From: a bacterium | GTDB lineage: Bacteria; Patescibacteriota; Minisyncoccia; Phycocordibacterales; UBA5272 | Assembly (NCBI GenBank): GCA_027482685.1 | Contig: JAIXVU010000003.1 | Location: 38,065 to 102,064 of the forward strand | Length of the DNA: 64,000 bases | Direction: 5' to 3' | Part shown: positions 1-64,000 of the stretch, piece by piece | Layout of the letters: the number at the start of each line of letters is the position of its first letter | Position numbering within the stretch: position 1 is the first letter of the stretch | The notes under the pieces: generated by a model | What the model was told of the DNA's origin: nothing | The model's input: the letters and a program-made list of their open reading frames with translations, nothing else | The model's database searches: none | Position numbers and translations under genes: made by a program

Positions 1-90
1 TAGCCAAGACAATTTTCTTAGTTGTATTGATTTAGTTTCAAGAATTTTTAGTCGAATTTTTAACTAATTACTAATAACCATTAACCAACC

Positions 91-1473
91 ATGTTAGACA
101 TTAAAGCCCTAAAAGTTGCTCTTGAGCAACTAGAACAAGAAAAGAAAATCGCTCATGAAAAAGTCGTAGATGCGGTAGAGAAATCCTTAGCCGCGGCATA
201 CCAAAAGGAATACGGTAAGCGTGGTCAGCTCGTACGTTGCGAGATTAACTTTGATACAGGTGAGACTCACTTTGAACAAGTAAAACTTGTTGTTGATGAG
301 ACTACCGTTCGCATGCCTATAGAAGGCGAGGAAGAAGCTGTTGATGAAAAGCCTGTAGAAGGTACAGAAGGCGAGGAACTCCTCCCACGGTATAACGAAG
401 AGCGTCATATTCTTCTTTCATCTGCAAAACTACTTAAGAAAAATGCAGAACTCGGTGAAGAGATTATCTTCCCTCTTGATAACAAGGATGACTTCGGTCG
501 TATCGCAGCTCAGACTGCAAAGCAGGTTATCGTACAGAAACTTCGCGAAGCAGAACGTGAAAGTATTGTCGGCGAATTTACCGACAAAGAAGAAACTATT
601 GTCTCAGGTATTGTGCAACGTGTTGAACGTGGCACAGCATTCATCGACCTTGGGCGCACAACAGCGATACTTCCTTTCGAAGAGCAGATCCCGTCAGAGA
701 GACTTCGCCCGGGAGAGCGTATTCGCGCGTACCTCTTTTCTATTGAAGAGGGATTCCGTGGGCTCTCTATCCGTCTTTCACGCACACATCCAAAATTCTT
801 GATTGAACTATTCAAAAATGAAAGTGCAGAAATTGCTCAAGGTGTTGTAGAGATAGTCTCAGTTGCTCGTGAACCAGGTAGTCGTTCAAAGATTGCAGTA
901 AAGTCAAACGATGAACGTATCGATCCAATTGGTGCATGTGTTGGCCAGCGTGGAGTACGTGTATCTGCTATCACTGATGAACTATCGGGTGAAAAGATTG
1001 ATGTCATTGAATGGTCACCGGATGCTCGTCGTTTTATTGCAACAGCACTTTCTCCTGCAAAAGTTATCTCTATTGAACTTATTGAGGAGGATAAAAAAGC
1101 AACAGTTACTGTTTCCCCTCTTGAGCAGTCACTAGCTATCGGTAAAGGCGGGCAGAACGTTCGCCTCGCTGCGAAGCTTACTGGTTGGAAGATTGATATC
1201 GTATCAGGCGGAGAGATGATTGCAGAAGTTGCAAATGATGGCACAATAACATCACAACTAGGCATTACGGATGAAACAGTAACAGAAGAAGTCGAAGAAG
1301 TGTTAGAAGCTCTCAATGTAACAGAAGCAGATGCTCCGAAGAACTCTGAAATAGAAGCAAGTACAGAAGTTGTAGAAGTCACAGCTGAAACTACAAGTGA
1401 TGAAGTGATTACAGAAACTACTCCAGAGGTCGTTGAAGAAGTTACTGAGGGAAAATCAGAAGGCCAAAAATAA
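91..1473 (+). CDS. nusA: transcription termination/antitermination factor NusA (with acidic C-terminal tail)
   Basis: N-terminal NusA domain (MLDIKALKVALEQLEQEK), S1 and tandem KH-like regions (GKGGQNVRLA), long E/T-rich acidic tail; ATG at 91 directly after AT-rich AACCATTAACC motif. Confidence 0.9.
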   Translation: MLDIKALKVALEQLEQEKKIAHEKVVDAVEKSLAAAYQKEYGKRGQLVRCEINFDTGETHFEQVKLVVDETTVRMPIEGEEEAVDEKPVEGTEGEELLPRYNEERHILLSSAKLLKKNAELGEEIIFPLDNKDDFGRIAAQTAKQVIVQKLREAERESIVGEFTDKEETIVSGIVQRVERGTAFIDLGRTTAILPFEEQIPSERLRPGERIRAYLFSIEEGFRGLSIRLSRTHPKFLIELFKNESAEIAQGVVEIVSVAREPGSRSKIAVKSNDERIDPIGACVGQRGVRVSAITDELSGEKIDVIEWSPDARRFIATALSPAKVISIELIEEDKKATVTVSPLEQSLAIGKGGQNVRLAAKLTGWKIDIVSGGEMIAEVANDGTITSQLGITDETVTEEVEEVLEALNVTEADAPKNSEIEASTEVVEVTAETTSDEVITETTPEVVEEVTEGKSEGQK

Positions 1474-1522
1474 GTATTGCATTATACTATTAACTATTAA
1501 CCACTAACTATTGACCATTCCT

Positions 1523-2056
1523 ATGAATTTACTCCATGACATTTCTTCAGGAAAAAATACTCCTGATGTCATCACTGTTATTGTAGAAATTAACAAAGGC
1601 TCAAAGAACAAGTATGAGCTTGATAAAGAGTCAGGTCTAATTAAACTTGATCGTGTCATGCATACTTCCCAAGATTATCCTTTTGACTATGGGTTTGTTC
1701 CGCAGACTCATTGGCATGACGGTGATCCTCTTGATGTTGTGCTCATCACAACATACCCTCTTATCCCAGGTATATTACTCGATGCTCGTCCAGTTGGTGT
1801 AATGGATATGATAGATAACGGTGAGAGTGATGCGAAGATTATCGCAGTACCAGTAGATGACCCACGTTTCAAAGATGTGAAAGACCTGTCAGATGTGAAT
1901 GCTCATACAATAGAAGAGATCAAGCATTTCTTTGAGACATACAAACAGATACAAAACAAAGTTGTAACTATCCCAACTATCCGTGATGTAGCAGCAGCTA
2001 AAGAAGTTATCCTAGAATCAATTGCATTATATAAGAAAGAATTCAACAAAAATTAA
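1523..2056 (+). CDS. ppa: inorganic pyrophosphatase
   Basis: DYPFDYGFVPQT...DGDPLDVVLI signature of family I PPase; ORF track starts at TTG 1511, ATG at 1523 (MNLLHD) preferred. Confidence 0.88.
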   Translation: MNLLHDISSGKNTPDVITVIVEINKGSKNKYELDKESGLIKLDRVMHTSQDYPFDYGFVPQTHWHDGDPLDVVLITTYPLIPGILLDARPVGVMDMIDNGESDAKIIAVPVDDPRFKDVKDLSDVNAHTIEEIKHFFETYKQIQNKVVTIPTIRDVAAAKEVILESIALYKKEFNKN

Positions 2057-2100
2057 AACAATCGTATTTTCTGATATGTGCAGTAATTCAATTTCTGCAC

Positions 2101-2140
2101 TTAACCATTAACTATCAACCATTAACTATTAATCGTTCCC
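2101..2140 (+). promoter_or_regulatory. AT-rich tandem motif TTAACCATTAACTATCAACCATTAACTATTAA directly upstream of tig ATG (family I leader/promoter motif)
   Basis: same (A)ACYAWTAAC tandem motif immediately precedes ATG of nusA (61-90), ppa (1487-1520), clpP (7401-7420), rpsG (30901-30925), fusA (31966-31995), rpsS (42529-42548), rplN (44640-44678), rpsN (49231-49260) and efp (62113-62150, minus). Confidence 0.5.
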
Positions 2141-3256
2141 ATGAAAATCGAAAAGAAAAATCTCCCAAAATCAGAAGTCGAATTTACAGTAGCGCTCTCC
2201 CCAGAAGAACTTGAGGTGTATCGCAGCAAGGCTTTTACAAACATCCAAAAATCAGTCGAGATAGACGGTTTCCGTAAAGGTAATGTTCCAGAGGATATCA
2301 TCGTAAAACATTACGGTGATATGATTATCTTAGAAGAGATGGCGAATCTTGCACTCCGTGATGTATATATGAAGGCCATTGATGAACACAAGATCAACCC
2401 AGTTGCTGAACCAACAATTTCAGTTACTAAGCTTGCGAAAGGCAATCCTTTTGAAGTAACTATCACAGTCCCTGTATTACCTGAAGTAGTTATCCCTGAT
2501 TACAAGAAAGTTGCAATTGGTGCTACCAAGGACGAAGAGAAGGTAGAAGTTACCGAAAAAGATGTCGATGATGTTATCGAGGAGCTTCGCAAGGGCCGCG
2601 CTACACAACACAACCATGAACTCCCGCATGACCACGATCATTCACATGATGGACATGACCATCATGATCACGAGGGCCACGATCACGCACATGATCATGA
2701 AGTAAAAGAAGGTGAAGCAAAAGTAGAACCAGCCCTTCCCCCGCTTGATGATGATTTTGCAAAAAGTTTCGGCGACACCTTTACAACTGTTCAAGAGCTA
2801 AAGGCAAAAATTAAAGAAAATCTACAATTAGAAAAGGAGCAAAAAGCTCGCGAGAAGCGTCGTATGGCAATCATGGAGAAGTTGGTTGCAGAATCAAAAG
2901 CTGATCTACCAGATGCGTTAGTTGAAAGCGAACTTACAACAATGCTTGGACAGATGAAGGCTGATATTACAAAGTTTGGCGGAACGTGGGAGGACTATCT
3001 CGCTCACAGTAAAAAAACCGAAGATGAGATCAAGAAAGACTGGAGAAATGACGCAGTAAAGCGTTCTATGAGCCAGCTTATCCTACACAAGATTGCAGAA
3101 CATGAGAAGTTGCAAGCAACTGACGAAGAGATAGAAGTAGAGCTTGTAAGACTAATGGCGCAAATTCAAGATGCTGATGAGAATAGGGCAAAAGCTTACC
3201 TCTATCAAGCGCTTACCAACGAAAAGGTATTAAAGTTTTTGGAAGAAAGCAAATAA
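2141..3256 (+). CDS. tig: trigger factor (short form, with His-rich insertion)
   Basis: N-terminal ribosome-binding domain with GFRKGNVP motif; 371 aa (shorter than canonical ~430 aa); His/Asp-rich block HNHELPHDHDHSHDGHDHHDHEGHDHAHDHE. Confidence 0.8.
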   Translation: MKIEKKNLPKSEVEFTVALSPEELEVYRSKAFTNIQKSVEIDGFRKGNVPEDIIVKHYGDMIILEEMANLALRDVYMKAIDEHKINPVAEPTISVTKLAKGNPFEVTITVPVLPEVVIPDYKKVAIGATKDEEKVEVTEKDVDDVIEELRKGRATQHNHELPHDHDHSHDGHDHHDHEGHDHAHDHEVKEGEAKVEPALPPLDDDFAKSFGDTFTTVQELKAKIKENLQLEKEQKAREKRRMAIMEKLVAESKADLPDALVESELTTMLGQMKADITKFGGTWEDYLAHSKKTEDEIKKDWRNDAVKRSMSQLILHKIAEHEKLQATDEEIEVELVRLMAQIQDADENRAKAYLYQALTNEKVLKFLEESK

Positions 3257-3413
3257 CCGAGCTAGTATTTGGCGTACTCATTGTTGTATTTGTGAAAATA
3301 TTCTTCACTGTACAACTTAGTACACCTCATCATATTTTCACAAATACAACTTCGGATTCCATCCAAATACTAACTCTGCTGATGTAGCGTTTCTTATTGG
3401 GATACAAAGAACT

Positions 3414-3449
3414 AAAAGAGCGACGCCATAGGCGCCGCTCTTTTATTTT
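3414..3449. terminator. bidirectional Rho-independent terminator hairpin (GCGACGCC-ATAGG-CGCCGCTC) between convergent tig and yvcK-like genes
   Basis: GC-rich perfect stem flanked by A-run and T-run. Confidence 0.7.
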
Positions 3450-3482
3450 AGATATATATTAAACTTCTGCGCGAGAGATGAA

Positions 3483-4499
3483 TTAATCAGGCAAAAGAAT
3501 ACTTTCTTTTGGCGTAGAAGCATTATGAATTATTTTTTGTATGACCATGCCTAGTTTATCAGAATCATGACGGATGAAACTGCGGAGGTGCGCGATACTA
3601 TCTTTTGGATTGTAGGGTGTTATATAGTGTGAGATGAGAGATTCTGTAACCATGCGAGTATCATGTGGCGTAGTGTTTTGGGTCAGCACACCATCACCTT
3701 CTTGTAACTCATACGCTTCTACCTGCTCTTTACTTGGGGCTTCGGTATTAACTAGGATGTAGTCAGCGCTTTTACCAGTATAGTTTTCTATATCTTTAAC
3801 GTAATCTGCAACAGTCCAGTTAAGTGTATGCCCCTTCTTGTTAGTTAAGTTAGGAATATAGATAATCTTTGTACTACTTTTTGCAAAGGCTTCGCGACAT
3901 CCTGTAACAATGAGGTTAGGTAGTATAGAGCAGTAATGGTTACCAGGGCCGATGATTATGTAATCAGCCTCTATGATTGCATAAGATGCATGAGGATTAA
4001 TTGTTACTGTCTCATCAAGATAAAGTTCTTGGATGGTATTTTCCTTGAAGTTCGTCTGATTAAGAGTATCTTCACCAGTTACGTTATCGCCATTACTTAA
4101 GATTGCATGAAGTGTTGCGATACAGTCAGTTATTGGTAAGACGCGACCACGAACTTTCAGAATATCACTAGCTACTTCTACCCCTTGTGTAAATGATCCT
4201 GTTACTTTTTCTAACCCGGCGAGTAGTATATTACCGAAATTATGTCCAGATAAACCTCCATCTTGGAATCTGTATGACATTAGTTTGCGTACTATCTCTT
4301 GTTGTTCTGAAAGGGCTACGAGACATTGTCGTGCATCCCCTGGAGGAAGCACTCCTAGCTCATCTCGTAATACTCCAGTTGATCCACCATCATCTGTCAT
4401 CGCAACAATAGCGGATATCTCTATATCAGGAATATTCTTAATCCCAGTGAGAAGGGTATAACTCCCCGTTCCCCCACCAATTGTCACTACTTTTTTCAT
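3483..4499 (-). CDS. YvcK/CofD-like (UPF0052, gluconeogenesis factor family) protein
   Basis: MKKVVTIGGGTGSYTLLTGIK...DDGGSTGVLRDELGVLPPGDARQC signature; start placed at internal ATG (MKKVV). Confidence 0.75.
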   Translation of the reverse strand: MKKVVTIGGGTGSYTLLTGIKNIPDIEISAIVAMTDDGGSTGVLRDELGVLPPGDARQCLVALSEQQEIVRKLMSYRFQDGGLSGHNFGNILLAGLEKVTGSFTQGVEVASDILKVRGRVLPITDCIATLHAILSNGDNVTGEDTLNQTNFKENTIQELYLDETVTINPHASYAIIEADYIIIGPGNHYCSILPNLIVTGCREAFAKSSTKIIYIPNLTNKKGHTLNWTVADYVKDIENYTGKSADYILVNTEAPSKEQVEAYELQEGDGVLTQNTTPHDTRMVTESLISHYITPYNPKDSIAHLRSFIRHDSDKLGMVIQKIIHNASTPKESILLPD

Positions 4500-4629
4500 G
4501 TGGGTATATCCTAACATATATATCTATAATGCAAAAAATTGTAAAATCACCAAACGTTTCAATAAAAAACAATATAAAAAGCGTCATATGACGCTTTTTA
4601 TATTCTAAATTGGCAGAATATTTTAAGGG

Positions 4630-5007
4630 TTATTTCTTCCCATGCTTCACACAGTCATCACATGTGCACTTAATTGCAGCTAGAATACCTCCGATAATTG
4701 CGACATTTTTAAGCGCTGCAGTCATCTGCGTTTGGTCACCAATATTTCCATGAACAAGGATAGTTGCAAGAGCGGTAAATGCTATAAGTATCCATCCTGT
4801 TATTCTTGTTTTGTAACCATAAGCAAAAGCAAGCGCAACAGGAATCTCGATTAAAATAACTATAATAGCAGCTAATTCTGGAAATGGGACACCAAGTCCT
4901 CCAATATCAGAAACTGTTTTAGCGAAGTTTGTAAGTTTCCCAACACCAGCAAGTACGAAAAGTAATGCAATGAGCACACGAGAGACGAGAGCGTAATTGA
5001 TCTTCAT
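4630..5007 (-). CDS. DoxX family membrane protein
   Basis: small 4-TM protein, VLIALLFVLAGVGKL DoxX-like N-terminus. Confidence 0.6.
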   Translation of the reverse strand: MKINYALVSRVLIALLFVLAGVGKLTNFAKTVSDIGGLGVPFPELAAIIVILIEIPVALAFAYGYKTRITGWILIAFTALATILVHGNIGDQTQMTAALKNVAIIGGILAAIKCTCDDCVKHGKK

Positions 5008-5085
5008 ATAAAAAAGTATCTAATTAGTAATGCCTTTATAAGGTATTCTAAGTATAGCATCTAGACCCTCTGCCAACCCCTACTG

Positions 5086-5781
5086 TTACGCACAGGTATA
5101 CGCACAAGCGACAATAGCAGCTGTTTCAGCGCGTAATGTTGTTAACCCAAGCGAAAGTGCTCGTATATTATTAGTGGCGAAGATCTCAACTTCTGCTGGA
5201 CTCCACCCACCTTCAGGTCCAATGAATAGTCCTACAGACTCTTTACTTAACGTATGCACAACATCTTGTATACCGAAACCTCCCATTTGCAATACGTAGC
5301 AGATATCGTTTTTTGACTTATTTTGCAGGATTGTTTGTAAATTCTGTATTGGAAGAATAGTAACTCTATCTCCGCGACCGCATTGTTCTAACGCTTCACG
5401 TGCAATAGTTTCTAGTCGAGATAGGTTAAGATTCTTCTTTTCTGCTCGTTCGGTTATTACAGGCACAATCGTAGATATCCCAAGCTCAGTAGCCTTTTGA
5501 ACTACAAGCTCGAAAAGATCTTTCTTGATAACAGAAAGGTAAAGAGTTACGTTACGCTTAGGTATGATTGAAGGAGACTGCTTCGTGCGTATCAGATGGC
5601 ATGATGATGGACTAACAGATGATAATTGATAAGTAACGTCAGAGCCTTCTCCGTTAAAGAGAATAACAAAATCGCCTTGTGTATATCTAAACACTTTTAT
5701 CCACTGTTTAATTGTAGGAACATCATTTATAACAACATCTTCACCAAGGGGTTGTGATACATAGAAGCGATGTAATCGCAT
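5086..5781 (-). CDS. rsmE: 16S rRNA (uracil1498-N3)-methyltransferase RsmE
   Basis: MRLHRFYV start typical of RsmE; C-terminal LFIGPEGGWSPAEVE...LGLTTLRAETAAI SPOUT motif; start moved to ATG 5779-5781 (ORF track has N-terminal extension). Confidence 0.8.
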   Translation of the reverse strand: MRLHRFYVSQPLGEDVVINDVPTIKQWIKVFRYTQGDFVILFNGEGSDVTYQLSSVSPSSCHLIRTKQSPSIIPKRNVTLYLSVIKKDLFELVVQKATELGISTIVPVITERAEKKNLNLSRLETIAREALEQCGRGDRVTILPIQNLQTILQNKSKNDICYVLQMGGFGIQDVVHTLSKESVGLFIGPEGGWSPAEVEIFATNNIRALSLGLTTLRAETAAIVACAYTCA

Positions 5782-6274
5782 GTACTCTACACTACCGATT
5801 CCAAAAAGACATTGCAATATAATAGAAAAGACAATCTTTTTAAAATTAACCACCTGCTGTATTATTTGTAAAAGTTTTATAAAGGACTTATCCACAGTTA
5901 TCCACATAAGGACACTTGCATGTAAAAGACATTAGAGATACTATTAAGGACAGGGTAGATGACGTTAGTAAAAACGCTCACCCGTGCGTTAATCGGGCAA
6001 CTAGTTTACGCACCTCATCTACCACAATTGTTCTTTCCATCGTGGCCCACAAGTTTCTCATTAGGAGCCACCTAATATATGTTTCGCAGAGTTTTTATTC
6101 TCTATTTATAAGCTTTTAGGATGTGAAATCCCATGTAGCTATAACTCTCTTTTAAGAGACATCCCCTGCATTGTGTGTATGAACTATGTTCGTGCCTACA
6201 ATGCAGGGGATTTCTTATTTCCGAATATTGTCTTTTTAATATATAAGTACTAATCTAAGTTTGATAAACAAAAA

Positions 6275-6298
6275 GGGCGGACGCTTGCGCGTCCGCCC
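6275..6298 (-). terminator. Rho-independent terminator (GGGCGGACGC-ttgc-GCGTCCGCCC) downstream of membrane-protein gene
   Basis: 10-bp GC stem followed by T-run on minus strand. Confidence 0.7.
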
Positions 6299-6310
6299 CA
6301 GACCACATGG

Positions 6311-7090
6311 TTACGTGATCTTTTTCCTCGGGATCATGATGATCCCGAGTATCGCAGTTACCACTGCGACCTGGAACCCCCACCCAGCAAGCTGGTAAAG
6401 TGATTCCACTTCGAGGTACCGAATGGCAACCCAAAGGAGAATCAGGCCCACCGTCAGCTGAAGGAAGAAGTTCAGCTTCTTCCACCCGCCTGCTTTCACA
6501 AAGATCGCGGCGAGGAGGGAGAGGAGGAGGATTGCTTGCGTGCCCACCTGCCAGTTGTTCATCATCGAGAAGATGAACAGAACAGCAGAAGTGCCAATCC
6601 ACACCAAGTTCCAGTGCTTCCGTAGGAACGGAAGGGCAGTGTCTTTGCACCACGTCCACATGTCGTCTCCCTTCTTGTGGTGGATGATGGCACAGGCGAT
6701 GCCGGCGATGATCATCACAACCCCTAGATAGATGTTGCCAGAAATCAGCAACAGCATACCGAGAATCGGTAGAATCCACATCCCCCACTGAACAGGCGTC
6801 CAGTTGGGGAGGAAATTCCTTAGGCTCTTGCTCGCCCGCACCGGACTCGAATGCGCGGTGCGCGGTGCGTAACTGCCACCAGCTGGCGTAGTACGCATGC
6901 GGGGTGTGGCCACGCTCGCCCACAGTTCTTGTCCCGTCGTGGTCCAGCGGATGAACCAGTAGCAGGACAAGATCAAAGCTGGGATGAAAAACCACCCCGC
7001 TCGTGCAAAGTCTCCCAAAACGAGAGACGTCAGCGTTGCTGACAGGAAGAAGGCAGCGAATAAAAGGGAAAATTTTTGAAACTTGACCAA
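6311..7090 (-). CDS. hypothetical multi-pass membrane protein in GC-rich island
   Basis: hydrophobic N-terminus and several TM-like segments, Pro/Ser/Thr/Arg-rich linker; region visibly GC-richer than flanks; the 296-aa overlapping ORF in another frame looks like a shadow ORF. Confidence 0.55.
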   Translation of the reverse strand: MVKFQKFSLLFAAFFLSATLTSLVLGDFARAGWFFIPALILSCYWFIRWTTTGQELWASVATPRMRTTPAGGSYAPRTAHSSPVRASKSLRNFLPNWTPVQWGMWILPILGMLLLISGNIYLGVVMIIAGIACAIIHHKKGDDMWTWCKDTALPFLRKHWNLVWIGTSAVLFIFSMMNNWQVGTQAILLLSLLAAIFVKAGGWKKLNFFLQLTVGLILLWVAIRYLEVESLYQLAGWGFQVAVVTAILGIIMIPRKKIT

Positions 7091-7426
7091 GACGGCCTCC
7101 GTAAATGTTGATGATGTCGCAAGTCGTAGACTTGCGATAGCTCAATGTACAAATGTTAGGAATGTCATTACAACACCCCCAACAACTGGTACTATTATAG
7201 CATAAAAAGTATATTTTGTCAATAAATACAAGCCTTATAATATATGGTATATTTCGAGTATCTACTGAACATCAGAAACGATAGAATAACCGTTATATAT
7301 CATAGTAAAGCCTGTATTTGCATTCCATTTTTGATTTTGAAATAGTTGTTACATTAATCATCAACCCTAGTAAGCCCGAGAAAGATGTAACTTCTAGTAC
7401 CTATTAACCATTAACTATTCACTCTC

Positions 7427-8014
7427 ATGTTAATCCCTACTGTTATAGAAAAAAGCCAATTCGGCGAGCGAGCGTATGACATTTACTCACGACTTCTCAA
7501 AGAGCGTATTATCTTCCTTCATGATGAAGTTAACCAAAATACAGCATCACTTGTTGTTGCCCAACTCCTTTTCTTAGAATCTGAAGATCCAAAGAAAGAT
7601 ATCACGCTCTATATCAACTCCCCTGGCGGTAGTATCCAGGCTGGCATGGCAATTATTGATACCATGCATCATATCAAGCCTGATGTTGCAACAGTGTGTA
7701 CCGGTATGGCAGCGTCAATGGGTGCGATGATACTCTCACAAGGCGCAAAAGGTAAGCGTTATGTACTACCAAACTCAGAAGTTATGATCCACCAGCCATT
7801 AACTGGTGTCGAGGGTCAGGCATCTGATATTGAAATAACAGCAAAGCACATTCTACGCCTAAAAGATAAGCTCTATGAAATGTTAGCCGACGCAACAGGA
7901 AAATCAAAAGCACAGATAGAAAAGGATAGCGACCGCGACTACTGGATGTCATCTGATGAAGCAAAGAAGTACGGCATAGTAGATCAGATTCTCAAGCCAA
8001 AACTTTCAAAATAG
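7427..8014 (+). CDS. clpP: ATP-dependent Clp protease proteolytic subunit
   Basis: [18 protein letters not shown] and [11 protein letters not shown] active-site motifs. Confidence 0.93.
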
Positions 8015-8015
8015 T

Positions 8016-9530
8016 ATGAGCCCTATTCTTCTTGTAGAAGGAGTTATCGTTTTTGCTGTAGGTATTATAGGCGGATACATTACCCGCCAGTACGTTGCTG
8101 CATCACGTCGTCGAGGTATAGAAGTAGAGATAGAAGAAAAGCTTTTAGTTGCAAGACGTGAGGCTAATAAATTAGAAGAAGAAGCGCTTGCAAAAGTTAC
8201 CACTCTTCGTGACGAGCTTAAGAAGCAAGAAGATCGCATTCAAAAGCAAGAAGAACGCTTAGACATACGAGAGAGCGAACTTGCTAAACGTGCAACAGAA
8301 CTTGCCGAAGAGCAATCTAAAATCCGTACCTCTCTTCAAACTCTTGAACAAAAAGAACACAATATTTCCGCTCGTGAAAAAAGTGTTACTAAAGAATTAG
8401 AACAAGTAGCTAGGCTAACGGGTGATGAGGCACGTGAGATTTTACTCCGCAAAATAACGCGTGAACATGAAGAAGATTTCACTTCGCGCGCTCTCAAGCT
8501 CGCACGTGATGGTGAAGTAAAACTCGAAGAGAAAGCGCGAGATATTTTAGTGAGCAGTATTTATCGTATTGCAAATGGTCCAATTGCGCAGTTTATGACT
8601 TCCACTGTGCTTATTGATGACGAAGAGATAAAAGGAAAAGTTATAGGTAAAGAAGGTCGTAATATCAAGACCTTTGAGCGTATGTCAGGTGTTGAAGTTC
8701 TTATCGATGAAGTTCCTAACGGTATTGTGCTTTCATGTTTTGACCCTGTGAGACGTGCAATTGCAAAGAATGCACTTGAGATGCTAATCAAAGACGGCCG
8801 TATCCAACCAGTAAAGATTGAAGAGTATCTCGAGAAAGCCAAGAAAGATATCGGACTCTTTATGAAAAAGAAAGGCGAAGAAGCAGTCCTTGCATGTGGA
8901 TTACTTTCTATACCAGAGGAGCTTATTCCAATAATCGGACGACTATACTTTCGTACGAGTTACGGGCAGAATGTTCTAGATCATTCTATTGAGATGGCGC
9001 ATATTGCAGGAGTACTCGCACAAGAGCTTGGAGCGGACGTGCATGTTGCAAAGGCAGGAGCGCTATTACATGATATTGGTAAGGCGGTTGACCATGAGAT
9101 ACAAGGAACGCATGTTGAGATAGGACGGAAGATTCTCATGAAGTATGGCGTGGATGAGCGTGTGATACTTGCGATGCAAGCACATCATGAGGAATATCCG
9201 TATGAAACAATCGAATCTATATTAGTCCAAGTAGCAGATGCGATAAGCGGTGGAAGGCCGGGAGCGCGCAGAGATACAGTAGACAGGTATATTAAGCGTC
9301 TTGAGGACCTAGAAGCCCTTGCGATGTCATTTGCGGGCATTGAGCGTGTGTATGCACTACAAGCAGGCCGTGAGATACGCGTGTTCGTCTCCCCTCTACT
9401 TGTGAATGATATTGAAGCACGTAATCTGGCACGAACTATTGCCCTTCGTGTTGAGCAGGAGTTGCGTTTCCCTGGGGAAATTAAAATCCATGTGATTCGC
9501 GAAAGTCGCGTCATCGAATTTGCCCGCTAG
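8016..9530 (+). CDS. rny: ribonuclease Y
   Basis: N-terminal TM helix, coiled-coil, KH domain (KGKVIGKEGRNIK), HD domain (LLHDIGKAVDHE). Confidence 0.9.
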   Translation: MSPILLVEGVIVFAVGIIGGYITRQYVAASRRRGIEVEIEEKLLVARREANKLEEEALAKVTTLRDELKKQEDRIQKQEERLDIRESELAKRATELAEEQSKIRTSLQTLEQKEHNISAREKSVTKELEQVARLTGDEAREILLRKITREHEEDFTSRALKLARDGEVKLEEKARDILVSSIYRIANGPIAQFMTSTVLIDDEEIKGKVIGKEGRNIKTFERMSGVEVLIDEVPNGIVLSCFDPVRRAIAKNALEMLIKDGRIQPVKIEEYLEKAKKDIGLFMKKKGEEAVLACGLLSIPEELIPIIGRLYFRTSYGQNVLDHSIEMAHIAGVLAQELGADVHVAKAGALLHDIGKAVDHEIQGTHVEIGRKILMKYGVDERVILAMQAHHEEYPYETIESILVQVADAISGGRPGARRDTVDRYIKRLEDLEALAMSFAGIERVYALQAGREIRVFVSPLLVNDIEARNLARTIALRVEQELRFPGEIKIHVIRESRVIEFAR

Positions 9531-9685
9531 TAAAATATTACCCCATCTACTGCGTTACAGAAAATTTTTCTCCATGCGTCGTACTATAATGTACGCCTTA
9601 GTCGCAAAAATTTCCTGTGCCTTGTACCTGGGGTAATATTTTACTAGCGAAGTTTGGTGAGAAAAGCGAAATATATTAAATATAA

Positions 9686-9710
9686 AGAGCGGCGCCGTAG
9701 GCGCCGCTCT
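9686..9710. terminator. terminator hairpin AGAGCGGCGCC-GTAGG-CGCCGCTCT
   Basis: perfect palindrome with CCGTAGG loop, flanked by A/T runs. Confidence 0.65.
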
Positions 9711-9789
9711 TTATATTCCATGTATCAAATTTATAAAACAAAAAACCCGCCAGACTGCGCGGGTTTTCGTGCGGTCGGCGGGCAGATTA

Positions 9790-10029
9790 CTATTTCTGCA
9801 TCTGGGGAGTGGAGTAGGTTCCATCCCCAAGGTTTCTTCGAATGAAGATACGCCCTCCTTGGCCATAGACTAAATCCATCTTCCCATCTCCGTCGACATC
9901 CGTAGCTGACATTGCAGTAATATCCATGATAAATGTGCCGTTCTGGATTACTTCTTGGGTTATTTCTCGACGGCCACAAGCGGACAGCATGACGAGAACC
10001 ACCAAACCAGTGATCAGACGTTTGTTCAT
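9790..10029 (-). CDS. small lipoprotein with FG-GAP/VCBS-like repeat
   Basis: signal peptide + lipobox LSAC; DVDGDGKMDLV calcium-binding-like repeat; GC-rich; terminator hairpin AACCCGC..GCGGGTT downstream at 9744-9766. Confidence 0.5.
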   Translation of the reverse strand: MNKRLITGLVVLVMLSACGRREITQEVIQNGTFIMDITAMSATDVDGDGKMDLVYGQGGRIFIRRNLGDGTYSTPQMQK

Positions 10030-10282
10030 TTACGTTCTCCGAAGTTGGGGAGTGAGAGTTAATTAAAAATCCTATTGTATAATACACTTTTTTATATAAA
10101 ATGTCAAGGGGTATATTTTTTGACACATACCCTATTCCATTGTTGTCTGACTTGCACAAAAACCCATGCAGTATATACTTAATTACATCCTACCGTTTGC
10201 AGGTATGCATACGAGGAAATTAATAAATTTATTTTTGATGTCGTTATCCTAGGAAAATACGACATCACAAACATTCAACTCT

Positions 10283-10555
10283 ATGAATAAAGCAGCTCTC
10301 GTTGAAGCCGTACATCAAGTACTTGGTTCAACAAAGGTTCAGGCCGAAGAAGTGGTAGAAACAGTTTTTGGTTCAATTATCAAAACACTCTCAAAAGGAG
10401 ATGAAGTAGCTATCGCAGGACTCGGTAAGTTCACAGTAAAGCTTCGTAAGGCTCGTGAAGCTCGTAACCCAAAGACAGGTGAAACTGTTAAGGTTCCAGC
10501 AACTAAGGTTCCGAAGTTCTCTGCTGCAAAGGCACTCAAGGACGCAGTTAAGTAA
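10283..10555 (+). CDS. hup: DNA-binding protein HU
   Basis: MNKAALVEAV...GLGKFTVKLRKAREARNPKTGETVKVPA typical HU/IHF fold sequence; terminator hairpin at 10604-10626. Confidence 0.9.
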   Translation: MNKAALVEAVHQVLGSTKVQAEEVVETVFGSIIKTLSKGDEVAIAGLGKFTVKLRKAREARNPKTGETVKVPATKVPKFSAAKALKDAVK

Positions 10556-10994
10556 TTACGTGTCCTAGTTATATGAATATATAGCTAGTTATACAAACAA
10601 AAAACAGTACCTGTTAGGTACTGTTTTTTGTTTAGGTAGTTTATTCAATAACAATAGCACCAACATCTACTTTATTTTTTCTAAGCTCATTATCAAGAGC
10701 ATGTAGCTCTCTTTTAAGTATCTAATTTTTTCTCGCAACTTTTCAATAGTATTAAAAGTATGAGTACCAACCCCCTCTTTGTATTCATATTCCACGTTAC
10801 TAAGTTCTTAAAATCTTATTCGACTAAGCTTCTCCTTTGCAAGGTACGCTCGTGTGAGGGTATGTACTGTTTCAGGCGTGGTTTCTCCTACAAGACTTAG
10901 TCAGTGTGCGTAGGTGTGGTCGTCCCACCTCCCTTCCCTTTTGATAACTCCATCGCTAGGGTTTGGGTTAAATGGTGACATGGTAGTTTACTGG

Positions 10995-11660
10995 CTAGGC
11001 TGCTTGTCTTTGTTCCTCCATCGAAGAATCATTTGCTGCGGATGTTATCGACTTAATATGACTTTGGTAGCCATCAATAACCTTTTGGAGGCAGGATATC
11101 TTTTCCTCTTTTATACGAAGATTATTCTGTAATTCCGTATCATTGTTAATATTACGATGCTGTTTCAATGTCTGTATACCAGATAGTAAACTATTTTTAT
11201 GAGTGTATAGCCTTTCCAGACTTTCTTCTGATCCGTTTTCTGCTTCTTTTCCAAGTTTTTCATAAATAGTACGAGCACCATCAATGTCTATACTATCGGA
11301 GATTGTATCTAGATCTTCAAGTTGTTCACTAGCGGTTTCCCATTCACTCGTATCAACTCCCTCTAGCTCCAATCCTTCTTGTATTCTCTTAAAGTGCTCA
11401 GTCTTAACCTTCCCAAGTAAGGTCTTTAGACTATATACGCTGTCAGGTTTAGTAACTTCCAGCTTATCAATAAGCATAGGCAGTGCTTCTTCTAAAAATT
11501 CAAGATAGTCTGTTTCTGTGTTTGCTGTATCTACAGATAGTAAAGCGTTAGCAACTCGTTCTGCTTCCGGGCCGAGCATCCTTTTAACAGTTTCGAGTGT
11601 AAGATTTTTTGGCTCAATACTTGTAGGTTGTGGTGCTGATGATGGATTAAATGGTGGCAT
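10995..11660 (-). CDS. hypothetical acidic protein
   Basis: ORF only; probable start MPPFNPSS; a decayed partial paralog lies immediately downstream (10640-10990, minus strand). Confidence 0.45.
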   Translation of the reverse strand: MPPFNPSSAPQPTSIEPKNLTLETVKRMLGPEAERVANALLSVDTANTETDYLEFLEEALPMLIDKLEVTKPDSVYSLKTLLGKVKTEHFKRIQEGLELEGVDTSEWETASEQLEDLDTISDSIDIDGARTIYEKLGKEAENGSEESLERLYTHKNSLLSGIQTLKQHRNINNDTELQNNLRIKEEKISCLQKVIDGYQSHIKSITSAANDSSMEEQRQAA

Positions 11661-12208
11661 ATGATAAAAGTATATCATGCTCTCGTTTTAATCTTGAAAA
11701 GATAATTAACATTCACCCCTTTCCTTAAAACACTCTAGGAAATCTATCTGTGCGGCGTAAGAGAATCGGTCATTGCTTTGGTATTTTGTTTCATAACTTC
11801 GTTATTCACAAAACCCTCAAAGTTTTGACCTAATGAAAAATTGACAAAAATGAGCGGTAAAAACACTGCACCCAGTTTTTACAGCTCATTTCCGTAGACC
11901 AATTTTTCGTTCGATTCTCACACAATAATACTTGGGCATTATTGTTTTACTTCTTCAAATATAATAAAACCTGGCAAGAAGCCAGCTTTTGTTGTATCTG
12001 TGCGGCGTAAGAGACGCTTCGCTATCTCACTCGTCACTTCGTTCCTCTTTAGAAACTAACGGTTTCTAACATCCGTGCTTACACTCATTGTTTTCCTCCA
12101 CGGGAAGCTACCGTTTCCCAACCACTTTCCTGTTCGATTCTCTTACGCTGCATGAGTCAATCAAATTAAAAAAACTCTGAGAAATTTTCAGAGTTTTTTT
12201 AATTTTAG

Positions 12209-12279
12209 TGCGGCGTAAGAGAATCGAACTCTTGTCTCCTGCTTGGAAGGCAGGCATTCTACCACTAAACCAACACCGC
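12209..12279 (-). tRNA. tRNA-Gly (anticodon TCC)
   Basis: cloverleaf: acceptor GCGGTGT/ACGCCGC, anticodon loop CTTCCAA, T-arm GAGTTCGATTCTC; reverse complement of window. Confidence 0.8.
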
Positions 12280-12437
12280 TTGTAAAGACTATACTACTAT
12301 ATTTTGAAAATAATTTCTAGTATAAATGAAGTGATGAGGATTATAACCGACCAAGTTTATAATTTATGGCATGAAACAAATAATTCAAGTATTGGTATTA
12401 GTGCTATTAATAATGATTTTTAAGTAAATACAAAATG

Positions 12438-12627
12438 TGCAGGGAATTTCTCCCACAAATCTTCTTTCGCCGCCGCTCAAAAAGTTCGCGGGCCGCTCCT
12501 CGTCCTCTCGCGTGCTCGCTCGGTAGTACTGCGGACTTTCGAATCCCTACGCACATGAAGCAGTTCATGTGCTGCAGTCCGACAAATACTGAAAAAGGCA
12601 ATCAAGGATTGCCTTTTTCAGTATTTG
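12438..12627. repeat. tRNA-associated ~170-190 bp non-coding element, copy A (adjacent to tRNA-Pro 3' end)
   Basis: shares ~75% identity over ~130 bp with copy B (13975-14161): ...AATTTCTCCYACAAATCTT...AAAAGTTCGCRGGCCGCTCCTC...GGACTTTCGAATCC...CGCACATGAAGCAGYTCATGTGCT; begins with direct copy of tRNA 3' end and ends in hairpin containing inverted copy of acceptor stem. Confidence 0.6.
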
Positions 12628-12700
12628 TCGGAGTGCAGGGATTCGAACCCTGAGTCTTTGGTACCCAAAACCAAAATGTTAGCCGTTACACCACACTCCG
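12628..12700 (-). tRNA. tRNA-Pro (anticodon TGG)
   Basis: acceptor CGGAGTG/CACTCCG, anticodon loop TTTGGGT, T-arm GGGTTCGAATCCC. Confidence 0.8.
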
Positions 12701-12817
12701 TAATTGTTAACACACTTTAAAGCATCGTAGTTCTTACAGCAGTTACTTTGCTTTAAATGTTACCTCATACTATCATGTTTTTAAAAAAATGCATGTATGT
12801 AAAAGCAACAGACTCCC

Positions 12818-13207
12818 CTACTCCATATGAATATTAGGAATTATCTTTACCCTCCCCTCTTCCCTCTCTGTATCTAGGTATACACAAGCTAGATCGATTT
12901 GGAACTTTCCGTTAGCATATTTTTTATGATGATTAAGATATGTTTCAACACTTATTACAATTTTTCTCCATTTATCGCTAGTTAGATTATCCTCTGGTCG
13001 TATCGTAAGACTATCTAAACCATCAAATCCTCTAACTTTTATAGTTTTAACTTCAACAAATCGTATGATTGTGTCTTTTTCGGCAATAATGTCTAGTTCT
13101 CCGTACTTTGTAGCGTAATTTGTATCAATAATGGAAAAACCCTGTTTCATAAGAAACGTTCTAGCTAATTTCTCACCTATTTTACCGATCTCGTTATGTT
13201 CTGCCAT
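12818..13207 (-). CDS. yraN: YraN/UPF0102 family endonuclease (PD-(D/E)xK fold)
   Basis: GEKLARTFLMKQGFSIIDTNYATKYGELDIIAEKDTIIRFVEVKT matches YraN family core. Confidence 0.75.
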   Translation of the reverse strand: MAEHNEIGKIGEKLARTFLMKQGFSIIDTNYATKYGELDIIAEKDTIIRFVEVKTIKVRGFDGLDSLTIRPEDNLTSDKWRKIVISVETYLNHHKKYANGKFQIDLACVYLDTEREEGRVKIIPNIHME

Positions 13208-13627
13208 AATTATACACTATTTTTATAACGTTTCACGTGAAACGAATGTCCTATTGTCTTTTCTGTGTCTATAAGCGAATCCCCATAATAGCCTTATAGA
13301 ATAGCTGTTTTTAGTTAATATAGGAAATAACGGACTAAAATAATTGACTTTTGGAGTGTCTCTTATACCCACTACCCACAGGGTTATCCCCATTTCTGTC
13401 TATTAAGACTTTTACCACAATCTGCATCTGTAATATTGATAAAAGGAACCAAGAGGATCATGTCTATGAACAGTGTAGCCCTATTACTTCTCAATGTAAA
13501 ATCGTTGTGTTAGAATAGGGGACAATGCGGTGTTGGTTTAGTGGCCTTAGCCCGACCAATAGTCGTCAGGCGTACACGTTTGTATATATATTAGGACCAT
13601 ACATATTAACGTTACTCTATAATAATT

Positions 13628-13698
13628 TGCGGTGTTGGTTTAGTGGTAGAACACGTCCTTGCCAAGGATGAGACAGGAGTTCGATTCTCCTACGCCGC
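13628..13698 (+). tRNA. tRNA-Gly (anticodon GCC)
   Basis: GCGGTGTTGGTTTAGTGGTAGAACACGTCCTTGCCAAGGATGAGACAGGAGTTCGATTCTCCTACGCCGCA cloverleaf. Confidence 0.85.
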
Positions 13699-13974
13699 AC
13701 TAAAGTAAACCAAATTGATTGAGATAGCGAAGCGTCTCCCTGGCCTCACTACTCGTTTCTTGTGAAACAGGGGGTTCTGCCAGGATATTTGGTCACCAAA
13801 CATATGTTTTTATTTCATGAATACATTACATAAAAACATTGTTTCGCGACCCCGGGAAAAGCCGACAAGCACTCGCTCTGCTCGTCTTATATACCGGTTT
13901 TTCGTTCGAATCCTGACGAAAGTAGCTTTTGCTACTTTCTGCGGAATCACAAAAACTCCTCATTTTATTCGTCG

Positions 13975-14161
13975 TTTTTGTGCGTCCGCCAGGAATTTCT
14001 CCTACAAATCTTTTCTAGCCGTCGCTCGAAAAGTTCGCAGGCCGCTCCTCATTGTTTTGCTTGCTAGCAAAACATATTCCGGACTTTCGAATCCTGGCCG
14101 CACATGAAGCAGCTCATGTGCTCGGAAGCACAAAAATAAGCTCGTTTCACTTGTTATTTTG
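13975..14161. repeat. tRNA-associated non-coding element, copy B (adjacent to tRNA-Arg 3' end); a more degenerate third copy lies at ~13850-13975
   Basis: see copy A; flanked by 22-bp direct repeat TTTTGTGCKTCCGCCAGGA(A)TT that includes the tRNA-Arg 3' end. Confidence 0.6.
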
Positions 14162-14233
14162 TGCTTCCGCCAGGATTCGAACCTGGAACAACGGTTTCGA
14201 AGACCGGTATGATATCCATTTCACTACGGAAGC
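14162..14233 (-). tRNA. tRNA-Arg (anticodon TCG)
   Basis: acceptor GCTTCCG/CGGAAGC, anticodon loop CTTCGAA, T-arm CCAGGTTCGAATCCTGG. Confidence 0.7.
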
Positions 14234-14283
14234 ATTAGTTAATAGGGGATTCGCCCTACAATAGAGTTATACTATCATAAGAT

Positions 14284-15789
14284 ATGACAGAAATATATAC
14301 ACCAAAAGAAATAACAATACCAAAAGAAGTAATGATGGTCATTGCTGTGCTTCAAAATGCCAAATTCGAGGCGTTTCTTGTTGGTGGTTGTGTGCGTGAT
14401 ATCTTTATGAATGTTAAGCCAAAAGATTATGATATAACGACGAACGCCACCCCAGAAGAAATAATCGCTTTATTTCCAAAGACTTTTTATGAAAATAGCT
14501 ATGGCACTGTTGGCGTGGTGACATGTGGTGAAGATTTGGGAACTGTGTGTAGCGATGAAACAGTCAAAATAGTAGAGGTTACGCCATATCGTCTAGAAAG
14601 TATGTATTCTGATAATCGTCACCCAGATATAGTTTCATGGAGTACAAAGATAGAGGATGACCTTAAACGTCGAGATCTTACAGTAAATGCTATTGCGTAT
14701 AACCCGGTTACAGGCGAGGTGGTAGATCCGTTTCATGGGAAACAAGATATTACTGAAAAGATTATACGTGCAGTTGGGGATCCTAACATCCGTTTTGGTG
14801 AGGATGCGTTACGTCTTATGCGTGCAGTGCGACTTATGTCACAACTTGATTTTGATATTGATCCCGTTACACGTGAAAGTATTCGTAAAAACGCAGATTT
14901 ACTCAATAATGTTTCACGTGAAAGGATTCGGGAAGAGTTTATTAAGATTATAATGACAAAGTATCCAATGCGGGGGCTGGTTGTGATGAAAGAGCTTGGG
15001 TTATTGGACTCAGTTATTCCAGAACTTGAAAGGGGGATAGGGGTTATGCAGAATCAGGCACACAGATATGATGTTTGGGAACATAATTTACGAACATTAC
15101 AACATGCAGCTGATAAGGATTGGCCGTTACACGTTAGACTTTCTGCTATTTTCCATGATATTTCAAAGCCAGAAACAAGACGCTTTTCACGTGAAAAGGG
15201 GGATTATACGTTTTATGGACATGATGTTGTTGGTGGACGTGTTACACGTGAAATCATGACGCGGTTAAAGTTCCCTAAAGAGTTAATAGAAAAAGTCTCA
15301 ATGTTCGTGCGGTGGCATATGTTCTTTTCTGATACTGAACAGATTACATTATCTGCGGTGAGGCGATTAATAACCAACGTCGGTAAAGATAATATATGGG
15401 ATCTTATTGATTTACGTATCTGCGATCGTATAGGCACAGGGCGACCGAAAGAAGAACCTTATAGATTAAGGATGTATCAGTCGATGGTGGAACAGGCACT
15501 TAAAGACCCGATATCACTTAAAATGCTCAAAACTGATGGGAAACGGATCATGGACGTTACACAAGAAACGCCTGGACCAAAGATTGGGTATGTTTTGCAC
15601 GCGTTATTCGATGAAGTGCTTGAAAATCCTGAAAAAAATACTGTGGAATACCTTGATGAGCGTGCGGTGTTTCTCATGAAACTCTCAATTGACGAACTAC
15701 AAGCTCTCGGAGAAGCTGGAAAAGAGGAAATGGAGACAAAAAATGAAGAGCAGGTGAAGGATATCCGTAAACAGTTCAAGGTAAAATAG
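14284..15789 (+). CDS. cca: CCA-adding tRNA nucleotidyltransferase with HD domain
   Basis: AFLVGGCVRDIFMNVKPKDYDITT polymerase-beta head; HD domain (IFHDISKPE...GHDVVGG). Confidence 0.85.
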   Translation: MTEIYTPKEITIPKEVMMVIAVLQNAKFEAFLVGGCVRDIFMNVKPKDYDITTNATPEEIIALFPKTFYENSYGTVGVVTCGEDLGTVCSDETVKIVEVTPYRLESMYSDNRHPDIVSWSTKIEDDLKRRDLTVNAIAYNPVTGEVVDPFHGKQDITEKIIRAVGDPNIRFGEDALRLMRAVRLMSQLDFDIDPVTRESIRKNADLLNNVSRERIREEFIKIIMTKYPMRGLVVMKELGLLDSVIPELERGIGVMQNQAHRYDVWEHNLRTLQHAADKDWPLHVRLSAIFHDISKPETRRFSREKGDYTFYGHDVVGGRVTREIMTRLKFPKELIEKVSMFVRWHMFFSDTEQITLSAVRRLITNVGKDNIWDLIDLRICDRIGTGRPKEEPYRLRMYQSMVEQALKDPISLKMLKTDGKRIMDVTQETPGPKIGYVLHALFDEVLENPEKNTVEYLDERAVFLMKLSIDELQALGEAGKEEMETKNEEQVKDIRKQFKVK

Positions 15790-15946
15790 TAGTACTGAGA
15801 AATAAGGCTTTTATACAATGTCCTTTATAAAAGACATTGTAAAATATAGAATTTCACTTTTGTCCTTTATGAAGGACAAAAGTGAATAACCGTGTGAATT
15901 AGGTGTACACCTTTTTTCGCGCGCTCCGCTGTATACTGTAGACCTT

Positions 15947-17866
15947 ATGTCCATGTACTCCGTTACCAAAGAACTTCCATCTGTTGAAATTCTCAAAATT
16001 TTTGAAGATTTGGAACTTCATCCGCTTACTGCACAATTGCTACACCAGCGTGGCATAAAGTCAAAAGATGAAGCTAAACGATTCCTTAATCCATCATATG
16101 AAGAAGATATTAAAGATCCGTTTGAAATTCATGGTATGAAAGTTGCGGTTACAAGAATTGTAGATGCAATGAAACAAGGGGAGACGATAGCAATATATAG
16201 TGATTATGACTGTGATGGGATACCAGGCGGTGTACTACTGCGTACATTTTTCCAAGATATTGGATATCCACACATACTGATGTACGTGCCACATCGGCAT
16301 AACGAAGGCTATGGACTCCATAACCACGCGATTGATGCGCTTAAAGAGAAGGGGGTGACACTTATCATTACCGTTGACTTGGCGATTACAAATATTGAAG
16401 AGGTTGCATATGCGAAATCAGCTGGAGTGGACATCATTGTGACAGACCATCACCTGCCAATAACAAAAGAGATAGCAAAAAATATAAGGCAAAAAGCAAA
16501 AAAAGGGGATGGGGTGCACGACACCGTAGGTGTCGTGCAGGTGGTGCCAGATGCGGTTGCGGTGATAAATAGCAAACAAGATATATGCACGTATCATGAC
16601 GATATGTTGTGTGGATGTGCAGTTGCATGGAAACTTTCTTGCGCGCTTTTGTCAGCACTTCGTGATGAACAAAAAGCACAAGAAAGTTTCCATGCAGTTA
16701 CAAGTAAAAAGTTACACGTGAAAAGTAAAATACAGAACGCAGACAGTGAAGAATATAAAAAAGTTTTACATACTGTTGCAGAATTAAAACCAGGCTATGA
16801 AAAATGGTTGCTTGACCTTGTAGGTATATCGACTATCGCGGATATGGTGCCACTTGTAAAGGAGAATCGAGCACTTGTATATTTTGGTCTTAAGGTCCTT
16901 CGTCAGACTAAGCGTCATGGTCTACAGCATATCTTTCGCAACCAAGGTGTGGCACTACAACATATAACAGAGGATGATATTGCTTTTACGATTGCACCGC
17001 GCATTAATGCAGCATCTCGCATGGGGGATCCGATACAAGCGCATCATATGCTCTTTGAAAAAAACAGCATACAAGCACAGAAGTATGTAGAGGATTTAGA
17101 AATCCTTAATACAGAACGTAAAGCCGGAGTAAAAGATATTCTTTCTACAATTTCATTTGATCATGCGGTGTACCAAAATGATGTGATCGTTGTTGGAGAT
17201 ATGTCATGGGGACCAGGGATACTCGGGTTAATTGCGCAGAATATTATTGATGAGACAGGGAAGCCAACTTTTGTATGGGGACAAGGGGAGGACAAAAATA
17301 CCGTGAAAGGGTCTTGTCGCTCACGAGGGGATATATCTGTGGTTGAACTTATGGCACGCACACAAGAATCATTCCCTGGTGTCATCACTCATGCTGGAGG
17401 ACATGAGCAGGCGGGAGGTTTTTCTTGTGCTGTTACTAGAATAGGTGAGTTATCTTATGCGCTTAATCAATCGCGTAGTCATGTGATACAGAAAGAGGTG
17501 GTGTCAGAAGATTTGGTAGCGCATGCACACCTCACGCTTTTTGATGTTGATTATACGACGTATCAAGCTATTGAGGTTCTTGCGCCGTTTGGTGTAGGTA
17601 ATCCAAAACCACTCTTTGCGTTTAGTAATGTCAGGCCTTCATCTGTGAGATGGTTTGGTAAAAAAGGTGAGCATTTAGAAATAGTGTACCCTAGGCAGTC
17701 CGCTACCGGAGGTACTGTCTCGGGTGAAGTGAAGTCGATAATGTTTTTTGCACCAAAAGAATTAGAGGAAAAAGCAAAACGTGAACATACGCTCCTTGCA
17801 CATTTTGAAAAGTCAGTGTTTAGAGGAAAGGTAGAACTACGGTTACGTATTAGAGAAATCATCTAG
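15947..17866 (+). CDS. recJ: single-stranded-DNA-specific exonuclease RecJ
   Basis: DHH motifs (IYSDYDCDGIPGG, IIVTDHHLP), DHHA1-like GGHEQAGG. Confidence 0.85.
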   Translation: MSMYSVTKELPSVEILKIFEDLELHPLTAQLLHQRGIKSKDEAKRFLNPSYEEDIKDPFEIHGMKVAVTRIVDAMKQGETIAIYSDYDCDGIPGGVLLRTFFQDIGYPHILMYVPHRHNEGYGLHNHAIDALKEKGVTLIITVDLAITNIEEVAYAKSAGVDIIVTDHHLPITKEIAKNIRQKAKKGDGVHDTVGVVQVVPDAVAVINSKQDICTYHDDMLCGCAVAWKLSCALLSALRDEQKAQESFHAVTSKKLHVKSKIQNADSEEYKKVLHTVAELKPGYEKWLLDLVGISTIADMVPLVKENRALVYFGLKVLRQTKRHGLQHIFRNQGVALQHITEDDIAFTIAPRINAASRMGDPIQAHHMLFEKNSIQAQKYVEDLEILNTERKAGVKDILSTISFDHAVYQNDVIVVGDMSWGPGILGLIAQNIIDETGKPTFVWGQGEDKNTVKGSCRSRGDISVVELMARTQESFPGVITHAGGHEQAGGFSCAVTRIGELSYALNQSRSHVIQKEVVSEDLVAHAHLTLFDVDYTTYQAIEVLAPFGVGNPKPLFAFSNVRPSSVRWFGKKGEHLEIVYPRQSATGGTVSGEVKSIMFFAPKELEEKAKREHTLLAHFEKSVFRGKVELRLRIREII

Positions 17867-17957
17867 CGTGTACAATATAGATGAAGACAGCACCTGAGTC
17901 AGGTAGCACAAAAAGAAAAAGCGGTGCCGTCAGGCACCGCCTCCATCGCCCTTTGTG

Positions 17958-18374
17958 TCACTTCAGGCAGATCTTGAGGTTTGCAGCAACTCTTTTTATT
18001 ACCTCATCCGTATCCCACCTGAAGAGACTGATGAGAAGCCCTCCTAGTATTGGCGCCCCAAGAAAGTAGGCTCCATAGAGTGATTCAGTCACTGAGAGAT
18101 GTGTTATCACCCTGCTCTTGAACTCCTCACTTGCCTCCTTAGAGATGGGTTCATGGCGTGCTACGAACTCTCTGAATCCGTGGGGGATAGTAGTCTTGGT
18201 CACTTGCCCCTTCATGGGAGTGAGCTCAGGGCAGAGCAGTTGTCGTGCCACCGTATCGTTTGCAGACACCGCCATGCGCGGCGACTGTTCGGCCGCCTTG
18301 ACTTCCGTGATGGAGGTGAAGAGGACGAGCAGGAAGATGATCGCACCCTCTAGGATTCGGCGAGAGCCTCTCAT
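17958..18374 (-). CDS. hypothetical secreted/membrane protein (GC-rich)
   Basis: N-terminal signal/TM (AIIFLLVLFTSITEVKA), C-terminal hydrophobic segment; terminator hairpin GCGGTGCC-GTCAG-GCACCGC at 17921-17940. Confidence 0.45.
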   Translation of the reverse strand: MRGSRRILEGAIIFLLVLFTSITEVKAAEQSPRMAVSANDTVARQLLCPELTPMKGQVTKTTIPHGFREFVARHEPISKEASEEFKSRVITHLSVTESLYGAYFLGAPILGGLLISLFRWDTDEVIKRVAANLKICLK

Positions 18375-18583
18375 TTTTTCTCCTTCGAAAAAGGTTGGTG
18401 GATGAAACCGCGAAAAGAGCAGCTCATATCATATAACAAATTTATTATTCTGTCAACTTTTATGAAGTATGATTATGTGTAGTGTAGATTTTAAACAGAT
18501 ACTCATTTTTGAGAACGGTAACATGGTTATAATTATGAATTTATTATTAGATTCAAAATCTGTCCGAGTGTTACACTCGGTAG

Positions 18584-19135
18584 ATGGAACTAGAGATACA
18601 ATACAGAGTGAGTACGAGAGCGAAGCGGTTGCGGGTGGCGGTACATCATGATGGAAGAGTGGTGGTGACGAAGCCACAAAAGATGAGTGTAAAAATTGCA
18701 GAGCAATTTTTACACAACAAGTACAGATGGATAGAAGAGAAAGTTGCATACTTCATAAAGAGGAAGGAGCGAGTATTACGAGAAACACCGCAGGTGTTTC
18801 TCGTGGGAACATACGAAGAGTACAAAGAGCAAGCGAGAGCGCTCGTGCATGCGAGATTGCAACATTATAATGAGATGTACAATTTCACCTATCATGCGGT
18901 TGCAATACGTAATCAGAAATCCAGGTGGGGTAGTTGCTCAAAGAAGGGGAACTTGAATTTTAGTTACAAACTCGCACTACTCCCACCACATCTTGCTGAC
19001 TATATTATTGTGCATGAGCTCTGTCATCTCAGGGAGTTTAATCACTCGGCACAATTTTGGCAGTTGGTAGCGTATGCGATACCAGAATATAAAAAGATGA
19101 GGAAGGAGTTAAGAGGGATAGCGCTTAGGAATTAG
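18584..19135 (+). CDS. YgjP/DUF45-family zinc metallopeptidase (M48-like)
   Basis: HELCHLREFNHSAQFWQLV HExxH motif typical of DUF45. Confidence 0.7.
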   Translation: MELEIQYRVSTRAKRLRVAVHHDGRVVVTKPQKMSVKIAEQFLHNKYRWIEEKVAYFIKRKERVLRETPQVFLVGTYEEYKEQARALVHARLQHYNEMYNFTYHAVAIRNQKSRWGSCSKKGNLNFSYKLALLPPHLADYIIVHELCHLREFNHSAQFWQLVAYAIPEYKKMRKELRGIALRN

Positions 19136-19194
19136 TTTAATGGTTAATAGTTAATAGTGGGGATACATGAAGGGGCGCCGTAGGCGCCCCTTAT

Positions 19195-19806
19195 CTATAT
19201 TCTACGAAATGTTAGGTTGATACGAAGTGACTGGACTTTCTTGCTCTTCGGTAACTGGTGTTTCCAATATTTTTGCGTTTGACCACGCATGACAAGAAGC
19301 GATCCATGCTCTAGTTGTACAGAAATAGTCTCTTTAGTTGTTGTATGTCTAAAATCAAAACGTCTTTCTGCTCCGAAACTAACTGACGCGATAGATCTTC
19401 CATCTCCAATGCTTTCTTTATCAGTATGCCAGCCCATACCTTGAGTACCGTCATCGTATATATTCACAAGGCATGAATTATATGTGTCACCTGTTAGTTG
19501 CTCTACAGTATTTTTGATAGCTAGTAATTCCTTAGTCCATGTACGAGGTGTTTTGATTGTTCCTGAGTATGAGTAGGTGATACCAGTGTCTCCATACCAT
19601 GCAACTCTCCGTGACATTGTGATTAGCTTACCGTATAAGAACACTTCTTCATGTTCTCCTTTGATAGTACTAAGGAGCTTCTCTAAATAAACATCAGAGG
19701 TTGCTCTATCATACATACTTCCATAATAGATAACATCTCCATCATGTGCGAGGATTGTACGTGGGAGAATATTTTCATCTATCTTGAAAAATGATTGTAT
19801 GCTCAT
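19195..19806 (-). CDS. alkB: alpha-ketoglutarate-dependent dioxygenase AlkB (DNA alkylation repair)
   Basis: NIYDDGTQGMGWHTDKE...SFGAERRF...LRINLTFR 2OG-Fe(II) oxygenase motifs. Confidence 0.8.
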   Translation of the reverse strand: MSIQSFFKIDENILPRTILAHDGDVIYYGSMYDRATSDVYLEKLLSTIKGEHEEVFLYGKLITMSRRVAWYGDTGITYSYSGTIKTPRTWTKELLAIKNTVEQLTGDTYNSCLVNIYDDGTQGMGWHTDKESIGDGRSIASVSFGAERRFDFRHTTTKETISVQLEHGSLLVMRGQTQKYWKHQLPKSKKVQSLRINLTFRRI

Positions 19807-19862
19807 GGTTTTTAGGAGTTTATTTACTATAGCATAGTTTATCCACAGTGGTTCTATTGTAC

Positions 19863-19878
19863 TAGAACAAATGTTCTA
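19863..19878. promoter_or_regulatory. putative LexA operator (Cheo-box-like palindrome TAGAAC-AAAT-GTTCTA) in alkB/lexA divergent promoter region
   Basis: perfect GAAC-N4-GTTC palindrome 15 nt upstream of lexA ATG; adjacent TTATCCACA (DnaA-box-like) at ~19841. Confidence 0.55.
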
Positions 19879-19892
19879 GTACAATATATCTC

Positions 19893-20456
19893 ATGAAAGA
19901 CGAACAATTATTATCAACATTCTTCCAAGAGAACAAGCGTATGCCAACGTATGAAGAGATGAAAGACCTCTTCGGAGTTGCCTCTAAGAATACTGTTGCC
20001 TATCGCGTGAACAAATTAGTCGAGAGCGGGTTCTTGCACAAAGATGGCAACAAACTCTCTCTCGCGCAGACTGGATACGTGATGCGATTAGGAACAGTAC
20101 AAGCCGGATTTCCAACTCAAGCAGATGAAAGTGTTGACGTAGAGCTCATGTCACTCGATGACTATCTTATAGAAAAGAAAAGCTCAACATATATGTTAGA
20201 AGTGATGGGCGAATCGATGAAGGATGCAGGAATACTAGAAGGGGATCTCGTCATCGTAGAACGTGGACGGACGCCACGAAGGGGAGATATAGTGCTTGCA
20301 CTCGTTGATCATGAGTACACGCTTAAGTATCTAGAGACAGAAAAAGGAAAGCCTGTACTCGTACCCGCAAATAAAACATTCAAAAAAATCTACCCGAATC
20401 CGAATACTCTAAAAATAGAAGCAGTCTTAAAAGCAGTCATTAGAAAATATCGATAA
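19893..20456 (+). CDS. lexA: LexA repressor
   Basis: N-terminal wHTH, C-terminal S24 peptidase (GESMKDAGILEGDLVIV..., catalytic Ser/Lys region). Confidence 0.85.
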   Translation: MKDEQLLSTFFQENKRMPTYEEMKDLFGVASKNTVAYRVNKLVESGFLHKDGNKLSLAQTGYVMRLGTVQAGFPTQADESVDVELMSLDDYLIEKKSSTYMLEVMGESMKDAGILEGDLVIVERGRTPRRGDIVLALVDHEYTLKYLETEKGKPVLVPANKTFKKIYPNPNTLKIEAVLKAVIRKYR

Positions 20457-20635
20457 CATTAATTATAAAAAATATACTAACAATATCCATGAAATCATAC
20501 ATCATATACAAGTTCTCAAAAGTCCCAGAAGTATCTCCGCTTAAGAAGTGGATGTACATTAGTCGCGTCGGAGACTACACCTCGAGCATCCTCTCATAAT
20601 TATTAGAAACTACTCAGTATCTACACAACATCACC

Positions 20636-21070
20636 ATGAAATCATCACGCGCTATCATTCGTATCAATCTCTTCAAGAAGCAGAATCCTCACATCACCTA
20701 TAATAAACGTATGTATGCAATCATTCGTCGTTACACACCTGACGTTGTTGAAAGTGGAGTGAATGAATGTCTCGCTGATATCACAGGGCTACGAACATTC
20801 TTCAAAATGAGTTATAAGGAACTTGCTCAGACGATGCTCGATGAGATAGCACGTGAACTTGGGGTTCCGTTTGCAATGCGGGTTGGCAATGAAGAGGAGT
20901 TCGTGGCGCTTCAGGTGAAATCTAAACGAGCAAAGAAACTACAAAGTATTTCAACATACAAGGAAATGAATACTCTATTTCAGAGCCCTTCTATTTCTAC
21001 AAGGAAAATAACTATACACAAAACAAAGAAACAAGCACTCAACATCCCATTCTTGGGTAAAGTGAGATAG
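20636..21070 (+). pseudogene. truncated paralog of Y-family DNA polymerase (dinB fragment lacking N-terminal catalytic DxD region)
   Basis: RRYTPDVVESGVNECLADITGL aligns with RRYADDVEEYSIDECFADLTGL of downstream dinB; no MDxDAFF start, C-terminus unrelated. Confidence 0.55.
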
Positions 21071-21109
21071 CTCTGCATTATCTTGTTCCTCATATGACCT
21101 CTATCTACC

Positions 21110-22354
21110 ATGGAACACAACCCTCTTTGTAATAAAGTACTCCTTCACATGGACGGGGATGCATTTTTCGTTGGAGTAGAACAAGCGAAAAATCCATCAC
21201 TCCGTGGGCTACCTGTCGTAACAGGGGAGGAGCGTGGGATAGCAACAGCAATGTCATATGAAGCCAAAGCTCTCGGTATCGTACGTGGTACACCGATTCA
21301 CAAAATCAAGAAAGAGTACCCACAGGTTATAGTCTTACCAGGAGACTATAAATCATATGCAATATATTCAAAGCAAATGTTTGATATCGTTCGTAGATAC
21401 GCTGATGATGTAGAAGAGTATAGTATAGATGAATGCTTCGCTGATCTCACTGGACTAGAAAAGGTACTTAAGATGACACCGCTTGAAATAGCTACATGTA
21501 TCAAGCGTGAGGTATATGATGAGTTAGGAATATCAGTATCTATAGGAATAGCTCCGACAAAAGTCCTTACCAAAGTTGCATCCAACTGGGTAAAACCTAA
21601 CGGACTTACTGTTATAGATATACACACTATTACACAATTTCTAGCGCATAAGCCTATCGAGAAAATATGGGGTATAGGAAGTAGAACAGCAGGAGCATTA
21701 CAAAAGCTCGGTGTGAGTACCGCTCTTGAGTTCATCAGAAAGGATATACCATGGGTACAAGAACATCTATCCAAACCCTACCAAGTAATCTGGAAAGAAC
21801 TGCAAGGTATCTCTATCATGCACATAGACCCAAACCCCAAGACGGACTATTCATCTATACAGAAGACTCGGACATTTTATCCGCCAACCAATGATATATC
21901 TTTTCTAGTATCACAACTTTCTAAACATCTAGAAGAAGCATGTGCTAAAGCCAGGCATTATAACTTAACTCCGAAAAAGGTATCACTCTTCCTGAAAACC
22001 CAGCAGTTTACGTATATGCATGCATGTATCGTTTTGCCTCACCCGACAAGCATTCCGGAAAGTATCCTCTCATGCATAGAAGATGAATTCAGGGGAATGT
22101 ATAAAAAAGGGACACTCTATCGAGCAACTGGGATAACATTGCATGAGCTATCTAAGGAAGCACCAAAGCAGATGGACTTGTTCGGAGAAAGTGAAAGAGC
22201 AACTAAGTTTGAAGAGATACACAAACATCTAGACACTCTAGAGAATAAACTTGGTAAAAAAGTCGTACACCTAGGCTCTACGCAAGCTGCTCTTACTAGA
22301 AAAGTGCAAGGAACTGATAGTGAGGATATGGACAGACATTTACTATTTCTTTAA
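21110..22354 (+). CDS. dinB: DNA polymerase IV (Y-family translesion polymerase)
   Basis: LHMDGDAFFVGVE, SIDECFADLTGL, SVSIGIAPTKVLTKVAS motifs. Confidence 0.85.
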   Translation: MEHNPLCNKVLLHMDGDAFFVGVEQAKNPSLRGLPVVTGEERGIATAMSYEAKALGIVRGTPIHKIKKEYPQVIVLPGDYKSYAIYSKQMFDIVRRYADDVEEYSIDECFADLTGLEKVLKMTPLEIATCIKREVYDELGISVSIGIAPTKVLTKVASNWVKPNGLTVIDIHTITQFLAHKPIEKIWGIGSRTAGALQKLGVSTALEFIRKDIPWVQEHLSKPYQVIWKELQGISIMHIDPNPKTDYSSIQKTRTFYPPTNDISFLVSQLSKHLEEACAKARHYNLTPKKVSLFLKTQQFTYMHACIVLPHPTSIPESILSCIEDEFRGMYKKGTLYRATGITLHELSKEAPKQMDLFGESERATKFEEIHKHLDTLENKLGKKVVHLGSTQAALTRKVQGTDSEDMDRHLLFL

Positions 22355-22390
22355 ACTATCGCAAAATAAGTGAGTGGTATACTATCTCGT

Positions 22391-22939
22391 ATGAAAATTA
22401 CTATTTACACTGACGGATCAAGTAGAGGAAATCCTGGACCTGGGGGGTGGGGTGCGATTCTTTTAGTAGAAAGTAATAAGCAGAACGCACATGGTGAGAC
22501 TACTAATAGTGATATAACACACGATGAAGTTATTGAACTTGGTGGTCGCGAAGAGATGACAACGAATAACCGCATGGAACTATCTGGAGCGCTATTTGGA
22601 TTACGTGAGATAGAAGGCAAAGGAGTGAAGTATGTGGAAGTCTGCACTGATAGTCAGTATGTAAAGAAAGGAATGACGGAATGGATTGATGGGTGGATCA
22701 AACGCGGATGGAAAGGCTCGACTAAACAGCCAGTACTTAACCAAGACCTTTGGCAAGCGCTCAAAGATGAAGAAGATAGACTAAAGGCACACGGAGTACA
22801 CGTAACATGGAAGTACGTCCCAGGTCATGCCGGAGTGGTTATGAATGAACGAGCAGATGTAATAGCAACGTCCGCTGCTCTTGCAAGTAACTTGCAATTA
22901 TATCGTGGGCCGAAGAACGACTACCCGGCTCTCTTTTAG
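22391..22939 (+). CDS. rnhA: ribonuclease HI
   Basis: MKITIYTDGSSRGNPGPGGWG...TNNRMEL...CTDSQYV...ERADVIA catalytic DEDD residues context; start at internal ATG. Confidence 0.85.
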   Translation: MKITIYTDGSSRGNPGPGGWGAILLVESNKQNAHGETTNSDITHDEVIELGGREEMTTNNRMELSGALFGLREIEGKGVKYVEVCTDSQYVKKGMTEWIDGWIKRGWKGSTKQPVLNQDLWQALKDEEDRLKAHGVHVTWKYVPGHAGVVMNERADVIATSAALASNLQLYRGPKNDYPALF

Positions 22940-23016
22940 TATCATCTCATACTCTAAGCTCTGGTTGGAGGAATGTGCTTTTGTGTGTTAGTGTTGTGCT
23001 ATTACGAGGTTAGACC

Positions 23017-23172
23017 ATGAAGATACATATCTATACAGTTATCGGAGTTCTCGCAACGTTACTTGGTATCACATTCGGGTATACAAGTAGGTATGTAAGC
23101 GAGGGGATTGTGATAGCTCTTCTCATTGCGTGTATACAAGTAGTCTTGATTGGTATCCACTATTTTTTGTAA
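23017..23172 (+). CDS. possible small 2-TM membrane protein (51 aa)
   Basis: unlisted short ORF MKIHIYTVIGVLATLLGITFGY...; hydrophobic; upstream of comEC. Confidence 0.25.
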   Translation: MKIHIYTVIGVLATLLGITFGYTSRYVSEGIVIALLIACIQVVLIGIHYFL

Positions 23173-24602
23173 CAAGAAAAAATCCATCACCTCAACCATC
23201 ATCAGATGTCTCTACAATGCATGATGAAGAAAAGAATTCACAAAGTAGACGTTCGATTCTTCTTGTTCCATTACTTATCTTTTCTCTTGGTATCGCACTC
23301 GGTGCTTTACGTGTACAGATGAGTGCAGAGAAAGTAGCATATCTATGTAAATCAGCGTGTACGTTTACTGCTACGATAGTAAGCTCTCCTGAGAGTAAGG
23401 ATGAGTATCAGACATTTGTCATTCGACCAGAAGATAGAGATGAGAGTACACACGACATACTTGTGCGTGTACCGCTTTATCCACGGTACGATGTTGGTTC
23501 AACGATTAGCATTACCGGTATAGTACGTGAGCCAACAAAGATACTTCCTCATAACGGAGGACAAGCATTTGACTATGCATCATACCTTGCAACGAAGAGT
23601 ATAGGAAGTGTTGTATATTATCCGCGTATAGAGATACTAGACGGTGATGCACATGATGTACCTTCACTCCTAATCAGATGGAAAGACGATCTTGTGTCGC
23701 GTATCAATATGTATGTTGGACAGCCAGCATCATCGCTTGCAAGTGGGATGTTATTCGGAGCATCATCCCTTACCAAAGAACTACAACAAACATTTCGTGT
23801 CGCGGGGCTATCACACATCATCGTACTCTCTGGATTTAATATCGCAATTGTCATCTCGTCTATTTTATTTGTATTCGCATTTTTACCGCTTGTGCTTAGA
23901 GTTATACTTGCGTCATTTTCGGTGATACTTTTTGTCATTATGGTAGGTGCAGAGCCAAGCGTGGTACGAGCGACACTCATGGTATTTGTATCACTTGTTG
24001 CATTACTTCTTGGACGAACGTATGTCTCTCGTCAAGCGCTCATGTTGTCGCTTTTTGCTATTGTCATGTACTCACCTGAGTCGTTACTTCATGATGTATC
24101 GCTTCATCTCTCATTTCTTGCAACTGCCGGTATTGTGTACATGACGGATATATTTGATGAACTATTTACTAAGGTACACAGTCAGTTAATTCGTAGCACA
24201 CTTGCTACAACACTCGCGGCATACATTGCAACCACTCCGTATATCATGCACACGTTTGGAATGTTTTCTCTCTACTCGCTTATAAGCAACGTGCTTGTTG
24301 TGCCGCTTGTTCCACTTGCGATGCTTTTGTCTTTTACAGTTGTTGTTTTGTCTTATATTGGAGAGACTCTTGCATATATAGTTGGGTATCTTAACACACT
24401 ATTAATAGATATCATGATATTTGTCGCAAAGGGTATCGCATGGTTACCATATTCATCACTTACCATATCAATTTCTTATCTCGGAATGATATCTATGTAT
24501 ATTGTAATCATTATTATTGTAGCGTTTCTCACTAGAAAAAAGATTGATGAAACAGTGGTTACAAAAGAAGGAGTAGTAATAAGTGGCATAATGAAGTATT
24601 AG
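23130..24602 (+). CDS. comEC: ComEC/Rec2 competence protein, N-terminal OB + membrane channel part
   Basis: LSHIIVLSGFNIAIV competence-domain motif, many TM helices; true start uncertain (possibly ATG ~23217). Confidence 0.7.
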   Translation: MYTSSLDWYPLFFVTRKNPSPQPSSDVSTMHDEEKNSQSRRSILLVPLLIFSLGIALGALRVQMSAEKVAYLCKSACTFTATIVSSPESKDEYQTFVIRPEDRDESTHDILVRVPLYPRYDVGSTISITGIVREPTKILPHNGGQAFDYASYLATKSIGSVVYYPRIEILDGDAHDVPSLLIRWKDDLVSRINMYVGQPASSLASGMLFGASSLTKELQQTFRVAGLSHIIVLSGFNIAIVISSILFVFAFLPLVLRVILASFSVILFVIMVGAEPSVVRATLMVFVSLVALLLGRTYVSRQALMLSLFAIVMYSPESLLHDVSLHLSFLATAGIVYMTDIFDELFTKVHSQLIRSTLATTLAAYIATTPYIMHTFGMFSLYSLISNVLVVPLVPLAMLLSFTVVVLSYIGETLAYIVGYLNTLLIDIMIFVAKGIAWLPYSSLTISISYLGMISMYIVIIIIVAFLTRKKIDETVVTKEGVVISGIMKY

Positions 24603-24677
24603 GTATGAGAAATACATGTAGTGCGCACCTCATTACGTTTCATGTAAAAAGTTTTCTATTAAATGACGATGCTTGGA

Positions 24678-25247
24678 TTATAACTTCTTTGCGATAGCTT
24701 TGTATGCAAAGAACATCACAATAAGTCCGATACATAGTGATACTGCGGTAAATGAGGTGAGTGTAATATTTTTTCCAAAGTAGTACCCAAGTGATGTGAT
24801 ACCTATCGCCCAGATGGTGGAAGCAAGCAAGAAGATAACAGATGTGATTTTTGTTTTTGTATTAGCAAGACCTGCAACTATCGGAATGAATGCTTTTATA
24901 GATGGAACAAGTTTGCCAATGAATATATACCATAGGCCACGACGAGTAAATGTCGCATGAAGTGCAGAGTGGACTTTCGTGAAGGTTGTTTCATCCATCA
25001 TCAATATTTTACGAGCAAACGGCTTGTCATATTTTTTTACTAACATAAATGTAATGATGTTACCGATGGCATTACCAAGAGCTCCTGCGATAATGGTCGG
25101 AATAAAAAGTAATGATCCAGTCGATACGAAGTATCCTGCAATAAGATACAGTAACTGCGATGATGGGAAGTTCGCAACACCATTACTTATCATGAGTAAA
25201 AAAATTCCAATGTAAGAAAATGAAGTGATGAAGTTAGAGAGGTCCAT
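24678..25247 (-). CDS. DedA/TVP38-family membrane protein
   Basis: IGIFLLMISNGVANFPSSQLLYLIAGYF DedA-like motif; encoded on opposite strand between the two comEC parts. Confidence 0.6.
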   Translation of the reverse strand: MDLSNFITSFSYIGIFLLMISNGVANFPSSQLLYLIAGYFVSTGSLLFIPTIIAGALGNAIGNIITFMLVKKYDKPFARKILMMDETTFTKVHSALHATFTRRGLWYIFIGKLVPSIKAFIPIVAGLANTKTKITSVIFLLASTIWAIGITSLGYYFGKNITLTSFTAVSLCIGLIVMFFAYKAIAKKL

Positions 25248-25319
25248 AGAAAGAAATTGATGATGATAGATGGTCTAAGTATATAGTGTTGAAGATAGAG
25301 ATGCTACTAACGAATACAT

Positions 25320-26270
25320 GTGGGAACAAGATGCAAAGTGACATCAAAAGTGATAGGATTCCAGATTATGAAAGCAAGACGAAACATGGTTCTAGAGTTT
25401 AGAGAAATCATGAAAGAGTATGGACGTGTTATTGCCGTCTCTGTATCACTTTGTCTTCTTATTGCTCTATGTATTTATGTAGCGTTACATACGTCTACAC
25501 GAGAGTTGCGTATTTCATTTCTTGATGTTGGTCAGGGAGACGCGATACTCATACAGACGCCAAGCGGTAAAGACATGCTCATTGATGGTGGAGGAACTGA
25601 TGTAGTGCTCGAGAGGTTATCAGAGCAAGTATCATTTTTTGATCACACTCTTGATGTGATTGTTGCAACACATCCAGATGCTGATCATGTGACAGGGCTG
25701 ATTCCTGTTTTGAAAAAATACGAAGTTAAAAAAGTTATCATGTCTCCTCGAGATGGTGACACGGGAATATTTGCAGACCTCGATAAACATATTGATGGAG
25801 AGAAGACCGAGGTGCATGTGGCACGAACGGGAGACATGATAGATTTTGGTGACGGAGTAACTGCGTGGATTTTATTTCCACCAACTAACTACGATGTGCG
25901 AAGTGAAGATACAAATGATGCATCAGTAAGTATGTTGGTAACATATGGCGAGCATACTTTTTTATTAACTGGTGATCTACCGACAGTATATGAAGGCAAG
26001 CTCATCAGCAGAGAGTTACCGCGTAACATCACTGTCTACAAAGCTGGGCATCATGGGAGCAAGTACAGTAGCGGTGATCAACTGCTCTCGTATACTCGTC
26101 CGGAGTACGCGGTGATAAGCGCAGGCAAAGATAACAAGTACGGACATCCGAACCCTGAAGCGCTCGAGAGATTACAAAAATATGCAAAAGAGATTCTCTC
26201 AACTATTGATAGAGGAACGATTACATTTATAAGTGATGGAAGAGTATTAGAAGTAGAAACAAGTAAGTAG
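25320..26270 (+). CDS. ComEC-type metallo-beta-lactamase domain protein (C-terminal part of ComEC encoded separately)
   Basis: ISFLDVGQGDAILIQTP...IDGG, HPDADH, GHHGS MBL motifs; N-terminal TM. Confidence 0.7.
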   Translation: MGTRCKVTSKVIGFQIMKARRNMVLEFREIMKEYGRVIAVSVSLCLLIALCIYVALHTSTRELRISFLDVGQGDAILIQTPSGKDMLIDGGGTDVVLERLSEQVSFFDHTLDVIVATHPDADHVTGLIPVLKKYEVKKVIMSPRDGDTGIFADLDKHIDGEKTEVHVARTGDMIDFGDGVTAWILFPPTNYDVRSEDTNDASVSMLVTYGEHTFLLTGDLPTVYEGKLISRELPRNITVYKAGHHGSKYSSGDQLLSYTRPEYAVISAGKDNKYGHPNPEALERLQKYAKEILSTIDRGTITFISDGRVLEVETSK

Positions 26271-26292
26271 ACAAGATGCGAACCAGTTGCAA

Positions 26293-26877
26293 TTACTTAG
26301 GAATTCCAAAATATACAAGAAGGTTCTTTTTACCAGAAATAGCGAGAGCGATAGAGCGCATACATCCATCATCTATGTCACCTTTCATTTTTCTTTTTAA
26401 TCTTTTTCTACCTTGGGTGCCAGTATCAGTTTTAAAAACAATCGGGTAAAGATATTTTTCTCCTTGTTCCAAGTGTTTAGAAATTTTTAAAATTCCTGGA
26501 ATTGCATGCTTCGGTCGTTTGCTTAGAAATTTTGATTTTCTAGCGAAAGCTTTTTTAACACGCTCTGCTGTTTCTGATAGTGATCCATTAGTCCACCTTA
26601 GTGGAAGCTCTCCAGCTTTAGACCATACACCAAGCTCGATGGGGTTCATCTCTGCCAGAAACCAATTACTATTGTTGTAAGAATTTCTTCGTTTCAACCA
26701 GTCAGGGCTAATATGCTTATCAATCTCATCGTTCTTTAGAGGAATTACACTCTTTTTCGCTTTGGTAAGTTTAGACTCAAAATCTTGTTCAATGTTTATC
26801 TTTGGAAAGGTTGTATTTTTACCGCGTTTCATCTTAGCGATTCTGTCTGAAATTACAAATATTCTTTTAACTTCCAA
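26293..26877 (-). CDS. hypothetical basic protein
   Basis: ORF only, no recognisable motif. Confidence 0.35.
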   Translation of the reverse strand: MEVKRIFVISDRIAKMKRGKNTTFPKINIEQDFESKLTKAKKSVIPLKNDEIDKHISPDWLKRRNSYNNSNWFLAEMNPIELGVWSKAGELPLRWTNGSLSETAERVKKAFARKSKFLSKRPKHAIPGILKISKHLEQGEKYLYPIVFKTDTGTQGRKRLKRKMKGDIDDGCMRSIALAISGKKNLLVYFGIPK

Positions 26878-26940
26878 AGCTTATGTGTGCAATTTATTCA
26901 AAAGCGCGATTCCGAAGGAATCACGCTTTTGATATCTGGA

Positions 26941-27144
26941 TTAGAGTTTAATCTGAAGATGTAGACCACGTTTCATGCAGCTAGTGCAGATCTTCACTCT
27001 CGGACCATTAGGGATACGTGCCCACTGGAGGTTAGGGTAGACACGACGATCGCCTGCTGGGTTGAACTTGGTAGCACGAACAGAGTTGCTATACTTTCCA
27101 ACAACTTTCGAGCCTTTATCGCAGAGTGGACATGTTTTTGCCAT
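26941..27144 (-). CDS. rpmB: 50S ribosomal protein L28
   Basis: MAKTCPLCDKGSKVVGKYSNSVRATK..PNLQ...CTSCMKRG pattern of bL28. Confidence 0.75.
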   Translation of the reverse strand: MAKTCPLCDKGSKVVGKYSNSVRATKFNPAGDRRVYPNLQWARIPNGPRVKICTSCMKRGLHLQIKL

Positions 27145-27348
27145 AGGGGTAGATAATTAGGATTTAGGGACTAGGCGGGTAGGACTTTTTCAAGAACTGT
27201 TAGCTTTGTCGAATGTGTGTAATCTTAACACCTTTTCTATGTTTTTGCAAACTTTTAAGCAGGCAGGATAGAGGTAGGCGTAAATGTTTAATGATTTCTA
27301 GCCCCTAGTCTCTAAATATCTAACCCCTAGTTATGGTATTATAGTTTC

Positions 27349-27966
27349 ATGCTAGAAAATGCAAGCGTTTTACAGACCGCGTTTCCAATAATTGTTGCGC
27401 TTTTTTCTATTATTCTCCATGAGATAGCTCACGGCTATGCTGCGTATGTACAAGGGGATAAAACTGCATACTATGCAGGAAGACTAACACTTAACCCAGT
27501 CCCTCATATTGATATGATTGGATCTGTTATCGTACCGTTGGTTGCGTTTTTCACGGCTGGGACATTTTTCGGTTGGGCAAAGCCTGTTCCGTATAACATA
27601 CACGTGATACGGACTCGACTTGGAGAGGTGTTTGTTGCGGCAGCAGGAGTGCTCACTAATCTCCTCCTTGCTGTTGTGGCACTGGTAGCAATAAAAATTT
27701 TAGCACTACAAGGAGCACTCACACAGCCTCTACTTGAAGCGTTGTTCACGATACTTTCTATCAATATCTCACTGGCTGTCTTTAATCTCATCCCTATCCC
27801 ACCGTTTGATGGAATGGCTATATTACAAGGGATTTTTCCAAGACTTAAAATGAAAACCACAGCATTTTTCAATCCGGTGTATCTTATCGGTGCGATACTT
27901 ATTGCATCTGTCCTTTATTCTCAAATCATGCCGTATATACGAGCGGGAGTTATGGCGTTGTTATAA
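27349..27966 (+). CDS. site-2-protease-like (M50B) membrane metalloprotease
   Basis: HEIAHGY HExxH in TM helix, multiple TM segments. Confidence 0.65.
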   Translation: MLENASVLQTAFPIIVALFSIILHEIAHGYAAYVQGDKTAYYAGRLTLNPVPHIDMIGSVIVPLVAFFTAGTFFGWAKPVPYNIHVIRTRLGEVFVAAAGVLTNLLLAVVALVAIKILALQGALTQPLLEALFTILSINISLAVFNLIPIPPFDGMAILQGIFPRLKMKTTAFFNPVYLIGAILIASVLYSQIMPYIRAGVMALL

Positions 27967-28075
27967 AAGTCATAAAAATTTTTACAATAAACTTGTCCAC
28001 ATTTTGTCTCCTTGTTGTCTTTTATTATTGTCCTTTTAGGTATACACTACGTATGTAGTTATTTCAGCAGTATTT

Positions 28076-28645
28076 TTGTATACACTAATGAAAAAGTCCT
28101 CTCAAGTAAAATCACAAACACAAGGGGTAAAAGTTCCTGTTAAACGAATTAGTACAACAAGGGCTTCTTCTGCTAACACCGTTGCTAAAAGAACTGTGTC
28201 TGCAAAAAAAACCCTTGCAAGAAAACCTTCCCATACCTCTCCTCTTAAAATAGCAACCTCTGGTGTAAAAAAACTAGGTAAACGTGCATTGAAAAGTATC
28301 TTACTTTCTCCAACTACAGAATCAGCTGTTAAGGTTTTTACAGTAACTCTGCTTCTTGCTGGACTTTTCTATGGAGGATATTCAGTAGCAAGCACTAAGT
28401 TTGGTGGTGATGTTGTGATATCAAAGTCTGAGATACTTGCACGTGTCGGAAGAGTTACCAATCTTCCAGAAGGTAAGCCTGAGGCAATTGTCCGCGTACA
28501 AGATCCGGAGTCGCTTAAGAAACAAAATCCATTTTACTCAAATGTTAGCGAGGGGGATTATATTGTCATGTATCCAACACTTGCCATAGTATATAGTCTC
28601 AAAAACGATAGAATTGTTTCATTAAAAAAAATAAAGACAGAGTAA
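28076..28645 (+). CDS. hypothetical Lys-rich protein with one TM helix
   Basis: ORF only; basic N-terminus, TM (VFTVTLLLAGLFYGGY). Confidence 0.35.
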   Translation: MYTLMKKSSQVKSQTQGVKVPVKRISTTRASSANTVAKRTVSAKKTLARKPSHTSPLKIATSGVKKLGKRALKSILLSPTTESAVKVFTVTLLLAGLFYGGYSVASTKFGGDVVISKSEILARVGRVTNLPEGKPEAIVRVQDPESLKKQNPFYSNVSEGDYIVMYPTLAIVYSLKNDRIVSLKKIKTE

Positions 28646-28801
28646 AATACACTAAGAAGTATAGCTAATGGGATATAGGGTTTTCCATAGTTACACTATA
28701 GACACTTACGAGATACCTGAAAAAAGCACGCACTGAACTTGCATAATAGTGCCTCATTTGGTAGGATGTGTCTACTATTCTATATTTTCAGTTCGATATT
28801 T

Positions 28802-29236
28802 ATGCCAACCATTAGTCAACTTATTAAGAAGCCTCGCGCAAAAGTGATTCGTAAGTCACGCTCTATAGCTATGACGCGAGGATTCAATGCTATTCAGAAT
28901 AAGCCTAATTTTTATGATTCGCCATTTAAGCGTGGTGTATGTATCAAGGTAACAACAACAACCCCAAAGAAGCCTAACTCTGCGCTTCGAAAGATTGCTC
29001 GTGTTCGCCTTACTAACGGTATGGAAGTAACAGCATACATTCCTGGTGAAGGGCACAAGCTACAAGAGCACTCAGTGGTAGTACTTCGTGGCGGACGTGT
29101 GAAGGATCTAGCAGGAGTACGTTACCATATCGTTCGCGGACGCATGGATGCAACACCAGTTGATAAGCGCCGACAGGGACGATCTCTCTATGGAGCAAAG
29201 CGACCTAAGGCAGGAGCAGCAGCACCTAAGAAGTAA
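28802..29236 (+). CDS. rpsL: 30S ribosomal protein S12 (with ~13-aa insertion and basic C-terminal extension)
   Basis: [10 protein letters not shown]...[31 protein letters not shown]...[20 protein letters not shown]. Confidence 0.93.
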
Positions 29237-29375
29237 TCTATTTGTTTACCTGCTTTGCTTAAAGAGCGACCTCTTCGGGGTGGCTCTTTAAATTTGTAAA
29301 TATATCAACATGTTTCAATTTGTTCACAAAAAACTTGCAATTTTAGAGAGAGATACTTAAAGGTGTGTTTTAAAA

Positions 29376-30686
29376 ATGATAAATATGCCGCCATTTAAAC
29401 AAGATCCAACAAACTCATCTCAAACAAATCAAGAGCCATACAGTAAAGCTAATGAAAAACTCGTTCCAGAAGGTCATCAATTTGAAAATCTTAGGAAGAC
29501 TCCAGAAGGTCTACTGTACTCATTATTACCTGACTATCATCCCGTCATTGAGCTAATAGCCAAAAATACAAAAATTACCGAGTCGCAAGCTCGAACTTTT
29601 TTTGAAATTGTTAGAGCGAGAGATGATGTCTATGAATATACCCACCGTAACGAATTCGATTTTGATAACGATGACGATACTTACAAGCACGCTAATTGTC
29701 CACGGAGAGGAAGTGGATTTATTGGTAAGTCGTCTAATTCTATTTCGGGTAAAACAGTGAATGAGAGAATCGACTCTGCAATAGATGAGGAGTGGTCTAG
29801 ACATTACAGGATTAATAGAGATAGAACAGGGGAGCTCAAGGGTTCATTTGATTATCTAAGTAATAATATTTCGAAGAGTTTTTCTGATGCCTTTGAAGCT
29901 GTCTTTGACAATGAGAAAGGGGAGCTTATTTTGGTCGATAAAGGTGATTCCTATGAGTTCAGTTTTAAAGATAAATTAGTAGAAGTTTGTGTCTACGCTG
30001 ATGGAGAGGCTAAGGTTATGGTCGGAAAAGAAGGAGAGAATATTAGTGTGCTATTCAATTATAGTTATACTGGCTATAGTATTCTTAAAAAAGGCGAGTA
30101 TACTTCAAATGACGTTTTTTATTTGGAAACACTCTACAAATCCTTTGAAAGTGCAGTGAGAAACCTCTCAGCAAGTGATAGTCGTCATAATGACTTACGA
30201 AATACTCGAAATTTTGGTTTAGGTCATAAATCTGATATGTTTTTTGAATTGATGGAAGGCGCTAAAGATGAGGAGGATTACTACGCTCGTCAAGAATCGG
30301 TAAAACTATTAGAGTTATTTGGTCTGAGATTTGATAATCATTTTAGAAGTAAGTTAAGGAAAATAAGACTTACTATGCGTGACCTGCGTAGAACTGGTCT
30401 TGATAATTTTGATGCAATTGATTCGAAGGATTTGTTTGCATCAGAAGAACTCACTTCTTTCTTCGAAGAGAATAAAAAATTGACCGAAGGTTTTGAGTTT
30501 GATGTTGTTATTCTAAATAAGCAAGAACAATCCGTTGTCAAGATGGTGCAAATTTTACAAACGAATACGAACAGAAACTCATCTCGATATAACAAACCAG
30601 ATGATGAAATGGGGATCGTTTACATGACAGAAGAAGAATTTAACAAATTTGCTGAATACACAAGGACAAATTATTTAAAAGCATAG
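29376..30686 (+). CDS. hypothetical 436-aa D/E/N/K-rich protein inserted between rpsL and rpsG
   Basis: ORF only; no recognisable domain; AT-rich; preceded by terminator-like hairpin after rpsL and followed by hairpin GAAACAAAAGC-tt-TGCTTTTGTTTC at 30862-30890. Confidence 0.45.
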   Translation: MINMPPFKQDPTNSSQTNQEPYSKANEKLVPEGHQFENLRKTPEGLLYSLLPDYHPVIELIAKNTKITESQARTFFEIVRARDDVYEYTHRNEFDFDNDDDTYKHANCPRRGSGFIGKSSNSISGKTVNERIDSAIDEEWSRHYRINRDRTGELKGSFDYLSNNISKSFSDAFEAVFDNEKGELILVDKGDSYEFSFKDKLVEVCVYADGEAKVMVGKEGENISVLFNYSYTGYSILKKGEYTSNDVFYLETLYKSFESAVRNLSASDSRHNDLRNTRNFGLGHKSDMFFELMEGAKDEEDYYARQESVKLLELFGLRFDNHFRSKLRKIRLTMRDLRRTGLDNFDAIDSKDLFASEELTSFFEENKKLTEGFEFDVVILNKQEQSVVKMVQILQTNTNRNSSRYNKPDDEMGIVYMTEEEFNKFAEYTRTNYLKA

Positions 30687-30929
30687 TACATACAGTGCAT
30701 ACAAAATTCATCCGAGGGTCGCGTTTTGCTATTTATAGTATTTTATTGTAGTATAGAAAACACTCGTTTAGAGTAACGAAAGCGCTACCTTATTAAACAT
30801 TTCACGGAGTACCATAGCTTTCTGGGAACGAACGTGAGACAAACTAGTAATTAGTTAATAATTAATAGTCGAAACAAAAGCTTTGCTTTTGTTTCCCAAA
30901 AACCATTAACCATTAACCGTTAATCAAAA

Positions 30930-31400
30930 ATGCGAAGAAAAGTTAAAAATCGAAATATAGTAGGACCAGACGGAAAGTACAACTCTGTAAAGGTTGGAAA
31001 GTTTATTAACTATGTGATGATTGGAGGTAAGAAGTCAATTGCGCAGGATATTGTGTATGGTGCCTTTGATGTAATTAAAGAAAAGATGAAAGTTGAAGAC
31101 CCTCTTGAAATCTTCAATCAAGCACTTAATAACGCAGGGCCTCTTACGGAAGTTCGCTCACGCCGTATCGGAGGCGCTAACTACCAAGTGCCACGTGAAG
31201 TACGTGAAGAGAGGCGCTTCATGCTCGCACTTCGCTGGATACTAGAAGCTGCAAATAACAAGAAGGGTAAGGCAATGCGCCTTAAGCTCGCGGATGAACT
31301 CATGGCAGCTGCAAATAACGAAGGTAGTGCTGTGAAGAAGAAAGAAGATACTCACAGAATGGCAGAAGCAAACAAGGCATTTGCACACTTTGCATGGTAA
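30930..31400 (+). CDS. rpsG: 30S ribosomal protein S7
   Basis: [39 protein letters not shown] typical uS7. Confidence 0.93.
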
Positions 31401-31525
31401 TCTTGTTTCTATAAAGAAAATTTTTAATCCATGCATTGTACTTGTAGTACATCGTGGTCTTAAAAATTTCTTTGCCTTTCATTTTATCTAAAATGAGAAA
31501 AATAGATAAAACTAGAATTCAAATA

Positions 31526-31556
31526 CAAAGAGCGATACCGTAGGTATCGCTCTTTG
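31526..31556. terminator. perfect palindromic terminator CAAAGAGCGATACC-GTAGG-TATCGCTCTTTG
   Basis: 31-nt perfect palindrome with CCGTAGG centre after rpsG. Confidence 0.65.
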
Positions 31557-31645
31557 TATTTAAGCTCGTAACTACCTGTAATTGCCTAGTAGTCATTGGG
31601 GGTGTATGATATGGAGGTGTTAAACAACGTATAAGGGGAATCCTT

Positions 31646-31876
31646 ATGAAAATCGCAGTTTGGGTACTTTCTACGGTGCTTGCTATCTCGCTTGCTGCCA
31701 ATATCTTGCAGGCCTACGGGTATGTGAGATTCGGTAAAGCGGTGACATGCACCCAAAGAGGGCAACCACTAGTGCGTGGCACAGGCCACATGGTGTATAC
31801 AATATTGAGGAAGTCGTCCTTGTTATTGCAAATGGCCATGTGGCCTTTAGTATGTCGTATTACTGCACTTCCTTAG
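31646..31876 (+). CDS. possible small secreted Cys-containing peptide (76 aa)
   Basis: signal-peptide-like N-terminus (VWVLSTVLAISLAANILQA); unusually has a canonical AAGGGG Shine-Dalgarno 8 nt upstream; followed by hairpin 31932-31962. Confidence 0.35.
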   Translation: MKIAVWVLSTVLAISLAANILQAYGYVRFGKAVTCTQRGQPLVRGTGHMVYTILRKSSLLLQMAMWPLVCRITALP

Positions 31877-32003
31877 TCATTTTTTTTATGATAGTATTGT
31901 AACTACTGCACAAGCGGTTTTTTATTTTCTATTGATGCGTTTTGCGAAGCAAAACGCATCAAATAAACCATTAACTATTAACCATTAACTATCAATTATC
32001 ACC

Positions 32004-34148
32004 ATGGCTCGCGACTATCCACTAAATAAAACACGTAACTTTGGAGTTATTGCTCATATCGACGCTGGTAAAACAACTACTACCGAGCGTATTCTGTTCT
32101 ATACTGGTGTATCACACAAAATTGGTGAAGTGCACGATGGAGCAACCGTGATGGACTGGATGGAGCAAGAGCGTGAACGTGGTATTACTATTACATCAGC
32201 TGCAACAACGGCGTTCTGGAGTCCTACTTACATGCCAGCAAATGATGTTTCCAAGAAATGTCGTTTCAACATTATTGATACCCCTGGACACATCGACTTT
32301 ACTATTGAAGTGAAGCGATCACTTCGTGTGCTTGACGGTGCTGTTGTTGTTTTCGATGGAGTGGCAGGTGTTGAGCCACAGTCAGAAACTAACTGGAGAT
32401 ATGCATCTGATGCGATGGTGCCACGTATCTGCTACATCAACAAGCTTGATCGTATGGGTGCTAATTATGACAAAAGCTTCAACTCTATTATTGACAGACT
32501 TTCAAAGAAAGCTGTTCGTATGCACATGCCGATAGGAGAAGAAGAAAATTTTGATGGTATTATCGACCTGCTTACTATGAAGGAGGTTAAGTTTACAGGT
32601 GATAAAGGTAAGGATGTTTCATTTACAGAAATCCCTGCTGAGCTACTGGAGGAAGCGAAGAAGCGTCGTGCAGAAATGATAGAAAAAATCGTCGAGACTG
32701 ACGAGAACCTCATGACAGCCTATCTAGAAGGTAGAGAATTCTCTGTTGATGAACTTAAAGTAGCTATTCGTAAAGCAACTATTGCAAATGAACTTTTCCC
32801 TGTGTTCTGTGGATCATCACTTAAGAATCGTGGAGTACAACTCGTGCTAGACGCGGTAGTTGATTACCTACCATCACCTCTTGATATTGCGGCCCCTAAG
32901 GGAATCGATCCTACTACAGGAGATACTATTGAAGTAGAGGTGTCAGACACTGCGCCGTTTGCAGCACTTGCATTTAAGTCTATGGCAGACCCGTTCGTTG
33001 GGCAGCTTACATTCTTCCGAGTGTACTCAGGAACTCTTGAAGCTGGAAGTTATATCTATAACTCGACCAAAGACAAGAAAGAGCGTGTATCTCGTATCCT
33101 TCGTATGCATGCAAATGAACGAGAAGAAGTAAAAACCGTATACGCTGGAGAAATTGCAGCAGCCGTTGGACTCAAGGATACTATTACCTCAGATACTATG
33201 TGTAGCGAGGATAAGCCAATTGTACTTGAAAAAATTGTCGTTCCAGAACCTGTTATCTCAATGCGTGTAGAGCCGAAAACAAAAGCTGATCAAGAAAAGA
33301 TGGGTATTGCGCTTTCTAAGCTTGCAATCGAAGATCCAACATTTCGTGTGACGTCTGATGAAGAAACACTCGAAACAATTATCTCAGGAATGGGTGAACT
33401 ACACCTCGATATTATTGTTGATCGTATGAAGCGTGAGTTTAACGTAGAGGCAAACACAGGCAAGCCACAAGTTGCATACAAAGAAACAATACAGGGAAGT
33501 GCGTCAGGTGAAGGAAAGTATATCAAGCAGTCAGGAGGTCGTGGGCAGTATGGTCACGTGAAGATTAATATCAAACCGATTGATTATAGTATTAAAGATG
33601 AAGATTTACCAAAAGCAGTAAAGCGCTATGACAGTTTTGAGTTCATCAATTCCATTAAAGGTGGAGCAATCCCTCAGGAGTATGTACCAGCTGTAGAAAA
33701 AGGACTTCGTGAGTCTATGGACCGTGGAACACTTGCGGGCTTTAAGATGGTAGATGTATCATGTGAGGTGTATGACGGATCATTCCACGAAGTGGACTCA
33801 TCAGAAATCGCCTTTAAGCTAGCAGCAGGGATGGCGCTTGCTGATGCTGTTTCAAAAGCAAAGCCAGTAATTCTTGAGCCAATCATGAAAGTAGAGATAG
33901 TTACACCGGATAAGTTCTACGGGGATATCACAGGAAACATTTCTTCTAAGCGTGGACAGATAGAAGGGATGGGTGATAGAGGACAGGATAAAGTAGTGAA
34001 TGCTATGGTGCCACTATCTGAAATGTTCGGGTATGTTAACTCACTTCGTTCGATGACAGAAGGGCGAGCAAGCTTCACGATGGAGTTCGGAAGATATGAT
34101 GTTGTTCCTCAGAACATTGCGAAAGATATCGCAGAGAACAAAAAGTAA
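32004..34148 (+). CDS. fusA: elongation factor G
   Basis: [28 protein letters not shown] GTPase motifs; full-length 714 aa. Confidence 0.95.
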
Positions 34149-34464
34149 TAAATCGCGAATCTACTTTGTCGAGCGCATGTTTTTGTCAGTCGCCGTAGGT
34201 CTACTACGTCTTCCTCCAAAAACATGCGCTCTTCGCGTATCTTCATTGATGTATTATTTTTTATAAATTCTGAGGGAATTAGTATAAATGGAAATACAAT
34301 AAACGACGCCTACGGCGTCGTTTATTGTATGTATAGTATATCCACAGAACGTAAAGTTGACTTTACGTACGCACTCTATATACTATGTTAAGTGTGCTTT
34401 ACATTTGAAAAAGCACCTCATGAATACATTTACTAAGATACTAAAAATAACTAAAGATATTATT

Positions 34465-35520
34465 ATGAAAAAAATTATAGGAGTCAGCATACTTGTAACA
34501 TCACTTACACTTATGAATGCAAGTGCTATGAATGACATGAATTATGGTTCGCAAAAAGAAAAGAAGAATGAGTACAAGAAGTTTGAAAAGCATGAGAGTA
34601 ACTCACAAGGACTTGGAAAATTTACCTCTTCAGTAATGAAGCGAACAAAGGATAACGCTGGAGGAATGAGACTTATGTCACAAGATGTTGTGACTAATGT
34701 CGTACGAACACCAGGTCTCTCCACTCTTGGAGCAGCGGTACAGGCAGCAGGTCTTGTAGACACACTTAAAGGAACTGGGCCATTCACAGTATTTGCTCCA
34801 ACAAATCGTGCATTTAACGCACTTCCAGCAGGAACAGTTGCTAACCTTCTCAAGCCAGAGAACAAGAAACAGCTTACTGATATCTTGACCTATCACGTAG
34901 TTCCTGGAATCTACACTTCAGATGATATTAAAGATGGTATGACATTAACAACGGTTCAAGGGGCAACACTTCTCTTTACAATACGAAACGGACAAGTCTT
35001 TATTAATGGCAAAGCAACCGTAGTCGCACCAGATGTTATTACTTCAAATGGAGTGATTCATGTGATCGGTAGTGTACTTCTCCCACCTGCACAACCAGTT
35101 GCACAGGCACCTGCGAAGGATATTATTGATACCGCCGTATCAGTGCCAGCATTTTCTACTCTTGTAACAGCCGTACAGACAGCTGGTCTTGTAGATACAT
35201 TAAAGGGAACAGGCCCATTCACGGTATTTGCTCCAGACAATGCAGCGTTTAATGCACTTCCTGAAGGAACTGTCGCTAACCTTCTCAAACCAGAGAACAA
35301 GGCAACTCTTACAGGTATTCTCACGTACCACGTTGTACCTGGTCTTCTTAAGGCATCTGATCTAAAAAATGGTCAAGTACTTACCACGGTAGCAGGTAAA
35401 ACTCTTACTGTCACCATAGCAAACGGTCAAGTATTGATAAACGGTATACGTGTTGCAACTCCAGATGTATTGACATCAAACGGCGTTGTTCATGGTATAG
35501 CTGGTGTACTTCTCCCGTAG
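34465..35520 (+). CDS. secreted protein with two tandem fasciclin (FAS1) domains
   Basis: signal peptide MKKIIGVSILVTSLTLMNASA; duplicated TVFAPTNRAFNALP..TVANLL..LTYHVVPG FAS1 motifs (internal ~400-bp DNA repeat). Confidence 0.75.
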   Translation: MKKIIGVSILVTSLTLMNASAMNDMNYGSQKEKKNEYKKFEKHESNSQGLGKFTSSVMKRTKDNAGGMRLMSQDVVTNVVRTPGLSTLGAAVQAAGLVDTLKGTGPFTVFAPTNRAFNALPAGTVANLLKPENKKQLTDILTYHVVPGIYTSDDIKDGMTLTTVQGATLLFTIRNGQVFINGKATVVAPDVITSNGVIHVIGSVLLPPAQPVAQAPAKDIIDTAVSVPAFSTLVTAVQTAGLVDTLKGTGPFTVFAPDNAAFNALPEGTVANLLKPENKATLTGILTYHVVPGLLKASDLKNGQVLTTVAGKTLTVTIANGQVLINGIRVATPDVLTSNGVVHGIAGVLLP

Positions 35521-35634
35521 TTATTCGCGTTGTGTATAAAGTATGTACCCATAAAAGTATAGAAAGCTATACTTTTGTGGGTATTATACTGTATATACTA
35601 TACATGAATATTATTTAAGACAGCACTATTAAAT

Positions 35635-35832
35635 ATGAACAATGATGTAATGCACTTACGGCAAAAAAAAGGATGGACACAAGAAGAACTAGCTCAAAGA
35701 GTTCATGTCAGCAGGCAGACCATTATTTCTGTAGAAAAAGGGAATTATATTCCTAGTTTACTACTAGCACTTCATTTAGCAGAAGAGTTTGGTGTTTCGG
35801 TGGAAAAGCTTTTTTGGGTTAAAAAAAAGTAG
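35635..35832 (+). CDS. XRE-family helix-turn-helix transcriptional regulator (YozG-like)
   Basis: LRQKKGWTQEELAQRVHVSRQTIISVEKG HTH_XRE. Confidence 0.7.
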   Translation: MNNDVMHLRQKKGWTQEELAQRVHVSRQTIISVEKGNYIPSLLLALHLAEEFGVSVEKLFWVKKK

Positions 35833-35874
35833 TATAATAATATACACGATTTACGTGTTACTACTATTTAGCAT

Positions 35875-36240
35875 ATGCAAAAGACATTTTATGCAGAGGT
35901 TACTCTTTTAACATTACTTAGTACTGTTTTGCTTTTCTTGCTTAACCCTTTTGACATGATGATGCAAATCATGCTCTCAGTAGGAGTTGTAGCGCTATTA
36001 GTGATTTTATATATTACAAAGTTTATTATTATTTGGCGTGAAAAAGATCAAGATGAGCGTGATGCAAGCCATAGATTTTATTCCTCGTGGGTATCTTACG
36101 CTGTAACTTCGGTATTGTTATTTGTCGGTATTGTTGTGGAAGGTCTATCAGGGAATGTTAATACATGGCTTATTATTGCGTTTTCTGGATTACTTATTTC
36201 TAAGTTATGCGCACTTGTTTATTTGAGGATATATAAATAG
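35875..36240 (+). CDS. small multi-TM membrane protein (commonly paired with XRE regulator)
   Basis: 3-4 hydrophobic helices, ORF only. Confidence 0.45.
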   Translation: MQKTFYAEVTLLTLLSTVLLFLLNPFDMMMQIMLSVGVVALLVILYITKFIIIWREKDQDERDASHRFYSSWVSYAVTSVLLFVGIVVEGLSGNVNTWLIIAFSGLLISKLCALVYLRIYK

Positions 36241-36302
36241 TCGTAGGCATCTGTTGATAACACATGAGGTGTATATAAGTACTTTTAGTATACTAAAGCA
36301 TA

Positions 36303-37466
36303 ATGAAAAATCTAGTTCGTATACTTTTCCCCTTAGCCCTAGTTATATATGTTAATGCTGTGTACGCTCAAATGCCGGTCACAACATCATCTGATCAGGT
36401 CCAGATAATAAGACCACAAGAGGTTTCTTCTATCATTGTTGCCGATGTTAGCCTGACTGATGTTACATTCAAACGAGAATCTGATAACAAGATTACAGGT
36501 AGTTTCTCTCTCGTAAGCGAAATGGGAAAGCAAAATGATATAGTTTACGGAATGCATGTTATTGACGGTATGGGTAATATCGTAGATGCGTCCTCTCTAG
36601 GTAAAGTTGCAACTATACGTGAAGGGGAGATAGTCCGACGCAACTTTTCATACTCTATTCCTCCATATATATCAGGGGATAACCTTTCATTTGATCTCGT
36701 CGCAGAGACTACTGGAGGACTTCCTCTCGGGTCGCAAAAGCTACTACAAAATGTTTCCATCCCAGGAGTAGCTTCACTCCTTACATGTACAAATAAAAAT
36801 AGACAAGAGATATCTTGTGTTTCTACTATAGATACAACCCTTGTTATCGGGTATCATGTAGCATCTCCGCTTGGAAAAAACATCGTAAATAAAGAGCTTC
36901 CAGTACGAAAAAATACACCAACACCTCTCCCGGTTACATCAATTCCACCAGGAAGATATTACGTAGACGTTTTTACAAAAGATGGTAACGGCCATGCTCT
37001 TGCTTCATTTGTGGTACAAGGCTCATACGGAAATATTTTGAATACATCTATTTCTGAACTATCAGAAGGTAAGATTCTTGTAATTACAACGGTAAATGCT
37101 TCTCCTTCAAAAGGCATACAAGTTAAAAATACCATCACAGATGACAGCGGTAGAATGTGTACATCTGATCAGGTTGATGCAAGTACTTTTTTTGCAAGAC
37201 AAGAATTTCTGACTGATTGTAGGAAAGGTGCTGTTATTACCACCCTCCTCTCATCATCTGGGGTAGTGTTAAGTAGCTCTACTAATCCTTTCGATATACA
37301 GCGATATGTACAGCAATCTACAACTTCCCCATTAATTACTGAAAAAAATACAACATCTTTACGGCCTTCGCCATATCAACAGATTGCCATAGGCTTGTTT
37401 GTTGGTATTATTGCTGTAACATTCTTTTCTTTTATGAGACGTGTACGTGTGAAAGAATCATTATAA
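36303..37466 (+). CDS. hypothetical cell-surface protein (signal peptide + C-terminal TM anchor)
   Basis: N-terminal signal (LFPLALVIYVNAVYAQ), C-terminal IAIGLFVGIIAVTFFSFMRRVRVKE anchor. Confidence 0.45.
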   Translation: MKNLVRILFPLALVIYVNAVYAQMPVTTSSDQVQIIRPQEVSSIIVADVSLTDVTFKRESDNKITGSFSLVSEMGKQNDIVYGMHVIDGMGNIVDASSLGKVATIREGEIVRRNFSYSIPPYISGDNLSFDLVAETTGGLPLGSQKLLQNVSIPGVASLLTCTNKNRQEISCVSTIDTTLVIGYHVASPLGKNIVNKELPVRKNTPTPLPVTSIPPGRYYVDVFTKDGNGHALASFVVQGSYGNILNTSISELSEGKILVITTVNASPSKGIQVKNTITDDSGRMCTSDQVDASTFFARQEFLTDCRKGAVITTLLSSSGVVLSSSTNPFDIQRYVQQSTTSPLITEKNTTSLRPSPYQQIAIGLFVGIIAVTFFSFMRRVRVKESL

Positions 37467-37479
37467 GATATTTTTATAT

Positions 37480-38124
37480 ATGACACATACTTACTATAGA
37501 TATATTCGACGAAACAACTTAATTGCACTTGTGATTGCATATACGGTATTTTCACTCTTATCTTTTTCACATGCGCAAGCGCTTACTCAGTATACTTACC
37601 TCATCTCTCCGTCAAGTGGTGAATTTGCTTGGACATGTAGAACAACGTCCAATCCGGACAGATCTTCATATCTTCCTGGGCAAACTGCAACCATAGTCGT
37701 GAGTGGCTCAATTATGTATGATGCAGGAGCTCCAACATCAGGTACCGGCAACTGTCTTGTATATCTTTTTAATAATACAAGTAATACTGGACCAGCATTT
37801 GATACAGAAGCAACTTCATATGGATCAACAATGATAGCAAATACTGGAACTTTCCCAGCATCTGGCCCTATATCTCGTACATTTAGTGGTAGTTATTCGT
37901 TTACTGTGCCTGCAAGCATGTCTCCTGGATCACATACTGTACGTTTTCTTACAACTGCAGTAGGTGGAACTGTAGGTGGAGGGTCGGCTTCAGGTGTTCC
38001 TTCCGTCACAAATCCGCTCTCTTTTACAGTAACGTCTCCAGTACCACCTCCAACCGTAATACTTTTTTTCTCATTCGGGCAAATCCTCAATCTCTTTACT
38101 GAAAAGCTTTTTGCAAGTTCTTAG
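37480..38124 (+). CDS. hypothetical secreted Ser/Thr/Gly-rich protein
   Basis: signal peptide ending SHAQA; low-complexity S/T/G-rich body. Confidence 0.4.
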   Translation: MTHTYYRYIRRNNLIALVIAYTVFSLLSFSHAQALTQYTYLISPSSGEFAWTCRTTSNPDRSSYLPGQTATIVVSGSIMYDAGAPTSGTGNCLVYLFNNTSNTGPAFDTEATSYGSTMIANTGTFPASGPISRTFSGSYSFTVPASMSPGSHTVRFLTTAVGGTVGGGSASGVPSVTNPLSFTVTSPVPPPTVILFFSFGQILNLFTEKLFASS

Positions 38125-38348
38125 TATTTACTTTGCATAATACAAATGTTACATATCATAGTGCTTGCGAATATTGTATCTGTGTGATATGATTGCAGGA
38201 CTGACTTAGCATCTACTGTTCTTGCTTGGCTAAGTAGTGCAATTATTATTCGTGTTATATTAGTTTCTCTTTATTATATTTAATAGTCCAATACCCCTAT
38301 AACATTTTGTTTACAAAATGTACGGGCGGCAAGACCCAACAAAAACAT

Positions 38349-39545
38349 ATGGCAGCAGAAAACTTCGATCGTTCAAAACCACACGTAAACGTAGGAACCA
38401 TTGGTCACGTTGACCACGGAAAGACCACTCTTACAGCGGGTATCCTTAACGTACTTCACCTAAAAGATCAGTCTATCAAGACAAAAGGTGTTGATGATAT
38501 TGATAAGGCACCAGAAGAAAAAGCTCGTGGTATTACTATTTCTCTTTCTCACTCAGAGTACTGGACAGATGCTCGTCACTATGCACACATCGATGCTCCA
38601 GGGCACGCTGACTATATTAAGAACATGATTACAGGTGCCGCACAGATGGACGGTGCTATCCTCGTGGTAGCTGCAACTGATGGTCCTATGCCACAAACAC
38701 GTGAACACATCCTCCTAGCCAAGCAGGTGGGTGTACCTCGTATCGTGGTTTTCCTTAACAAGTGCGATATGGTTGAAGATCAGGAAATGATTGAACTTGT
38801 TGAAGAAGAAATCCGTGAACTCCTTACAAAGCAAGGATTTGATGGTGCTAATACACCTATCATCCGTGGCTCAGGACTCAAGGCATCAGTCGCGACTGAT
38901 ATTAACGATCCATGGGCGCAGAAGATTGTTGAGCTCATGAACGCACTTGATACCTATATTCCAGTACCAGAACGTGATACTGCAAAGCCATTCCTTATGC
39001 CAGTAGAAGATATCTTCACTATCGAAGGACGTGGAACTGTAGTAACAGGACGTATCGAGCGTGGAGTACTTAAGCTTAACGAAGAAATCGAAATCGTTGG
39101 TCTTAAAGATACAGTAAAGACAGTGGTAACTGGTATTGAGATGTTTAATAAGTCTCTTCCAGAAGGACAGGCGGGAGATAACGCAGGTATTCTTATCCGT
39201 GGTATTAAGAAGGAAGATATTCTCCGTGGACAAGTTCTTGCAAAGCCGGGATCTGTAAAGCCACACACAGATTTCGAATGTGAGGTATACATCCTTAAGA
39301 AAGAAGAAGGTGGACGACACACTCCTTTCCTTAATGGTTACAAGCCACAGTTCTACGTACGCACGACTGACGTAACTGGAGAAGTAACACTCCCAGCTGG
39401 AACAGAAATGGTTATGCCAGGGGACACTATGAAGTTCACAGTTAAGCTTCTCGCTCCAATCGCTCTTGAGGAACAGGGACGTTTCGCTATCCGTGAAGGA
39501 GGCAAGACAGTTGGTGCGGGTGTCGTAACAAAGATAATCGCCTAG
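38349..39545 (+). CDS. tuf: elongation factor Tu
   Basis: [24 protein letters not shown] motifs; start at [16 protein letters not shown]. Confidence 0.95.
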
Positions 39546-39586
39546 ATCTAAGTGTTCTTTCGAAAGAAAGAACGTAATTACCAAGC

Positions 39587-39943
39587 ATGACAGCAGTTGC
39601 AACAAAAAAAGCTAGTAAAACGCCGAAAGTAGCAGAAGTGCAAAAGCTTCGCATTCGCGTTAGAGCATATGAGAGTAAAGTCTTAGATGCATCTGTTAAG
39701 CAGATAATCGATACAGCAAGACGCTTTGAAGCTACAATTCTTGGCCCTATCCCTCTCCCAACAGAGATCAAGAAATATACTGTTAACCGCGCATCGTTCG
39801 TGTATAAGGATGCTCGTGAGCAGTTTGAGATGCGTGTACATAAGCGTTTAGTTGACATCATCAACCCACAACCTAAGCTAATTGAAGCCCTCACTAATCT
39901 ATCACTTCCGTCAGGGGTTGATATTGATGTGAAAATGGCGTAG
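39587..39943 (+). CDS. rpsJ: 30S ribosomal protein S10 (N-terminal extension)
   Basis: KLRIRVRAYESKVLDASVKQIIDTARRFEATILGPIPLP; palindrome GTTCTTTCGAAAGAAAGAAC in tuf-rpsJ spacer. Confidence 0.9.
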   Translation: MTAVATKKASKTPKVAEVQKLRIRVRAYESKVLDASVKQIIDTARRFEATILGPIPLPTEIKKYTVNRASFVYKDAREQFEMRVHKRLVDIINPQPKLIEALTNLSLPSGVDIDVKMA

Positions 39944-39988
39944 TATACAAGGTCAAATCACGAATCCGAAAAACCTTCAACAATCAGT

Positions 39989-40591
39989 ATGAAATTCACA
40001 CTCGCAACAAAGCAACATATGACAGAATTCTTTTCCGAAGATGGGAAAGTTCACCCTGCAACAATTCTAAAAGCAACACCACTTACCGTGACTGCTATTA
40101 AGAGTGTGGCAACTGACGGCTATGATGCTATTCAGGTAGGGAGTGGAGAGCAGAAAAAAGAACGTGTTTCAAAGGCTGTTCTTGGACATCTTAAAGGTTC
40201 TGCATATAAGGTTGTGAAAGAGTTTCGTACTCCAGGTGGAGACCTATCAGCTGGAGCAACGATAGCATGTGATATTTTCTCTAAAGGAGATGTTGTAACA
40301 GTATCAAGTATTTCAAAAGGAAAAGGTTTCCAGGGAGGTATGAAGCGTCATGGTATGCACGGAGGATGGCATCAGCATGGTCAGAAGCACTCAATGCGTG
40401 AAGTTGGTTCTATCGGTTCTACAGGCCAGCAGCGTGTTAACAAAGGTAAGCGTATGCCAGGAAGAATGGGTAGTGATCGCATTACACTTAAGAATGTAAC
40501 TATTCTTGACGTAGATGTTACTAATGGGATTCTTCTTGTTAAAGGAGCAGTCGCCGGTAAGCGTGGCACAGTAGTTGAAATAAAGGGGTAA
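39989..40591 (+). CDS. rplC: 50S ribosomal protein L3
   Basis: position after rpsJ; GKGFQGGMKRHG motif. Confidence 0.9.
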   Translation: MKFTLATKQHMTEFFSEDGKVHPATILKATPLTVTAIKSVATDGYDAIQVGSGEQKKERVSKAVLGHLKGSAYKVVKEFRTPGGDLSAGATIACDIFSKGDVVTVSSISKGKGFQGGMKRHGMHGGWHQHGQKHSMREVGSIGSTGQQRVNKGKRMPGRMGSDRITLKNVTILDVDVTNGILLVKGAVAGKRGTVVEIKG

Positions 40592-40601
40592 TAATACAAG
40601 T

Positions 40602-41279
40602 ATGCAAGTAAACGTCTATACAATTGAAGGGAAAGTTAGTAAGAAGCTCGATGTTCCAGAGGTTATCTTTGGTGCGGAGTGGAATGCTGATCTTGTTGCA
40701 CAAGTTGTTAACTCACAAGCGTCTAATCGCCGCGCGGGTACAGCTCACACTAAGAATCGTGCTGAGGTTCGTGGTTCACACAAGAAGCCATGGAATCAAA
40801 AAGGTTCTGGTCGCGCTCGTCACGGTTCTGCTCAGTCTCCATTATGGAAGGGAGGAGGAGTAACATTTGGTCCACGCAACGAAAAGAATTATAAGAAAAC
40901 CATTCCTCGTGGTATGAAGGTTGCTGCTCTTTACTCACTTCTATCTGCTAAGCTTGCAGCTGGAAAGGTGATATTTGTTGATACTATTCCTGCACAAACT
41001 GGCAAGACAAAAGATGCCGATATTTCAATGAAAGGTCTCACAACAATAGAGGGATTCAAGACACTTTGCTATAAGAAACCTAACAACGTCTATATGACCG
41101 TGAGTAAAGGTGATGATATAACTAAGCGCGCATTCCGTAACCTGCCATATATGACACTTCATACTATGGATGATCTTAATCCGCTTGATATCGCTAATTC
41201 ACGTTACTTAGTTATAGCAAATCCAGAAGACACAATTGCCTATCTAACTTCTAAGCAAAAGACTGCAAAGGCAAAATAG
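40602..41279 (+). CDS. rplD: 50S ribosomal protein L4
   Basis: KKPWNQKGSGRARHGS motif, gene order. Confidence 0.9.
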   Translation: MQVNVYTIEGKVSKKLDVPEVIFGAEWNADLVAQVVNSQASNRRAGTAHTKNRAEVRGSHKKPWNQKGSGRARHGSAQSPLWKGGGVTFGPRNEKNYKKTIPRGMKVAALYSLLSAKLAAGKVIFVDTIPAQTGKTKDADISMKGLTTIEGFKTLCYKKPNNVYMTVSKGDDITKRAFRNLPYMTLHTMDDLNPLDIANSRYLVIANPEDTIAYLTSKQKTAKAK

Positions 41280-41298
41280 TATAAGTAATTAACAGTAT

Positions 41299-41616
41299 AT
41301 GGCAACAAAGAAAACAACAATCGAAAAGAAAGACGATAAGGCTATAACTTCAAAAGTTATACTAGTTCCTCGTATTACAGAAAAAGCTTCAGCTCAATCA
41401 GTTGCTAATGCATATACATTTGTCGTTGCATCAAATGCTACTAAGCACTCAGTTATCGCAGAGATCAAGCGTGAGTACAAGGTTACACCACGAGCTGTTA
41501 ATATCACTAATATTCAGTCACAAGCTGTTTTTGTTCGTGGACGTTTTGGAACAAAAGCGGGAATGAAAAAAGCAATTGTGTTCTTGAAGAAAGGCGACAC
41601 CATCACTCTTGCATAG
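41299..41616 (+). CDS. rplW: 50S ribosomal protein L23
   Basis: size, gene order, ITEKA..N.YTF pattern. Confidence 0.85.
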   Translation: MATKKTTIEKKDDKAITSKVILVPRITEKASAQSVANAYTFVVASNATKHSVIAEIKREYKVTPRAVNITNIQSQAVFVRGRFGTKAGMKKAIVFLKKGDTITLA

Positions 41617-41637
41617 TATCTCAGTAACGAATTATTT

Positions 41638-42477
41638 ATGAAAACATACAAACCAACAACTCCATCACGTCGTAAGATGTCCACGGTAACCTACCGCGGA
41701 GTTCTCACAACGAATGATCCATATAAGCCCCTCACAAAAGGTTTCCGTCGTGGTTCAGGGCGAAACGCGTATGGTCGCATCACTTCTCAGCATAGGGGAG
41801 GAGGGCACAAGCGTTCATATCGTGAGATTGATTTTAAGTACAACAAACTAGATATCCCTGCAAAGATTCAGACTATCGAGTATGATCCTAACCGATCAGG
41901 ATTCATCGCGCTTGCTGCATACAAGGACGGAGCAAAGACATATGTTCTTGTCCCTAAGTCTGTAAAAGTAGGAGATACATTTATTGTTTCAGAAAAAGCT
42001 GATCTTCTCACTGGTAATCGTGTGATGCTCAAGAATATTCCAGTTGGTACATTTGTGTATAATATTGAGGTCAAGCCTCGTGCGGGAGCTAAGCTTGTAC
42101 GTTCAGCAGGAACATTCGCACAAGTTGTTGCGCATGACAACGGATTCACTTCCCTCAAACTTCCTTCAACAGAAGTTCGTAAAGTAGTAGATCAGTGTTT
42201 TGCATCTATTGGTGAAGTTTCAAATGATGAGTACAGACTACGTAATATTGGTAAAGCTGGTCGTTCACGCCACTTGGGTATTAGACCTAAGACTCGTGCG
42301 ATGGCTCGTAACCCAGTTGACCACCCATACGGAGGAGGAGAAGGAGCGCAGCCTCGTGGAACACGTCGTCCAAAGACCAAGCAAGGTAAGACAACAGGTG
42401 GACACAAGACTCGTGCACCTAAGAAATATTCTAACGTACATATTGTTTCTCGTCGTGTAGTTCGAAAGAAAAAGTAA
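41638..42477 (+). CDS. rplB: 50S ribosomal protein L2
   Basis: GRNAYGRITSQHRGGGHKR, VDHPYGGGEG motifs. Confidence 0.95.
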   Translation: MKTYKPTTPSRRKMSTVTYRGVLTTNDPYKPLTKGFRRGSGRNAYGRITSQHRGGGHKRSYREIDFKYNKLDIPAKIQTIEYDPNRSGFIALAAYKDGAKTYVLVPKSVKVGDTFIVSEKADLLTGNRVMLKNIPVGTFVYNIEVKPRAGAKLVRSAGTFAQVVAHDNGFTSLKLPSTEVRKVVDQCFASIGEVSNDEYRLRNIGKAGRSRHLGIRPKTRAMARNPVDHPYGGGEGAQPRGTRRPKTKQGKTTGGHKTRAPKKYSNVHIVSRRVVRKKK

Positions 42478-42548
42478 TATAAAGTAAATCTCTAAAAAGT
42501 CTTTACTTTCAATAAAAATCTGATATAATTAAGCCCTATTAACCAACC

Positions 42549-42893
42549 ATGACACGATCACTTCACAAAGGTCCATACGTAGACGAACGAGTACTCAAGA
42601 AAGTTCTCGGCAAGCGCCCTGAAACAACTGGGGTTATTAAGACTTGGATCCGTCGTTCTGATATTTCTCCTGAGATGGTGGGTTTTACATTTGGTGTGTA
42701 TAACGGTAAGACTCATATTGAAGTTCTTGTAACAGAAGATATGGTTGGGCATAAGCTTGGTGAGTTTTCTCCAACACGTAAGTTTATCCGTCACGGAGGT
42801 AAGATGCAAAAGGAAATAGATCAGAAGAAGAAAGAAGCAGAAATAACTCAAGCTAAGGCTGCTAAGGCAACAACAGACACTAAGAAGAAATAA
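42549..42893 (+). CDS. rpsS: 30S ribosomal protein S19 (Lys-rich C-terminal extension)
   Basis: [19 protein letters not shown]...GKTHIEV...[11 protein letters not shown]. Confidence 0.92.
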
Positions 42894-42907
42894 TGTAACA
42901 ATTTTGT

Positions 42908-43255
42908 ATGAAAGCATCTCTTAAAAATTATCGCCAAGCACCTCGTAAAGTTCGTCTCATCACGACACTGGTTCAAGGTAAGTCAGCAGTACAAGCACAA
43001 GCTATTTTGTCTCACCTTATTAAGCGTGGAGCACTACCTATCAAGAAACTTCTTGATTCTGCTATTGCAAATGCCGGCGTACCAGCAGATACACTTATCG
43101 TAAAGTCAGCTCGTGTAGACAAGGGGGTTGTTATGAAGCGCTGGATGCCACGAGCAATGGGTCGCGCTTTCCCAATTCATAAGCATACAAGTAAGGTTGT
43201 GATTGAACTAGCAACTAAAGAAACAAACCTTACAACTAACGTTTCAGCTAAATAA
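42908..43255 (+). CDS. rplV: 50S ribosomal protein L22
   Basis: gene order, APRKVRLI motif. Confidence 0.88.
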   Translation: MKASLKNYRQAPRKVRLITTLVQGKSAVQAQAILSHLIKRGALPIKKLLDSAIANAGVPADTLIVKSARVDKGVVMKRWMPRAMGRAFPIHKHTSKVVIELATKETNLTTNVSAK

Positions 43256-43259
43256 TTAT

Positions 43260-43931
43260 ATGACACACGTAGTACACCCATATGCACATAGACTTGGAAT
43301 CATCCGTGACTGGAAGTCACGCTGGTTCGGTAAGAAAGTAAATTATGTTGACCATCTTCGTGCGGATGTTCTAGTTCGCGCTTGGATGACTAAGCGTCTA
43401 CGTGGTATGTATCTTTCACTTATTGAGATTGAAAGAAGTGAGAAGCAATATCGTATTATGATTCATACATCACGTCCTGGTATGATAATCGGTCGTGGAG
43501 GAGATGGTATCGAGAAGCTCCGCGCAGCACTTAAGAAAGAAATGCATCGCCTCAAGATAACTGTTCCACAAGATGTTAAACTTGATATCATCGAAGTCAA
43601 TAACCCAGAGGCAGATGCAGCAATTGTTGCTGCAATGGTAGCTGAAGGTATTGAGAAGCGCCTTCCGTTCCGTAGAGTTCTCAAGACTACTATTGAGAAA
43701 GTTATGGCTAACCGCGATGTACAAGGTGCGCGTATCTCAGTATCAGGTCGTCTAGGAGGAGCCGAAATGGCACGCCGTGAACAGATTAAGCGTGGAGGTA
43801 TTCCACTACAGACACTTCGTGCAGATATAGATTTTGCACGTGATAAAGCTCACATGACATATGGAGTTATTGGTATCAAGGTATGGATTTACCGTGGTAT
43901 GAAGTTTGATAAGAAAGAAGGTACTAAATAA
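43260..43931 (+). CDS. rpsC: 30S ribosomal protein S3
   Basis: MTHVVHPYAHRLGIIRDWKSRWF, KH domain GIEKLR. Confidence 0.93.
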   Translation: MTHVVHPYAHRLGIIRDWKSRWFGKKVNYVDHLRADVLVRAWMTKRLRGMYLSLIEIERSEKQYRIMIHTSRPGMIIGRGGDGIEKLRAALKKEMHRLKITVPQDVKLDIIEVNNPEADAAIVAAMVAEGIEKRLPFRRVLKTTIEKVMANRDVQGARISVSGRLGGAEMARREQIKRGGIPLQTLRADIDFARDKAHMTYGVIGIKVWIYRGMKFDKKEGTK

Positions 43932-43946
43932 TATAACTGAACTGAT

Positions 43947-44366
43947 ATGCTATTCCCTAAAAAAGTAAAACACCGAAAGTGGCAGACAGGAAGACTCTCT
44001 GAAGAGAAGCTTGCTCGTCCTGAGACACGTGGTATCGAAGTATCATTTGGTTCTTTCGGACTTAAGGCAGAGACCCCATCTCGTATTGCTGCTAATCAGA
44101 TAGAAGCTGCTCGTCGTGCTATGACTCGCCACGCTGGTAAGACTGCAAAGGTGTGGATTCGTATTTTCCCAGATCGTCCTGTTACACAAAAAGCAGCTGA
44201 AGTTCCTATGGGTAAGGGTAAAGGAGATCCAGATCGCTATGTATTTGAAGTTCGTCCAGGACGAGTACTCTTTGAGATAGACGGGGTAAGTGAGCAAGTT
44301 GCTCGTGAAGCACTTCGTAAAGCTGGATGTAAATTACCAGTTAAGACTAGAGTAGTAACTCGTTAA
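43947..44366 (+). CDS. rplP: 50S ribosomal protein L16
   Basis: MLFPKKVKHRKWQTGR start typical of uL16. Confidence 0.93.
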   Translation: MLFPKKVKHRKWQTGRLSEEKLARPETRGIEVSFGSFGLKAETPSRIAANQIEAARRAMTRHAGKTAKVWIRIFPDRPVTQKAAEVPMGKGKGDPDRYVFEVRPGRVLFEIDGVSEQVAREALRKAGCKLPVKTRVVTR

Positions 44367-44376
44367 TTATATTGTT

Positions 44377-44628
44377 ATGAATACATCAATTAAAACAAAA
44401 AAGCAGTTGTCAGGAAAAGTAGTTTCTGACAAAATGGATAAAACAGTAGTAGTGAACACTGTTCGCTATATCGCGCACAAGAAATACGGCAAGTATTTCA
44501 AGGTAGATAAGCGTTACAAAGCTCACGATGAGAATAATGAATACAAAGTAGGGGACATTGTTACCATTGAAGAATGTCGTCCGCTTTCAAAAGACAAGAA
44601 CTTCACTGTTATTAGTAAAAAGGCGTAA
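44377..44628 (+). CDS. rpsQ: 30S ribosomal protein S17 (immediately after L16; no L29 gene between)
   Basis: GKVVSDKMDKTVVV...KYFKVDKRYKAHDE...GDIVTIEECRPLSK. Confidence 0.88.
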   Translation: MNTSIKTKKQLSGKVVSDKMDKTVVVNTVRYIAHKKYGKYFKVDKRYKAHDENNEYKVGDIVTIEECRPLSKDKNFTVISKKA

Positions 44629-44681
44629 TAGCACTTTTGCATCAACTAATAACTAATTACTAACAACTAACTACAACACCT

Positions 44682-45062
44682 ATGATACAAGCAGGCACAA
44701 ATGTAAAAATAACAGATAACTCAGGCGGAAAATTCGGCCGTGTTTTCAAAGTGCTTGGTGGCAGTAAGCGTCGTTATGCATCACTTTGCGATATGGTGGT
44801 GCTTTCAGTTAAGGTTGCAGAACCTCGTAAGCAGACTAAGAAGAAAGATATTGTATACGGTGTAGTAGTTCGTACCACTAAGCAAGTACGTCGTTCTGAT
44901 GGATCATATATCTCATTTGATGATAATGCAGTTGTTATTGTAGATAAGACTAAGAAAGAACCGAAAGCAGGACGTGTGTTCGGGCCTATCCCACGTGAAC
45001 TTTCACAGTCAGGAGTTGATGGGTTTAAGAAAATTGCATCTCTTGCACCTGAGATAATTTAA
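44682..45062 (+). CDS. rplN: 50S ribosomal protein L14
   Basis: MIQAGTNVKITDNSGGK start typical of uL14. Confidence 0.93.
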   Translation: MIQAGTNVKITDNSGGKFGRVFKVLGGSKRRYASLCDMVVLSVKVAEPRKQTKKKDIVYGVVVRTTKQVRRSDGSYISFDDNAVVIVDKTKKEPKAGRVFGPIPRELSQSGVDGFKKIASLAPEII

Positions 45063-45072
45063 TTTTATATAT

Positions 45073-45357
45073 ATGCACGTAAAAAAAGGCGACAAAGTAA
45101 TAGTAATTGCAGGTAAGGAGAAGGGGAAGACTGGAGAGATTTCTTCTGTAATAAGAACAACTAACCGTGTTGTTATAGAAGGTCTTAACAAAATGAAGAA
45201 GCATATCAAGGCTCCAAAAGCAGGAGAGAAAGGTGGGGTCGTTGAGATTTCAATGTCAATCCACGCATCAAACGTAAAGCTCGCTGACAAGAAAGCAAAA
45301 ACAGAAGTCAAACCTAAACCAGCTGCAAAAAAGAAAACTGCAAAGAAAGCTGAGTAA
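45073..45357 (+). CDS. rplX: 50S ribosomal protein L24
   Basis: MHVKKGDKVIVIAGKEKGKTGEI KOW motif; terminator hairpin at 45370-45397. Confidence 0.9.
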   Translation: MHVKKGDKVIVIAGKEKGKTGEISSVIRTTNRVVIEGLNKMKKHIKAPKAGEKGGVVEISMSIHASNVKLADKKAKTEVKPKPAAKKKTAKKAE

Positions 45358-45552
45358 TAATACTAATAAAAAGAACCGCTCGTAAGAGCGGTTCTTTAAT
45401 TATTTATACCCACCAATATAGTACAAATGCTCTAAAAAATAGCCTAGATATATCTTTTCTTTTATAGTAATTCCTTGTACTATTGTTGTAGGTGCATAAC
45501 CTGCATATTTCTGTTCATTTTTGTATAACTCTCTCACGAAGAAAGGTTTGCT

Positions 45553-46050
45553 ATGGATATCAAAGGTGGAACAAATCATCCCCCAATGTATCTCCGAAAT
45601 GCTCTTATGGCGGTTGATCGGGCTATCCTTGGGCTAGCTCGTAACGACTGCTATCAAGAGGGGAGGTGCTTCGAAGGGGTTCTACGTCTTCTTGCGGATA
45701 GCGATACGCTTCTAGCAGAACTTGATAGCGAAGAGAGATATCAAAAAGTTGTGGTTAAAGATGCTATCCTTCGTGCATTCCGAGCACTTCACAGAGACCA
45801 GGATCTTGTACCACGACGTGTACGGAATTTCTTAAGGAGAGAAATTGCGGCATTTGTCTGTGAAAGATTTACAAATGCACGTGATAGAGAAGTACACCCC
45901 GAGCTCTTGGCCATCCTCACCGAACTATCCTTAGACAAGCATGCACCAAGAAAATTTATTTCCCCTCCAGAAATTCATACACGTCGCAAGGATGACCTGA
46001 TTAGATTCCTTAAAGAAATGAAAGAAGCTCTCAAGCTACAGCTTACGTAA
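45553..46050 (+). CDS. hypothetical Arg-rich protein inserted between rplX and rplE (GC-richer than neighbours)
   Basis: ORF only; no recognisable motif; bounded by terminator upstream and non-coding spacer downstream. Confidence 0.4.
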   Translation: MDIKGGTNHPPMYLRNALMAVDRAILGLARNDCYQEGRCFEGVLRLLADSDTLLAELDSEERYQKVVVKDAILRAFRALHRDQDLVPRRVRNFLRREIAAFVCERFTNARDREVHPELLAILTELSLDKHAPRKFISPPEIHTRRKDDLIRFLKEMKEALKLQLT

Positions 46051-46287
46051 AAGGCATTCTGCTATGAGCTGTTCGCATATAGCTTTTGTTTCTGAGCCTC
46101 GCACCATGCGGGGCTTTCTTATGTATTGAAAGCGAAATGTAGTGCTTCCAAAATTGCTATACATGTGGTAGAGTGTAGTTCTATTATCAGATAACGCGTA
46201 GCAGTATCTGCACGCACGATAAGCGACGTATAACGTTTCCTAGAACTTTATGTTCGAAGAAGCCAATCGTGCTTACAAACAATATAT

Positions 46288-46842
46288 ATGGCACAAGCAT
46301 TTAAGAGTGTAAAAGAAAAAGAAAAGGCATCATTTGATGTCCTTTCAAAGGAATTTGGTTTCAAGAATATAATGGCGGCACCTCATCTTACAAAGGTGAC
46401 AGTATCTGTTGCTACAGGTTCAGCTATGAAAAAAGACCGCAAGCGTAACGAGCTTGTGATGGATAGACTCGCTAAGATTACAGGACAGAAGCCAACACTT
46501 AGAAAGGCTAAGATGTCAGTTGCGTCATTCAAGACCCGTGAAGGGGACGAAATCGGAGTAGCGGTAACACTTCGCGGAGCTCGTATGTATGGGTTTCTTG
46601 ATAAGGTGTTTAATGTGTCACTTCCTCGTACAAAGGACTTCCGTGGACTTAACCGTACATCGGTTGACGCTATTGGTAATATGACCTTTGGTATTAAGGA
46701 GCATACAATCTTCCCAGAAATTCATGATGAAGAGCTAAAAGATGTTTTTGGAATGGCCATCACCATGGTAACCACAGCAAAGACAAAAGAAGTTGCTACT
46801 AGATTCTTCGAACTACTCGAAGTTCCTTTCAAAAAGGCATAA
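46288..46842 (+). CDS. rplE: 50S ribosomal protein L5
   Basis: typical uL5 central region (GVAVTLRGARMYGFLDK). Confidence 0.9.
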   Translation: MAQAFKSVKEKEKASFDVLSKEFGFKNIMAAPHLTKVTVSVATGSAMKKDRKRNELVMDRLAKITGQKPTLRKAKMSVASFKTREGDEIGVAVTLRGARMYGFLDKVFNVSLPRTKDFRGLNRTSVDAIGNMTFGIKEHTIFPEIHDEELKDVFGMAITMVTTAKTKEVATRFFELLEVPFKKA

Positions 46843-47118
46843 ATTGTTTATCTGCTTTGTTAAGAGAAGTTTCTCTCAGCCAGTGTACAATGGGTACGTT
46901 TCTACCGAAAACTTTCTTTCTTCACATAGCTAAAATAATTTTTGATCTTTTTGATTAAGAAGCTATATTTTCCTTTGTTCTATTGAAGTTTCAATTAGGG
47001 TAATAAAAAGAGGATGTCGCAAACATCCTCTTTTTATTTGTCATTTCTACATGAAGTAGGGAGTTTTGAAGACAGGCAACACTTGACAAGTTTATATAAA
47101 TACTGTAGGATAGGGCCC

Positions 47119-48504
47119 ATGAAAACAGGAATTAAAAACATCGTCATCGGGCTTAGTTTTTTGGGTATTTTTACTAGTTTTAGTGGTTTTGCACAAGCGG
47201 GGTATTTTAATACAACCCCAATTGAGCAGTGTGATGTTGTTATTGTAAGTAACCTATCTTTTGGTTCACGCAATCAAGATGTTCTTACTCTACAGCAGTT
47301 TCTAGCTCGCGCTGGGTACCTTCACGCTACTCCTAATGGGTACTTTGGGCATGGTACCAGATCTGCTGTACAGGCTTTTCAAGCTGACAACTACATTCGT
47401 CAGACAGGAACAGTGGGAGCTGAAACCCGTAATGCTCTAAATGAAAGACTTTGCGATGCACGGGTATCACGCTACTCATTTAACGATGATTACTATGATT
47501 ATGCGTCTGGGGTAACATATGTTGATGGATATGATCCATATGTAACTGTCGTATCTCCTACTCCTCAAATACCAGCCGTGTATGCAACTCCACAGGCAAA
47601 TATAGCAACTCGTAATACAAATGTCTCAGTTGCTACAAACAGAACTGCAGACATTACAAGTGGTTCAGTTGTCTCTCCTCTTGTTGCTTCTACTCAAACA
47701 AATTTTGGCAACCTTCCTTCTCCTGCTAGTGTTGATAGAACATCTATTGTCTTTAATCCAAGTATTGGTTATACAACTGTCATTACTCCAAAGGTGCAGT
47801 CATTAACTATCCTTACTCCGCTTTCATATACTGTATACAATGAAGGTGATACTGTGTCTCTCACATGGAGAACACAAGGACTATCACAAACACAGTTTGT
47901 AGTGCTTCTTGAAAATAAGAATACTCGTCAGAGTCGTACAGTTGCCGTTACATCTTCGATGAATGCCTCGTTTACTCTTACTAAGGATCTTCTTGATGCT
48001 GTATGTAATGGACCATGTGATGCTAATGCTCAAGCAGCATTTGGTATCGTTATTACTACTCCTGTTACTGATCTTGCGGGTACTGTAACGACTTTCAGAT
48101 CAACCCTTTCACCTATTGCAATTAAGCGTCCTTTTGCAGGGACTGGTATTGGGGCAGTATCTCTTAGTATTAAGAATCCTGTTGCTTCAAATGAAGTAGT
48201 TAAACTTTTCCTTAACTTACCTGGTATTAGTAATGTTGATGCGTATACTAACTATTCATTTAAGATTCGCGCAACATGTATTCCTGGTGTACAAGTGAGA
48301 CTAGGTGGCGTTGAATGTGGTCAAGACTTTATAATTCCAATCGGCGCTGTTTACTTCCAAAATCAAATTCCTGTAGCAATTAATAATACAACATGGTTCA
48401 GACAAGACGTTGCGTTTACCCTTACTGTTATAAATGCTCAGGGGCAAGTAGTGGGACAAGCAGAAACAAAGACTACAGTAAACGGCGCACCGTTTAGTTG
48501 GTAG
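47119..48504 (+). CDS. secreted protein with peptidoglycan-binding (PG_binding_1-like) domain and long Thr/Ser/Val-rich region
   Basis: signal peptide (IVIGLSFLGIFTSFSGFAQA); LTLQQFLARAGYL...GYFGHGTRSAVQAFQ...GTVGAETRNAL motif; terminator hairpin at 48524-48552. Confidence 0.55.
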   Translation: MKTGIKNIVIGLSFLGIFTSFSGFAQAGYFNTTPIEQCDVVIVSNLSFGSRNQDVLTLQQFLARAGYLHATPNGYFGHGTRSAVQAFQADNYIRQTGTVGAETRNALNERLCDARVSRYSFNDDYYDYASGVTYVDGYDPYVTVVSPTPQIPAVYATPQANIATRNTNVSVATNRTADITSGSVVSPLVASTQTNFGNLPSPASVDRTSIVFNPSIGYTTVITPKVQSLTILTPLSYTVYNEGDTVSLTWRTQGLSQTQFVVLLENKNTRQSRTVAVTSSMNASFTLTKDLLDAVCNGPCDANAQAAFGIVITTPVTDLAGTVTTFRSTLSPIAIKRPFAGTGIGAVSLSIKNPVASNEVVKLFLNLPGISNVDAYTNYSFKIRATCIPGVQVRLGGVECGQDFIIPIGAVYFQNQIPVAINNTTWFRQDVAFTLTVINAQGQVVGQAETKTTVNGAPFSW

Positions 48505-48565
48505 TAGATAATCTGTGATATAAAAAAACGACGCGCATCCGCGTCGTTTTTTTATTGATATAGGT

Positions 48566-49003
48566 TTATGCAAGTGCTGTTTTAACAAGAAACATAACTG
48601 CCGTTACCGCACCAACTAGTAACGTTCCCCAAAGGATATCAACGATGACAATAGACCAAGGATATTCTTTGAATACTGCGAGATTGGTGAAGTCATAAAA
48701 TGCATATAGTACAAATCCCAGAAGCGCACCGTATAGAAATGCATTTAACGTCGTAGATGCACGAGATAGTGCAAAGACCCATATACCAAGTATTCCGACG
48801 ATATACACAAGGGGAATTGCGGGAAGGTAAGGCACAAGCGATCCTTCGACTATGTTTGCATGCGCTTTTAATCCGTCTAAGTAGAACGTTTTTGCGATTT
48901 TGGCTAGCCAGACATAGTCAAGAACAGTAAAAGTAATAATACCTGCAAGCGATGTGAGTATAATTGATATCATATATGTAAAGTGTAGCATACAAAGTAA
49001 CAT
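48566..49003 (-). CDS. DUF2177-like small membrane protein
   Basis: 4 TM segments; ORF only; start possibly at internal ATG (MISIIL). Confidence 0.45.
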   Translation of the reverse strand: MLLCMLHFTYMISIILTSLAGIITFTVLDYVWLAKIAKTFYLDGLKAHANIVEGSLVPYLPAIPLVYIVGILGIWVFALSRASTTLNAFLYGALLGFVLYAFYDFTNLAVFKEYPWSIVIVDILWGTLLVGAVTAVMFLVKTALA

Positions 49004-49271
49004 AGTTCTGATTGTAGCTGTGAACGGTATGTCTTTTTTTGATGAAGATAAGTGAGATGCTAAAAGTGTGCAGTTCTTGTTATTTCTTATATTTTATGGT
49101 ATAGTTAATAAGCTTTCTGTAATCCGTGTATCTCCGTAAGTATTAGAGACTTCTCTATTATTTACGTTCATATCACGCTGATATTCAGAGAGTTAGTACT
49201 TATGTAGGAGTATTGCAGTTTTGCATTTCCTTAATTACTAATTACCAATTACTAATTACAGTATAAATCGA

Positions 49272-49457
49272 ATGGCAAAAACATCAGTTATTGCGCGAGC
49301 AAACAAAAAGCCAAAATTCTCGTCACGAATAGTTAACCGATGCTTCAAGTGTGGTCGAAAGCACGGGTTCATGCGAGATTTCGGTCTTTGTCGTATCTGT
49401 TTTCGTGAACTCGCAAACGAGGGAATGATTCCAGGGGTGACAAAGTCATCATGGTAG
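49272..49457 (+). CDS. rpsN: 30S ribosomal protein S14 (zinc-binding type Z)
   Basis: [25 protein letters not shown] CxxC...CxxC. Confidence 0.92.
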
Positions 49458-49492
49458 TTCTTCTTTAAGAGAAACTTCATACATAGAAATAT

Positions 49493-49876
49493 ATGGATCA
49501 AATAGCAAACATGTTAATTGCGATTAAAAACGCTGGTCTTGTAAAAAAGACAAGTTTAGTAATCCCTTCATCAAAGATGAAAGTCGCAATTCTCACACTT
49601 CTTAAAGCAGAAGGATACATCAAGACATTCCATGTTACAGAAGGTGTTAAGCTAACTGTAGAGATTGTTCTTGAGTACAAAAAAGATACACCACGTGTAC
49701 AGGGAGTCACTCGTGTATCAAAGCAGTCAAAGCGTGTTTATACAGGAGTGAAAGATATTTCATCTGTAAAATATGGTCACGGTATGGCAGTTCTTTCAAC
49801 ACCAAAAGGTATCTTAACTGATAAGCAAGCACGCAAGGAGCTTGTTGGTGGAGAATTATTATTCACAATTTGGTAA
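49493..49876 (+). CDS. rpsH: 30S ribosomal protein S8
   Basis: MDQIANMLIAIKNA start typical of uS8. Confidence 0.92.
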   Translation: MDQIANMLIAIKNAGLVKKTSLVIPSSKMKVAILTLLKAEGYIKTFHVTEGVKLTVEIVLEYKKDTPRVQGVTRVSKQSKRVYTGVKDISSVKYGHGMAVLSTPKGILTDKQARKELVGGELLFTIW

Positions 49877-49882
49877 AAACGT

Positions 49883-50416
49883 ATGAGCAGAATAGGAAAA
49901 CAACAAATAACAATTCCAGCAGGTGTCACGGTAACGTTTGATGCCCATGCTGTACGTGTCAAAGGACCAAAGGGAGAAATCATGCGACCTGTTCGTAATG
50001 AAATCGCTTTCACACAAGAAAACGGTATCATAACAGCAGAGCCTCGCCGTAACGATAAGTTCTCAAGGTCACTCTGGGGGACATATATGTCTCATATTAG
50101 TAATATGATTACAGGTGTAGTTACTCCATTTGAGAAGAAGCTTCTTGTAGAAGGGGTCGGATATAAGTGGGATGTTAAAGGCGCTGACCTCAACCTCTCT
50201 CTTGGGTTCTCTCATCCTGTAGTAATGCAAATCCCACAAGGACTCACTGTCGTTGCGGAGAAGAGTGCACTTACAATTACAGGTATTGATAAAGAGTTAG
50301 TCGGCCTCTTTGCAATGAAGGTACGTCAAATGAAGAAACCTGAACCTTACAAAGGTAAGGGAATTCGTTACAGTACTGAAACTATTCGTCGTAAGCAAGG
50401 TAAGAAATCTGCCTAA
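49883..50416 (+). CDS. rplF: 50S ribosomal protein L6
   Basis: [15 protein letters not shown] start typical of uL6. Confidence 0.92.
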
Positions 50417-50442
50417 GTCTCTTGCACTTTTGTAAAAAATAT

Positions 50443-50793
50443 ATGAAAACAAATATCAAAACAGAAAAGAGGGCTCGTCTCCACAAAAAGATTCGTACAC
50501 GCGTATCAGGGACAGAAGCTCGCCCGAGACTTGCAGTATTTCGTTCTAACCGTTATATGTACGCACAACTTATCGATGATGTACGTGGACTAACTCTCGC
50601 ATCAGCGTCAGATATTGCTCTCACAGATAAGATGACAAAAGTTGAACGTGCAAAGAAGGTTGGAGCAACGCTTGCAACAGAAGCAAAGAAGAAAAATATT
50701 ACCTCAGTCGTATTTGACCGAGGCGGGTTCTCGTACCGTGGTCGAGTACAAGCACTAGCAGATGGTGCTCGTGAGGCTGGTCTTAACTTCTAA
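50443..50793 (+). CDS. rplR: 50S ribosomal protein L18
   Basis: gene order; [18 protein letters not shown] motif; start at internal ATG. Confidence 0.88.
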
Positions 50794-50798
50794 CTATT

Positions 50799-51497
50799 AT
50801 GTCAGAACCAATTATCGAAAATACAACTACTGAAGAAGTAGTCAAAACAGCAGAAACTCCTACAACGGTAGAGACAGGTAATGTTGCTGTAGCAGCTGAG
50901 CCAGAAGCTCGTCCAGTTCGTGGTGCTCGTGGTGGCCAAAACAACCGAGGAGGAAAGGGTGGTGCTCGTGGCGGACGTCCAGCACGCCCACCTCGTGAGA
51001 AGCCAGAGTTTGATAGTAAGACTATCAGTATCCGTCGTGTGACTCGTGTGGTTTCAGGTGGACGACGCTTCACTCTTTCTGTAGCACTCGTCGCTGGAGA
51101 TAGAAATGGTCGTATCGGACTAGGAACAGGAAAGGCACTCGATACTCAAGTAGCAATTGAAAAAGCTCTTAAGGCAGCAAAGCGTAATATGATTCATATT
51201 AAGCTCACGAAGACCAAGTCTCTTCCTCATGATATCGACGCGAAGTTCAAGTCAGCTCAAGTCATGATCATGCCTAATAAGGGTCGTGGTCTCATTGCTG
51301 GATCGTCAGCGCGTACAATACTTGCTCTTGCAGGGCTAAGTAATGTAACAGCGAAGTTCTATTCTGGAACAAAGAATAAACTTAATAACGCTCGCGCGAC
51401 AATGAAGGCTCTTGAGCAGATTGCGTACGCTCATAACGAGGCGCCTGTTGCAAAGGTTGCAATGCAAGATGCCCCTGTAATTACTGAAACTAACTAA
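50799..51497 (+). CDS. rpsE: 30S ribosomal protein S5 with ~65-aa RGG-rich N-terminal extension
   Basis: ISIRRVTRVVSGGRRF uS5 dsRBD start preceded by RGARGGQNNRGGKGGARGGRPARPP. Confidence 0.9.
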   Translation: MSEPIIENTTTEEVVKTAETPTTVETGNVAVAAEPEARPVRGARGGQNNRGGKGGARGGRPARPPREKPEFDSKTISIRRVTRVVSGGRRFTLSVALVAGDRNGRIGLGTGKALDTQVAIEKALKAAKRNMIHIKLTKTKSLPHDIDAKFKSAQVMIMPNKGRGLIAGSSARTILALAGLSNVTAKFYSGTKNKLNNARATMKALEQIAYAHNEAPVAKVAMQDAPVITETN

Positions 51498-51503
51498 ACG
51501 ACT

Positions 51504-52061
51504 ATGCAAATACATGAAATCAAGCGCGTACATGCGCTCAAAAAATCAAAACTTGTAGGTCGTGGTGGTAAGCGTGGTAAGACTGCAGGTAAAGGAGGTA
51601 AAGGTCAGACAGCACGTGCTGGTCACCGAGTGCGTCCTGCGATGCGTGATATTATCAAGAAGCTTCCAAAGTTGAGAGGTCATGGTAAGAACCGCGCAAA
51701 GTCAGTGTTTGATCGCGGACCAGAGGCAGTTGTTAACCTAAACGTTCTTAATGTCTTTGCAAAGGGTGATGTTGTTACACCAACTGCGCTTATTGCAAAA
51801 GGTCTCATTAAAGAAGTGATGGGTAAGACTCCAAAGGTTAAGATTCTCGGAACTGGAGACATTACAGCTGCTCTTTCATTTGAAGGGTGTGATGTATCAG
51901 CTACTGCAAAGGAGAAGATTGAGAAAGCGGGTGGCACAGTTACACAAACTGAAAAGCCAAAGACTCAGTCTCCTGAACTTCTAGCGAAGATTCAAGCAAA
52001 GCGTGATGCAAAGCTTACAAAAGCATCTAACAAAGGTGGTGCGAAGAAGGGGAAGAAGTAA
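51504..52061 (+). CDS. rplO: 50S ribosomal protein L15 (basic C-terminal extension); directly follows S5, no L30 gene
   Basis: KRGKTAGKGGKGQTARAGH motif. Confidence 0.9.
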   Translation: MQIHEIKRVHALKKSKLVGRGGKRGKTAGKGGKGQTARAGHRVRPAMRDIIKKLPKLRGHGKNRAKSVFDRGPEAVVNLNVLNVFAKGDVVTPTALIAKGLIKEVMGKTPKVKILGTGDITAALSFEGCDVSATAKEKIEKAGGTVTQTEKPKTQSPELLAKIQAKRDAKLTKASNKGGAKKGKK

Positions 52062-52124
52062 AAACTAATTACTAGTTTTTAGTAATTAGTTACTAGTGAA
52101 ATACTAAAAACAAGTTACAAAATA

Positions 52125-52156
52125 CAAAGAGCGACGCTGACAGGCGTCGCTCTTTG
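52125..52156. terminator. terminator palindrome CAAAGAGCGACGC-TGACAG-GCGTCGCTCTTTG
   Basis: 13-bp perfect stem after rplO; preceded by AACTAATTACTAG-ttttt-AGTAATTAGTT palindrome. Confidence 0.65.
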
Positions 52157-52170
52157 TTATACTCATATAC

Positions 52171-52773
52171 ATGTATTCTCTTACCAAAGACGAGCTACAA
52201 TTTTTAAAGAAACTTACTACTCCGATCAAAATCCAAGACTATCTTGATAGTATAGATTTCAATTACGAGAAGAACGGCGAGACCTGTATGTCCCCACGCC
52301 GCGTAATAAAAGAGGGTAAGGCACATTGTATAGAAGGGGCGTTGCTTGCAGCTCTTGCTCTTATGGTTAACGGTGAGCGACCACTACTTCTTAATTTGAA
52401 AGTAAGACATGATGATTATGATCATGTTGTAGCACTCTATAAATGTAACGGATATTGGGGGGCAATCAGTAAGACCGCACACTCAGTCTTGCGCTTTCGC
52501 GATCCGGTATACAAGAGTGTGCGAGAACTTGCAATGTCATATTTTCACGAGTATTTTTTGGTAAGTGGTGGTGAAAAAACCATGCTTGGGTATTCAAAGC
52601 CTATTAATCTTAAAAGATACGGAACAAGTTGGATAACAGAAGAGAAAGATCTTTGGACTATCGCAGAGAAGATATTTGATGCACCGATTACAAAAGTGAT
52701 TCCAAAGGGAAATGAAAAGTATATTAAGCCTGCGACAGAACTTGAACGGAAAGCCTCGGACATAAAAAGCTAA
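52171..52773 (+). CDS. putative transglutaminase-like/papain-fold cysteine peptidase-type protein
   Basis: GKAHCIEGALLAALALMVNG ... DYDHVVALYKCNGYWGAISK resembles Cys...His...Asp core of transglutaminase-like superfamily (eye alignment only). Confidence 0.35.
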   Translation: MYSLTKDELQFLKKLTTPIKIQDYLDSIDFNYEKNGETCMSPRRVIKEGKAHCIEGALLAALALMVNGERPLLLNLKVRHDDYDHVVALYKCNGYWGAISKTAHSVLRFRDPVYKSVRELAMSYFHEYFLVSGGEKTMLGYSKPINLKRYGTSWITEEKDLWTIAEKIFDAPITKVIPKGNEKYIKPATELERKASDIKS

Positions 52774-52793
52774 TAAGGTTATATACTACATAC

Positions 52794-53579
52794 ATGTATT
52801 TTGAATCTAGTAAAAATAACAATAGTCCAATAATTTGTAACGTGCCTCATTCCGGGACTCTGATACCAGCAGAATATGAATCTGATTTTATTCTACAGGA
52901 GGACGATTTAGAGCAAGAGATTTTGTATATGGCGGATAATTATACTGACGAGCTATACAAGGAATTATTAAATATTTCAAGTTATGTACAATCTACCGTT
53001 AGTAGAATTTTGGTTGATATAGAACGATTTGAAGATGAAGAGGATGAGCCAATGTCAAAAGTCGGCATGTCAGCTTTTTACACAATGACAAGTGAAGGTG
53101 AGCTGCTCAGAACCATTACAGATGAAAGGAGGATTGAGCTTGAGAAAATATATAAAAATTATCATGACACTTTCACTGATTTAGTTACTGTTGCGCTTTC
53201 TAATTATGATACGGCTATTATTGTAGACTGTCATTCGTTTGCATCCATCCCTAGAATATACGAAAGCGATAAAGATGGAGACCGTCCAGATATTTGTATT
53301 GGGGTAGATGAGTACCATACACCAAAAGAGTTAGTAGAAAGGCTCCAAACTAACTTTGGAGAACTCGGATATAGTGTAAAAGTTAACAGTCCTTTTGCAG
53401 GGAGTATTGTACCTGCTCTATATTATCAAAAAGATATAAGAGTGATTTCAGTGATGATTGAAGTCAATAGAAAACTCTATATAGATGAACTAACATTTCA
53501 AAAATCAAAAAATTTTTCTGAAGTCTCAAGGGCTATTTCTCGAGCGGTTATAAAAAGTTTGAACGAGTTTATAAAATAA
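52794..53579 (+). CDS. N-formylglutamate amidohydrolase (FGase) family protein
   Basis: ICNVPHSGTLIP ... IIVDCHSF signature motifs of PF05013 family. Confidence 0.55.
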   Translation: MYFESSKNNNSPIICNVPHSGTLIPAEYESDFILQEDDLEQEILYMADNYTDELYKELLNISSYVQSTVSRILVDIERFEDEEDEPMSKVGMSAFYTMTSEGELLRTITDERRIELEKIYKNYHDTFTDLVTVALSNYDTAIIVDCHSFASIPRIYESDKDGDRPDICIGVDEYHTPKELVERLQTNFGELGYSVKVNSPFAGSIVPALYYQKDIRVISVMIEVNRKLYIDELTFQKSKNFSEVSRAISRAVIKSLNEFIK

Positions 53580-53580
53580 T

Positions 53581-54043
53581 ATGGGACAAGAACAGCTATC
53601 GGGTCCAGAAAAAATATTTACGAGTGTATCCCCAAAAGAATTTATCAATCAAAGAGATAGATTGCGAGAAGATTTGTTTGCATTTCTTACCCCGCTCACA
53701 GAAGAAGATTATGTAGCAAAAAAGACAAAGTTGTTTTTATCACAGGATTTACAATCAGGTTTCGGTGTTAATCCAGATGGAGAGCTTATATCTGTATTTG
53801 CTTTAGAAAAACAAAGAGGAAGGCTTCTTGTTGCTGAGGCAAGAAATCAGGGGGGCTAAATATTTAAGTTGCATGGGTGACTATTTACTAGAGCTATATT
53901 CTGAGTTTGATTTTTCCCCAGTAGAAATTTTGAAATGGGATAACAGGTTTACCCCTAAAAATTGGAATTATGAGAGATTTGGAGCTCCAAATATTTATGA
54001 AATGAGATTAAAAAATCCTTATGCGGATAAATTTGAGGGGTAA
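53581..54043 (+). pseudogene. hypothetical gene split by frameshift in a G6 homopolymer tract (two overlapping ORFs 53581-53859 and 53828-54043)
   Basis: frame 1 ends ...NQGG* at CAGGGGGGCTAA (G-run 53850-53855); deleting one G fuses to frame 2 (AKYLSCMGDYLL...) giving a ~154-aa product. Confidence 0.5.
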
Positions 54044-54111
54044 TTTACGCGTGAATTAATTCATGTACGATAGGTGAAAAGTTCTAAAAATCGTGCTATA
54101 CTAGGGGGATT

Positions 54112-55377
54112 ATGAATACATTTAAGGCTATTTTTACTGACAAGACGCTACGTAACCGTATTTTCTTCGTTATTGGTATTTTATTACTTACTCGTGTACT
54201 TTCTTCTATTCCAATTCCTGGAATAGATATTTCTAACCTCGGAGCATTCTTACAAAATAACAGTTTCTTCGGGCTACTTAACCTGCTTTCTGGAGGAGGA
54301 ATTGCATCATTCTCTATCGTGATGCTCGGAGTTGGTCCATATATTACAGCGTCTATCATCATGCAGCTCATGACAGTACTTTCTCCTTCACTTAAGGAAA
54401 TGTATCAAGAATCAGGGGATGCTGGTCGTCGGAAGTTCGTACAGTATGGACGCCTACTATCGCTACCGTTTGCTATCCTTCAAGGGTATGCACTCCTTGT
54501 ACTTCTCTCTCGTCAAAATGTTATTCCAGAATTATCTCTTGAGCAGATGGTGTTTAACCTAACCATCATTACAGCAGGAACGATGCTTATGATGTGGCTA
54601 GGAGAGCAGATCAACGAGCGTGGTATCGGTAACGGTGTGTCGCTCATTATATTTGCTGGTATCGTAGCACTCCTTCCTCAGACACTTGGACAATTCTTCG
54701 TAACATTTGATGTGTCACAGATTCCACTTGTTGTCGGAATATTCGTATTATCACTTATTGTTACTGCAGGTATCGTGTATGTTACAGAGGCAGAACGTCC
54801 AATCCCTGTAACGTATGCTCGTCAGACACGACTAGGACAAGCTCCTGCCCTTGGGGGTCCAACAACATACCTCCCACTACGACTAAACCAAGCTGGAGTT
54901 GTGCCTATTATCTTCGCAGTATCAATCCTTCTTTTCCCACAGTTAATAGGACAGCTGTTTGCAACATCATCAAATGACTTACTTCGTAGTCTTGCTAGTA
55001 GTATGAATGAAATACTTGCTAACCAGTGGATATATGGAGCAATTTATTTCTTCCTTGTTGTAACATTTACGTATTTCTATACAGCGGTGATGTTTGACCC
55101 AGAGAAGACAGCGGATAACCTACAGAAAAATGGCGCATTTATCCCGGGTCACAGACCAGGAGGAGCAACGGCAGAATACATCGGATATGTGCTTGCACGT
55201 GTGACTCTCATTGGTGCTATTTTCCTTGGATCCGTTGCAGTGTTGCCGATTATCGTACAAGGTATAACAGGGATTAGCGCGATTCAAATCGGAGGAACAT
55301 CACTTTTGATTGCGGTGTCAGTGATACTGGATGTAATTAAGAAGATTGACGCTCAACTCTCCATGCGTGAGTATTAG
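54112..55377 (+). CDS. secY: preprotein translocase subunit SecY
   Basis: 10 TM architecture, GIMPYITASIIMQL-like motif (GVGPYITASIIMQLM). Confidence 0.93.
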   Translation: MNTFKAIFTDKTLRNRIFFVIGILLLTRVLSSIPIPGIDISNLGAFLQNNSFFGLLNLLSGGGIASFSIVMLGVGPYITASIIMQLMTVLSPSLKEMYQESGDAGRRKFVQYGRLLSLPFAILQGYALLVLLSRQNVIPELSLEQMVFNLTIITAGTMLMMWLGEQINERGIGNGVSLIIFAGIVALLPQTLGQFFVTFDVSQIPLVVGIFVLSLIVTAGIVYVTEAERPIPVTYARQTRLGQAPALGGPTTYLPLRLNQAGVVPIIFAVSILLFPQLIGQLFATSSNDLLRSLASSMNEILANQWIYGAIYFFLVVTFTYFYTAVMFDPEKTADNLQKNGAFIPGHRPGGATAEYIGYVLARVTLIGAIFLGSVAVLPIIVQGITGISAIQIGGTSLLIAVSVILDVIKKIDAQLSMREY

Positions 55378-55733
55378 TCATAAAAGATTTCATCTACTGT
55401 GTTAAAAAAGTTTTTGCTCCCGCAATGTACGTCAAAGTACATCTTGGTTGCAAAAACTTTTTTGCCTTGTATCTAAAACCTTTTCTGATCAATACCATAA
55501 AAATTACTTCAGTCCACTCTTATCCAGCGGAAGTTTTTTTGAGGAAGAAGTACTAAAACGTACGGTGGCCTACAAAAACTTCCGCTCTTCGTGTATCTAA
55601 AGCAATTTTTATACTATTCCGGAGACCCATGCCTCATATTTCATCAAATATCTTCACGTAGTAATACAAATAGAAAAGCATAGCTCTGATAATTCTTTAG
55701 AGCGGTACTTGTAGTGTATGGTATTATATATCT

Positions 55734-56339
55734 ATGGATACAGCGAATAAACAGTTTTTTATCATTATCGGTCGTTCTGGTGCCGGTAAGGGTACACAAG
55801 CTGAACTACTTAAGAAATATCTAGAAGATAAAGGGCATGAGAAAGTGGTGCACACAACTACCGGCGGAGGATTCAGAGAACTCATAGAACGTGATAACTA
55901 TGCAGCGCGATTATCAAAAGAGCTCACTAATAATGGCGTACTTAATCCAGAGTTTCTCGCTATCTGGAACTGGTCTAATATTTTCATAAACACATTAACT
56001 GGAAATGAAACTGTTATATTAGACGGTGCGCCGCGCAGATTGGTAGAAGTAACAGCACTTCATAGTGCGCTTAGTTTCTTTCAATATCACCACCCTATTG
56101 TTATCTATCTTGATGCACCAGAATCAGAGTCTCTCACCCGACTGAAAGAGCGCGGACGAGTGGATGACCAGAATGAAGAGGGGACGAAGCTCAGAATGAA
56201 ATGGTTTGATGAAGATGTGTTACCAGTTGTTGACTATTACTCACGTGATCCACACTATAGATTCATTCACGTAAACGGGCTCAAATCCCCAGAAGAGGTT
56301 CATCAAGAGTTAGTTGAAAAACTTTCACAACTAGGTTAG
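55734..56339 (+). CDS. adk: adenylate kinase (short form, no zinc lid)
   Basis: IIIGRSGAGKGTQAELL P-loop, LDGAPRR motif. Confidence 0.8.
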   Translation: MDTANKQFFIIIGRSGAGKGTQAELLKKYLEDKGHEKVVHTTTGGGFRELIERDNYAARLSKELTNNGVLNPEFLAIWNWSNIFINTLTGNETVILDGAPRRLVEVTALHSALSFFQYHHPIVIYLDAPESESLTRLKERGRVDDQNEEGTKLRMKWFDEDVLPVVDYYSRDPHYRFIHVNGLKSPEEVHQELVEKLSQLG

Positions 56340-56387
56340 TATTAGTTTTTTCTAAAACCTAACCCCTAATCTCTAAACCCTAGTCTT

Positions 56388-57158
56388 ATGAAATATAATA
56401 TCAAACTTAAAAACGAAGCCGACATCAAGATACTGCGTGAAAGTGGTAAGCGACTTGCTCGTGTTCTACAAGCGGTTGCTAAAGAAGTAAAACCTGGTGT
56501 AACAACAGGATATTTGAATGATTTTGTATATAAGATGATAACTGATATGGGGGATGAGCCTGCATTCCTTAACTACAAACCATTCGGAGCAGCATATCCA
56601 TATCCAGGAAGTATTTGTATCTCAGTTAACGATGAAGTTGTACATGGTATAGGAGGAGACAGGGTGCTACAGGAGGGGGATATTGTAGGACTAGATGGTG
56701 GAGTAAAACATAAAGGCATGATATCAGATAGTGCAATCACTGTAGCAGTTGGGAAGATTAGTGAAGAGGATGCAGAATTAATGCGGGTGACCAAGGAAGC
56801 TCTCATGGCAGGTATTCACGCTGCAGTTGCAGGAAATTACGTTAATGATATTTCAAAAGCAATTGAGAAATCTATTCCAAAAAAATACGGCGTTGTAAAA
56901 ATACTCTCAGGGCATGGGGTAGGGTACAAAGTTCACGAAGAACCATACGTTCCTAATTTTGACGACGGAGTGAAGGGTCCTAAGCTTGTGCCAGGACTCG
57001 TGCTTGCAATTGAGCCAATGGTTAATCTTGGAACTGATGAAGTGTATCTCGCAGACGATGGGTACACATTTATCACCAAGGATAACAAAAAGTCAGCTCA
57101 TTTTGAACATAGTATTCTTATTACAGATAGTAAACCAGAGATTCTAACAATCATATAA
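56388..57158 (+). CDS. map: type I methionine aminopeptidase
   Basis: VVHGIGGDRVLQEGDIVGLD, HGVGYKVHEEP, metal-binding D/H/E pattern. Confidence 0.88.
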   Translation: MKYNIKLKNEADIKILRESGKRLARVLQAVAKEVKPGVTTGYLNDFVYKMITDMGDEPAFLNYKPFGAAYPYPGSICISVNDEVVHGIGGDRVLQEGDIVGLDGGVKHKGMISDSAITVAVGKISEEDAELMRVTKEALMAGIHAAVAGNYVNDISKAIEKSIPKKYGVVKILSGHGVGYKVHEEPYVPNFDDGVKGPKLVPGLVLAIEPMVNLGTDEVYLADDGYTFITKDNKKSAHFEHSILITDSKPEILTII

Positions 57159-57204
57159 TTTCTCCACTAGTTCATCATCCTTATTGCCTATATACTAGGT
57201 ACAT

Positions 57205-59931
57205 ATGAATTCTACATTTAGTACCCCCGAAGAAGAGATAGCATTTTTACGTAGTCAAATATCTACAAAGATAGAAAAGTCAAAAGGTTTTGAGGGGCGA
57301 TTTAATGAAACTGATCACGCGCGCGAAGTTATTCGTGATTATAAAGAGACGAAGCTTGAACAAGTTATTCCTGTTGCTTCCCAGATCACAGAAGGTGAGA
57401 AGCATCGCTTGCTTGAGTGGCTCGCGCCCAAGGATACTGATCAGCAAGTGAGCATGCTATCACAGATTGCTGCAGAGAAAGGACTCAAAAATGCTTTTTC
57501 TGTTGCGGAGAATTTAAATGATCCACAGGTAGAAGACGATTTTGATAGATTTCTCGTACAGTATCTCATCTCAGGTCATGAGTTTAAGAATGATCTTTCA
57601 AAAGATGAATGGAAAGCGCTACATATGAAGCTCTTTGAAGTGATACTTCCAACCGCTCTTGAGGGTCAGGTCAAACAAGCAAAAGAGATGATGGCTCTTA
57701 TGGAACAGTGGTATGCGTCCATGCAAGCACTCGCTAGTGATGCGTCTAACAAGGAGAAAAATTATTATTCTCTTGAGCTAAGTGTTTCTAACAATACTAC
57801 CGTGACGTCATTTTATTGTGCGGTGCATGTGGACTATGCAGCGTTATTTGAAAAAGTTGTACTTGGAGTATTCCCAACTGCAAAAGTTATAGAGCAAAAA
57901 GAAGATTATAATATATTCCATAATCACGCTATAACAGCAGCATCATATGCTGTACCATCTACCCATCCATCGCTTCCGATTACAACATACAACGAAGTAG
58001 AGGGCGACCCGATGGCGCTCATCATTTCATCATTTATTAAAATAGCAAAGGATAAGGAAGGTCTCGCACTTCAGATACTTATCCGTCCATCAGGTGATGT
58101 GTTTGCCCGTAAATACGGTGAGATGTTAGAAGACCTTCGTAAAGGTGAGACATTTAAGCGTGTTGTTGATAAACAAAGCTTTGTTAAAGAGGCATTCTTT
58201 CAAATAGGGGAAGCGCTCTTTTCTAGTCCAAAAAAAGATGACGATACTGCACATAAAGAGGAAAAGAAAACTACGTTTATGGACGAAAACGCTACAAAGT
58301 TCGTCCAAGAGAAATTATCTAAGACTATCCTTGAGGCCAATATCAGAATAGTGGCATCTGCTGAGTCGTTACCAAGAGTGCAAAAGATACGAGATGACTT
58401 AGAAGCATCGTTTGCACAATTTACTAAAGTCCACGGTAATAGCATCACCTGGAAAGAGGTAGAAGGGAATAAACAAAAGGCACTACTTCACCGTTTCTCA
58501 TATCGTCTCTGGAATGATGATGAGAGTTACCCGCTTAACGTCGCAGAACTTGCTTCTCTCTTCCATTTCCCAATGTTATCTAAGGATGTTGCGAACGTGA
58601 AAGAGCAGACATATACTAAGAGCCCAGCGCCTATCGACCTCTCGCCAAACGGTATTTTACTTGGTGTTAATACTACTCGTGGGGAGGCAACAGAGATACA
58701 CTATGATAGAGAGGATCGTGTGCGTCATATGTATGTTATCGGACAGACAGGAACTGGTAAGACAGTGCTCTTGAAGAATATGATTGTCCAAGATATCAAA
58801 AATGGTGACGGTTGTTGTTTCATCGATCCGCATGGTAGCGATATTGAAGATATTTTGGCAAATATTCCACCAGAACGTGCCGGAGATGTTATCTATTTTG
58901 ACCCGTCATATATGCCACGACCGATGGGGCTTAATATGCTTGAGTATGATAGAACTAAACCTGAAACAAAAACGTTTGTTGTTAACGAGCTCTTGGGTAT
59001 TTTTGATAAGTTATTTGATATGAAGACCTCCGGCGGTCCAGGGTTTGAGCAATACTTCCGTAACGCAACACTTCTTGTGATGGAGCACCCAGAATCGGGT
59101 AATACACTCCTTGAGATTGCCCGTATTTTTTCTGATAAAGATTTTAGAGACTATAAGTTATCAAAATGTAAGAATCCTCTCATCCTACAATTCTGGCAAA
59201 ATGCTGAGAAGACATCAGGTGATCAAGGTCTACAAAATTGGACACAGTATGTTAACAGTAAGTTCGATGTCTTTCTCTCAAATGATATTATGCGTCCAGT
59301 TATCGCACAGGAGCGTAGTGCGTTTAACTTCCGAGAGATTATGGATACTAAGAAAATACTTTTAGTTAATCTTGCGAAAGGGCGGTTGGGAGATAAGAAC
59401 GCAGAGCTACTCGGCCTCATCATTGTTGGTAAGTTTTCTCAAGCCGCACTTTCTCGTGTTGATCAGCCGGATGTTAGCAAGCGACCAGACTTCTATCTCT
59501 ACATAGATGAGTTCCAGAATGTTACAACACCAGCAATTGCAAGCATTTTATCAGAAGCACGTAAGTACCGACTTTCCCTTAACATTGCGCACCAGTACAT
59601 CTCGCAGTTAACAGAGGATATTAAAGGTGCTGTGTTTGGTAACGTTGGATCTATGGCAGTATTTCGTATATCGCCAGAGGATGCGCAGTACCTTGAGTCT
59701 AAGTTCGCTCCGACATTTACAGCATCAGATATTATGAAAATAGAGAATAGACATGCGTATCTAAGCCTCCTTGCCAATGGTACCCCGAGGAAACCTTTTG
59801 ATATTGACGTGCTCCCACCACCAAAAGGAGAGATTGCGCGTATCAGTCAGCTTAAGGAGTTAAGTTATCTTACTTATGGTCGCCCAGCAGATGAGGTGAA
59901 CGAAGAAATCATGAGAAAGTATAATATGTAG
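57205..59931 (+). CDS. large soluble protein: ~480-aa unknown N-terminal region + HerA/TraD/VirD4-like (DUF87-type) P-loop ATPase domain
   Basis: Walker A YVIGQTGTGKTVLLKNMI, Walker B FYLYIDEFQNV, CFIDPHGSD; no N-terminal TM helices. Confidence 0.6.
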   Translation: MNSTFSTPEEEIAFLRSQISTKIEKSKGFEGRFNETDHAREVIRDYKETKLEQVIPVASQITEGEKHRLLEWLAPKDTDQQVSMLSQIAAEKGLKNAFSVAENLNDPQVEDDFDRFLVQYLISGHEFKNDLSKDEWKALHMKLFEVILPTALEGQVKQAKEMMALMEQWYASMQALASDASNKEKNYYSLELSVSNNTTVTSFYCAVHVDYAALFEKVVLGVFPTAKVIEQKEDYNIFHNHAITAASYAVPSTHPSLPITTYNEVEGDPMALIISSFIKIAKDKEGLALQILIRPSGDVFARKYGEMLEDLRKGETFKRVVDKQSFVKEAFFQIGEALFSSPKKDDDTAHKEEKKTTFMDENATKFVQEKLSKTILEANIRIVASAESLPRVQKIRDDLEASFAQFTKVHGNSITWKEVEGNKQKALLHRFSYRLWNDDESYPLNVAELASLFHFPMLSKDVANVKEQTYTKSPAPIDLSPNGILLGVNTTRGEATEIHYDREDRVRHMYVIGQTGTGKTVLLKNMIVQDIKNGDGCCFIDPHGSDIEDILANIPPERAGDVIYFDPSYMPRPMGLNMLEYDRTKPETKTFVVNELLGIFDKLFDMKTSGGPGFEQYFRNATLLVMEHPESGNTLLEIARIFSDKDFRDYKLSKCKNPLILQFWQNAEKTSGDQGLQNWTQYVNSKFDVFLSNDIMRPVIAQERSAFNFREIMDTKKILLVNLAKGRLGDKNAELLGLIIVGKFSQAALSRVDQPDVSKRPDFYLYIDEFQNVTTPAIASILSEARKYRLSLNIAHQYISQLTEDIKGAVFGNVGSMAVFRISPEDAQYLESKFAPTFTASDIMKIENRHAYLSLLANGTPRKPFDIDVLPPPKGEIARISQLKELSYLTYGRPADEVNEEIMRKYNM

Positions 59932-60125
59932 TAACTATTAGTGATATGTATTTAGACTTGATAATTTTTATTCTTACGATATGCGTGTACCTTCCAATAG
60001 CGGGGGTACTTCTTTACGCATGGCATAAATTTGGATACAAAGAGCATGCAGTAGATATTGCGCGCAGAATATTTCTCGGAGGGTCTGCCATCTTGTTCTT
60101 TTTTATGTTATTTATGTAATCATGT

Positions 60126-60662
60126 ATGCCGGTATATCCTTTTTTAAAAGATGGAGAAGAAATAGTTGCTGTAGCTCGTAAACATTGGATAGTATATGTT
60201 AAGCAAGCATTACTTCATTTGTATGGATGTGCTGTATGTATAGCGCTTGCAGTATTTCTTATCTCTAGAAAAGGATCTACAGTTACTCCAGTGGAAGGTA
60301 TTACACCAGTTGCGCTTATTCTTATAGCATTTGTTATTCTTTTCTGGTCTAGTTTTTTTTATTTTTGGACGAAGAATTATTTTGATGTATGGTATATCAC
60401 AACTTCACATATTGTTGCAGTAAATCAAAAGAATATATTCGAGAGAGAAGAGTCGTTTATGGAGCTTACCAAAATACAAGATGTGTCTTTTGAAAAAGAG
60501 GGAATTATTGCAACATACTTTGGGTATGGAAAACTGCAGGTTCAAACAGCCGGGTCTATTCAAGAATTTGCTATCGACTACATAAGTAATGTAGAAACTG
60601 TTGCTCACCGTATCATGGACTTACGTGATAACGCACAAGGGAAAAATAACATCTCGCTATAA
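60126..60662 (+). CDS. bacterial PH-domain (bPH_2/YdbS-like) membrane protein
   Basis: two N-terminal TM helices followed by DVWYITTSHIVAVNQ...KLQVQTAG bPH_2-like segment. Confidence 0.5.
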   Translation: MPVYPFLKDGEEIVAVARKHWIVYVKQALLHLYGCAVCIALAVFLISRKGSTVTPVEGITPVALILIAFVILFWSSFFYFWTKNYFDVWYITTSHIVAVNQKNIFEREESFMELTKIQDVSFEKEGIIATYFGYGKLQVQTAGSIQEFAIDYISNVETVAHRIMDLRDNAQGKNNISL

Positions 60663-60726
60663 TTTAAAACGAGGCTTTTTAGAGCCACTTGCTTACACAA
60701 TTATATGGGTATATACTTTTTAGCAT

Positions 60727-61170
60727 ATGCCACAAGAAAATATAAGAAATAGACAAGAGGAAGCACCTTCGGCGGATGAATCACAAATAGCTGGCTACAA
60801 AGATGCTGCAAATGTCGAAAGGCTAAATGTAAAGTTTGAAGGGATGCCGGAAGAACAAGAATTGAATGAAGCTATAATTAATGTTAGTGACTATCTTAAA
60901 AAGTCTCAAGATATTCTTGCAGAAATAAAAAGAATTAAGTCTAACATTCTTGAATTTGGTACGGTAGAAATCGGAAGTGAAGATTTTAATCATATTGTAG
61001 AATCTTTGAGAGTCGCAGGTGCGACTCATGGTGATGAAACAAAACTAGCAAAAAGATTAGTCAGTGGTGACGTGGATAGTTCATTAGAAGCGGAATATAC
61101 TGGACATGTAAAATCTCATGAAGATCATCTCATTAGACTGCAAACAAACTTAAAAAATTTGAAAAAGTAA
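60727..61170 (+). CDS. hypothetical acidic coiled-coil protein
   Basis: ORF only. Confidence 0.35.
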   Translation: MPQENIRNRQEEAPSADESQIAGYKDAANVERLNVKFEGMPEEQELNEAIINVSDYLKKSQDILAEIKRIKSNILEFGTVEIGSEDFNHIVESLRVAGATHGDETKLAKRLVSGDVDSSLEAEYTGHVKSHEDHLIRLQTNLKNLKK

Positions 61171-61488
61171 AACTCTAAGCATGTCAGTAGCCAAACTTAT
61201 ACATTTAAAATCCAATTACAATAGATTCAAATAAATGTAGAGAAGTGGTGCAGAAAAATGGGGGCGAGAACGCTAGTAAAGAATTCTTCGTGAAGAAAAA
61301 AGCGGATCGACATTTAAGAAATATGAAGATTATAAGCATGCGACACACGAAGAAAGAGGTGGAATAGCTCTGGAGAATGATACCATAGCTGAAATTTTGA
61401 AGCTAATTTGTTATGATTAGCTCAACTTCGCGGTAAAGAACCGCAAGATATTGCAGGTAAATCTGAGGATGTTTAAGTTATAAAAAAT

Positions 61489-61516
61489 AAAAGATGATAC
61501 ATATGTATCATCTTTT
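61489..61516. terminator. terminator palindrome AAAAGATGATACATATGTATCATCTTTT downstream of efp
   Basis: perfect 12-bp stem with flanking A/T runs. Confidence 0.6.
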
Positions 61517-61530
61517 ATTTTTACCTATAT

Positions 61531-62112
61531 TTATTTTGTGCGTTCCACGTACTCGCCAGTTTCAGTGTTCACGATAATTTTTTCACCAGCTTCTATGAAA
61601 AGGGGGGTTGTAACCTGTGCTCCTGTTTCAAGGGTTACTAACTTACCTCCACCGCTTGCGGTATTGCCTTTGATTGCAGGAGGCGCTTCTTTTACTTCAA
61701 ATGTCATCTTAATTGGAAGTGTTACACCGATAAACTTCTCCTCGTCATCTAATGTGAATATTTTTACATCAACGAGAGTATTTTCTTTTAAGTATTTTGT
61801 TTGGTCACCGAGAATTTCACCGCTTATCTCAAATCTCTTTGCACGGTCTTTTGGATCGCAGAACCAGTACTCACCTTTATTAGCAAACAGGAACATTGCT
61901 TCACGTCGTGATATCTCTGCTTCTTCTGCAGTATCAGATGCATGAAATGTTCCTGGAACAACTTTTCCATTAAGCATATTACGCATACGGACTTGGTTCT
62001 GCGGTTTACGTTTTTGTGTACGAGCTACATGAGACTCGAGAATCTCAAAAGGGACATCGTCAACTAGTATAAACTTTCGTGGTTTAATTTCATCATAATC
62101 AAGTGTTGCCAT
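61531..62112 (-). CDS. efp: elongation factor P family protein (divergent N-terminal loop)
   Basis: C-terminal GNTASGGGKLVTLETGAQVTTPLFIEAGEKIIVNTETGEYVERTK strongly EF-P-like; the canonical KPGKG loop is replaced by TQKRKPQNQ. Confidence 0.75.
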   Translation of the reverse strand: MATLDYDEIKPRKFILVDDVPFEILESHVARTQKRKPQNQVRMRNMLNGKVVPGTFHASDTAEEAEISRREAMFLFANKGEYWFCDPKDRAKRFEISGEILGDQTKYLKENTLVDVKIFTLDDEEKFIGVTLPIKMTFEVKEAPPAIKGNTASGGGKLVTLETGAQVTTPLFIEAGEKIIVNTETGEYVERTK

Positions 62113-62374
62113 AGAGATAGTAATTAGTTATTGATAATTAGTTATTCGTAAATGCAGTGTGCAAAAAAATAACATCAAGTTACAGAATTGTAACAAAAAA
62201 GACTCAATTTTTCAATCTCTCTCTATATATATAGAACGGATGAGAGAATATATTTGTAAATAAGAAGCAGGTATAAAGTTAAGAATAATCTCAAAAGGGA
62301 TTCTATATAAATTGACGCATTAAATATATTATTGTAGTGTATATCTACTAGTAGTTCTTTTTTGGAGAAATCAA

Positions 62375-62878
62375 ATGAACAAAGTGAACGAAAATCATGC
62401 TGCTGATTGGAGTCGTGAGCACATCATCGACTGGAATCCTGGTAAAAAACTAGTCAGGAGCATCCGTGACTATCAATCGGCAAAAGGACTCTTCAAGACA
62501 GTCAAACGTAAATGGGCTGTACTGCGTCACCGTTTCTGGTCAGCGGTGTCGGGCGCTGATATTCCGCTTAACTCCAGACTTGGCGGCGGGTTCCTTCTCG
62601 GACATGCAACAGGGGTTGTCATCCACCCTGATTGCAAGATCGGAAAGAACTGCCTCGTACAATCTTGTGTCACCATCGGAGTTAACGGCTCCGAGGATGG
62701 ACTTCCCACTATCGGTGACAACGTTGAAATTGGAACGGGGGCAAAAATCTTGGGAGGGGTAACTATTGGAGATGGGGCGCGAATCGGCGCAAATGCAGTT
62801 GTGCTCCAGGATGTGCCTCCGGGGTATACGGCTGTTGGCGTACCAGCCCGCCTCATGCCACCAAAAGAAAAAAAGTAA
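62375..62878 (+). CDS. hexapeptide-repeat O-acetyltransferase (serine acetyltransferase-like)
   Basis: [37 protein letters not shown]...[31 protein letters not shown] left-handed beta-helix repeats; GC-rich. Confidence 0.7.
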
Positions 62879-62998
62879 GACCCTGAAAAGCGGATGAACA
62901 TCCGCTTTTTTATTTGACTAATATAATTTTATATTTTAGTGTACTAAAAGGTCCTTGGACGGATGTATCAAGGAATGTGTACATAACCAGGAGTTGTC

Positions 62999-63727
62999 AT
63001 GAATGATCCGTTCTTCTCATTTGATAAGGTGTATATCATTAACCTCAAGGAAAGAAATGATAGAAGGGAGGAGATTGAAGCGCAATTACGACGCATTGGA
63101 ACGAGTCTTGACTCCCCGAAAATCACTCTCTTTGAAGCAATTAAACCCAATTCAAAAGAAGGTTTTTCCACCATTGGAGCAAGAGGTTGTTTTTTGAGTC
63201 ATCTTGGAGTTCTCACTGATGCGAGTCGGCAAGGGTATCAGTCTATTCTCATCCTTGAAGATGATGTAGACTTTATACCAAACTTTACGATTCACGCAAC
63301 AGGGGTATTCTCAGAACTTCAGACAAAAAAGTGGTCTCTTTTCTACGGAGGGTACAGACTATTCGGTGGTTTGGGAATGGATACCTCGGAAATACTCTTT
63401 GATACCCCGCCAGATATTAGCATTGAGCTTGCACATTTTGTTGCATTTAATGGTCAAGCAATTAGCGAGACTGTGACGTATCTTGAGGCAATGCTTCGCA
63501 GGTCTCCAGGTAGCCCAGACGGCGGGCCGATGCACGTTGATGGAGCGTATAACTGGTTTCGGGTTAGTCATCCGAATCGATACACCTTCATTAGCACAAT
63601 GCAGCTAGGCGTCCAGAGGAGTTCGAGAACCGATATTCATGAGTTGAATTGGGTTGACAAAACAATGGGGGTGCGCAGAGTTATTTCGTGGTTGAGAAAA
63701 ATCAAAAACCATTTGAGATTCATATAA
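62999..63727 (+). CDS. glycosyltransferase family 25 (LPS/LOS-type) protein
   Basis: FDKVYIINLKERNDRREEIEAQLRRIG...FEAI start typical of GT25 (Lic2B/LgtB-like); GC-rich. Confidence 0.6.
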   Translation: MNDPFFSFDKVYIINLKERNDRREEIEAQLRRIGTSLDSPKITLFEAIKPNSKEGFSTIGARGCFLSHLGVLTDASRQGYQSILILEDDVDFIPNFTIHATGVFSELQTKKWSLFYGGYRLFGGLGMDTSEILFDTPPDISIELAHFVAFNGQAISETVTYLEAMLRRSPGSPDGGPMHVDGAYNWFRVSHPNRYTFISTMQLGVQRSSRTDIHELNWVDKTMGVRRVISWLRKIKNHLRFI

Positions 63728-64000
63728 CCGGGTCAGAGTAACAAAAAACTTCCCACAATTCGATACAGATGCCACAAGCGAAGTTCACACTTCGCTTGTT
63801 TCTTTATATGTTAGATATATAGCTAATGAACTGTCGGTTCATTATTTTTTCTTGCGAGATACACAGCATAGTCAGATTCTGAGATTCCAAAGATATTCAT
63901 CTTTTGAATATGCTCACGCAATTCATTCTGAAGCGATTCACGTAAACTAACCTCAGCGTTCGCAAAATCTGACTCGAGCTTTTGTCGTTTACTGCAAAGT

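Follow-up and report, generated by a model that had tools for sequence, protein, structure and literature searches.

Tandem heptamer arrays directly 5' of the start codons of translation genes in a candidate-phyla-radiation bacterium

Genes, arrays, and leader structures in the window

The window, i.e., the complete 64,000-nt stretch of DNA analysed here, belongs to a Paceibacterota/Nomurabacteria-like (Parcubacteria) genome. It contains ten genes (nusA, ppa, tig, clpP, rpsG, fusA, rpsS, rplN, rpsN, and efp, all confirmed by Pfam) before whose ATG a G-poor heptamer, approximately AACTAAT or AACCATT, is reiterated in 2–6 tandem copies, with the 3' end of the array 0–12 nt from the start codon (Table 1). 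An initial annotation had reported tandem motifs just 5' of these ten start codons, and this was borne out. It had distinguished two motifs; both do occur, but because the unit is a heptamer they represent variants of a single repeat (AACCATT/AACTATT and AACTAAT/TACTAAT). Units in the window include TAACTAA, TAACTAT, TAACCAT, TTACTAA, and CTAAACC, the last of these from the second-family map array of Table 1.

Table 1. Positions of arrays and associated elements in the window (ATG coordinates refer to the first base)
Feature	Coordinates	Strand	Remarks
nusA array	61–90	+	AACTAAT, TACTAAT, AACCATT, AACCAAC, C; reads TAACTAATTACTAATAACCATTAACCAACC; abuts ATG at 91; region G-free over 36 nt, stop codons in all 3 frames
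ppa array	1486–1522	+	5 units, ACTATTA type; runs up to ATG 1523 (the start, not TTG 1511); TATACT -10-like box overlaps its 5' edge
tig hairpin	2078–2100	+	directly 5' of array; read directly from sequence
tig array	2101–2140	+	5 units, ACCATTA/ACTATCA; ATG at 2141
clpP array	7400–7426	+	3-4 units; ATG at 7427
Orphan array	19130–19158	-	after stop codon of YgjP-like gene (+); no start codon follows
Shared terminator hairpin of convergent genes	19170–19192		beyond orphan array
Second-family array	27298–27331	+	upstream of extended -10 (27332–27342) of leaderless M50-peptidase gene, ATG 27349
Reverse-oriented array	30844–30868	-	ACTAATT/ATTATTA type (minus-strand reading); upstream of rpsG hairpin
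rpsG leader hairpin	30871–30895	+	between reverse and forward arrays
rpsG array	30901–30929	+	AACCATT x3, then degenerate; abuts ATG at 30930
fusA leader hairpin	31934–31960	+	12 bp, GAA loop; compensatory changes in relatives
fusA array	31966–32003	+	5 units; abuts ATG at 32004; G-free 47 nt
rpsS promoter	42502–42529	+	sigma-70-type, conserved, TTTACT-16-TATAAT with TG; upstream of motif
rpsS motif	42534–42548	+	CCCTATTAACCAACC; only about two units; predicted 12-13 nt leader; ATG at 42549
rplN array	44643–44681	+	5 units, AACTAAT type; ATG at 44682
rpsN array	49231–49259	+	TAATTAC x4; 12 nt before ATG at 49272
Palindrome	52063–52091		ACTAATT unit and its complement; directly after rplO stop codon
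map array	56352–56387	+	second family: CTAAAAC, CTAACCC, CTAATCT, CTAAACC, CTAGTCT; ATG at 56388
efp array	62113–62146	-	AACTAAT, TATCAAT, AACTAAT, TACTATC, TCT; abuts ATG (gene 61531–62112)

Tandem Repeats Finder detected period-7 (and period-14) arrays at 1481–1517, 2101–2132, 19137–19158, 30901–30923, 31966–31992, 44643–44682, 49232–49259, and 56352–56386. The three-unit pattern TAACNNNTWACNNNTWAC, allowing at most 1 mismatch, has 24 matches in the window, against 1.97 ± 1.4 expected from dinucleotide shuffles of the window, a count reached in 0 of 100 such shuffles. Single 9-mers are unconvincing alone at the same tolerance (ACCATTAAC, 28 matches versus 17.7 expected; AACTAATTA, 31 versus 34), so the excess over chance resides in the tandem arrangement. 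Ten of the 13 arrays in the window end within 15 nt upstream of a same-strand start codon (binomial P = 3e-11), the null being that 5.1% of intergenic (position, strand) slots lie this close to one. All ten array genes belong to the translation/protein-homeostasis set (Fisher P = 3e-4, the class size being only roughly counted), and the arrays hold 0–2 G residues each: one in those of ppa, tig, and rpsG, and two in that of rpsN.

The arrays are not an assembly artefact, since the array-bearing sequence is identical in contigs from two sequencing runs and the same architecture is found in 80 related species. No copy-number polymorphism was seen in the two other S7-carrying contigs (L001 and L002), which are identical to the window. 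At the gathering score, an Rfam 15 scan of the window returned four tRNAs only, with no match to the arrays.

Several copies lie elsewhere than before a start codon. A reverse copy between convergent genes had been described previously; it is indeed present, but its position is 19130–19158, following the stop codon of the YgjP-like gene, and it is not alone, given the inverted units at 30844–30868 and 52063–52091. The array at 27298–27331 is probably not transcribed into the M50-peptidase mRNA. Folding of the reverse and forward rpsG arrays of the window predicts no stable pairing; by eye, A-U helices of 5–6 bp separated by 2-nt mismatches are possible, as in relatives.

Start-site signals and transcript context

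At positions -13 to -3 of 899 gene starts, taken from the window and from 42 close relatives, G makes up 8–10%, a depletion and not an enrichment. Neither GGAG nor AGGA was found upstream of the ten array genes (only three other genes in the window have such a sequence), and the arrays contain no GGAGG-like core 5–10 nt upstream of the start; the lack of Shine-Dalgarno (SD) sequences claimed at the outset thus holds. AGGAG(A) at SD spacing (5–7 nt) precedes only a few accessory genes, about 30 in these genomes. The sequence ACTAA occurs 119 times at -25 to -1 of the 899 starts and 25 times at -60 to -36 (a 4.8-fold enrichment), with the best-conserved cores at -15 and -22. Array genes have a mean unpaired probability of 0.66 over -15 to +6; other genes average 0.505, and random ATGs 0.45 ± 0.12.

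Most genes without arrays are leaderless or coupled to the upstream cistron, and in the leaderless class a gap of exactly 6 nt (9 at most) separates a TATACT/TATAAT box from the ATG, with 24 cases in the peak. The initial annotation had interpreted TATTAA/TAATTA hexamers within the repeat as -10 boxes, which would render the mRNAs leaderless or nearly so. In keeping with this, the lineage uses leaderless mRNAs heavily, the rpsS leader would be just about 12–13 nt long, and a TATACT box lies at the 5' edge of the ppa array. However, the repeat hexamers, read directly from the sequence, have no T at -7; the hexamer of leaderless promoters (TAnnnT, 6–9 nt from the ATG) is absent from the arrays, inside none of which did the promoter scan find a properly spaced sigma-70-type match; and the leaderless genes of this genome have another, precise architecture, with TATACT 6 nt away. 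Promoter-like boxes are instead conserved upstream of the arrays. In rpsS, the motif is preceded by a TTTACT-16/17-TATAAT promoter whose conservation extends to dozens of relatives, and would therefore make up the entire 12–13-nt leader. The arrays of rpsG and fusA intervene between the ATG and, 100–190 nt 5' of it, conserved promoter-like boxes with structured leaders; the rpsG box is accompanied by a covarying leader upstream of the array module, and the fusA hairpin, with its compensatory changes, sits 5–9 nt upstream of its array. Because the rpsG and fusA boxes are so far upstream, and the GC-richer units of relatives (AGCTACC, ACTAGAA, CCAATAG) cannot be -10 boxes, "near-leaderless" remains a valid description for rpsS only. 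The -10 reading was rejected on the promoter scan, the TATACT class, and the upstream rpsS promoter; being largely refuted, it is now very improbable. Since promoter-like boxes and leader structures of rpsS, rpsG, and fusA lie upstream of the arrays, the latter would appear to be 5'-UTR or intercistronic RNA.

Conservation of core and register in relatives

On the sense strand just 5' of ribosomal-protein and translation-factor genes, 80 related species likewise have period-7 arrays. In these species, 87 arrays have period 7, compared to 41 with period 6 and 6 with period 8, and in the set of 81 genomes period 7 stands out against periods 6 and 8–15. The arrays of relatives lie 0–20 nt upstream of the starts of genes for ribosomal proteins (including S10, S3, L14, L24, S14, and L15), EF-G, and secY, the array genes including rpsJ, rplC, rpsC, rplX, rplO, rplE, rpsH, and secY. 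For most of 81 arrays in relatives, the distance to the start is between -2 and 16 nt. The sense strand has fewer G than C in 59 arrays and more in 17; in the reverse (G-containing) arrays that were inspected, a G-poor spacer of at least about 10–12 nt precedes the real start.

The units drift between species, GC-richer forms being found in some relatives and AAACTGA-type units in one only (L031), yet a CTA core is kept, with the logo A-A-C-T-A-A-Y. CTA is present in 40 of 57 non-redundant units versus 14.2 expected (z = 8.1), and TCA is avoided. The core is also held in register with the ATG: of 44 arrays, 21 have the C of the core at -8 (+7n) and 8 have it at -9 (chi-square ~46, 6 df, calculated by hand from the 44-array counts). 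Units differ by 1.96 mismatches within a genome and by 2.44 between genomes (P = 0.002). Both the set of array-carrying genes and the copy numbers vary by species, and orthologous sites without repeats retain non-repetitive, G-free A/C/U leaders, such as that of fusA in relative L024 and the tuf leaders. In several relatives (L027, L039, L073, and L080), pairing is predicted between the forward array and an inverted one upstream of it, yielding a long periodic hairpin of 5-bp helices interrupted by 2x2 loops.

Stop-containing units are enriched (57/81 versus 38.6 expected). A "three-frame stop cassette" as the primary function was nonetheless rejected: all three frames are closed in just 38 of the 81 arrays, some units (AGCTACC and AACTACA, for example) lack stops altogether, and CTA fits the data better than TAA/TAG. 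A MITE/REP-like element, considered because of the hairpins and the GTAG/CTAC-like cores, was likewise discarded, as the copies are unlike one another in sequence and length and have no terminal repeats or target duplications. A resemblance to the NusB/NusE boxA (CUCUUUAACAA) was dismissed given that the units vary between species.

Beyond this lineage, a metagenome scan with ACYATTAACYATTAACYATTA retrieved arrays from many unrelated taxa. Arrays of the AACCATT/AACTATT type are found in more than 120 metagenome contigs spanning a GC content of 0.24 to 0.62, and in unrelated contigs an ORF start lies within 30 nt after the array in 22 of 94 cases in the forward orientation versus 5 of 94 in reverse.

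Possible functions and known systems

How a start codon is chosen on leadered or polycistronic mRNAs without SD sequences is a general question, of which candidate-phyla-radiation bacteria, with their reduced ribosomes and reported loss of the anti-SD, represent an extreme case. The heptamer arrays are sharply defined, have evolved repeatedly, and are located where a ribosome-binding site is expected, in front of the genes with the highest expression. That the anatomy of the TAACTGA repeats (see below) reappears in an unrelated lineage of tiny genomes, for which 80 related species can be compared, argues for function. Gene-calling programs that rely on SD motifs should also take such arrays into account.

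The explanation towards which we lean, without yet holding it to be probable, is that the arrays are slippage-born, weakly structured, start-codon-free, and stop-rich leaders that would support SD-independent initiation. Replication slippage of a 7-nt unit (lineage consensus AACTAAY) would have generated the arrays and altered their length. They are retained on the sense strand, directly 5' of the AUG of highly expressed genes that are preceded by a true 5' UTR or an extended intercistronic spacer; they contain almost no G, usually place stops in three frames, and often lie just downstream of a stable hairpin. With so little G, they offer neither an SD nor a decoy AUG/GUG/UUG start, and stable pairing is nearly absent. 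Small (30S) ribosomal subunits could load onto this open stretch without anti-SD pairing, probably through contact of bS1 or the mRNA channel with the repeated (A)CUA(A) core, and the loaded subunit would then take the first AUG, which is in register with the repeat. The initial annotation had listed a translation enhancer or standby site as an alternative, and this fits the sense-strand orientation, the adjacency to and register with the ATG, the high predicted accessibility, and the restriction to highly expressed genes; an operator for a global regulator of the translation apparatus, also listed there, is less likely. A role purely as unstructured spacer does not explain the conserved CTA core (40/57 units) or the within-genome likeness of units (1.96 versus 2.44 mismatches). 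Moreover, the predicted forward/inverted pairing in several relatives would sequester the array, counter to exposure, and the copies outside 5' UTRs (19130–19158, 52063–52091, 27298–27331) count against a leader role.

A stronger version of this explanation, which we regard as unlikely, holds that the (A)ACUAA heptad array is a functional replacement of the ribosome-binding site, with a fixed AUG register and a dedicated partner, recurring by independent origin or transfer in Beggiatoaceae, Cyanobacteria, and Bacteroidetes. In such a scheme, SD use would have been largely abandoned in the Parcubacteria lineage, with the anti-SD perhaps lost or altered; the partner might be a reduced bS1 of 3–4 domains, another RNA-binding protein with a 7-nt footprint, or a changed rRNA segment; and slippage, by changing array copy number, could serve to tune the translation apparatus.

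The main rival to SD-independent leaders, a possibility that we take seriously but doubt, is that the arrays are mRNA sites for an oligomeric or multi-domain RNA-binding protein that reads CUA(A/G) once per 7 nt and activates or represses a translation-apparatus regulon, candidates being bS1, a cold-shock-domain or KH protein, or a HutP/TRAP-like ring. HutP reads UAG plus 4 spacer nt on RNA, i.e., a trinucleotide core at a 7-nt period, to which the CUA core at a 7-nt period in our arrays is similar; the targets of HutP and TRAP are the terminator/antiterminator leaders of individual operons, and for the present arrays neither a terminator/antiterminator alternative nor a cognate protein was found. 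Consistent with protein binding are the retention of the CTA core across divergent units (z = 8.1), the fixed 7-nt spacing and ATG register at 2–6 units per site, the functional coherence of the target genes, and the slightly greater similarity of units within than between genomes; S1, Csp, or CsrA-like binders have also been put forward for TAACTGA repeats (MacGregor 2015, PMC4679880). Against it, no candidate was identified, cold-shock-domain genes being absent from the window and 80 related loci in which they were sought; the set of array genes differs by species, which is unusual for a conserved regulon; the units drift considerably (AGCTACC, CCAATAG, ACTAGAA); and orthologous genes of close relatives manage without arrays. 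Replacement of the SD/anti-SD interaction by RNA-RNA pairing, with the repeat core binding an altered 16S 3' tail (canonically GAUCACCUCCUU) or another exposed rRNA segment after loss of CCUCC, is quite improbable. The preferred position of the core relative to the ATG and the 4.8-fold enrichment of ACTAA in -25 to -1 are compatible with it, and the anti-SD is reportedly missing in about half of Parcubacteria, the motif having been detected in only 48% (PMC9297842). However, canonical AGGAG(A) at 5–7 nt before about 30 accessory genes suggests a working anti-SD, the best-conserved cores at -15 and -22 are further upstream than an SD site, and the variation of units between species exceeds what an rRNA partner could follow. 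A search of the window and of the first 80 related loci for 16S and 23S rRNA, intended to read the anti-SD, found neither.

That the arrays are tolerated microsatellites seems distinctly unlikely. Slippage would favour 7-nt units, which purifying selection would remove from coding sequence, from leaderless promoters, and from beside the start in G-rich or structured orientation, such that the remaining transcribed spacers happen to precede operon-internal and leadered housekeeping genes. Long simple-sequence repeats in many bacteria are most often heptanucleotides (Mrazek 2007, as cited in PMC4679880), and turnover between species is fast, copy numbers vary, orphan, palindromic, and promoter-upstream copies exist, and AACCATT/AACTATT arrays are dispersed over metagenome contigs of very different GC content. 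Filtering alone, though, cannot yield the enrichment at start codons (P = 3e-11), the forward bias before starts in unrelated contigs, or the way in which arrays have arisen time and again, independently, ahead of ribosomal-protein genes that differ from species to species, and it leaves the ATG register and CTA core unexplained. Even as tolerated microsatellites, the arrays would still mark genes with true 5' UTRs in a leaderless-dominated genome. DNA operators, at which a small repressor would polymerise on contiguous 7-bp heptads and block transcription of growth-related genes, are improbable. The precedent is the ribbon-helix-helix protein omega of plasmid pSM19035, which recognises contiguous 7-bp heptads, direct or inverted, in promoter operators. 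The arrays too are contiguous 7-bp heptads, direct and inverted, with a common 5-bp core; three units (21 bp) would correspond to two helical turns; the 27298–27331 copy overlaps a promoter; and the rpsS motif lies at about +1 to +13 of a conserved one. Unlike the plasmid-borne promoter operators of omega, the arrays show a strong sense-strand bias and adjoin and keep register with the start codon instead of the promoter: many are operon-internal or lie 100–190 nt downstream of promoter-like boxes, and an array abuts or overlaps a promoter at 27298–27331 and possibly at rpsS and ppa, but not at rpsG, fusA, or the operon-internal sites. Within the 64 kb of this genome that the analysis covered, no gene for a matching ribbon-helix-helix protein was noticed.

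Among described elements, the closest relatives of the arrays are the TAACTGA repeats known from marine Beggiatoaceae and from certain Cyanobacteria and Bacteroidetes as well (MacGregor 2015, Front Microbiol 6:1397, PMC4679880), which we consider the same kind of element from another sequence family. Those repeats are present in 2–6 forward copies, and in their most populous class the last copy stops 1 nt short of the start codon; about 90% of the intergenic regions concerned have no SD, the sites include fusA and operon-internal positions among ribosomal-protein genes, and a translational role has been proposed (PMC4679880). The arrays described here share the 7-nt unit in 2–6 tandem copies, the overwhelmingly forward orientation ending a few nt before starts (10/13 in the window), the lack of a canonical SD between repeat and start, the stop codons in forward reading frames, and the location inside ribosomal-protein operons and before fusA. 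They differ in that the unit is not TAACTGA (TAACTAA, TAACTAT, and TAACCAT are 1–2 bases removed) and is non-uniform, drifting around an (A)ACTA core; that they belong to a reduced candidate-phyla-radiation bacterium in which most mRNAs are leaderless and SD sites are nearly absent; that they cluster on translation genes, whereas Beggiatoa displays no functional pattern except for COG category J; that there is often a hairpin ahead of them, or an inverted array with which they are predicted to pair; and that an ATG register is documented for them.

Cyanobacteria also possess short tandemly repeated heptanucleotides (STRR), which resemble the present arrays as contiguous intergenic heptamers in at least 3–4 copies near start codons or promoters, with suspected transcriptional or translational effects on expression. 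In Nostoc PCC 7120, heptamer repeats near start codons have been described (bioRxiv 10.1101/2022.06.06.494920). Unlike ours, the cyanobacterial units are, e.g., TTTTGAA, occur in both orientations and often in long arrays, and have a putative role tied to NtcA/LexA promoter access. Phase-variable contingency loci differ as well, in that the array genes here are essential housekeeping genes and not surface or virulence genes. In Bacteroidia the upstream signal is A-richness at set positions, not tandem repeats. Core genes there are likewise without SD sites lineage-wide, but the anti-SD is present and sequestered, as outlined for SD-blind initiation in that class (PMC7797042).

With respect to sequence composition, the leaders invoked in our favoured explanation are comparable to G-poor, weakly structured A/C/U enhancers 5' of the AUG that increase initiation without anti-SD pairing. 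These include epsilon of T7 gene 10 (UUAACUUUA), the G-free omega leader of TMV (ACAAUUAC plus CAA repeats), and CA-repeat and A/U-rich S1-binding leaders. Such enhancers are single viral or engineered sequences with experimental support, whereas the arrays form a genome-wide, tandem, 7-nt-periodic family known from sequence. Some array units are complementary to helix 17 of E. coli 16S rRNA (the target of epsilon), a helix that is not conserved, or to the 790 loop, these matches being unconstrained; the unit AUUAACU itself resembles epsilon.

Heptamer arrays at start codons

The repeat unit of the arrays is a heptamer, and before nusA TAACTAATTACTAATAACCATTAACCAACC (61-90) adjoins the ATG at 91 without a gap. 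Taken singly, the 9-mers in which the initial annotation had described the motif are not enriched (28 vs. 17.7 and 31 vs. 34), whereas the three-unit pattern TAACNNNTWACNNNTWAC has 24 matches in the window at ≤1 mismatch vs. 1.97 ± 1.4 in shuffles; the tandem arrangement is thus the real signal. A same-strand start codon lies ≤15 nt past the array end in 10/13 window arrays, against a background of 5.1% of intergenic slots (P = 3e-11), so that the claimed placement of the tandem motif before start codons is far beyond chance. Pfam agrees with the identities proposed for all ten downstream genes, i.e., nusA, ppa (true start, ATG at 1523), tig, clpP, rpsG, fusA, rpsS, rplN, rpsN (49272-49457), and efp.

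Window arrays contain 0-2 G, and at five of them the G-free run reaching the ATG is 29-47 nt long, whereas in other genes it has a median of 5 and never exceeds 21; arrays with such long runs carry stops in all three frames. From -15 to +6, array genes have a predicted unpaired probability of 0.66, compared with 0.505 at other genes and 0.45 ± 0.12 at random ATGs. Two sites carry units of a second family (CTAAACC/CTAACCC). At one of them, an extended -10 (TGgTATTAT; array and box together, 27298-27342) directly follows the array and is separated by 6 nt from the start (ATG at 27349); this copy is probably part of promoter DNA and not of the mRNA. Downstream of map, with a leaderless-type promoter in front, 57205-59931 encodes a 908-aa protein with weak Pfam matches to TrwB/TraG (type IV coupling protein).

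Promoters, leaders, and inverted copies

The initial annotation had read the motif as a -10 box giving leaderless mRNAs, a mechanism that does not hold. At rpsS, TTTACT-16/17-TATAAT is conserved in dozens of relatives and is followed by a 13- to 20-nt G-poor segment (…CCCTATTAACCAACC in the window) and then the ATG; since this promoter is 5' of the motif, the motif is a short leader. Moreover, no sigma-70-type match with leaderless spacing was found inside any array. The arrays are predicted to lie in RNA, 3' of promoters. Upstream of rpsG, a conserved TTGTAGTAT promoter-like box precedes a structured leader with three helices (30746-30843), for which five compensatory pairs across six species were found and Rfam gave no match; this is a candidate ribosomal-protein (perhaps S7) autoregulatory leader. 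Between it and the ATG, the window carries an inserted "reverse array - hairpin - forward array" module (30844-30929). For fusA, a TGnTAGTAT box lies ~100 nt upstream of the start. Downstream of the box, a GAA-looped hairpin of 12 bp keeps its pairing despite sequence changes in four relatives, and the array is 5-9 nt further 3'. A hairpin plus a short G-poor leader is also found before tig, rpsJ, and tuf; possible roles for such hairpins are 3' protection, processing, and standby. The gene at 8016-9530, directly after clpP, encodes RNase Y (RNase_Y_N, KH, and HD domains), which would bear on the arrays if hairpin-plus-array junctions are mRNA processing sites.

At several loci of related genomes (L027, L039, L073 [twice], L080, L030, and L076), the forward array has a G-containing inverted array upstream of it, and the two are predicted to pair. 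The predicted fold is a long, periodic hairpin that alternates 5-bp helices with 2x2 internal loops and ends in a small hairpin cap. The folds with coordinates in the table lie just upstream of rpsG, rpsJ, rplE, rpsH, or rplN. The closely related pair L027 and L039 shows a parallel change, with one unit of difference in each arm. Such folding would sequester most of the array, leaving a 14- to 20-nt G-poor spacer before the ATG. In the reverse arrays inspected, a G-poor, A/C-rich spacer of at least ~10-15 nt precedes the real start. Given these hairpins, and the window copies that are orphan, palindromic, or promoter-upstream, not all copies can work as simple open landing pads, and for some a DNA-level or structural role is conceivable. 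In another relative (L018), the forward array before rpsC (11583-11610) has a nearly perfect complement in a reverse array 1.8 kb away, before rplX (13401-13427); the two flank S3-L16-L29-S17-L14 and could reflect long-range pairing in polycistronic RNA or a DNA-level inverted repeat.

Coordinates of arrays, hairpins, and start-site features (window positions unless prefixed by the locus of a related genome)
Feature	Position	Remark
Period-7 or period-14 arrays	1481-1517, 2101-2132, 19137-19158, 30901-30923, 31966-31992, 44643-44682, 49232-49259, 56352-56386	Tandem Repeats Finder
Second unit family (CTAAACC/CTAACCC)	56352-56387	before map
Second-family array (CTAGCCC … CTAACCC CTAGT)	27298-27331	upstream of -10, leaderless M50-peptidase gene
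Reverse/palindromic copy	19130-19158	3' of YgjP-like gene stop
Reverse/palindromic copies	30844-30868, 52063-52091	
Stable hairpins a few nt 5' of G-poor leaders	31934-31960, 2078-2100	fusA, tig
Stable hairpins a few nt 5' of G-poor leaders	39554-39573, 38303-38320	rpsJ, tuf (in listed order)
Periodic hairpins (predicted)	L027:1117-1195, L039:779-870, L073:3324-3400, L073:16046-16129, L080:12593-12656, L076:14107-14162	
Leaderless-looking starts, among others	14284, 15947, 36303, 52171, 52794, 54112, 55734, 57205, 60727	
Canonical SD sites	18374 (-), 62375, 62999	start positions
S10-spc cluster interruptions	45553-46050, 47014-48504, 48566-49003 (-), 52171-53859	

Arrays and initiation signals across relatives

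The S7 protein was found on Logan metagenome contigs, which are identical to the window, and an L2 search of genome contigs returned 80 species-level relatives (67-91% identity) labeled Paceibacterota, Nomurabacteria, or Parcubacteria. Consistent with Parcubacteria, the S10-spc ribosomal-protein cluster lacks L30 and is broken by unrelated genes that encode a PG_binding_1 protein, an N-formylglutamate amidohydrolase, and hypothetical proteins, and S19 bears the Lys/Ala-rich C-terminal tail described for that group. In a pooled set of 899 gene starts, drawn from the window plus 42 close relatives (orthologues included, hence not fully independent), G is depleted to 8-10% at -13 to -3, T or C occupies -1 at 89%, and the distance from TATACT to the ATG has its mode at exactly 6 nt, with 24 cases, the signature of leaderless mRNAs. 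Most non-operon window genes look leaderless, with TATACT/TATAAT ending 6-9 nt before the ATG. AGGAG(A) at 5- to 7-nt Shine-Dalgarno (SD) spacing occurs only on accessory or hypothetical genes (~30 in L005-L042, besides the window starts tabulated) and on no core translation gene of the window and close relatives. The reported absence of SD sites holds. Accessory genes bearing them may be recent acquisitions or a sign of a still-working anti-SD. Tsurumaki et al. (2022, PMC9297842) report that only 48% of Parcubacteria had a detected anti-SD motif, and that bS1 of the candidate phyla radiation has 3-4 domains.

In a survey of the window and 80 loci (1.36 Mb; ≥3 units, 85% identity), 87 arrays had period 7, 41 period 6, 6 period 8, and ≤4 each periods 9-15. 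The surveyed arrays are sense-strand elements 0-20 nt before rpsJ, rplC, rplB, rpsC, rplV, rplN, rplX, rplE, rpsN, rpsH, rplO, secY, rpsG, and fusA, the set varying between species. Units include ATTAACT, ACTAATT, AACTAAA, ACTAGAA, AGCTACC, CCAATAG, CCTAAAC, and CTAACGA, with fewer mismatches within than between genomes (1.96 vs. 2.44; permutation P = 0.002). CTA is present in 40/57 non-redundant units vs. 14.2 expected when letters are permuted within each unit (z = 8.1; CTA-anchored logo, A-A-C-T-A-A-Y); enrichment extends to TAG and TAA, and TCA is avoided. Stops occur in 57/81 units vs. 38.6 expected, 38 of the 81 arrays stop all three frames, and G<C on the sense strand in 59 arrays (G>C in 17). 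The repeat and the ATG are in register: the core C falls at -8 (+7n) in 21/44 arrays and at -9 in 8/44 (chi-square ~46, 6 df, by hand), and phase 3 is modal in 10/16 different genes. Five window arrays are in phase 3, four are two bases off, and clpP is in neither.

The best-supported explanation, which we advance tentatively, is that the arrays form a G-poor, decoy-free, poorly structured 5' leader. The array would originate by slippage, ribosomes would initiate on it without anti-SD pairing, and such leaders would serve genes unable to be leaderless or tightly coupled. At orthologous sites without repeats, relatives still have non-repetitive, G-free A/C/U leaders. The translation-enhancer or standby role first suggested is plausibly right. 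Recognition by a sequence-specific partner, whether protein or rRNA, is kept a serious rival by three features, namely conservation of the CTA core, a spacing of 7 nt, and the ATG register; both forms combined are rather unlikely. A neutral microsatellite is improbable, a DNA operator quite improbable, and a -10 box hardly tenable.

Relation to known heptamer repeats

The TAACTGA repeats of Maribeggiatoa occur in sets of 2-6 copies, of which 147/170 are oriented toward a start codon (the largest class ending 1 nt upstream) and ~90% lack an SD site; sites include fusA, L3, S4, S1, S21, and pnp, and Cyanobacteria and Bacteroidetes have related arrays (PMC4679880). The same paper proposes a role in translation and, as binders, S1, Csp, or CsrA-like proteins. 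Heptanucleotides are the commonest long simple-sequence-repeat class (Mrazek 2007, as cited in PMC4679880), and a Nostoc preprint describes heptamer repeats close to start codons and leaves their effects unresolved (bioRxiv 10.1101/2022.06.06.494920). The window arrays share the anatomy of TAACTGA repeats, with units (TAACTAA, TAACTAT, TAACCAT) one or two bases off. No published description of such arrays in candidate-phyla-radiation bacteria was found; the arrays represent a new phylum and a drifting unit for a known, mechanistically unsolved kind of element.

A metagenome search with ACYATTAACYATTAACYATTA returned at least 120 contigs (L083-L202), with GC from 0.24 to 0.62 among the matches listed, and of the 94 arrays listed, 22 had an ORF start ≤30 nt downstream in forward orientation vs. 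5 in reverse. AACCATT/AACTATT arrays are thus widespread beyond the phylum, with a shared orientation bias. Among the matches listed, the source metagenomes are marine, freshwater, gut, and soil, and the arrays include some of >15 units and some that also contain AACTGAC/TAACTGT units.

Follow-up and report, generated by a model that had tools for sequence, protein, structure and literature searches.

tRNA genes and units in the window

The window, by which we mean the whole 64-kb stretch of DNA that was analysed, contains a cluster of four tRNA genes found by ARAGORN and scored with the Rfam tRNA model: tRNA-Gly(TCC) at 12208-12279 on the minus strand (70.8 bits), tRNA-Pro(TGG) at 12627-12700 on the minus strand (61.8 bits), tRNA-Gly(GCC) at 13629-13700 on the plus strand (66.6 bits) and tRNA-Arg(TCG) at 14161-14233 on the minus strand (64.9 bits). 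All four genes are intact (62-71 bits). Five small non-coding units are present in the window: tRNA-Gly(TCC) and tRNA-Arg are each followed by two, and tRNA-Pro is followed by one. A remnant lies behind tRNA-Gly(GCC).

The initial annotation had reported four tRNA-Gly fragments, at 11748-11770, 11996-12012, 12133-12160 and 13518-13535. All of them are present, with coordinates a few bases away (about nine for the 5' fragment), at 11750-11768, 12000-12014, 12132-12152 and 13527-13544. The first, in minus orientation, is CGATTCTCTTACGCCGCAC and is identical to the 3' end of tRNA-Gly(TCC) at 19 of 19 positions, and the second, in the same orientation, at 15 of 15. The third, in plus orientation, is 21 nt long and forms an inverted repeat with 12209-12229, to which it is 95% complementary. 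The fourth, also in plus orientation, is the 5' fragment GCGGTGTTGGTTTAGTGG, which matches at 18 of 18 positions and lies 102 nt upstream of tRNA-Gly(GCC). When TGCGGCGTAAGAGA was searched with at most two mismatches, five matches were obtained in the window, compared with a mean of 0.24 in shuffled sequences, and none of 100 shuffles reached five. The proposed inverted pairing of the second and third fragments was recovered by software alignment, which pairs 12001-12014 with 12139-12152 at 13 of 14 positions, and the pair 12000-12014/12132-12152 does close a small non-coding unit. Further features had been overlooked: an additional degenerate inverted Gly fragment at 11909-11922, an arrangement like that of Gly at both tRNA-Pro and tRNA-Arg, and a repeat of about 130 nt behind these two genes (12443-12573 and 13992-14122, 82% identical). 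Several of the repeats are equally spaced, and a 1549-nt segmental duplication was considered as their source; this was rejected, as the similarity is confined to the units and the DNA between them is dissimilar.

The architecture was read straight from the sequences of 43 genomes, and 66 complete units were extracted. [quoted passage not shown] X' copies the last ~21 nt of the tRNA gene, that is, the T-loop, the 3' strands of the T-stem and the acceptor stem, and a few trailer bases. Usually a conserved hairpin of 9 bp (H, loop CTGC) splits X' into X'a and X'b precisely where acceptor stem and T-stem meet; H is absent from type 3 units and from L067. A unit measures about 150-260 nt and has no coding capacity; the length of type 1 is near constant across many genomes (150-156 nt). 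The cargo, of 55-180 nt, belongs to one of a few folded families; the inverted ends X'/X are 14-21 nt long, and the direct copies of X are 10-19 nt long in the window and range from 10 to at least 33 nt (L308) overall. In most units a canonical terminator, made of a stem and a T run after it, comes first and separates the fold from the tRNA. Mini-hairpin loops of the d(GCGAAGC) type, which are known from origins of single-stranded DNA phages, recur in the units, and no promoter stood out when the units were searched for one.

The two units behind tRNA-Gly(TCC) copy the X of this gene (12208-12229, minus strand; its last ~21 nt, from the T-loop to the 3' end). Unit G1 (12000-12207, minus strand), recognized by its inverted repeats, has a type 3 cargo and no H; it consists of a terminator-like hairpin (12153-12207), an uninterrupted X' (12132-12152), the cargo (12015-12131) and a direct X (12000-12014). 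The single-stranded DNA fold of its X, hairpin and X' has z = -12.3, and homologues lie behind tRNA-Gly(TCC) or tRNA-Gly(GCC) in L002, L006, L009, L019, L021, L028 and L038. Unit G2 (11750-11999, minus strand), which is older and partly decayed, has a type 2-long cargo: a hairpin region (11945-11999) with a terminator-like stem (11971-11985) is followed by H (11923-11944), X'b (11909-11922), the cargo (11769-11908) and a direct X (11750-11768). Its cargo type was found behind tRNA-Arg and tRNA-Gly in L008, L021, L024, L025, L027, L030 and L040.

Behind tRNA-Pro, unit P1 (12437-12626, minus strand), with a type 1 cargo, was detected by the covariance model at 12432-12586 (140.2 bits, E = 1.2e-44) and comprises a terminator hairpin (12583-12626), X'a (12572-12582), H (12552-12571), X'b (12538-12551), the cargo (12447-12537) and a short direct X (12437-12446); its forked DNA hairpin has z = -17.5. 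Unit A1 (13980-14160, minus strand), next to tRNA-Arg, also carries type 1 cargo, is 82% identical to P1 and was hit at 13981-14135 (158.6 bits, E = 7e-51). It is made up of an A/T hairpin with a GTGAAAC mini-hairpin loop (14133-14160), X'a (14123-14132), H (14099-14122), X'b (14086-14098), the cargo (13996-14085) and a direct X (13980-13995), with a forked hairpin at z = -8.8. The second unit of this array, A2 (13774-13979, minus strand; model hit 13772-13953, 36 bits, E = 2.6e-9), has a type 2-long cargo and is more decayed; its parts are a hairpin (13951-13979), X'a (13940-13950), H (13918-13939), X'b (13904-13917), the cargo (13787-13903) and a direct X (13774-13786), and its forked hairpin (z = -6.9) is built with the direct X copy of A1. 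The remnant behind tRNA-Gly(GCC) (13720-13739, plus strand) is a type 3 cargo end, GAGATAGCGAAGCG, joined to the start of X (TCTCC), and is truncated by the end of A2, which arrives from the opposite strand; it is supported by an inverted repeat between 12000-12032 and 13717-13749 and by an exact 18-mer in common with 12011-12028.

Linkage to tRNA genes, tailoring and turnover

The covariance model gave 86 hits in 81 related loci (1.22 Mb), and 84 of these directly adjoin a tRNA gene in the same orientation or, within an array, the unit before; the three hits in the 64-kb window are all within this tRNA cluster. The model gave a further 61 hits in metagenome loci; 45 of these are tied to tRNA genes of 21 anticodon classes, and about half of the 16 unlinked hits lie at contig ends, as read from the coordinates. 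The same linkage is seen in the copied ends themselves: inverted copies of the tRNA end occur within 150 nt downstream of 45 of 225 tRNAs and direct copies downstream of 55 of 225, compared with one each upstream.

X' and X follow the local tRNA in every anticodon class (at least 21), and an encoded CCA is copied in X' only if the gene encodes it (L292). X' is the reverse complement of the tRNA 3' end and does not match the tRNA 5' strand. These two can be separated in tRNA-Gly because of its U5·G68 pair and non-palindromic T-loop, and this test ruled out X' as a copy of the tRNA 5' strand, such as a degenerate second tRNA gene would provide. X' as a primer-binding site for mature tRNA was also rejected: it runs into the complement of the trailer, and a CCA complement is absent unless the gene encodes CCA. 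Kinship of the cargo does not follow the target: in L325, the Pro unit shares 83% identity with Arg units and only about 67% with other Pro units.

Unit content changes between close relatives. The loci L001 and L002 have intergenic DNA that is more than 90% identical, and the presence or absence of units differs between them at all four tRNAs. In L002, the tRNA-Pro site is filled with a hairpin, X', H, cargo and a perfect 16-nt direct X, after which comes the terminator that directly follows the tRNA in L001, so that L001 has the empty version of this site. In principle, deletion between direct repeats could have produced such differences by loss alone. Units also form tandem arrays, whose outer members are decayed; units with no direct X copy nearby are likewise decayed, with no recombinase-like ORF behind them.

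The cluster in the window is an array of miniature non-coding structured insertion elements specific for tRNA-gene 3' ends, a description to which we assign a probability of about 0.9. The initial annotation had proposed repeated integration at tRNA-Gly. Serial insertions at the 3' end of this gene are recorded, whereas the restriction to tRNA-Gly does not hold, given at least 21 anticodon classes. It had also taken duplicated tRNA 3' ends as an integrase footprint; direct repeats do flank each unit, in the manner of integrase-type insertion sites, but they are not scars of an integrase specific for tRNA-Gly. Nor are the fragments scars of excised islands: each forms an integral part of a complete small element whose length and fold are conserved and which occupies the same position in many genomes.

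A conserved fold on the tRNA-sense strand

In the alignment, 93.1% of the cells are paired, compared with 36-46% in slid controls, and none of 500 shuffles reached the observed value. Compensatory changes are present at 36 of the 44 predicted pairs. G·T pairs far exceed A·C pairs in three comparisons (70 against 9, 28 against 5 and 32 against 4), with 32 against 4 in the type 2-long fold of 76 pairs, and the fold therefore sits on the tRNA-sense strand. Among mismatches between X' and its own X, G·T pairs also outnumber A·C pairs (89 against 56), a weak bias that settles nothing. The closing helix of the fold is formed by X' paired with the direct X copy, conserved G·U-type pairs are found at columns 105:139 and 107:137, and a nested module has a GNRA-like GUGA loop. 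When X, hairpin, X'a, H and X'b are folded together as DNA, a forked Y shape is predicted (z from -6.9 to -17.5). In terms of GC skew, the fold strand of the intact window units is the leading-strand template and not the strand exposed at replication forks. With Rfam 15, at gathering and at permissive thresholds, only the four tRNAs passed, and the sub-threshold matches were to generic long-hairpin (miRNA-precursor) models.

Possible modes of movement

The units very probably are, or once were, mobile DNA, and we infer non-autonomous integrating elements. At 150-260 nt they are too short for an integrase gene, and no recombinase was seen inside any unit examined. A Pfam scan of almost all non-nested ORFs of at least 120 aa in the window gave no integrase, transposase or reverse transcriptase, and among the same ORFs there is no tyrosine integrase targeting tRNA-Gly, for which a search had been suggested in the initial annotation. 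No recurrent recombinase was found beside metagenome units among the 25 most frequent families of 135 ORFs, and neither the loci examined nor IMG/VR contained an autonomous relative: scans of IMG/VR for a viral origin, with the H 16-mer and the type 2 14-mer, gave chance matches only, and BLAST of the window units against 210 IMG/VR loci gave no match. Large gaps in the tRNA clusters of L038, L024 and L046 hold ordinary genes without a recombinase, whose translations we take to be histidine-phosphatase-like, TrmB-like regulator, NUDIX-like, ribbon-helix-helix and motif-less proteins. The only large serine recombinase encountered, next to tRNA-Leu in L307, seems unrelated. Units in excised or circular form were not seen, and a full-text search of the literature found no description of such elements.

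The closest known layout is that of CTXphi, in which two inverted target-site copies about 90 nt apart fold into a forked hairpin in single-stranded DNA, and whose integration leaves one functional and two non-functional sites (PMC3089051). Like CTXphi and other integrative elements exploiting Xer recombination (IMEX), the units have opposed target-like copies, a few tens of bases apart, that give a forked hairpin, and they encode no recombinase; their integrated state (Gly, Pro and Arg in the window; 66 units) has a functional site, an inverted copy and a direct non-functional copy, and in both cases there are tandem arrays at the target and variants whose attachment sites are matched to target variants (PMC3089051). 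Unlike CTXphi, the units target the 3' ends of many tRNA genes rather than dif, the site of the XerC/XerD-dependent reaction, are non-coding elements of 150-260 nt rather than phage genomes, and have a conserved hairpin as the side arm where CTXphi has an unpaired central bulge.

We favour, tentatively and at somewhat less than even odds, a mechanism in which the element moves as a folded single strand, with its hairpin serving as the attachment site. X, the hairpin loop and X' would form a forked hairpin, a double-stranded mimic of the tRNA-gene 3' end with H as a side arm, and an enzyme supplied in trans and encoded elsewhere, possibly an Xer-like or integron-integrase-like tyrosine recombinase or else a single-strand transposase, would carry out strand exchange between the forked hairpin and the gene. 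The expected product is one functional tRNA end with one inverted and one direct copy, the same three-site layout as that of CTXphi at dif. The tRNA gene is kept intact and new units enter beside it, so that arrays grow while outer units decay. How X' and X change when a cargo moves to another tRNA is left unexplained by this attachment-site mechanism; exchange of cargo between resident units is a possible way to a new X'/X specification. The G·U-type pairs and the GUGA loop, more typical of RNA, also speak against it, as do the strand assignment from GC skew and the failure to find an enzyme, an autonomous relative or a circular form; folding tools do not distinguish an RNA fold from a single-stranded DNA fold.

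A more novel reading, possible but somewhat doubtful, is that the units represent a new class of mobile element in which base pairing selects the target: the split guide, X'a and X'b, of a non-coding 150-260-nt unit would pair with any tRNA-gene 3' end. Pairing would direct oriented insertion just behind the undamaged gene, a host or helper enzyme would supply the chemistry, and guide and terminal target copy would be re-specified upon the move to a new tRNA. The units are unlike IS110 elements, whose bridge RNA, from a non-coding end, has two loops matching target and donor flanks on opposite strands, with a 2-nt core and a DEDD/serine recombinase; in the units, X'a and X'b are both complementary to the same strand of a contiguous 21-nt target, and there is no recombinase gene.

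Other known elements resemble the units in part. Islands and prophages at tRNA genes also insert in the 3' part, leave the gene intact, are bounded by a direct repeat starting in the T-loop and accrete serially; unlike these, the units have no integrase or coding cargo, are about 100 times smaller, contain an internal inverted target copy and a conserved fold, and serve at least 21 anticodon classes with one family. Integron cassettes share an imperfect-palindrome site (attC) that would act as a strand-specific folded single strand, tandem stacking beside a fixed entry point with the newest first, and an enzyme that comes from elsewhere. The attC site has a conserved R''/R' core, RYYYAAC ... 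GTTRRRY, and integrons have attI and the integron integrase in the locus. By inspection, the base of the unit hairpin, the T-loop GTTCGAA, does not fit GTTRRRY; no attI or integron integrase was seen, the cargo of the units is a folded non-coding segment and their entry point is a tRNA gene. The initial annotation had compared the inverted pair with the terminal inverted repeats of a MITE. Bacterial MITEs are indeed small and non-coding, with inverted ends of 14-21 nt, many copies and variable presence between relatives, but the inverted ends of the units copy the target itself and change with it, insertion is strictly oriented and site-specific, an extra terminator-like hairpin lies outside the inverted pair, and no parent insertion sequence is known. 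A MITE would also be expected to have a short target-site duplication of fixed length and an autonomous insertion sequence with matching ends; in the units, the direct repeat is 10 to at least 33 nt long and takes in the inverted end.

We regard it as unlikely that the units are RNA genes linked to tRNAs and transcribed by read-through from the tRNA promoter to give a stable structured RNA of about 155 nt, in which the helix of X' and direct X would mimic the acceptor/T-arm, RNase P, RNase Z and the CCA-adding enzyme would trim the ends, and spread to new tRNAs would go through an RNA intermediate or be rare. The strong covariation, the excess of G·U-type over A·C pairs on the tRNA-sense strand, the strict co-orientation with the upstream tRNA, the conserved G·U positions, the GNRA-like loop and the closure of the fold by X' and direct X all agree with it, and read-through is plausible behind tRNA-Arg because the hairpin there is a weak A/T stem. 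However, a canonical terminator separates tRNA and fold in most units and no promoter stands out. X' and X copy the DNA of the gene, including trailer bases, and not the mature tRNA, and a generic processing helix would need no match to the neighbouring tRNA. Since outer units decay and L001 lacks units, the RNA would moreover be dispensable. Single-strand "peel and paste" elements of the IS200/IS605 kind, here without their own transposase, are a still less probable source. In that case H would bind the transposase, X'a and X'b at its foot would be an unusually long guide pairing with X, cuts would be made after X at both ends of the unit, and the excised circle would insert 3' of a single-stranded X, exposed for example on the non-template strand during heavy transcription of a tRNA gene. 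IS200/IS605 elements and the non-autonomous, palindrome-associated elements derived from them are hairpin-dependent, with bases beside the hairpin complementary to the cut site, a principle reportedly established for the guide next to the hairpin in IS608; they insert 3' of a defined sequence, can be lost precisely and depend on a strand-specific structure. This suits the insertion of the units immediately 3' of X with the tRNA intact, the identity of unit end and target, the single conserved hairpin with its covarying stems, conserved loop and complementary flanks, the d(GCGAAGC)-type loops, and the empty site of L001, which precise loss would restore. The derivatives, however, carry a subterminal hairpin at each end, lack inverted ends and a duplication, occur in genomes with a Y1 HUH transposase and use guides of about 4 nt; the units have guides of 9+12 nt, a single tRNA-proximal hairpin that is missing in some (type 3, L067), inverted ends plus a direct repeat with a full target copy at the end, and no TnpA or other Y1 transposase among the ORFs screened in the window and loci (for the 135 metagenome-locus ORFs, among the 25 most frequent families). 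The problem of retargeting is the same as for the attachment-site mechanism.

Ordinary double-stranded integration and excision by tRNA-specific tyrosine integrases, leaving attachment-site scars and deletion remnants, was the view of the initial annotation and is now very improbable. Direct repeats of tRNA 3' ends that start in the T-loop are its classic signature, gene-bearing islands occur in this cluster in L038, L024 and L046, and the serine recombinase of L307 adjoins a tRNA gene. Deletion remnants, however, would be random, and the units have a constant length (150-156 nt in type 1) and a conserved fold; one set of cargo families serves 21 anticodon classes, neither an integrase gene nor a pseudogene of one is present within or next to any unit, and X' and H would have no role. 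Chance matches and decayed tandem duplicates of tRNA genes are refuted. Although tRNA genes are short and have internal inverted repeats, and short two-copy repeats often arise by chance, the five matches against 0.24 expected, the downstream/upstream asymmetries of 55:1 and 45:1 and the 147 covariance-model hits in related and metagenome loci argue otherwise, and copying is limited to the final ~21 nt of the tRNA, with one layout throughout.

Elements that insert behind tRNA genes and duplicate the 3' end are already known, and the new part is a gene-less version of about one hundredth the size, with a conserved fold and a built-in inverted target copy. The family occurs in this bacterium and its relatives in the candidate phyla radiation (CPR), whose genomes are otherwise small and streamlined; the units account for assembly breaks at the tRNA clusters of these genomes and for the high variability of the tRNA-cluster spacers, and the covariance model (R1) is a ready marker for a genome-wide census. 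If the hairpin is an attachment site, the CTXphi/integron principle of folded single-strand recombination would extend to tRNA genes, and a recombinase reading both structure and target match would be implied, a prospect relevant to programmable insertion. Should the fold function as RNA, the units would be a large new family of tRNA-linked structured RNAs.

Duplications were also found on the 5' side, at 11 of 287 tRNAs compared with none in the downstream control. Both Gly genes of L038 and, in other places, Pro, Asp and Ser genes have a 5'-end copy about 101 nt upstream; an 85-nt tRNA-Gly of L038 is an artefact of masked Ns. In the window, this duplication (13527-13628, plus strand) consists of the 18-nt copy of the tRNA-Gly 5' end at 13527-13544 and an 84-nt insert at 13545-13628, which now carries a TATAAT box in front of the intact tRNA-Gly(GCC).

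tRNA cluster and the units behind its genes

The window is part of a bacterial chromosome, and Pfam scans of its ORFs found housekeeping genes, which encode NusA, trigger factor, ClpP, RNase Y, HU, YraN, CCA-adding enzyme, RecJ, DinB, ComEC, EF-G, EF-Tu, the ribosomal-protein operon and SecY. Its four tRNA genes form a single cluster: tRNA-Gly(TCC) (12208-12279, minus strand), tRNA-Pro(TGG) (12627-12700, minus), tRNA-Gly(GCC) (13629-13700, plus) and tRNA-Arg(TCG) (14161-14233, minus). About 80 metagenome-assembled genomes of relatives were obtained through the CCA-enzyme gene, with protein identities of 76-83% in about 42 and 56-58% in the remainder, and the four-tRNA cluster is kept in all of them. 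They are labelled Nomurabacteria, Paceibacterota, Parcubacteria, Kaiserbacteria, Adlerbacteria or Patescibacteria, and for many of the nearest relatives the label is "uncultured Candidatus Saccharibacteria"; these are names of CPR lineages.

Small insertions (units) lie behind these tRNA genes, and their layout was derived from the tRNA-sense strand of the window and 42 relatives. [quoted passage not shown] An inverted copy of X (X') comes next, interrupted by the conserved hairpin H, whose 9-bp stem carries the loop CTGC (e.g., AGCACATGAACTGCTTCATGTGCG): X'a, often running on from the T-run, is complementary to the acceptor 3' strand, and X'b, beyond H, to the T-loop and the T-stem's 3' strand. 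A non-coding cargo and a direct copy of X complete the unit. Cargo is about 94 nt in type 1, 53-62 nt in type 2b, 150-180 nt in type 2-long and 121-150 nt in type 3, which is found only behind tRNA-Gly and has X' unsplit by H; rarer types also exist. The window contains five units and one remnant: G1 (type 3) and G2 (type 2-long) behind tRNA-Gly(TCC), P1 (type 1) behind tRNA-Pro, A1 (type 1) and A2 (type 2-long) behind tRNA-Arg, and the end of a type-3 unit behind tRNA-Gly(GCC). Since the outer unit of each array is more decayed (A2 compared with A1, G2 compared with G1), new units appear to enter beside the tRNA.

The tRNA-Gly fragments that the initial annotation read as integration scars or a tRNA-derived element with terminal inverted repeats are real, although it placed the 3' fragments 1-8 bases and the 5' fragment about 9 bases off. 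Copies of the 3' end in gene orientation lie at 11750-11768 (19/19) and 12000-12014 (15/15), an inverted copy, 95% complementary, at 12132-12152, and an 18-nt copy of the 5' end at 13527-13544. A 14-mer of the tRNA-Gly 3' end, with up to two mismatches, occurs five times in the window against 0.24 expected, a number reached by 0 of 100 shuffles. The inverted pair does pair (13/14), and the segment thought to be bounded by terminal repeats is the cargo of G1 closed by its X'/X pair. The phenomenon is not specific to tRNA-Gly, because tRNA-Pro and tRNA-Arg show the matching arrangement. Their downstream sides have in common a repeat of about 130 nt (12443-12573 and 13992-14122, 82% identical), in both cases with an inverted copy before it and a direct copy of the tRNA's own 3' end flanking it.

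Smaller modules were also seen. Two small hairpins, one of them capped by a GUGA loop, make up a nested module of roughly 30 nt, GGCTGATTAGTAAATCATGCCGTGAGGCC, which occurs 14 times (in the related or metagenome loci L003, L010, L018, L020, L028, L029, L038, L074, L301, L305, L307 and L335). Those occurrences that were placed are all inside units, at varying positions (within type-1 or type-3 cargo, or directly after H), and the module looks like a still smaller insert inside the inserts. The first hairpin and the hairpins of the cargo repeatedly have loops reading GA-GCGAAGC-GAG, GTGAAAC or ACGAAGT (e.g., at 14140-14152 and 12015-12028 of the window). They belong to the d(GCGAAGC) type of GNA tri-loop mini-hairpin, which is unusually stable in single-stranded DNA and present at origins of single-stranded DNA phages.

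Linkage to tRNA genes, breadth and turnover

Among 225 tRNAs from 81 related sources, the final 10 nt recur in inverted form within 150 nt downstream of 45 tRNAs and upstream of one, and a direct 14-nt copy was found within 500 nt downstream of 55 and upstream of one. The covariance model of the type-1 unit (R1) gave 86 matches in 1.22 Mb, of which 76 begin at most 100 nt from the 3' end of a co-oriented tRNA gene, seven are second or third units of arrays, one more overlaps a tRNA end, and just two lie elsewhere, behind gene islands downstream of tRNA-Gly. Only three matches were obtained in the 64-kb window, all containing H and all in the tRNA cluster. The tRNA fragments are not chance matches, and their linkage to tRNA genes is strict.

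A single search of public metagenomes for the 21-nt sequence of H yielded 46 loci. H is 33-72 nt behind a tRNA gene in about 35 of these (166 nt in one), with X'a and X'b complementary to the local tRNA each time. R1 detected 61 units in the 46 loci, and the 45 linked to tRNA genes represent 21 anticodon classes, covering Arg, Gly, Pro, Phe, Met, His, Lys, Glu, Asp, Ser, Ile, Gln, Trp, Asn, Val and Cys; about half of the remaining 16 are cut by contig ends, as read from their coordinates. At least four units lie on one 775-kb metagenome contig, and distant relatives labelled Kaiserbacteria or Adlerbacteria (55-65% G+C) also carry units.

Turnover is evident in a close pair of relatives, L001 and L002, with over 90% identity in their aligned intergenic DNA: units are absent from all four cluster tRNAs in L001, and in L002 each of these tRNAs has one. 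The insert at tRNA-Pro of L002 runs from the hairpin through X'a, H, X'b and the type-1 cargo to a perfect copy of TCCCTGCACTCCGACC, past which lies the terminator that directly follows tRNA-Pro in L001. The spacer between tRNA-Gly(GCC) and tRNA-Arg measures about 72-80 nt in L029 and L001, 460 nt in the window and 1170 nt in L038. Many relatives' contigs (L004, L007, L014, L022, L023, L031-L037 and L041) stop close to the CCA-enzyme gene, no more than about 700 nt and often some 100 nt upstream of it, where the unit behind tRNA-Arg lies; this is expected for a repeat, and the units thus break assemblies.

Fold, origin of the copies and candidate mechanisms

The type-1 consensus structure, from 19 units (the alignment labelled A2), has five elements: H, a helix in which X'b and the direct X copy pair to close the fold, a YAGCAR-loop hairpin, a long A/T-rich hairpin and connecting stems. 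Paired cells amount to 93.1%, compared with 36-46% when partners are slid; both sides have changed at 36 of 44 pairs, and the covariation score reaches 0.667, compared with 0.168 at most, with 0 of 500 shuffles attaining the observed values. G·T pairs far outnumber A·C pairs (70 and 9 in type 1, 28 and 5 in type 2b, 32 and 4 in type 2-long), so selection for the fold acts on the tRNA-sense strand, as RNA or single-stranded DNA. Rfam holds no family matching the units. In computed DNA folds, X, the first hairpin, X'a, H and X'b form a forked hairpin (z -6.9 to -17.5), and within arrays the direct X copy of one unit supplies the X part for the next.

tRNA-Gly, with its U5·G68 wobble pair and non-palindromic T-loop TTCGATT, is informative on the source of X'. 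Its X' reads ...GCGGCGT AAGAG AATCGAA, the reverse complement of the 3' end, and this excludes the tRNA's own 5' strand plus T-loop. Because X'a continues into the trailer complement beyond the tRNA end, the direct repeat of L002 runs 7 nt into the trailer, and the CCA complement occurs within X'a only where the gene encodes CCA (L292), the copies come from the gene and not from mature tRNA. By inspection, the first hairpin and X'a are tRNA-specific, and H and the cargo types are common to different tRNAs. Cargo kinship does not track the target: in L325, the Pro unit shares 83% identity with Arg units of L009 and L335 and about 67% with other Pro units. Either whole units switch tRNA, re-specifying X' and X, or resident units exchange cargo.

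No integrase, transposase or reverse transcriptase was found in the window, inside any unit or recurring beside units, and the units are therefore non-autonomous. Their order is functional target, loop, inverted copy, cargo and direct copy. The dif-like sites of CTXphi, an inverted pair separated by about 90 nt, adopt a forked hairpin, and after integration a functional dif is accompanied by two non-functional copies (PMC3089051); the unit layout is that of the product of integrating such a folded single-stranded hairpin site. By this analogy, X, loop and X' would form the site through which a small single-stranded element attaches, and recombination of the folded site with the tRNA gene would depend on a trans-supplied enzyme. 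We prefer this reading, with a probability of roughly 0.35-0.4, although neither an enzyme nor a circular form was found, the fold may act as RNA or as DNA, and the reading does not account for retargeting.

A read-through RNA gene, whose X'/X helix would mimic the acceptor/T-arm helix for end processing, is a rival that we consider rather unlikely. Single-strand transposition like that of IS200/IS605, in which H would be the binding hairpin and X'a/X'b would serve as a long guide, is improbable, and ordinary integrase scars, proposed initially for the duplicated 3' ends, are very improbable. Chance matches have a negligible probability. Targeting of tRNA 3' ends with duplication is a known theme, and CTXphi and integron attC sites are precedents for a folded single-strand site in the preferred reading. 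What is described neither in Rfam 15 nor in the literature searched by full text is the combination seen here: units of 150-260 nt without genes, whose fold is conserved, whose internal inverted target copy is split by a conserved hairpin, and which lie behind tRNAs of 21 anticodon classes. That the units represent a new class of pairing-guided element is a tentative and somewhat doubtful proposal.

Other variation in the window and its cluster

Extra genes interrupt operons of the window that are otherwise classical (29376-30686, 34357-38124, 47014-49003, 52171-53579 and 57205-59931). rpsL and rpsG are separated by a 436-aa ORF with no Pfam match, fusA and tuf by a fasciclin protein and three ORFs with no match, and a 908-aa homologue of TraG/VirD4-like coupling proteins (weak matches) lies after map; the ribosomal-protein operon is interrupted by a peptidoglycan-binding protein and a DUF2177 protein.

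Cluster tRNA genes flip singly between close relatives (window 12208-14233, L001-L040), with no flanking remnants there that would account for it: the plus strand carries tRNA-Pro in L001, L002, L003, L010, L012 and L017, tRNA-Gly(TCC) in L005, L026 and L029, and tRNA-Arg in L028, and the order of Gly and Pro is exchanged in L026. The acceptor stem of tRNA-Arg(TCG) varies with compensation among the window and L001-L042 (GCTTCCG, GCTCCCG, GCTCCCA, GCTTCCA and GCTCTCG, with matching 3' strands), and the X' and X copies in units track these changes. A palindrome of the GTTTCACGTGAAAC or CGTTACATGTGTAACG type, which may be a protein-binding site, is present at 13224-13243, 13754-13772 and 13140-13158, its sites being between the convergent tRNA-Gly(GCC) and tRNA-Arg, ahead of the YraN gene and inside YraN (13140-13158); the spacer copy is also present in L001, L005, L013, L017, L020, L024 and L026.

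A second type of insertion lies on the 5' side, where a copy of the tRNA's first 18-37 nt is found about 101-112 nt upstream of the intact gene (window 13527-13628; L038, L011, L020, L029, L040, L326 and L328). The insert is partly conserved and carries a promoter-like box between copy and gene. Such copies occur at 11 of 287 tRNAs and at none in the downstream control.

Gene islands of 2-2.7 kb, in which no recombinase was found, lie in the cluster of L038 (3244-5997), L024 (6583-8776) and L046 (4400-6933). According to their translations, the L038 island encodes a histidine-phosphatase-like protein together with a TrmB-like regulator, and a NUDIX-like gene lies immediately beyond the gap; the L024 island encodes a 532-aa protein, and that of L046 a ribbon-helix-helix protein and two unknowns. 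TrmB (7 of 135 ORFs) and NUDIX (4 of 135) domains recur near units in metagenome loci. A large serine recombinase of 532 aa with Resolvase, Recombinase and Zn-ribbon domains is encoded in L307 (6046-7685), on the 775-kb contig that also holds several units; its gene end meets the 3' end of tRNA-Leu(TAA), and it is probably a separate integrated element.

Follow-up and report, generated by a model that had tools for sequence, protein, structure and literature searches.

Small structured noncoding RNAs that lie directly 3′ of a tRNA are known from the dicistronic tRNA-snoRNA genes of plants and from the TMERs of murine gammaherpesvirus 68 (MHV68), in which the tRNA promoter drives expression and tRNA-processing nucleases free the RNA. 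In Escherichia coli, a functional RNA (3′ETS-leuZ) comes from the 3′ external spacer of a tRNA transcript; it is short, weakly structured, and found in one operon. Integrative elements and CIMEs that target tRNA genes, in the T-loop class, leave an insert flanked by a direct repeat of the tRNA between its T-loop and 3′ end. Patescibacterial genomes are among the smallest in bacteria. Group I introns, inserted in the anticodon loop (34-37 region, 35/36), are unusually common in the tRNA genes of this phylum. We analyzed a 64,000-nt stretch of patescibacterial DNA (the window) together with related loci, given L numbers here, and found that in the two tRNA clusters examined, most tRNA genes are trailed by 150 to 400 bp of conserved, structured, noncoding sequence. 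We call these sequences tRNA-trailer elements, a name of our own, and our literature search found no description of such tRNA-appended elements with ends made of a copy and a reverse complement.

The original prediction, made from the window alone, had placed two homologous elements beside tRNA-Pro and tRNA-Arg. Both are present and about 150 nt long, at 12436 to 12582 next to tRNA-Pro(TGG) (12627 to 12700) and at 13976 to 14130 next to tRNA-Arg(TCG) (14161 to 14233), where CCA is not encoded and the trailer begins CAAAA. Mean column identity between the two elements is 79% in the alignment, and the longest ungapped block covers 77 nt at 82% identity (12443 to 12519 versus 13992 to 14068). Each of three core motifs occurs exactly twice in the 64 kb; the chance expectation is 0.00 to 0.03 occurrences for two of them and 0.23 for the third, GGACTTTCGAATCC, with two matches reached in 3 of 100 shuffles. 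The predicted hairpin CACATGAAGCAGYTCATGTG was found in both copies, as were the direct repeats, 19 to 22 nt long at tRNA-Arg (13976 to 13994 versus 14157 to 14175, 95% identity) and short, TGCAGGGA(A)TT, at tRNA-Pro. The long hairpins were also recovered, with 32-nt arms at tRNA-Pro (12572 to 12603 and 12607 to 12638, 97% complementary) and 13-nt arms at tRNA-Arg (14123 to 14135 and 14157 to 14169, 100% complementary). The meaningful strand of the elements is the minus strand, and they lie 3′ of the tRNAs in tRNA orientation. What had been read as a third, decayed copy at 13850 to 13975 belongs to a different core family (type 2, ∼13775 to 13949) on the same scaffold. The remaining two tRNAs of the cluster, Gly-TCC and Gly-GCC, also have appendages; with at least two further core families on this scaffold, all four tRNAs in the window therefore carry one.

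On the tRNA strand, a unit starts with a short linker hairpin and then X, an arm that reverse-complements the tRNA acceptor 3′ strand together with the genomic trailer. A 9-bp hairpin with a CUGC loop (P1) stands between X and antiT in types 1 and 2, antiT being the reverse complement of the T-loop and the T-stem 3′ strand. The type-1 core consists of hairpins P2b and P3 and contains two invariant or nearly invariant G.U pairs, and the unit ends in Y′, a direct repeat of the part of the tRNA that begins with the T-loop. Behind tRNA-Arg, the host of array 1, linker a (14131 to 14160) forms a 16- to 17-bp hairpin with the tRNA 3′ end and arm X and has no G+C-rich terminator. The type-1 element that follows (13976 to 14130, 154.8 bits with the covariance model) is made up of X, or anti-acceptor (14123 to 14130), P1 (14100 to 14121), antiT (14086 to 14097), P2b (14054 to 14073), P3 (14001 to 14043), and Y′ (13976 to 13999), which copies the tRNA 3′ end and trailer. 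The second unit of this array (13775 to 13975, 26.4 bits) has a linker b (13950 to 13980, overlapping Y′) and then a type-2 element with X2 (13942 to 13949), its own P1 (13917 to 13941), antiT (13904 to 13916), and a decayed 3′ copy of the tRNA end (13775 to 13800).

The linker behind tRNA-Pro (12583 to 12626) is a perfect bidirectional terminator-like hairpin that extends, by way of X and the tRNA acceptor 3′ strand, into a palindrome whose arms are 32 nt long. Its type-1 element (151.6 bits) has X at 12572 to 12582, P1 at 12552 to 12571, antiT at 12538 to 12549, a Pro-type P2b at 12504 to 12523, P3 at 12452 to 12494, and a Y′ (12436 to 12450) that is a T-stem copy plus CAC only. tRNA-Gly(TCC) (12208 to 12279), the host of array 3, is followed by a first unit (12001 to 12207) in which a linker/terminator (12153 to 12207) precedes a type-3 element (12001 to 12152). 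In this element, X and antiT are continuous, together reverse-complementing the tRNA 3′ end over 21 nt (12132 to 12152), and the 3′ part (12001 to 12030) holds the motif GTGAGATAGCGAAGCG and a full copy of the tRNA 3′ end. The second unit (11751 to 11990) contains a terminator-like hairpin (11963 to 11990) and a type-2 element without X (11751 to 11944), with P1 at 11923 to 11944, antiT at 11909 to 11921, and a 3′ copy of the tRNA-Gly end at 11751 to 11774. All of these tRNAs and units are on the minus strand. tRNA-Gly(GCC) (13629 to 13700) is on the plus strand; behind it, a type-3 element survives as its 3′ remnant alone, TGAGATAGCGAAGCGTCTCC, at 13720 to 13739.

In related genomes, the type-1 core lies behind eight tRNA species (Arg, Pro, Gly-TCC, Gly-GCC, Leu-TAG, Leu-TAA, Cys, and Lys), with ends matched to the host, which bears out the proposal that elements associated with tRNA 3′ ends share a core but differ in their own ends according to the host. 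This distribution argues against a simple local duplication confined to the window, the outcome against which that proposal had been set. All 24 evaluable covariance-model matches start 16 to 48 nt past a tRNA on the same strand, and the type-1 model has no further matches in the 64-kb window and none off tRNAs in about 160 kb of loci. Each copy opens (5′) with the reverse complement of the host sequence from T-loop to trailer and closes (3′) with a direct copy of it. On average, X pairs with the actual tRNA end at 7.0 of 8 positions and with Y′ at 5.0 of 8. The acceptor part of Y′ is often decayed (mean of 4.9 of 8 positions identical), so a tRNA-like acceptor end is not maintained. The arms track lineage-specific changes in the tRNA, from CCTGG to CCTAG in L010 and from CGGAAGC to CGGGAGC in L004, L021, and L022, with TGGAAGC in L012, and the Gly antiT, GGAGAATCGAA, is unambiguously a complement and not a copy of the T-arm. 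As for active site-specific targeting of tRNA 3′ ends, what these sequences record is its evolutionary outcome alone. We considered whether the copies flanking rluA in L006 were free of a tRNA, but a longer contig (L025) has tRNA-Leu(TAG) directly upstream, and the arms of the second L006/L025 copy match tRNA-Lys.

We built a covariation alignment of 14 type-1 copies from ten loci. Across 43 base pairs, 97.0% of the cells are paired, versus 75.5% in shuffles and 37 to 48% with slid partners, and 30 pairs changed on both sides (129 cells), a number reached in 0 of 500 shuffles. The G.U pair at columns 102-136 is invariant (14 of 14 copies) and that at columns 104-134 is nearly so (13 of 14). 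G.U cells outnumber A.C cells in type 1 (48 versus 2), type 2 (20 versus 4), and type 3 (15 versus 2). These results show that an RNA fold specific to the tRNA-sense strand is conserved and that antiT pairs with Y′, closing the core, and on comparative grounds they indicate that the type-1 segments are structured RNA read from the tRNA strand. A tRNA-linked small RNA gene had been among the candidates originally offered, and the strand-specific covariation and the invariant or nearly invariant G.U pairs support it, as does the position of the units on the same strand immediately 3′ of a tRNA, with X directly after the linker and no separate promoter. The cores stay alignable and paired across genomes whose CCA enzymes share merely 79 to 86% identity, which suggests purifying selection on them. 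Protein coding was rejected as an explanation for the conservation: the open reading frames over the Pro and Arg elements (12435 to 12653, plus; 12407 to 12601, minus; 13817 to 14107, plus; 14052 to 14264, plus) use different frames in the shared core. G.T wobble is also tolerated in folded single-stranded DNA, and strand asymmetry alone would fit a DNA-level structure as well. The P1 (CUGC) and P2b (UAGCAA) loops, in which variation is very small, are candidates for a kissing contact.

Known RNA families did not account for the elements. With Rfam 15 at the gathering threshold, four tRNAs pass and nothing else, and at E values up to 10 over 11600 to 14300 the matches are just spurious microRNA-type hairpins far below threshold. 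ARAGORN and Rfam found no tRNA or tmRNA inside the elements. Like the group I introns of patescibacterial tRNAs, the elements are structured and noncoding and combine a conserved core with host-specific pairing segments; unlike them, they are about 150 nt long, lie outside intact tRNAs, and have no match to the group I model RF00028 at E values up to 10. tmRNA, YrlA, viral TLS, and mascRNA also use acceptor- or T-arm-related sequence as the structural base of a larger RNA. However, the elements do not fit a tRNA-like RNA (tmRNA TLD, YrlA, TLS): antiT complements the T-loop and is not a T-arm, no intact T-loop motif is left, the acceptor pairing has decayed in many copies, and Rfam has no match. 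An exact-pattern scan of public genomes for the type-1 core gave one true match (L004) and four others without tRNAs, about the number we would expect by chance, and a metagenome pattern scan gave one match (L006). These few matches mean that exact-pattern scans are too strict for the type-1 family.

Our best explanation, to which we assign a probability of about 50%, is that the tRNA-trailer elements are a family of structured RNAs joined to tRNA genes, both physically and in transcription, in Paceibacteria-like CPR bacteria. The unit would be transcribed from the tRNA promoter within the tRNA precursor and released by enzymes that cut tRNA precursors. Candidate cuts would be a double-strand-specific cleavage in the 16- to 32-bp stem formed by the tRNA 3′ part (Y), the linker, and X; RNase Z cleavage at the discriminator; and RNase P cleavage where another tRNA comes next. 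At L023, tRNA-Cys is followed by a 19-nt hairpin, the element, and a tRNA-Leu that starts 3 nt on, showing that in at least one operon a unit lies between two tRNAs without a terminator. We count this order, together with the Arg linker that lacks a G+C-rich terminator stem, in favor of cotranscription. The linkers behind tRNA-Pro, tRNA-Gly(TCC), tRNA-Lys, and tRNA-Leu(TAA) resemble good bidirectional intrinsic terminators, which would limit read-through into the elements and counts against cotranscription. Also against the explanation, X and antiT pair preferentially with the tRNA itself in minimum-energy folds of tRNA plus element, and this pairing would unfold the tRNA.

The tRNA-derived closing helix may serve as a generic platform through which a variety of small structured RNAs are expressed along with the tRNA, acting by analogy like the dicistronic tRNA-snoRNA genes or the herpesvirus tRNA-microRNA units. 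As in those systems, a small structured noncoding RNA lies directly 3′ of a tRNA, and here too it would be released from the precursor. Those RNAs contain no tRNA-derived sequence, whereas here the host is bacterial (CPR), and its tRNA 3′ end recurs, copied or complemented, in the closing helix and 5′ arm, which evolve along with it. Unlike 3′ETS-leuZ, the family is about 150 nt long, has four helices, and is present in multiple copies behind at least eight tRNA species. The elements are best read as colonizing tRNA 3′ flanks via a templated copying process. New copies could arise when the host 3′ end is copied in a templated process of a fold-back or recombination type, and arrays would grow, shrink, and swap modules through recombination between Y/Y′ repeats. 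Turnover, tandem arrays, truncated solo remnants, and module shuffling fit selfish DNA no less than they fit a host RNA gene. More tentatively, and with considerable doubt, we propose a new class of genetic element in which small structured RNAs colonize tRNA 3′ flanks, copying the last ∼20 to 25 tRNA bases both directly and inverted as they do so; this would imply a new mechanism of insertion by fold-back or template switch. Equivalently, this class could be described as a natural tRNA-scaffold platform that expresses diverse small RNAs in the smallest bacterial genomes.

An alternative that we consider unlikely is a folded-single-strand recombination cassette working like integron attC cassettes or the CTX-phage attP. 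In this scheme, Y, linker, X, and core make up a small circle whose X:Y fold would imitate the duplex 3′ end of a tRNA gene, a tyrosine recombinase would swap one strand in the palindromic T-loop (TTCGAA), and replication would fix the order as tRNA, Y, linker, X, core, and old 3′ end. The order seen matches this product exactly, including tandem arrays with more decayed distal copies. A new unit in the window is flanked by tRNA-Arg on one side and, on the other, by a linker whose ortholog is the first linker of L007, and in L022, the oldest distal copies retain the ancestral CGGAA when the tRNA and the proximal copy have CGGGA. Single tRNA units are inverted between genomes, which also counts in its favor. 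The elements also share with attC and CTX attP the folding of one strand as an imperfect hairpin (97% of cells paired; 48 G.U versus 2 A.C cells), units in arrays, and the order of direct site, inverted arm, structured spacer, and direct site. However, they have no R box or dif core and no link to IntI or Xer; GTTRRRY or dif-like recombination cores are absent, and the junctions are T-loop derived and host specific, with arms of about 20 nt. No integrase, transposase, or recombinase was found in the 29 distinct window ORFs scanned (20 against Pfam and 9 against NCBIfam) out of 65 of at least 110 amino acids; 7 of the 29, including a 227-amino-acid ORF beside the elements, matched no family. 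The called genes around the clusters at ten related loci likewise include no integrase or recombinase. The Gly-TCC linker is orthologous in filled and empty sites and thus does not travel with the element there, and near-identical strains (L010/L011, L014/L015/L017, and L018/L019/L020) show no unit inserted or deleted. Moreover, G.U pairs kept in 13 or 14 of 14 copies and conserved loops typify RNA rather than att sites, and moves between different tRNAs would need the internal Y and X to be rewritten every time.

A selfish RNA-mediated element, with the core RNA copied back into DNA beside tRNA genes, strikes us as decidedly unlikely. A polymerase or reverse transcriptase would extend a terminated pre-tRNA snapped back on its own 3′ hairpin, writing X and antiT as the complement of the tRNA end up to the T-loop before a template switch to the core. 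Such copying would explain why X and antiT are a precise reverse complement that includes the genomic trailer and terminator arm and ends at the T-loop, why the RNA fold is the conserved entity, and why one scaffold is common to many unrelated cores; DGR-type reverse transcriptases occur in these genomes. However, no reverse transcriptase is linked to the elements, and P1 is inserted at a fixed point within the arm, which simple snap-back copying does not yield. The complementarity reaches the genomic trailer (CAAA) and not CCA, so a mature tRNA was neither primer nor template.

Very improbable is the reading as scars of classical integrative elements (fused attL/attR, CIME-like) or as a tRNA-targeting MITE, in which the arms would be att or terminal repeats and the palindromes would have been sharpened only by quasi-palindrome template-switch mutation, with no RNA function: it accounts for the direct repeats of the tRNA 3′ part at both ends (Y/Y′), which start in the T-loop as is classical for T-loop-targeting integrases, for arrays and solo remnants that look like island decay, and for a closer match of X than of Y′ to the tRNA end, X being the nearer of the two, a difference that palindrome correction would produce if it worked best over short spacers, but it is largely refuted by the covariation. 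Fused attL/attR ends had been proposed originally, and the part that stands is the direct repeat; the inverted arm and the strong structural constraint on the cores (30 compensatory pairs, strand asymmetry) are left unexplained, and neither the scanned ORFs nor the strain comparison offers an integrase or a difference in presence. Pattern scans of viral contigs and blastn against phage records gave no homologue. The elements resemble CIMEs in the T-loop-to-3′-end repeat and in tandem arrays at one tRNA; unlike CIMEs, they are units of 150 to 210 bp with identical boundaries in many genomes, lack cargo, contain the tRNA end a further time in inverted orientation, and conserve an RNA secondary structure. 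The MITE proposal fell because there are no fixed terminal inverted repeats, no fixed target-site duplications, and no dispersed copies off tRNAs in the window or the ∼160 kb of loci; the ends vary with the host tRNA, and the sole inverted repeat (X versus Y′) is host derived and often decayed.

Should the tRNA-trailer elements prove to be processed RNAs, they would make up a well-supported new RNA class that experiments can readily approach, given its covariance model, defined position, and eight host tRNAs, and that may bear on how tRNA precursors mature where the RNase set is reduced. Should they instead be mobile, their host-templated arms would suggest an undescribed insertion chemistry. 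Partial tRNA copies beside tRNA genes in these genomes are not automatically the borders of prophages or islands.

Three further candidates were rejected. A TnpB/IscB-type guide RNA fails on logic, since a guide in Y′ would target the intact tRNA of its own genome, and no such nuclease is nearby. The analogy with bridge RNAs (IS110) fails because X and Y′ span the same target segment and not adjacent ones. A retroelement primer-binding site fails because the TTG, TCA, or CTG ahead of X would pair with the genomic trailer (CAA...) rather than with CCA. The tRNA-Pro copy of L012 is the exception to this rule, and there CCA itself is encoded.

Elements A and B (type-1 elements at 12436-12582 and 13976-14130, minus strand) are homologous, as originally predicted, with a mean column identity of 79% in the alignment and a longest ungapped block of 77 nt at 82%. 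On the minus-strand reading, they lie directly 3' of tRNA-Pro-TGG (12627-12700, minus strand) and tRNA-Arg-TCG (14161-14233, minus strand), respectively. These belong to four tRNA genes inside 2.1 kb of the window, the others being tRNA-Gly-TCC (12208-12279, minus strand) and tRNA-Gly-GCC (13629-13700, plus strand). The proposed shared core was confirmed by three core motifs, each with exactly two occurrences in 64 kb. The chance expectation for two core motifs is 0.00 to 0.03 in that length; for the motif GGACTTTCGAATCC it is 0.23, and two matches were attained in 3/100 shuffles. Both the tRNA-end direct repeats and the long hairpins (12576-12640 and 14124-14168) lie where originally described. 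Protein coding was rejected: the ORFs over A and B read the shared core in different frames, and the core is therefore not coding. A YraN-family gene (UPF0102, predicted endonuclease fold; 12818-13207, minus strand) lies inside the tRNA cluster and is found in every related locus having this cluster, with two in L016; a link between it and these elements, which we named tRNA-trailer elements, is possible.

On the tRNA strand, one unit consists of a linker hairpin, X, P1, antiT, the core, and Y'. X reverse-complements the 3' strand of the acceptor together with the first trailer bases, P1 is a hairpin of 9 bp whose loop reads CUGC, antiT reverse-complements the T-loop plus the 3' strand of the T-stem, the core comprises hairpins P2b and P3, and Y' is a direct tRNA copy beginning in the T-loop (GAAT...). 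The T-loop of tRNA-Gly is nonpalindromic, and its antiT, GGAGAATCGAA, is clearly a complement of the T-arm and not a copy. Several core families are built on this one scaffold. Behind tRNA-Gly-TCC lie a type-3 element (12001-12152) and a type-2 element (11751-11944), each with another core. The third, decayed copy of the original prediction does exist as a unit, but its core is of type 2; it is a second unit behind tRNA-Arg (~13775-13949). Behind tRNA-Gly-GCC, only a 3' remnant is kept (13720-13739). Loci from relatives carry further cores on the shared scaffold behind tRNA-Gly-GCC (L008, 3504-3660; L014, 3460-3620; L012, 3500-3640; L021, 3471-3615), and core diversity therefore exceeds the three types analyzed. 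In one of these families X plus antiT spans the whole T-arm complement, TGTGTGTAGGAGAATCGAACTCC, and the L021 unit is a hybrid in which the P1 of type 1 is joined to another core.

Copies outside the window were found as one type-1 match each in L004, from a genome collection, and L006, from a metagenome. Using the CCA enzyme as a synteny anchor, we reached ten more loci sharing the four-tRNA cluster. A profile search, followed by R1, a covariance model of the type-1 core, recovered that core behind tRNA-Arg, tRNA-Pro, tRNA-Gly-TCC (L018), and tRNA-Gly-GCC (L010); L025 and L023, reached from L006 through its rluA gene, added tRNA-Leu(TAG), tRNA-Leu(TAA), tRNA-Cys, and tRNA-Lys as hosts. The upstream same-strand tRNA was 16 to 48 nt away in 24/24 evaluable R1 matches; placement just 3' of tRNAs is obligate. 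R1 found nothing in the window beyond the known elements.

The arms are templated by the host. X pairs with the actual tRNA end at a mean of 7.0/8 positions, usually 8/8, versus only 5.0/8 with Y', whose acceptor part is frequently decayed; the T-stem part of Y' is conserved and closes the core with antiT. Lineage-specific changes in the host tRNA are mirrored in the arms (CCTAG in L010, CGGGAGC in L004, L021, and L022, and TGGAAGC in L012). The complementarity runs on into the genomic trailer (CAAA...), not CCA, so what the arms complement is the gene or precursor rather than the mature tRNA. Most tRNAs of the L012 and L023 loci lack an encoded CCA and have trailers starting with CAAA. The tRNA-Pro of L012 (2510-2585) and the tRNA-Cys of L023 (5750-5826) encode it, and in the former case X includes TGG.

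The cores have a conserved, strand-specific RNA fold. An RNAalifold consensus on 14 copies predicted 43 pairs, with 97.0% of cells paired, versus 75.5% in column shuffles and 37 to 48% in a control with partners slid by 1 to 3 columns. Both-sided changes occurred in 30/43 pairs (129 cells), which 0/500 shuffles attained. P1 was 100% paired, with 8/9 pairs compensated; P3 had 11/16 compensated and two G.U pairs, conserved in 14/14 and 13/14 copies. Type 1 had 48 G.U cells versus 2 A.C cells, and the folding strand is therefore the tRNA-sense strand; type 3 (15 versus 2) and type 2 (20 versus 4) showed the same bias. That cores are still alignable across genomes with 79 to 86% identical CCA enzymes argues for purifying selection on them. 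In L008 and L014 (~3760-3815), the Arg element has an extra ~50-nt hairpin between P2 and P2b in an otherwise intact fold, which R1 still scores at 110 to 121 bits.

Between species, elements turn over. Sites are empty at tRNA-Pro in L010 and L018 and at tRNA-Gly-TCC in L008 and L014, arrays have 2 or 3 units, P1, P2b, and P3 variants are shuffled, and the L022 Pro unit is a deletion derivative in which the linker leads directly to TTTGTCGGAGAAATTCCCTGCAC. The Gly-TCC linker is orthologous between filled and empty sites; the Arg array of the window, by contrast, seems to have gained a new unit beside the tRNA. Near-identical strains showed no gain or loss. Some single tRNA units, together with the element appended to each, run in the opposite direction to that in the window (tRNA-Pro in L008, 2376-2449, and L014, 2334-2407; tRNA-Gly-TCC in L021, 1971-2042), with the flanking yraN unchanged in orientation. 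A perfect 19-nt copy of the tRNA-Gly 5' end (TGCGGTGTTGGTTTAGTGG; 13526-13544) is located 84 nt upstream of tRNA-Gly-GCC. It equally complements the 5' end of Gly-TCC (12262-12279) without a mismatch, and it may have been left behind when the two oppositely oriented Gly genes recombined.

We consider it about an even chance that the elements are structured RNAs attached to tRNA genes and co-transcribed with them. Co-transcription is strongly suggested by L023, where the interval from tRNA-Cys to tRNA-Leu is occupied by an element. The element would be transcribed together with its tRNA and its RNA released by tRNA-processing nucleases; spread may have come about through templated copying, followed by recombination between the repeats. 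This reading does not explain the terminator-like linkers behind tRNA-Pro, tRNA-Gly-TCC, tRNA-Lys, and tRNA-Leu-TAA or the predicted competition of X and antiT with the tRNA's own fold. Two other models therefore stay viable: a cassette recombining as a folded strand, which we find doubtful, and a selfish element copied through RNA, which seems distinctly unlikely. A primer-binding site was rejected because the complementarity enters the trailer, not CCA. Plain att or MITE scars are highly improbable, and MITE-type ends are absent. The 29 distinct window ORFs scanned, out of 65 with a length of 110 aa or more, yielded no integrase, transposase, or reverse transcriptase; 7 of the 29 had no family match. 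Rfam gave no matching family for the elements, viral and phage collections gave no homologue, and a literature search found no paper describing them.

The window has a G+C content of ~40%. Its housekeeping genes include nusA, clpP, recJ, fusA, tuf, and secY, along with those for trigger factor, RNase Y, the CCA-adding enzyme, and ribosomal proteins; the CCA enzymes closest to its own are labeled Paceibacteria or Parcubacteria. In L014 (7005-8371), a diversity-generating retroelement that the window lacks, made up of a bAvd accessory gene and an RVT_1 reverse transcriptase, is inserted between recJ and the gene for the CCA enzyme; it is also present in L015 and L017. A 908-aa ORF adjoining the ribosomal/secY region (57205-59928, plus strand) matched type IV coupling-protein domains (TrwB/TraG) only weakly. 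ComEC is apparently split (23130-24599 and 25320-26267, plus strand), with its competence-channel and metallo-beta-lactamase domains in separate ORFs and a 189-aa ORF in the opposite orientation between them.
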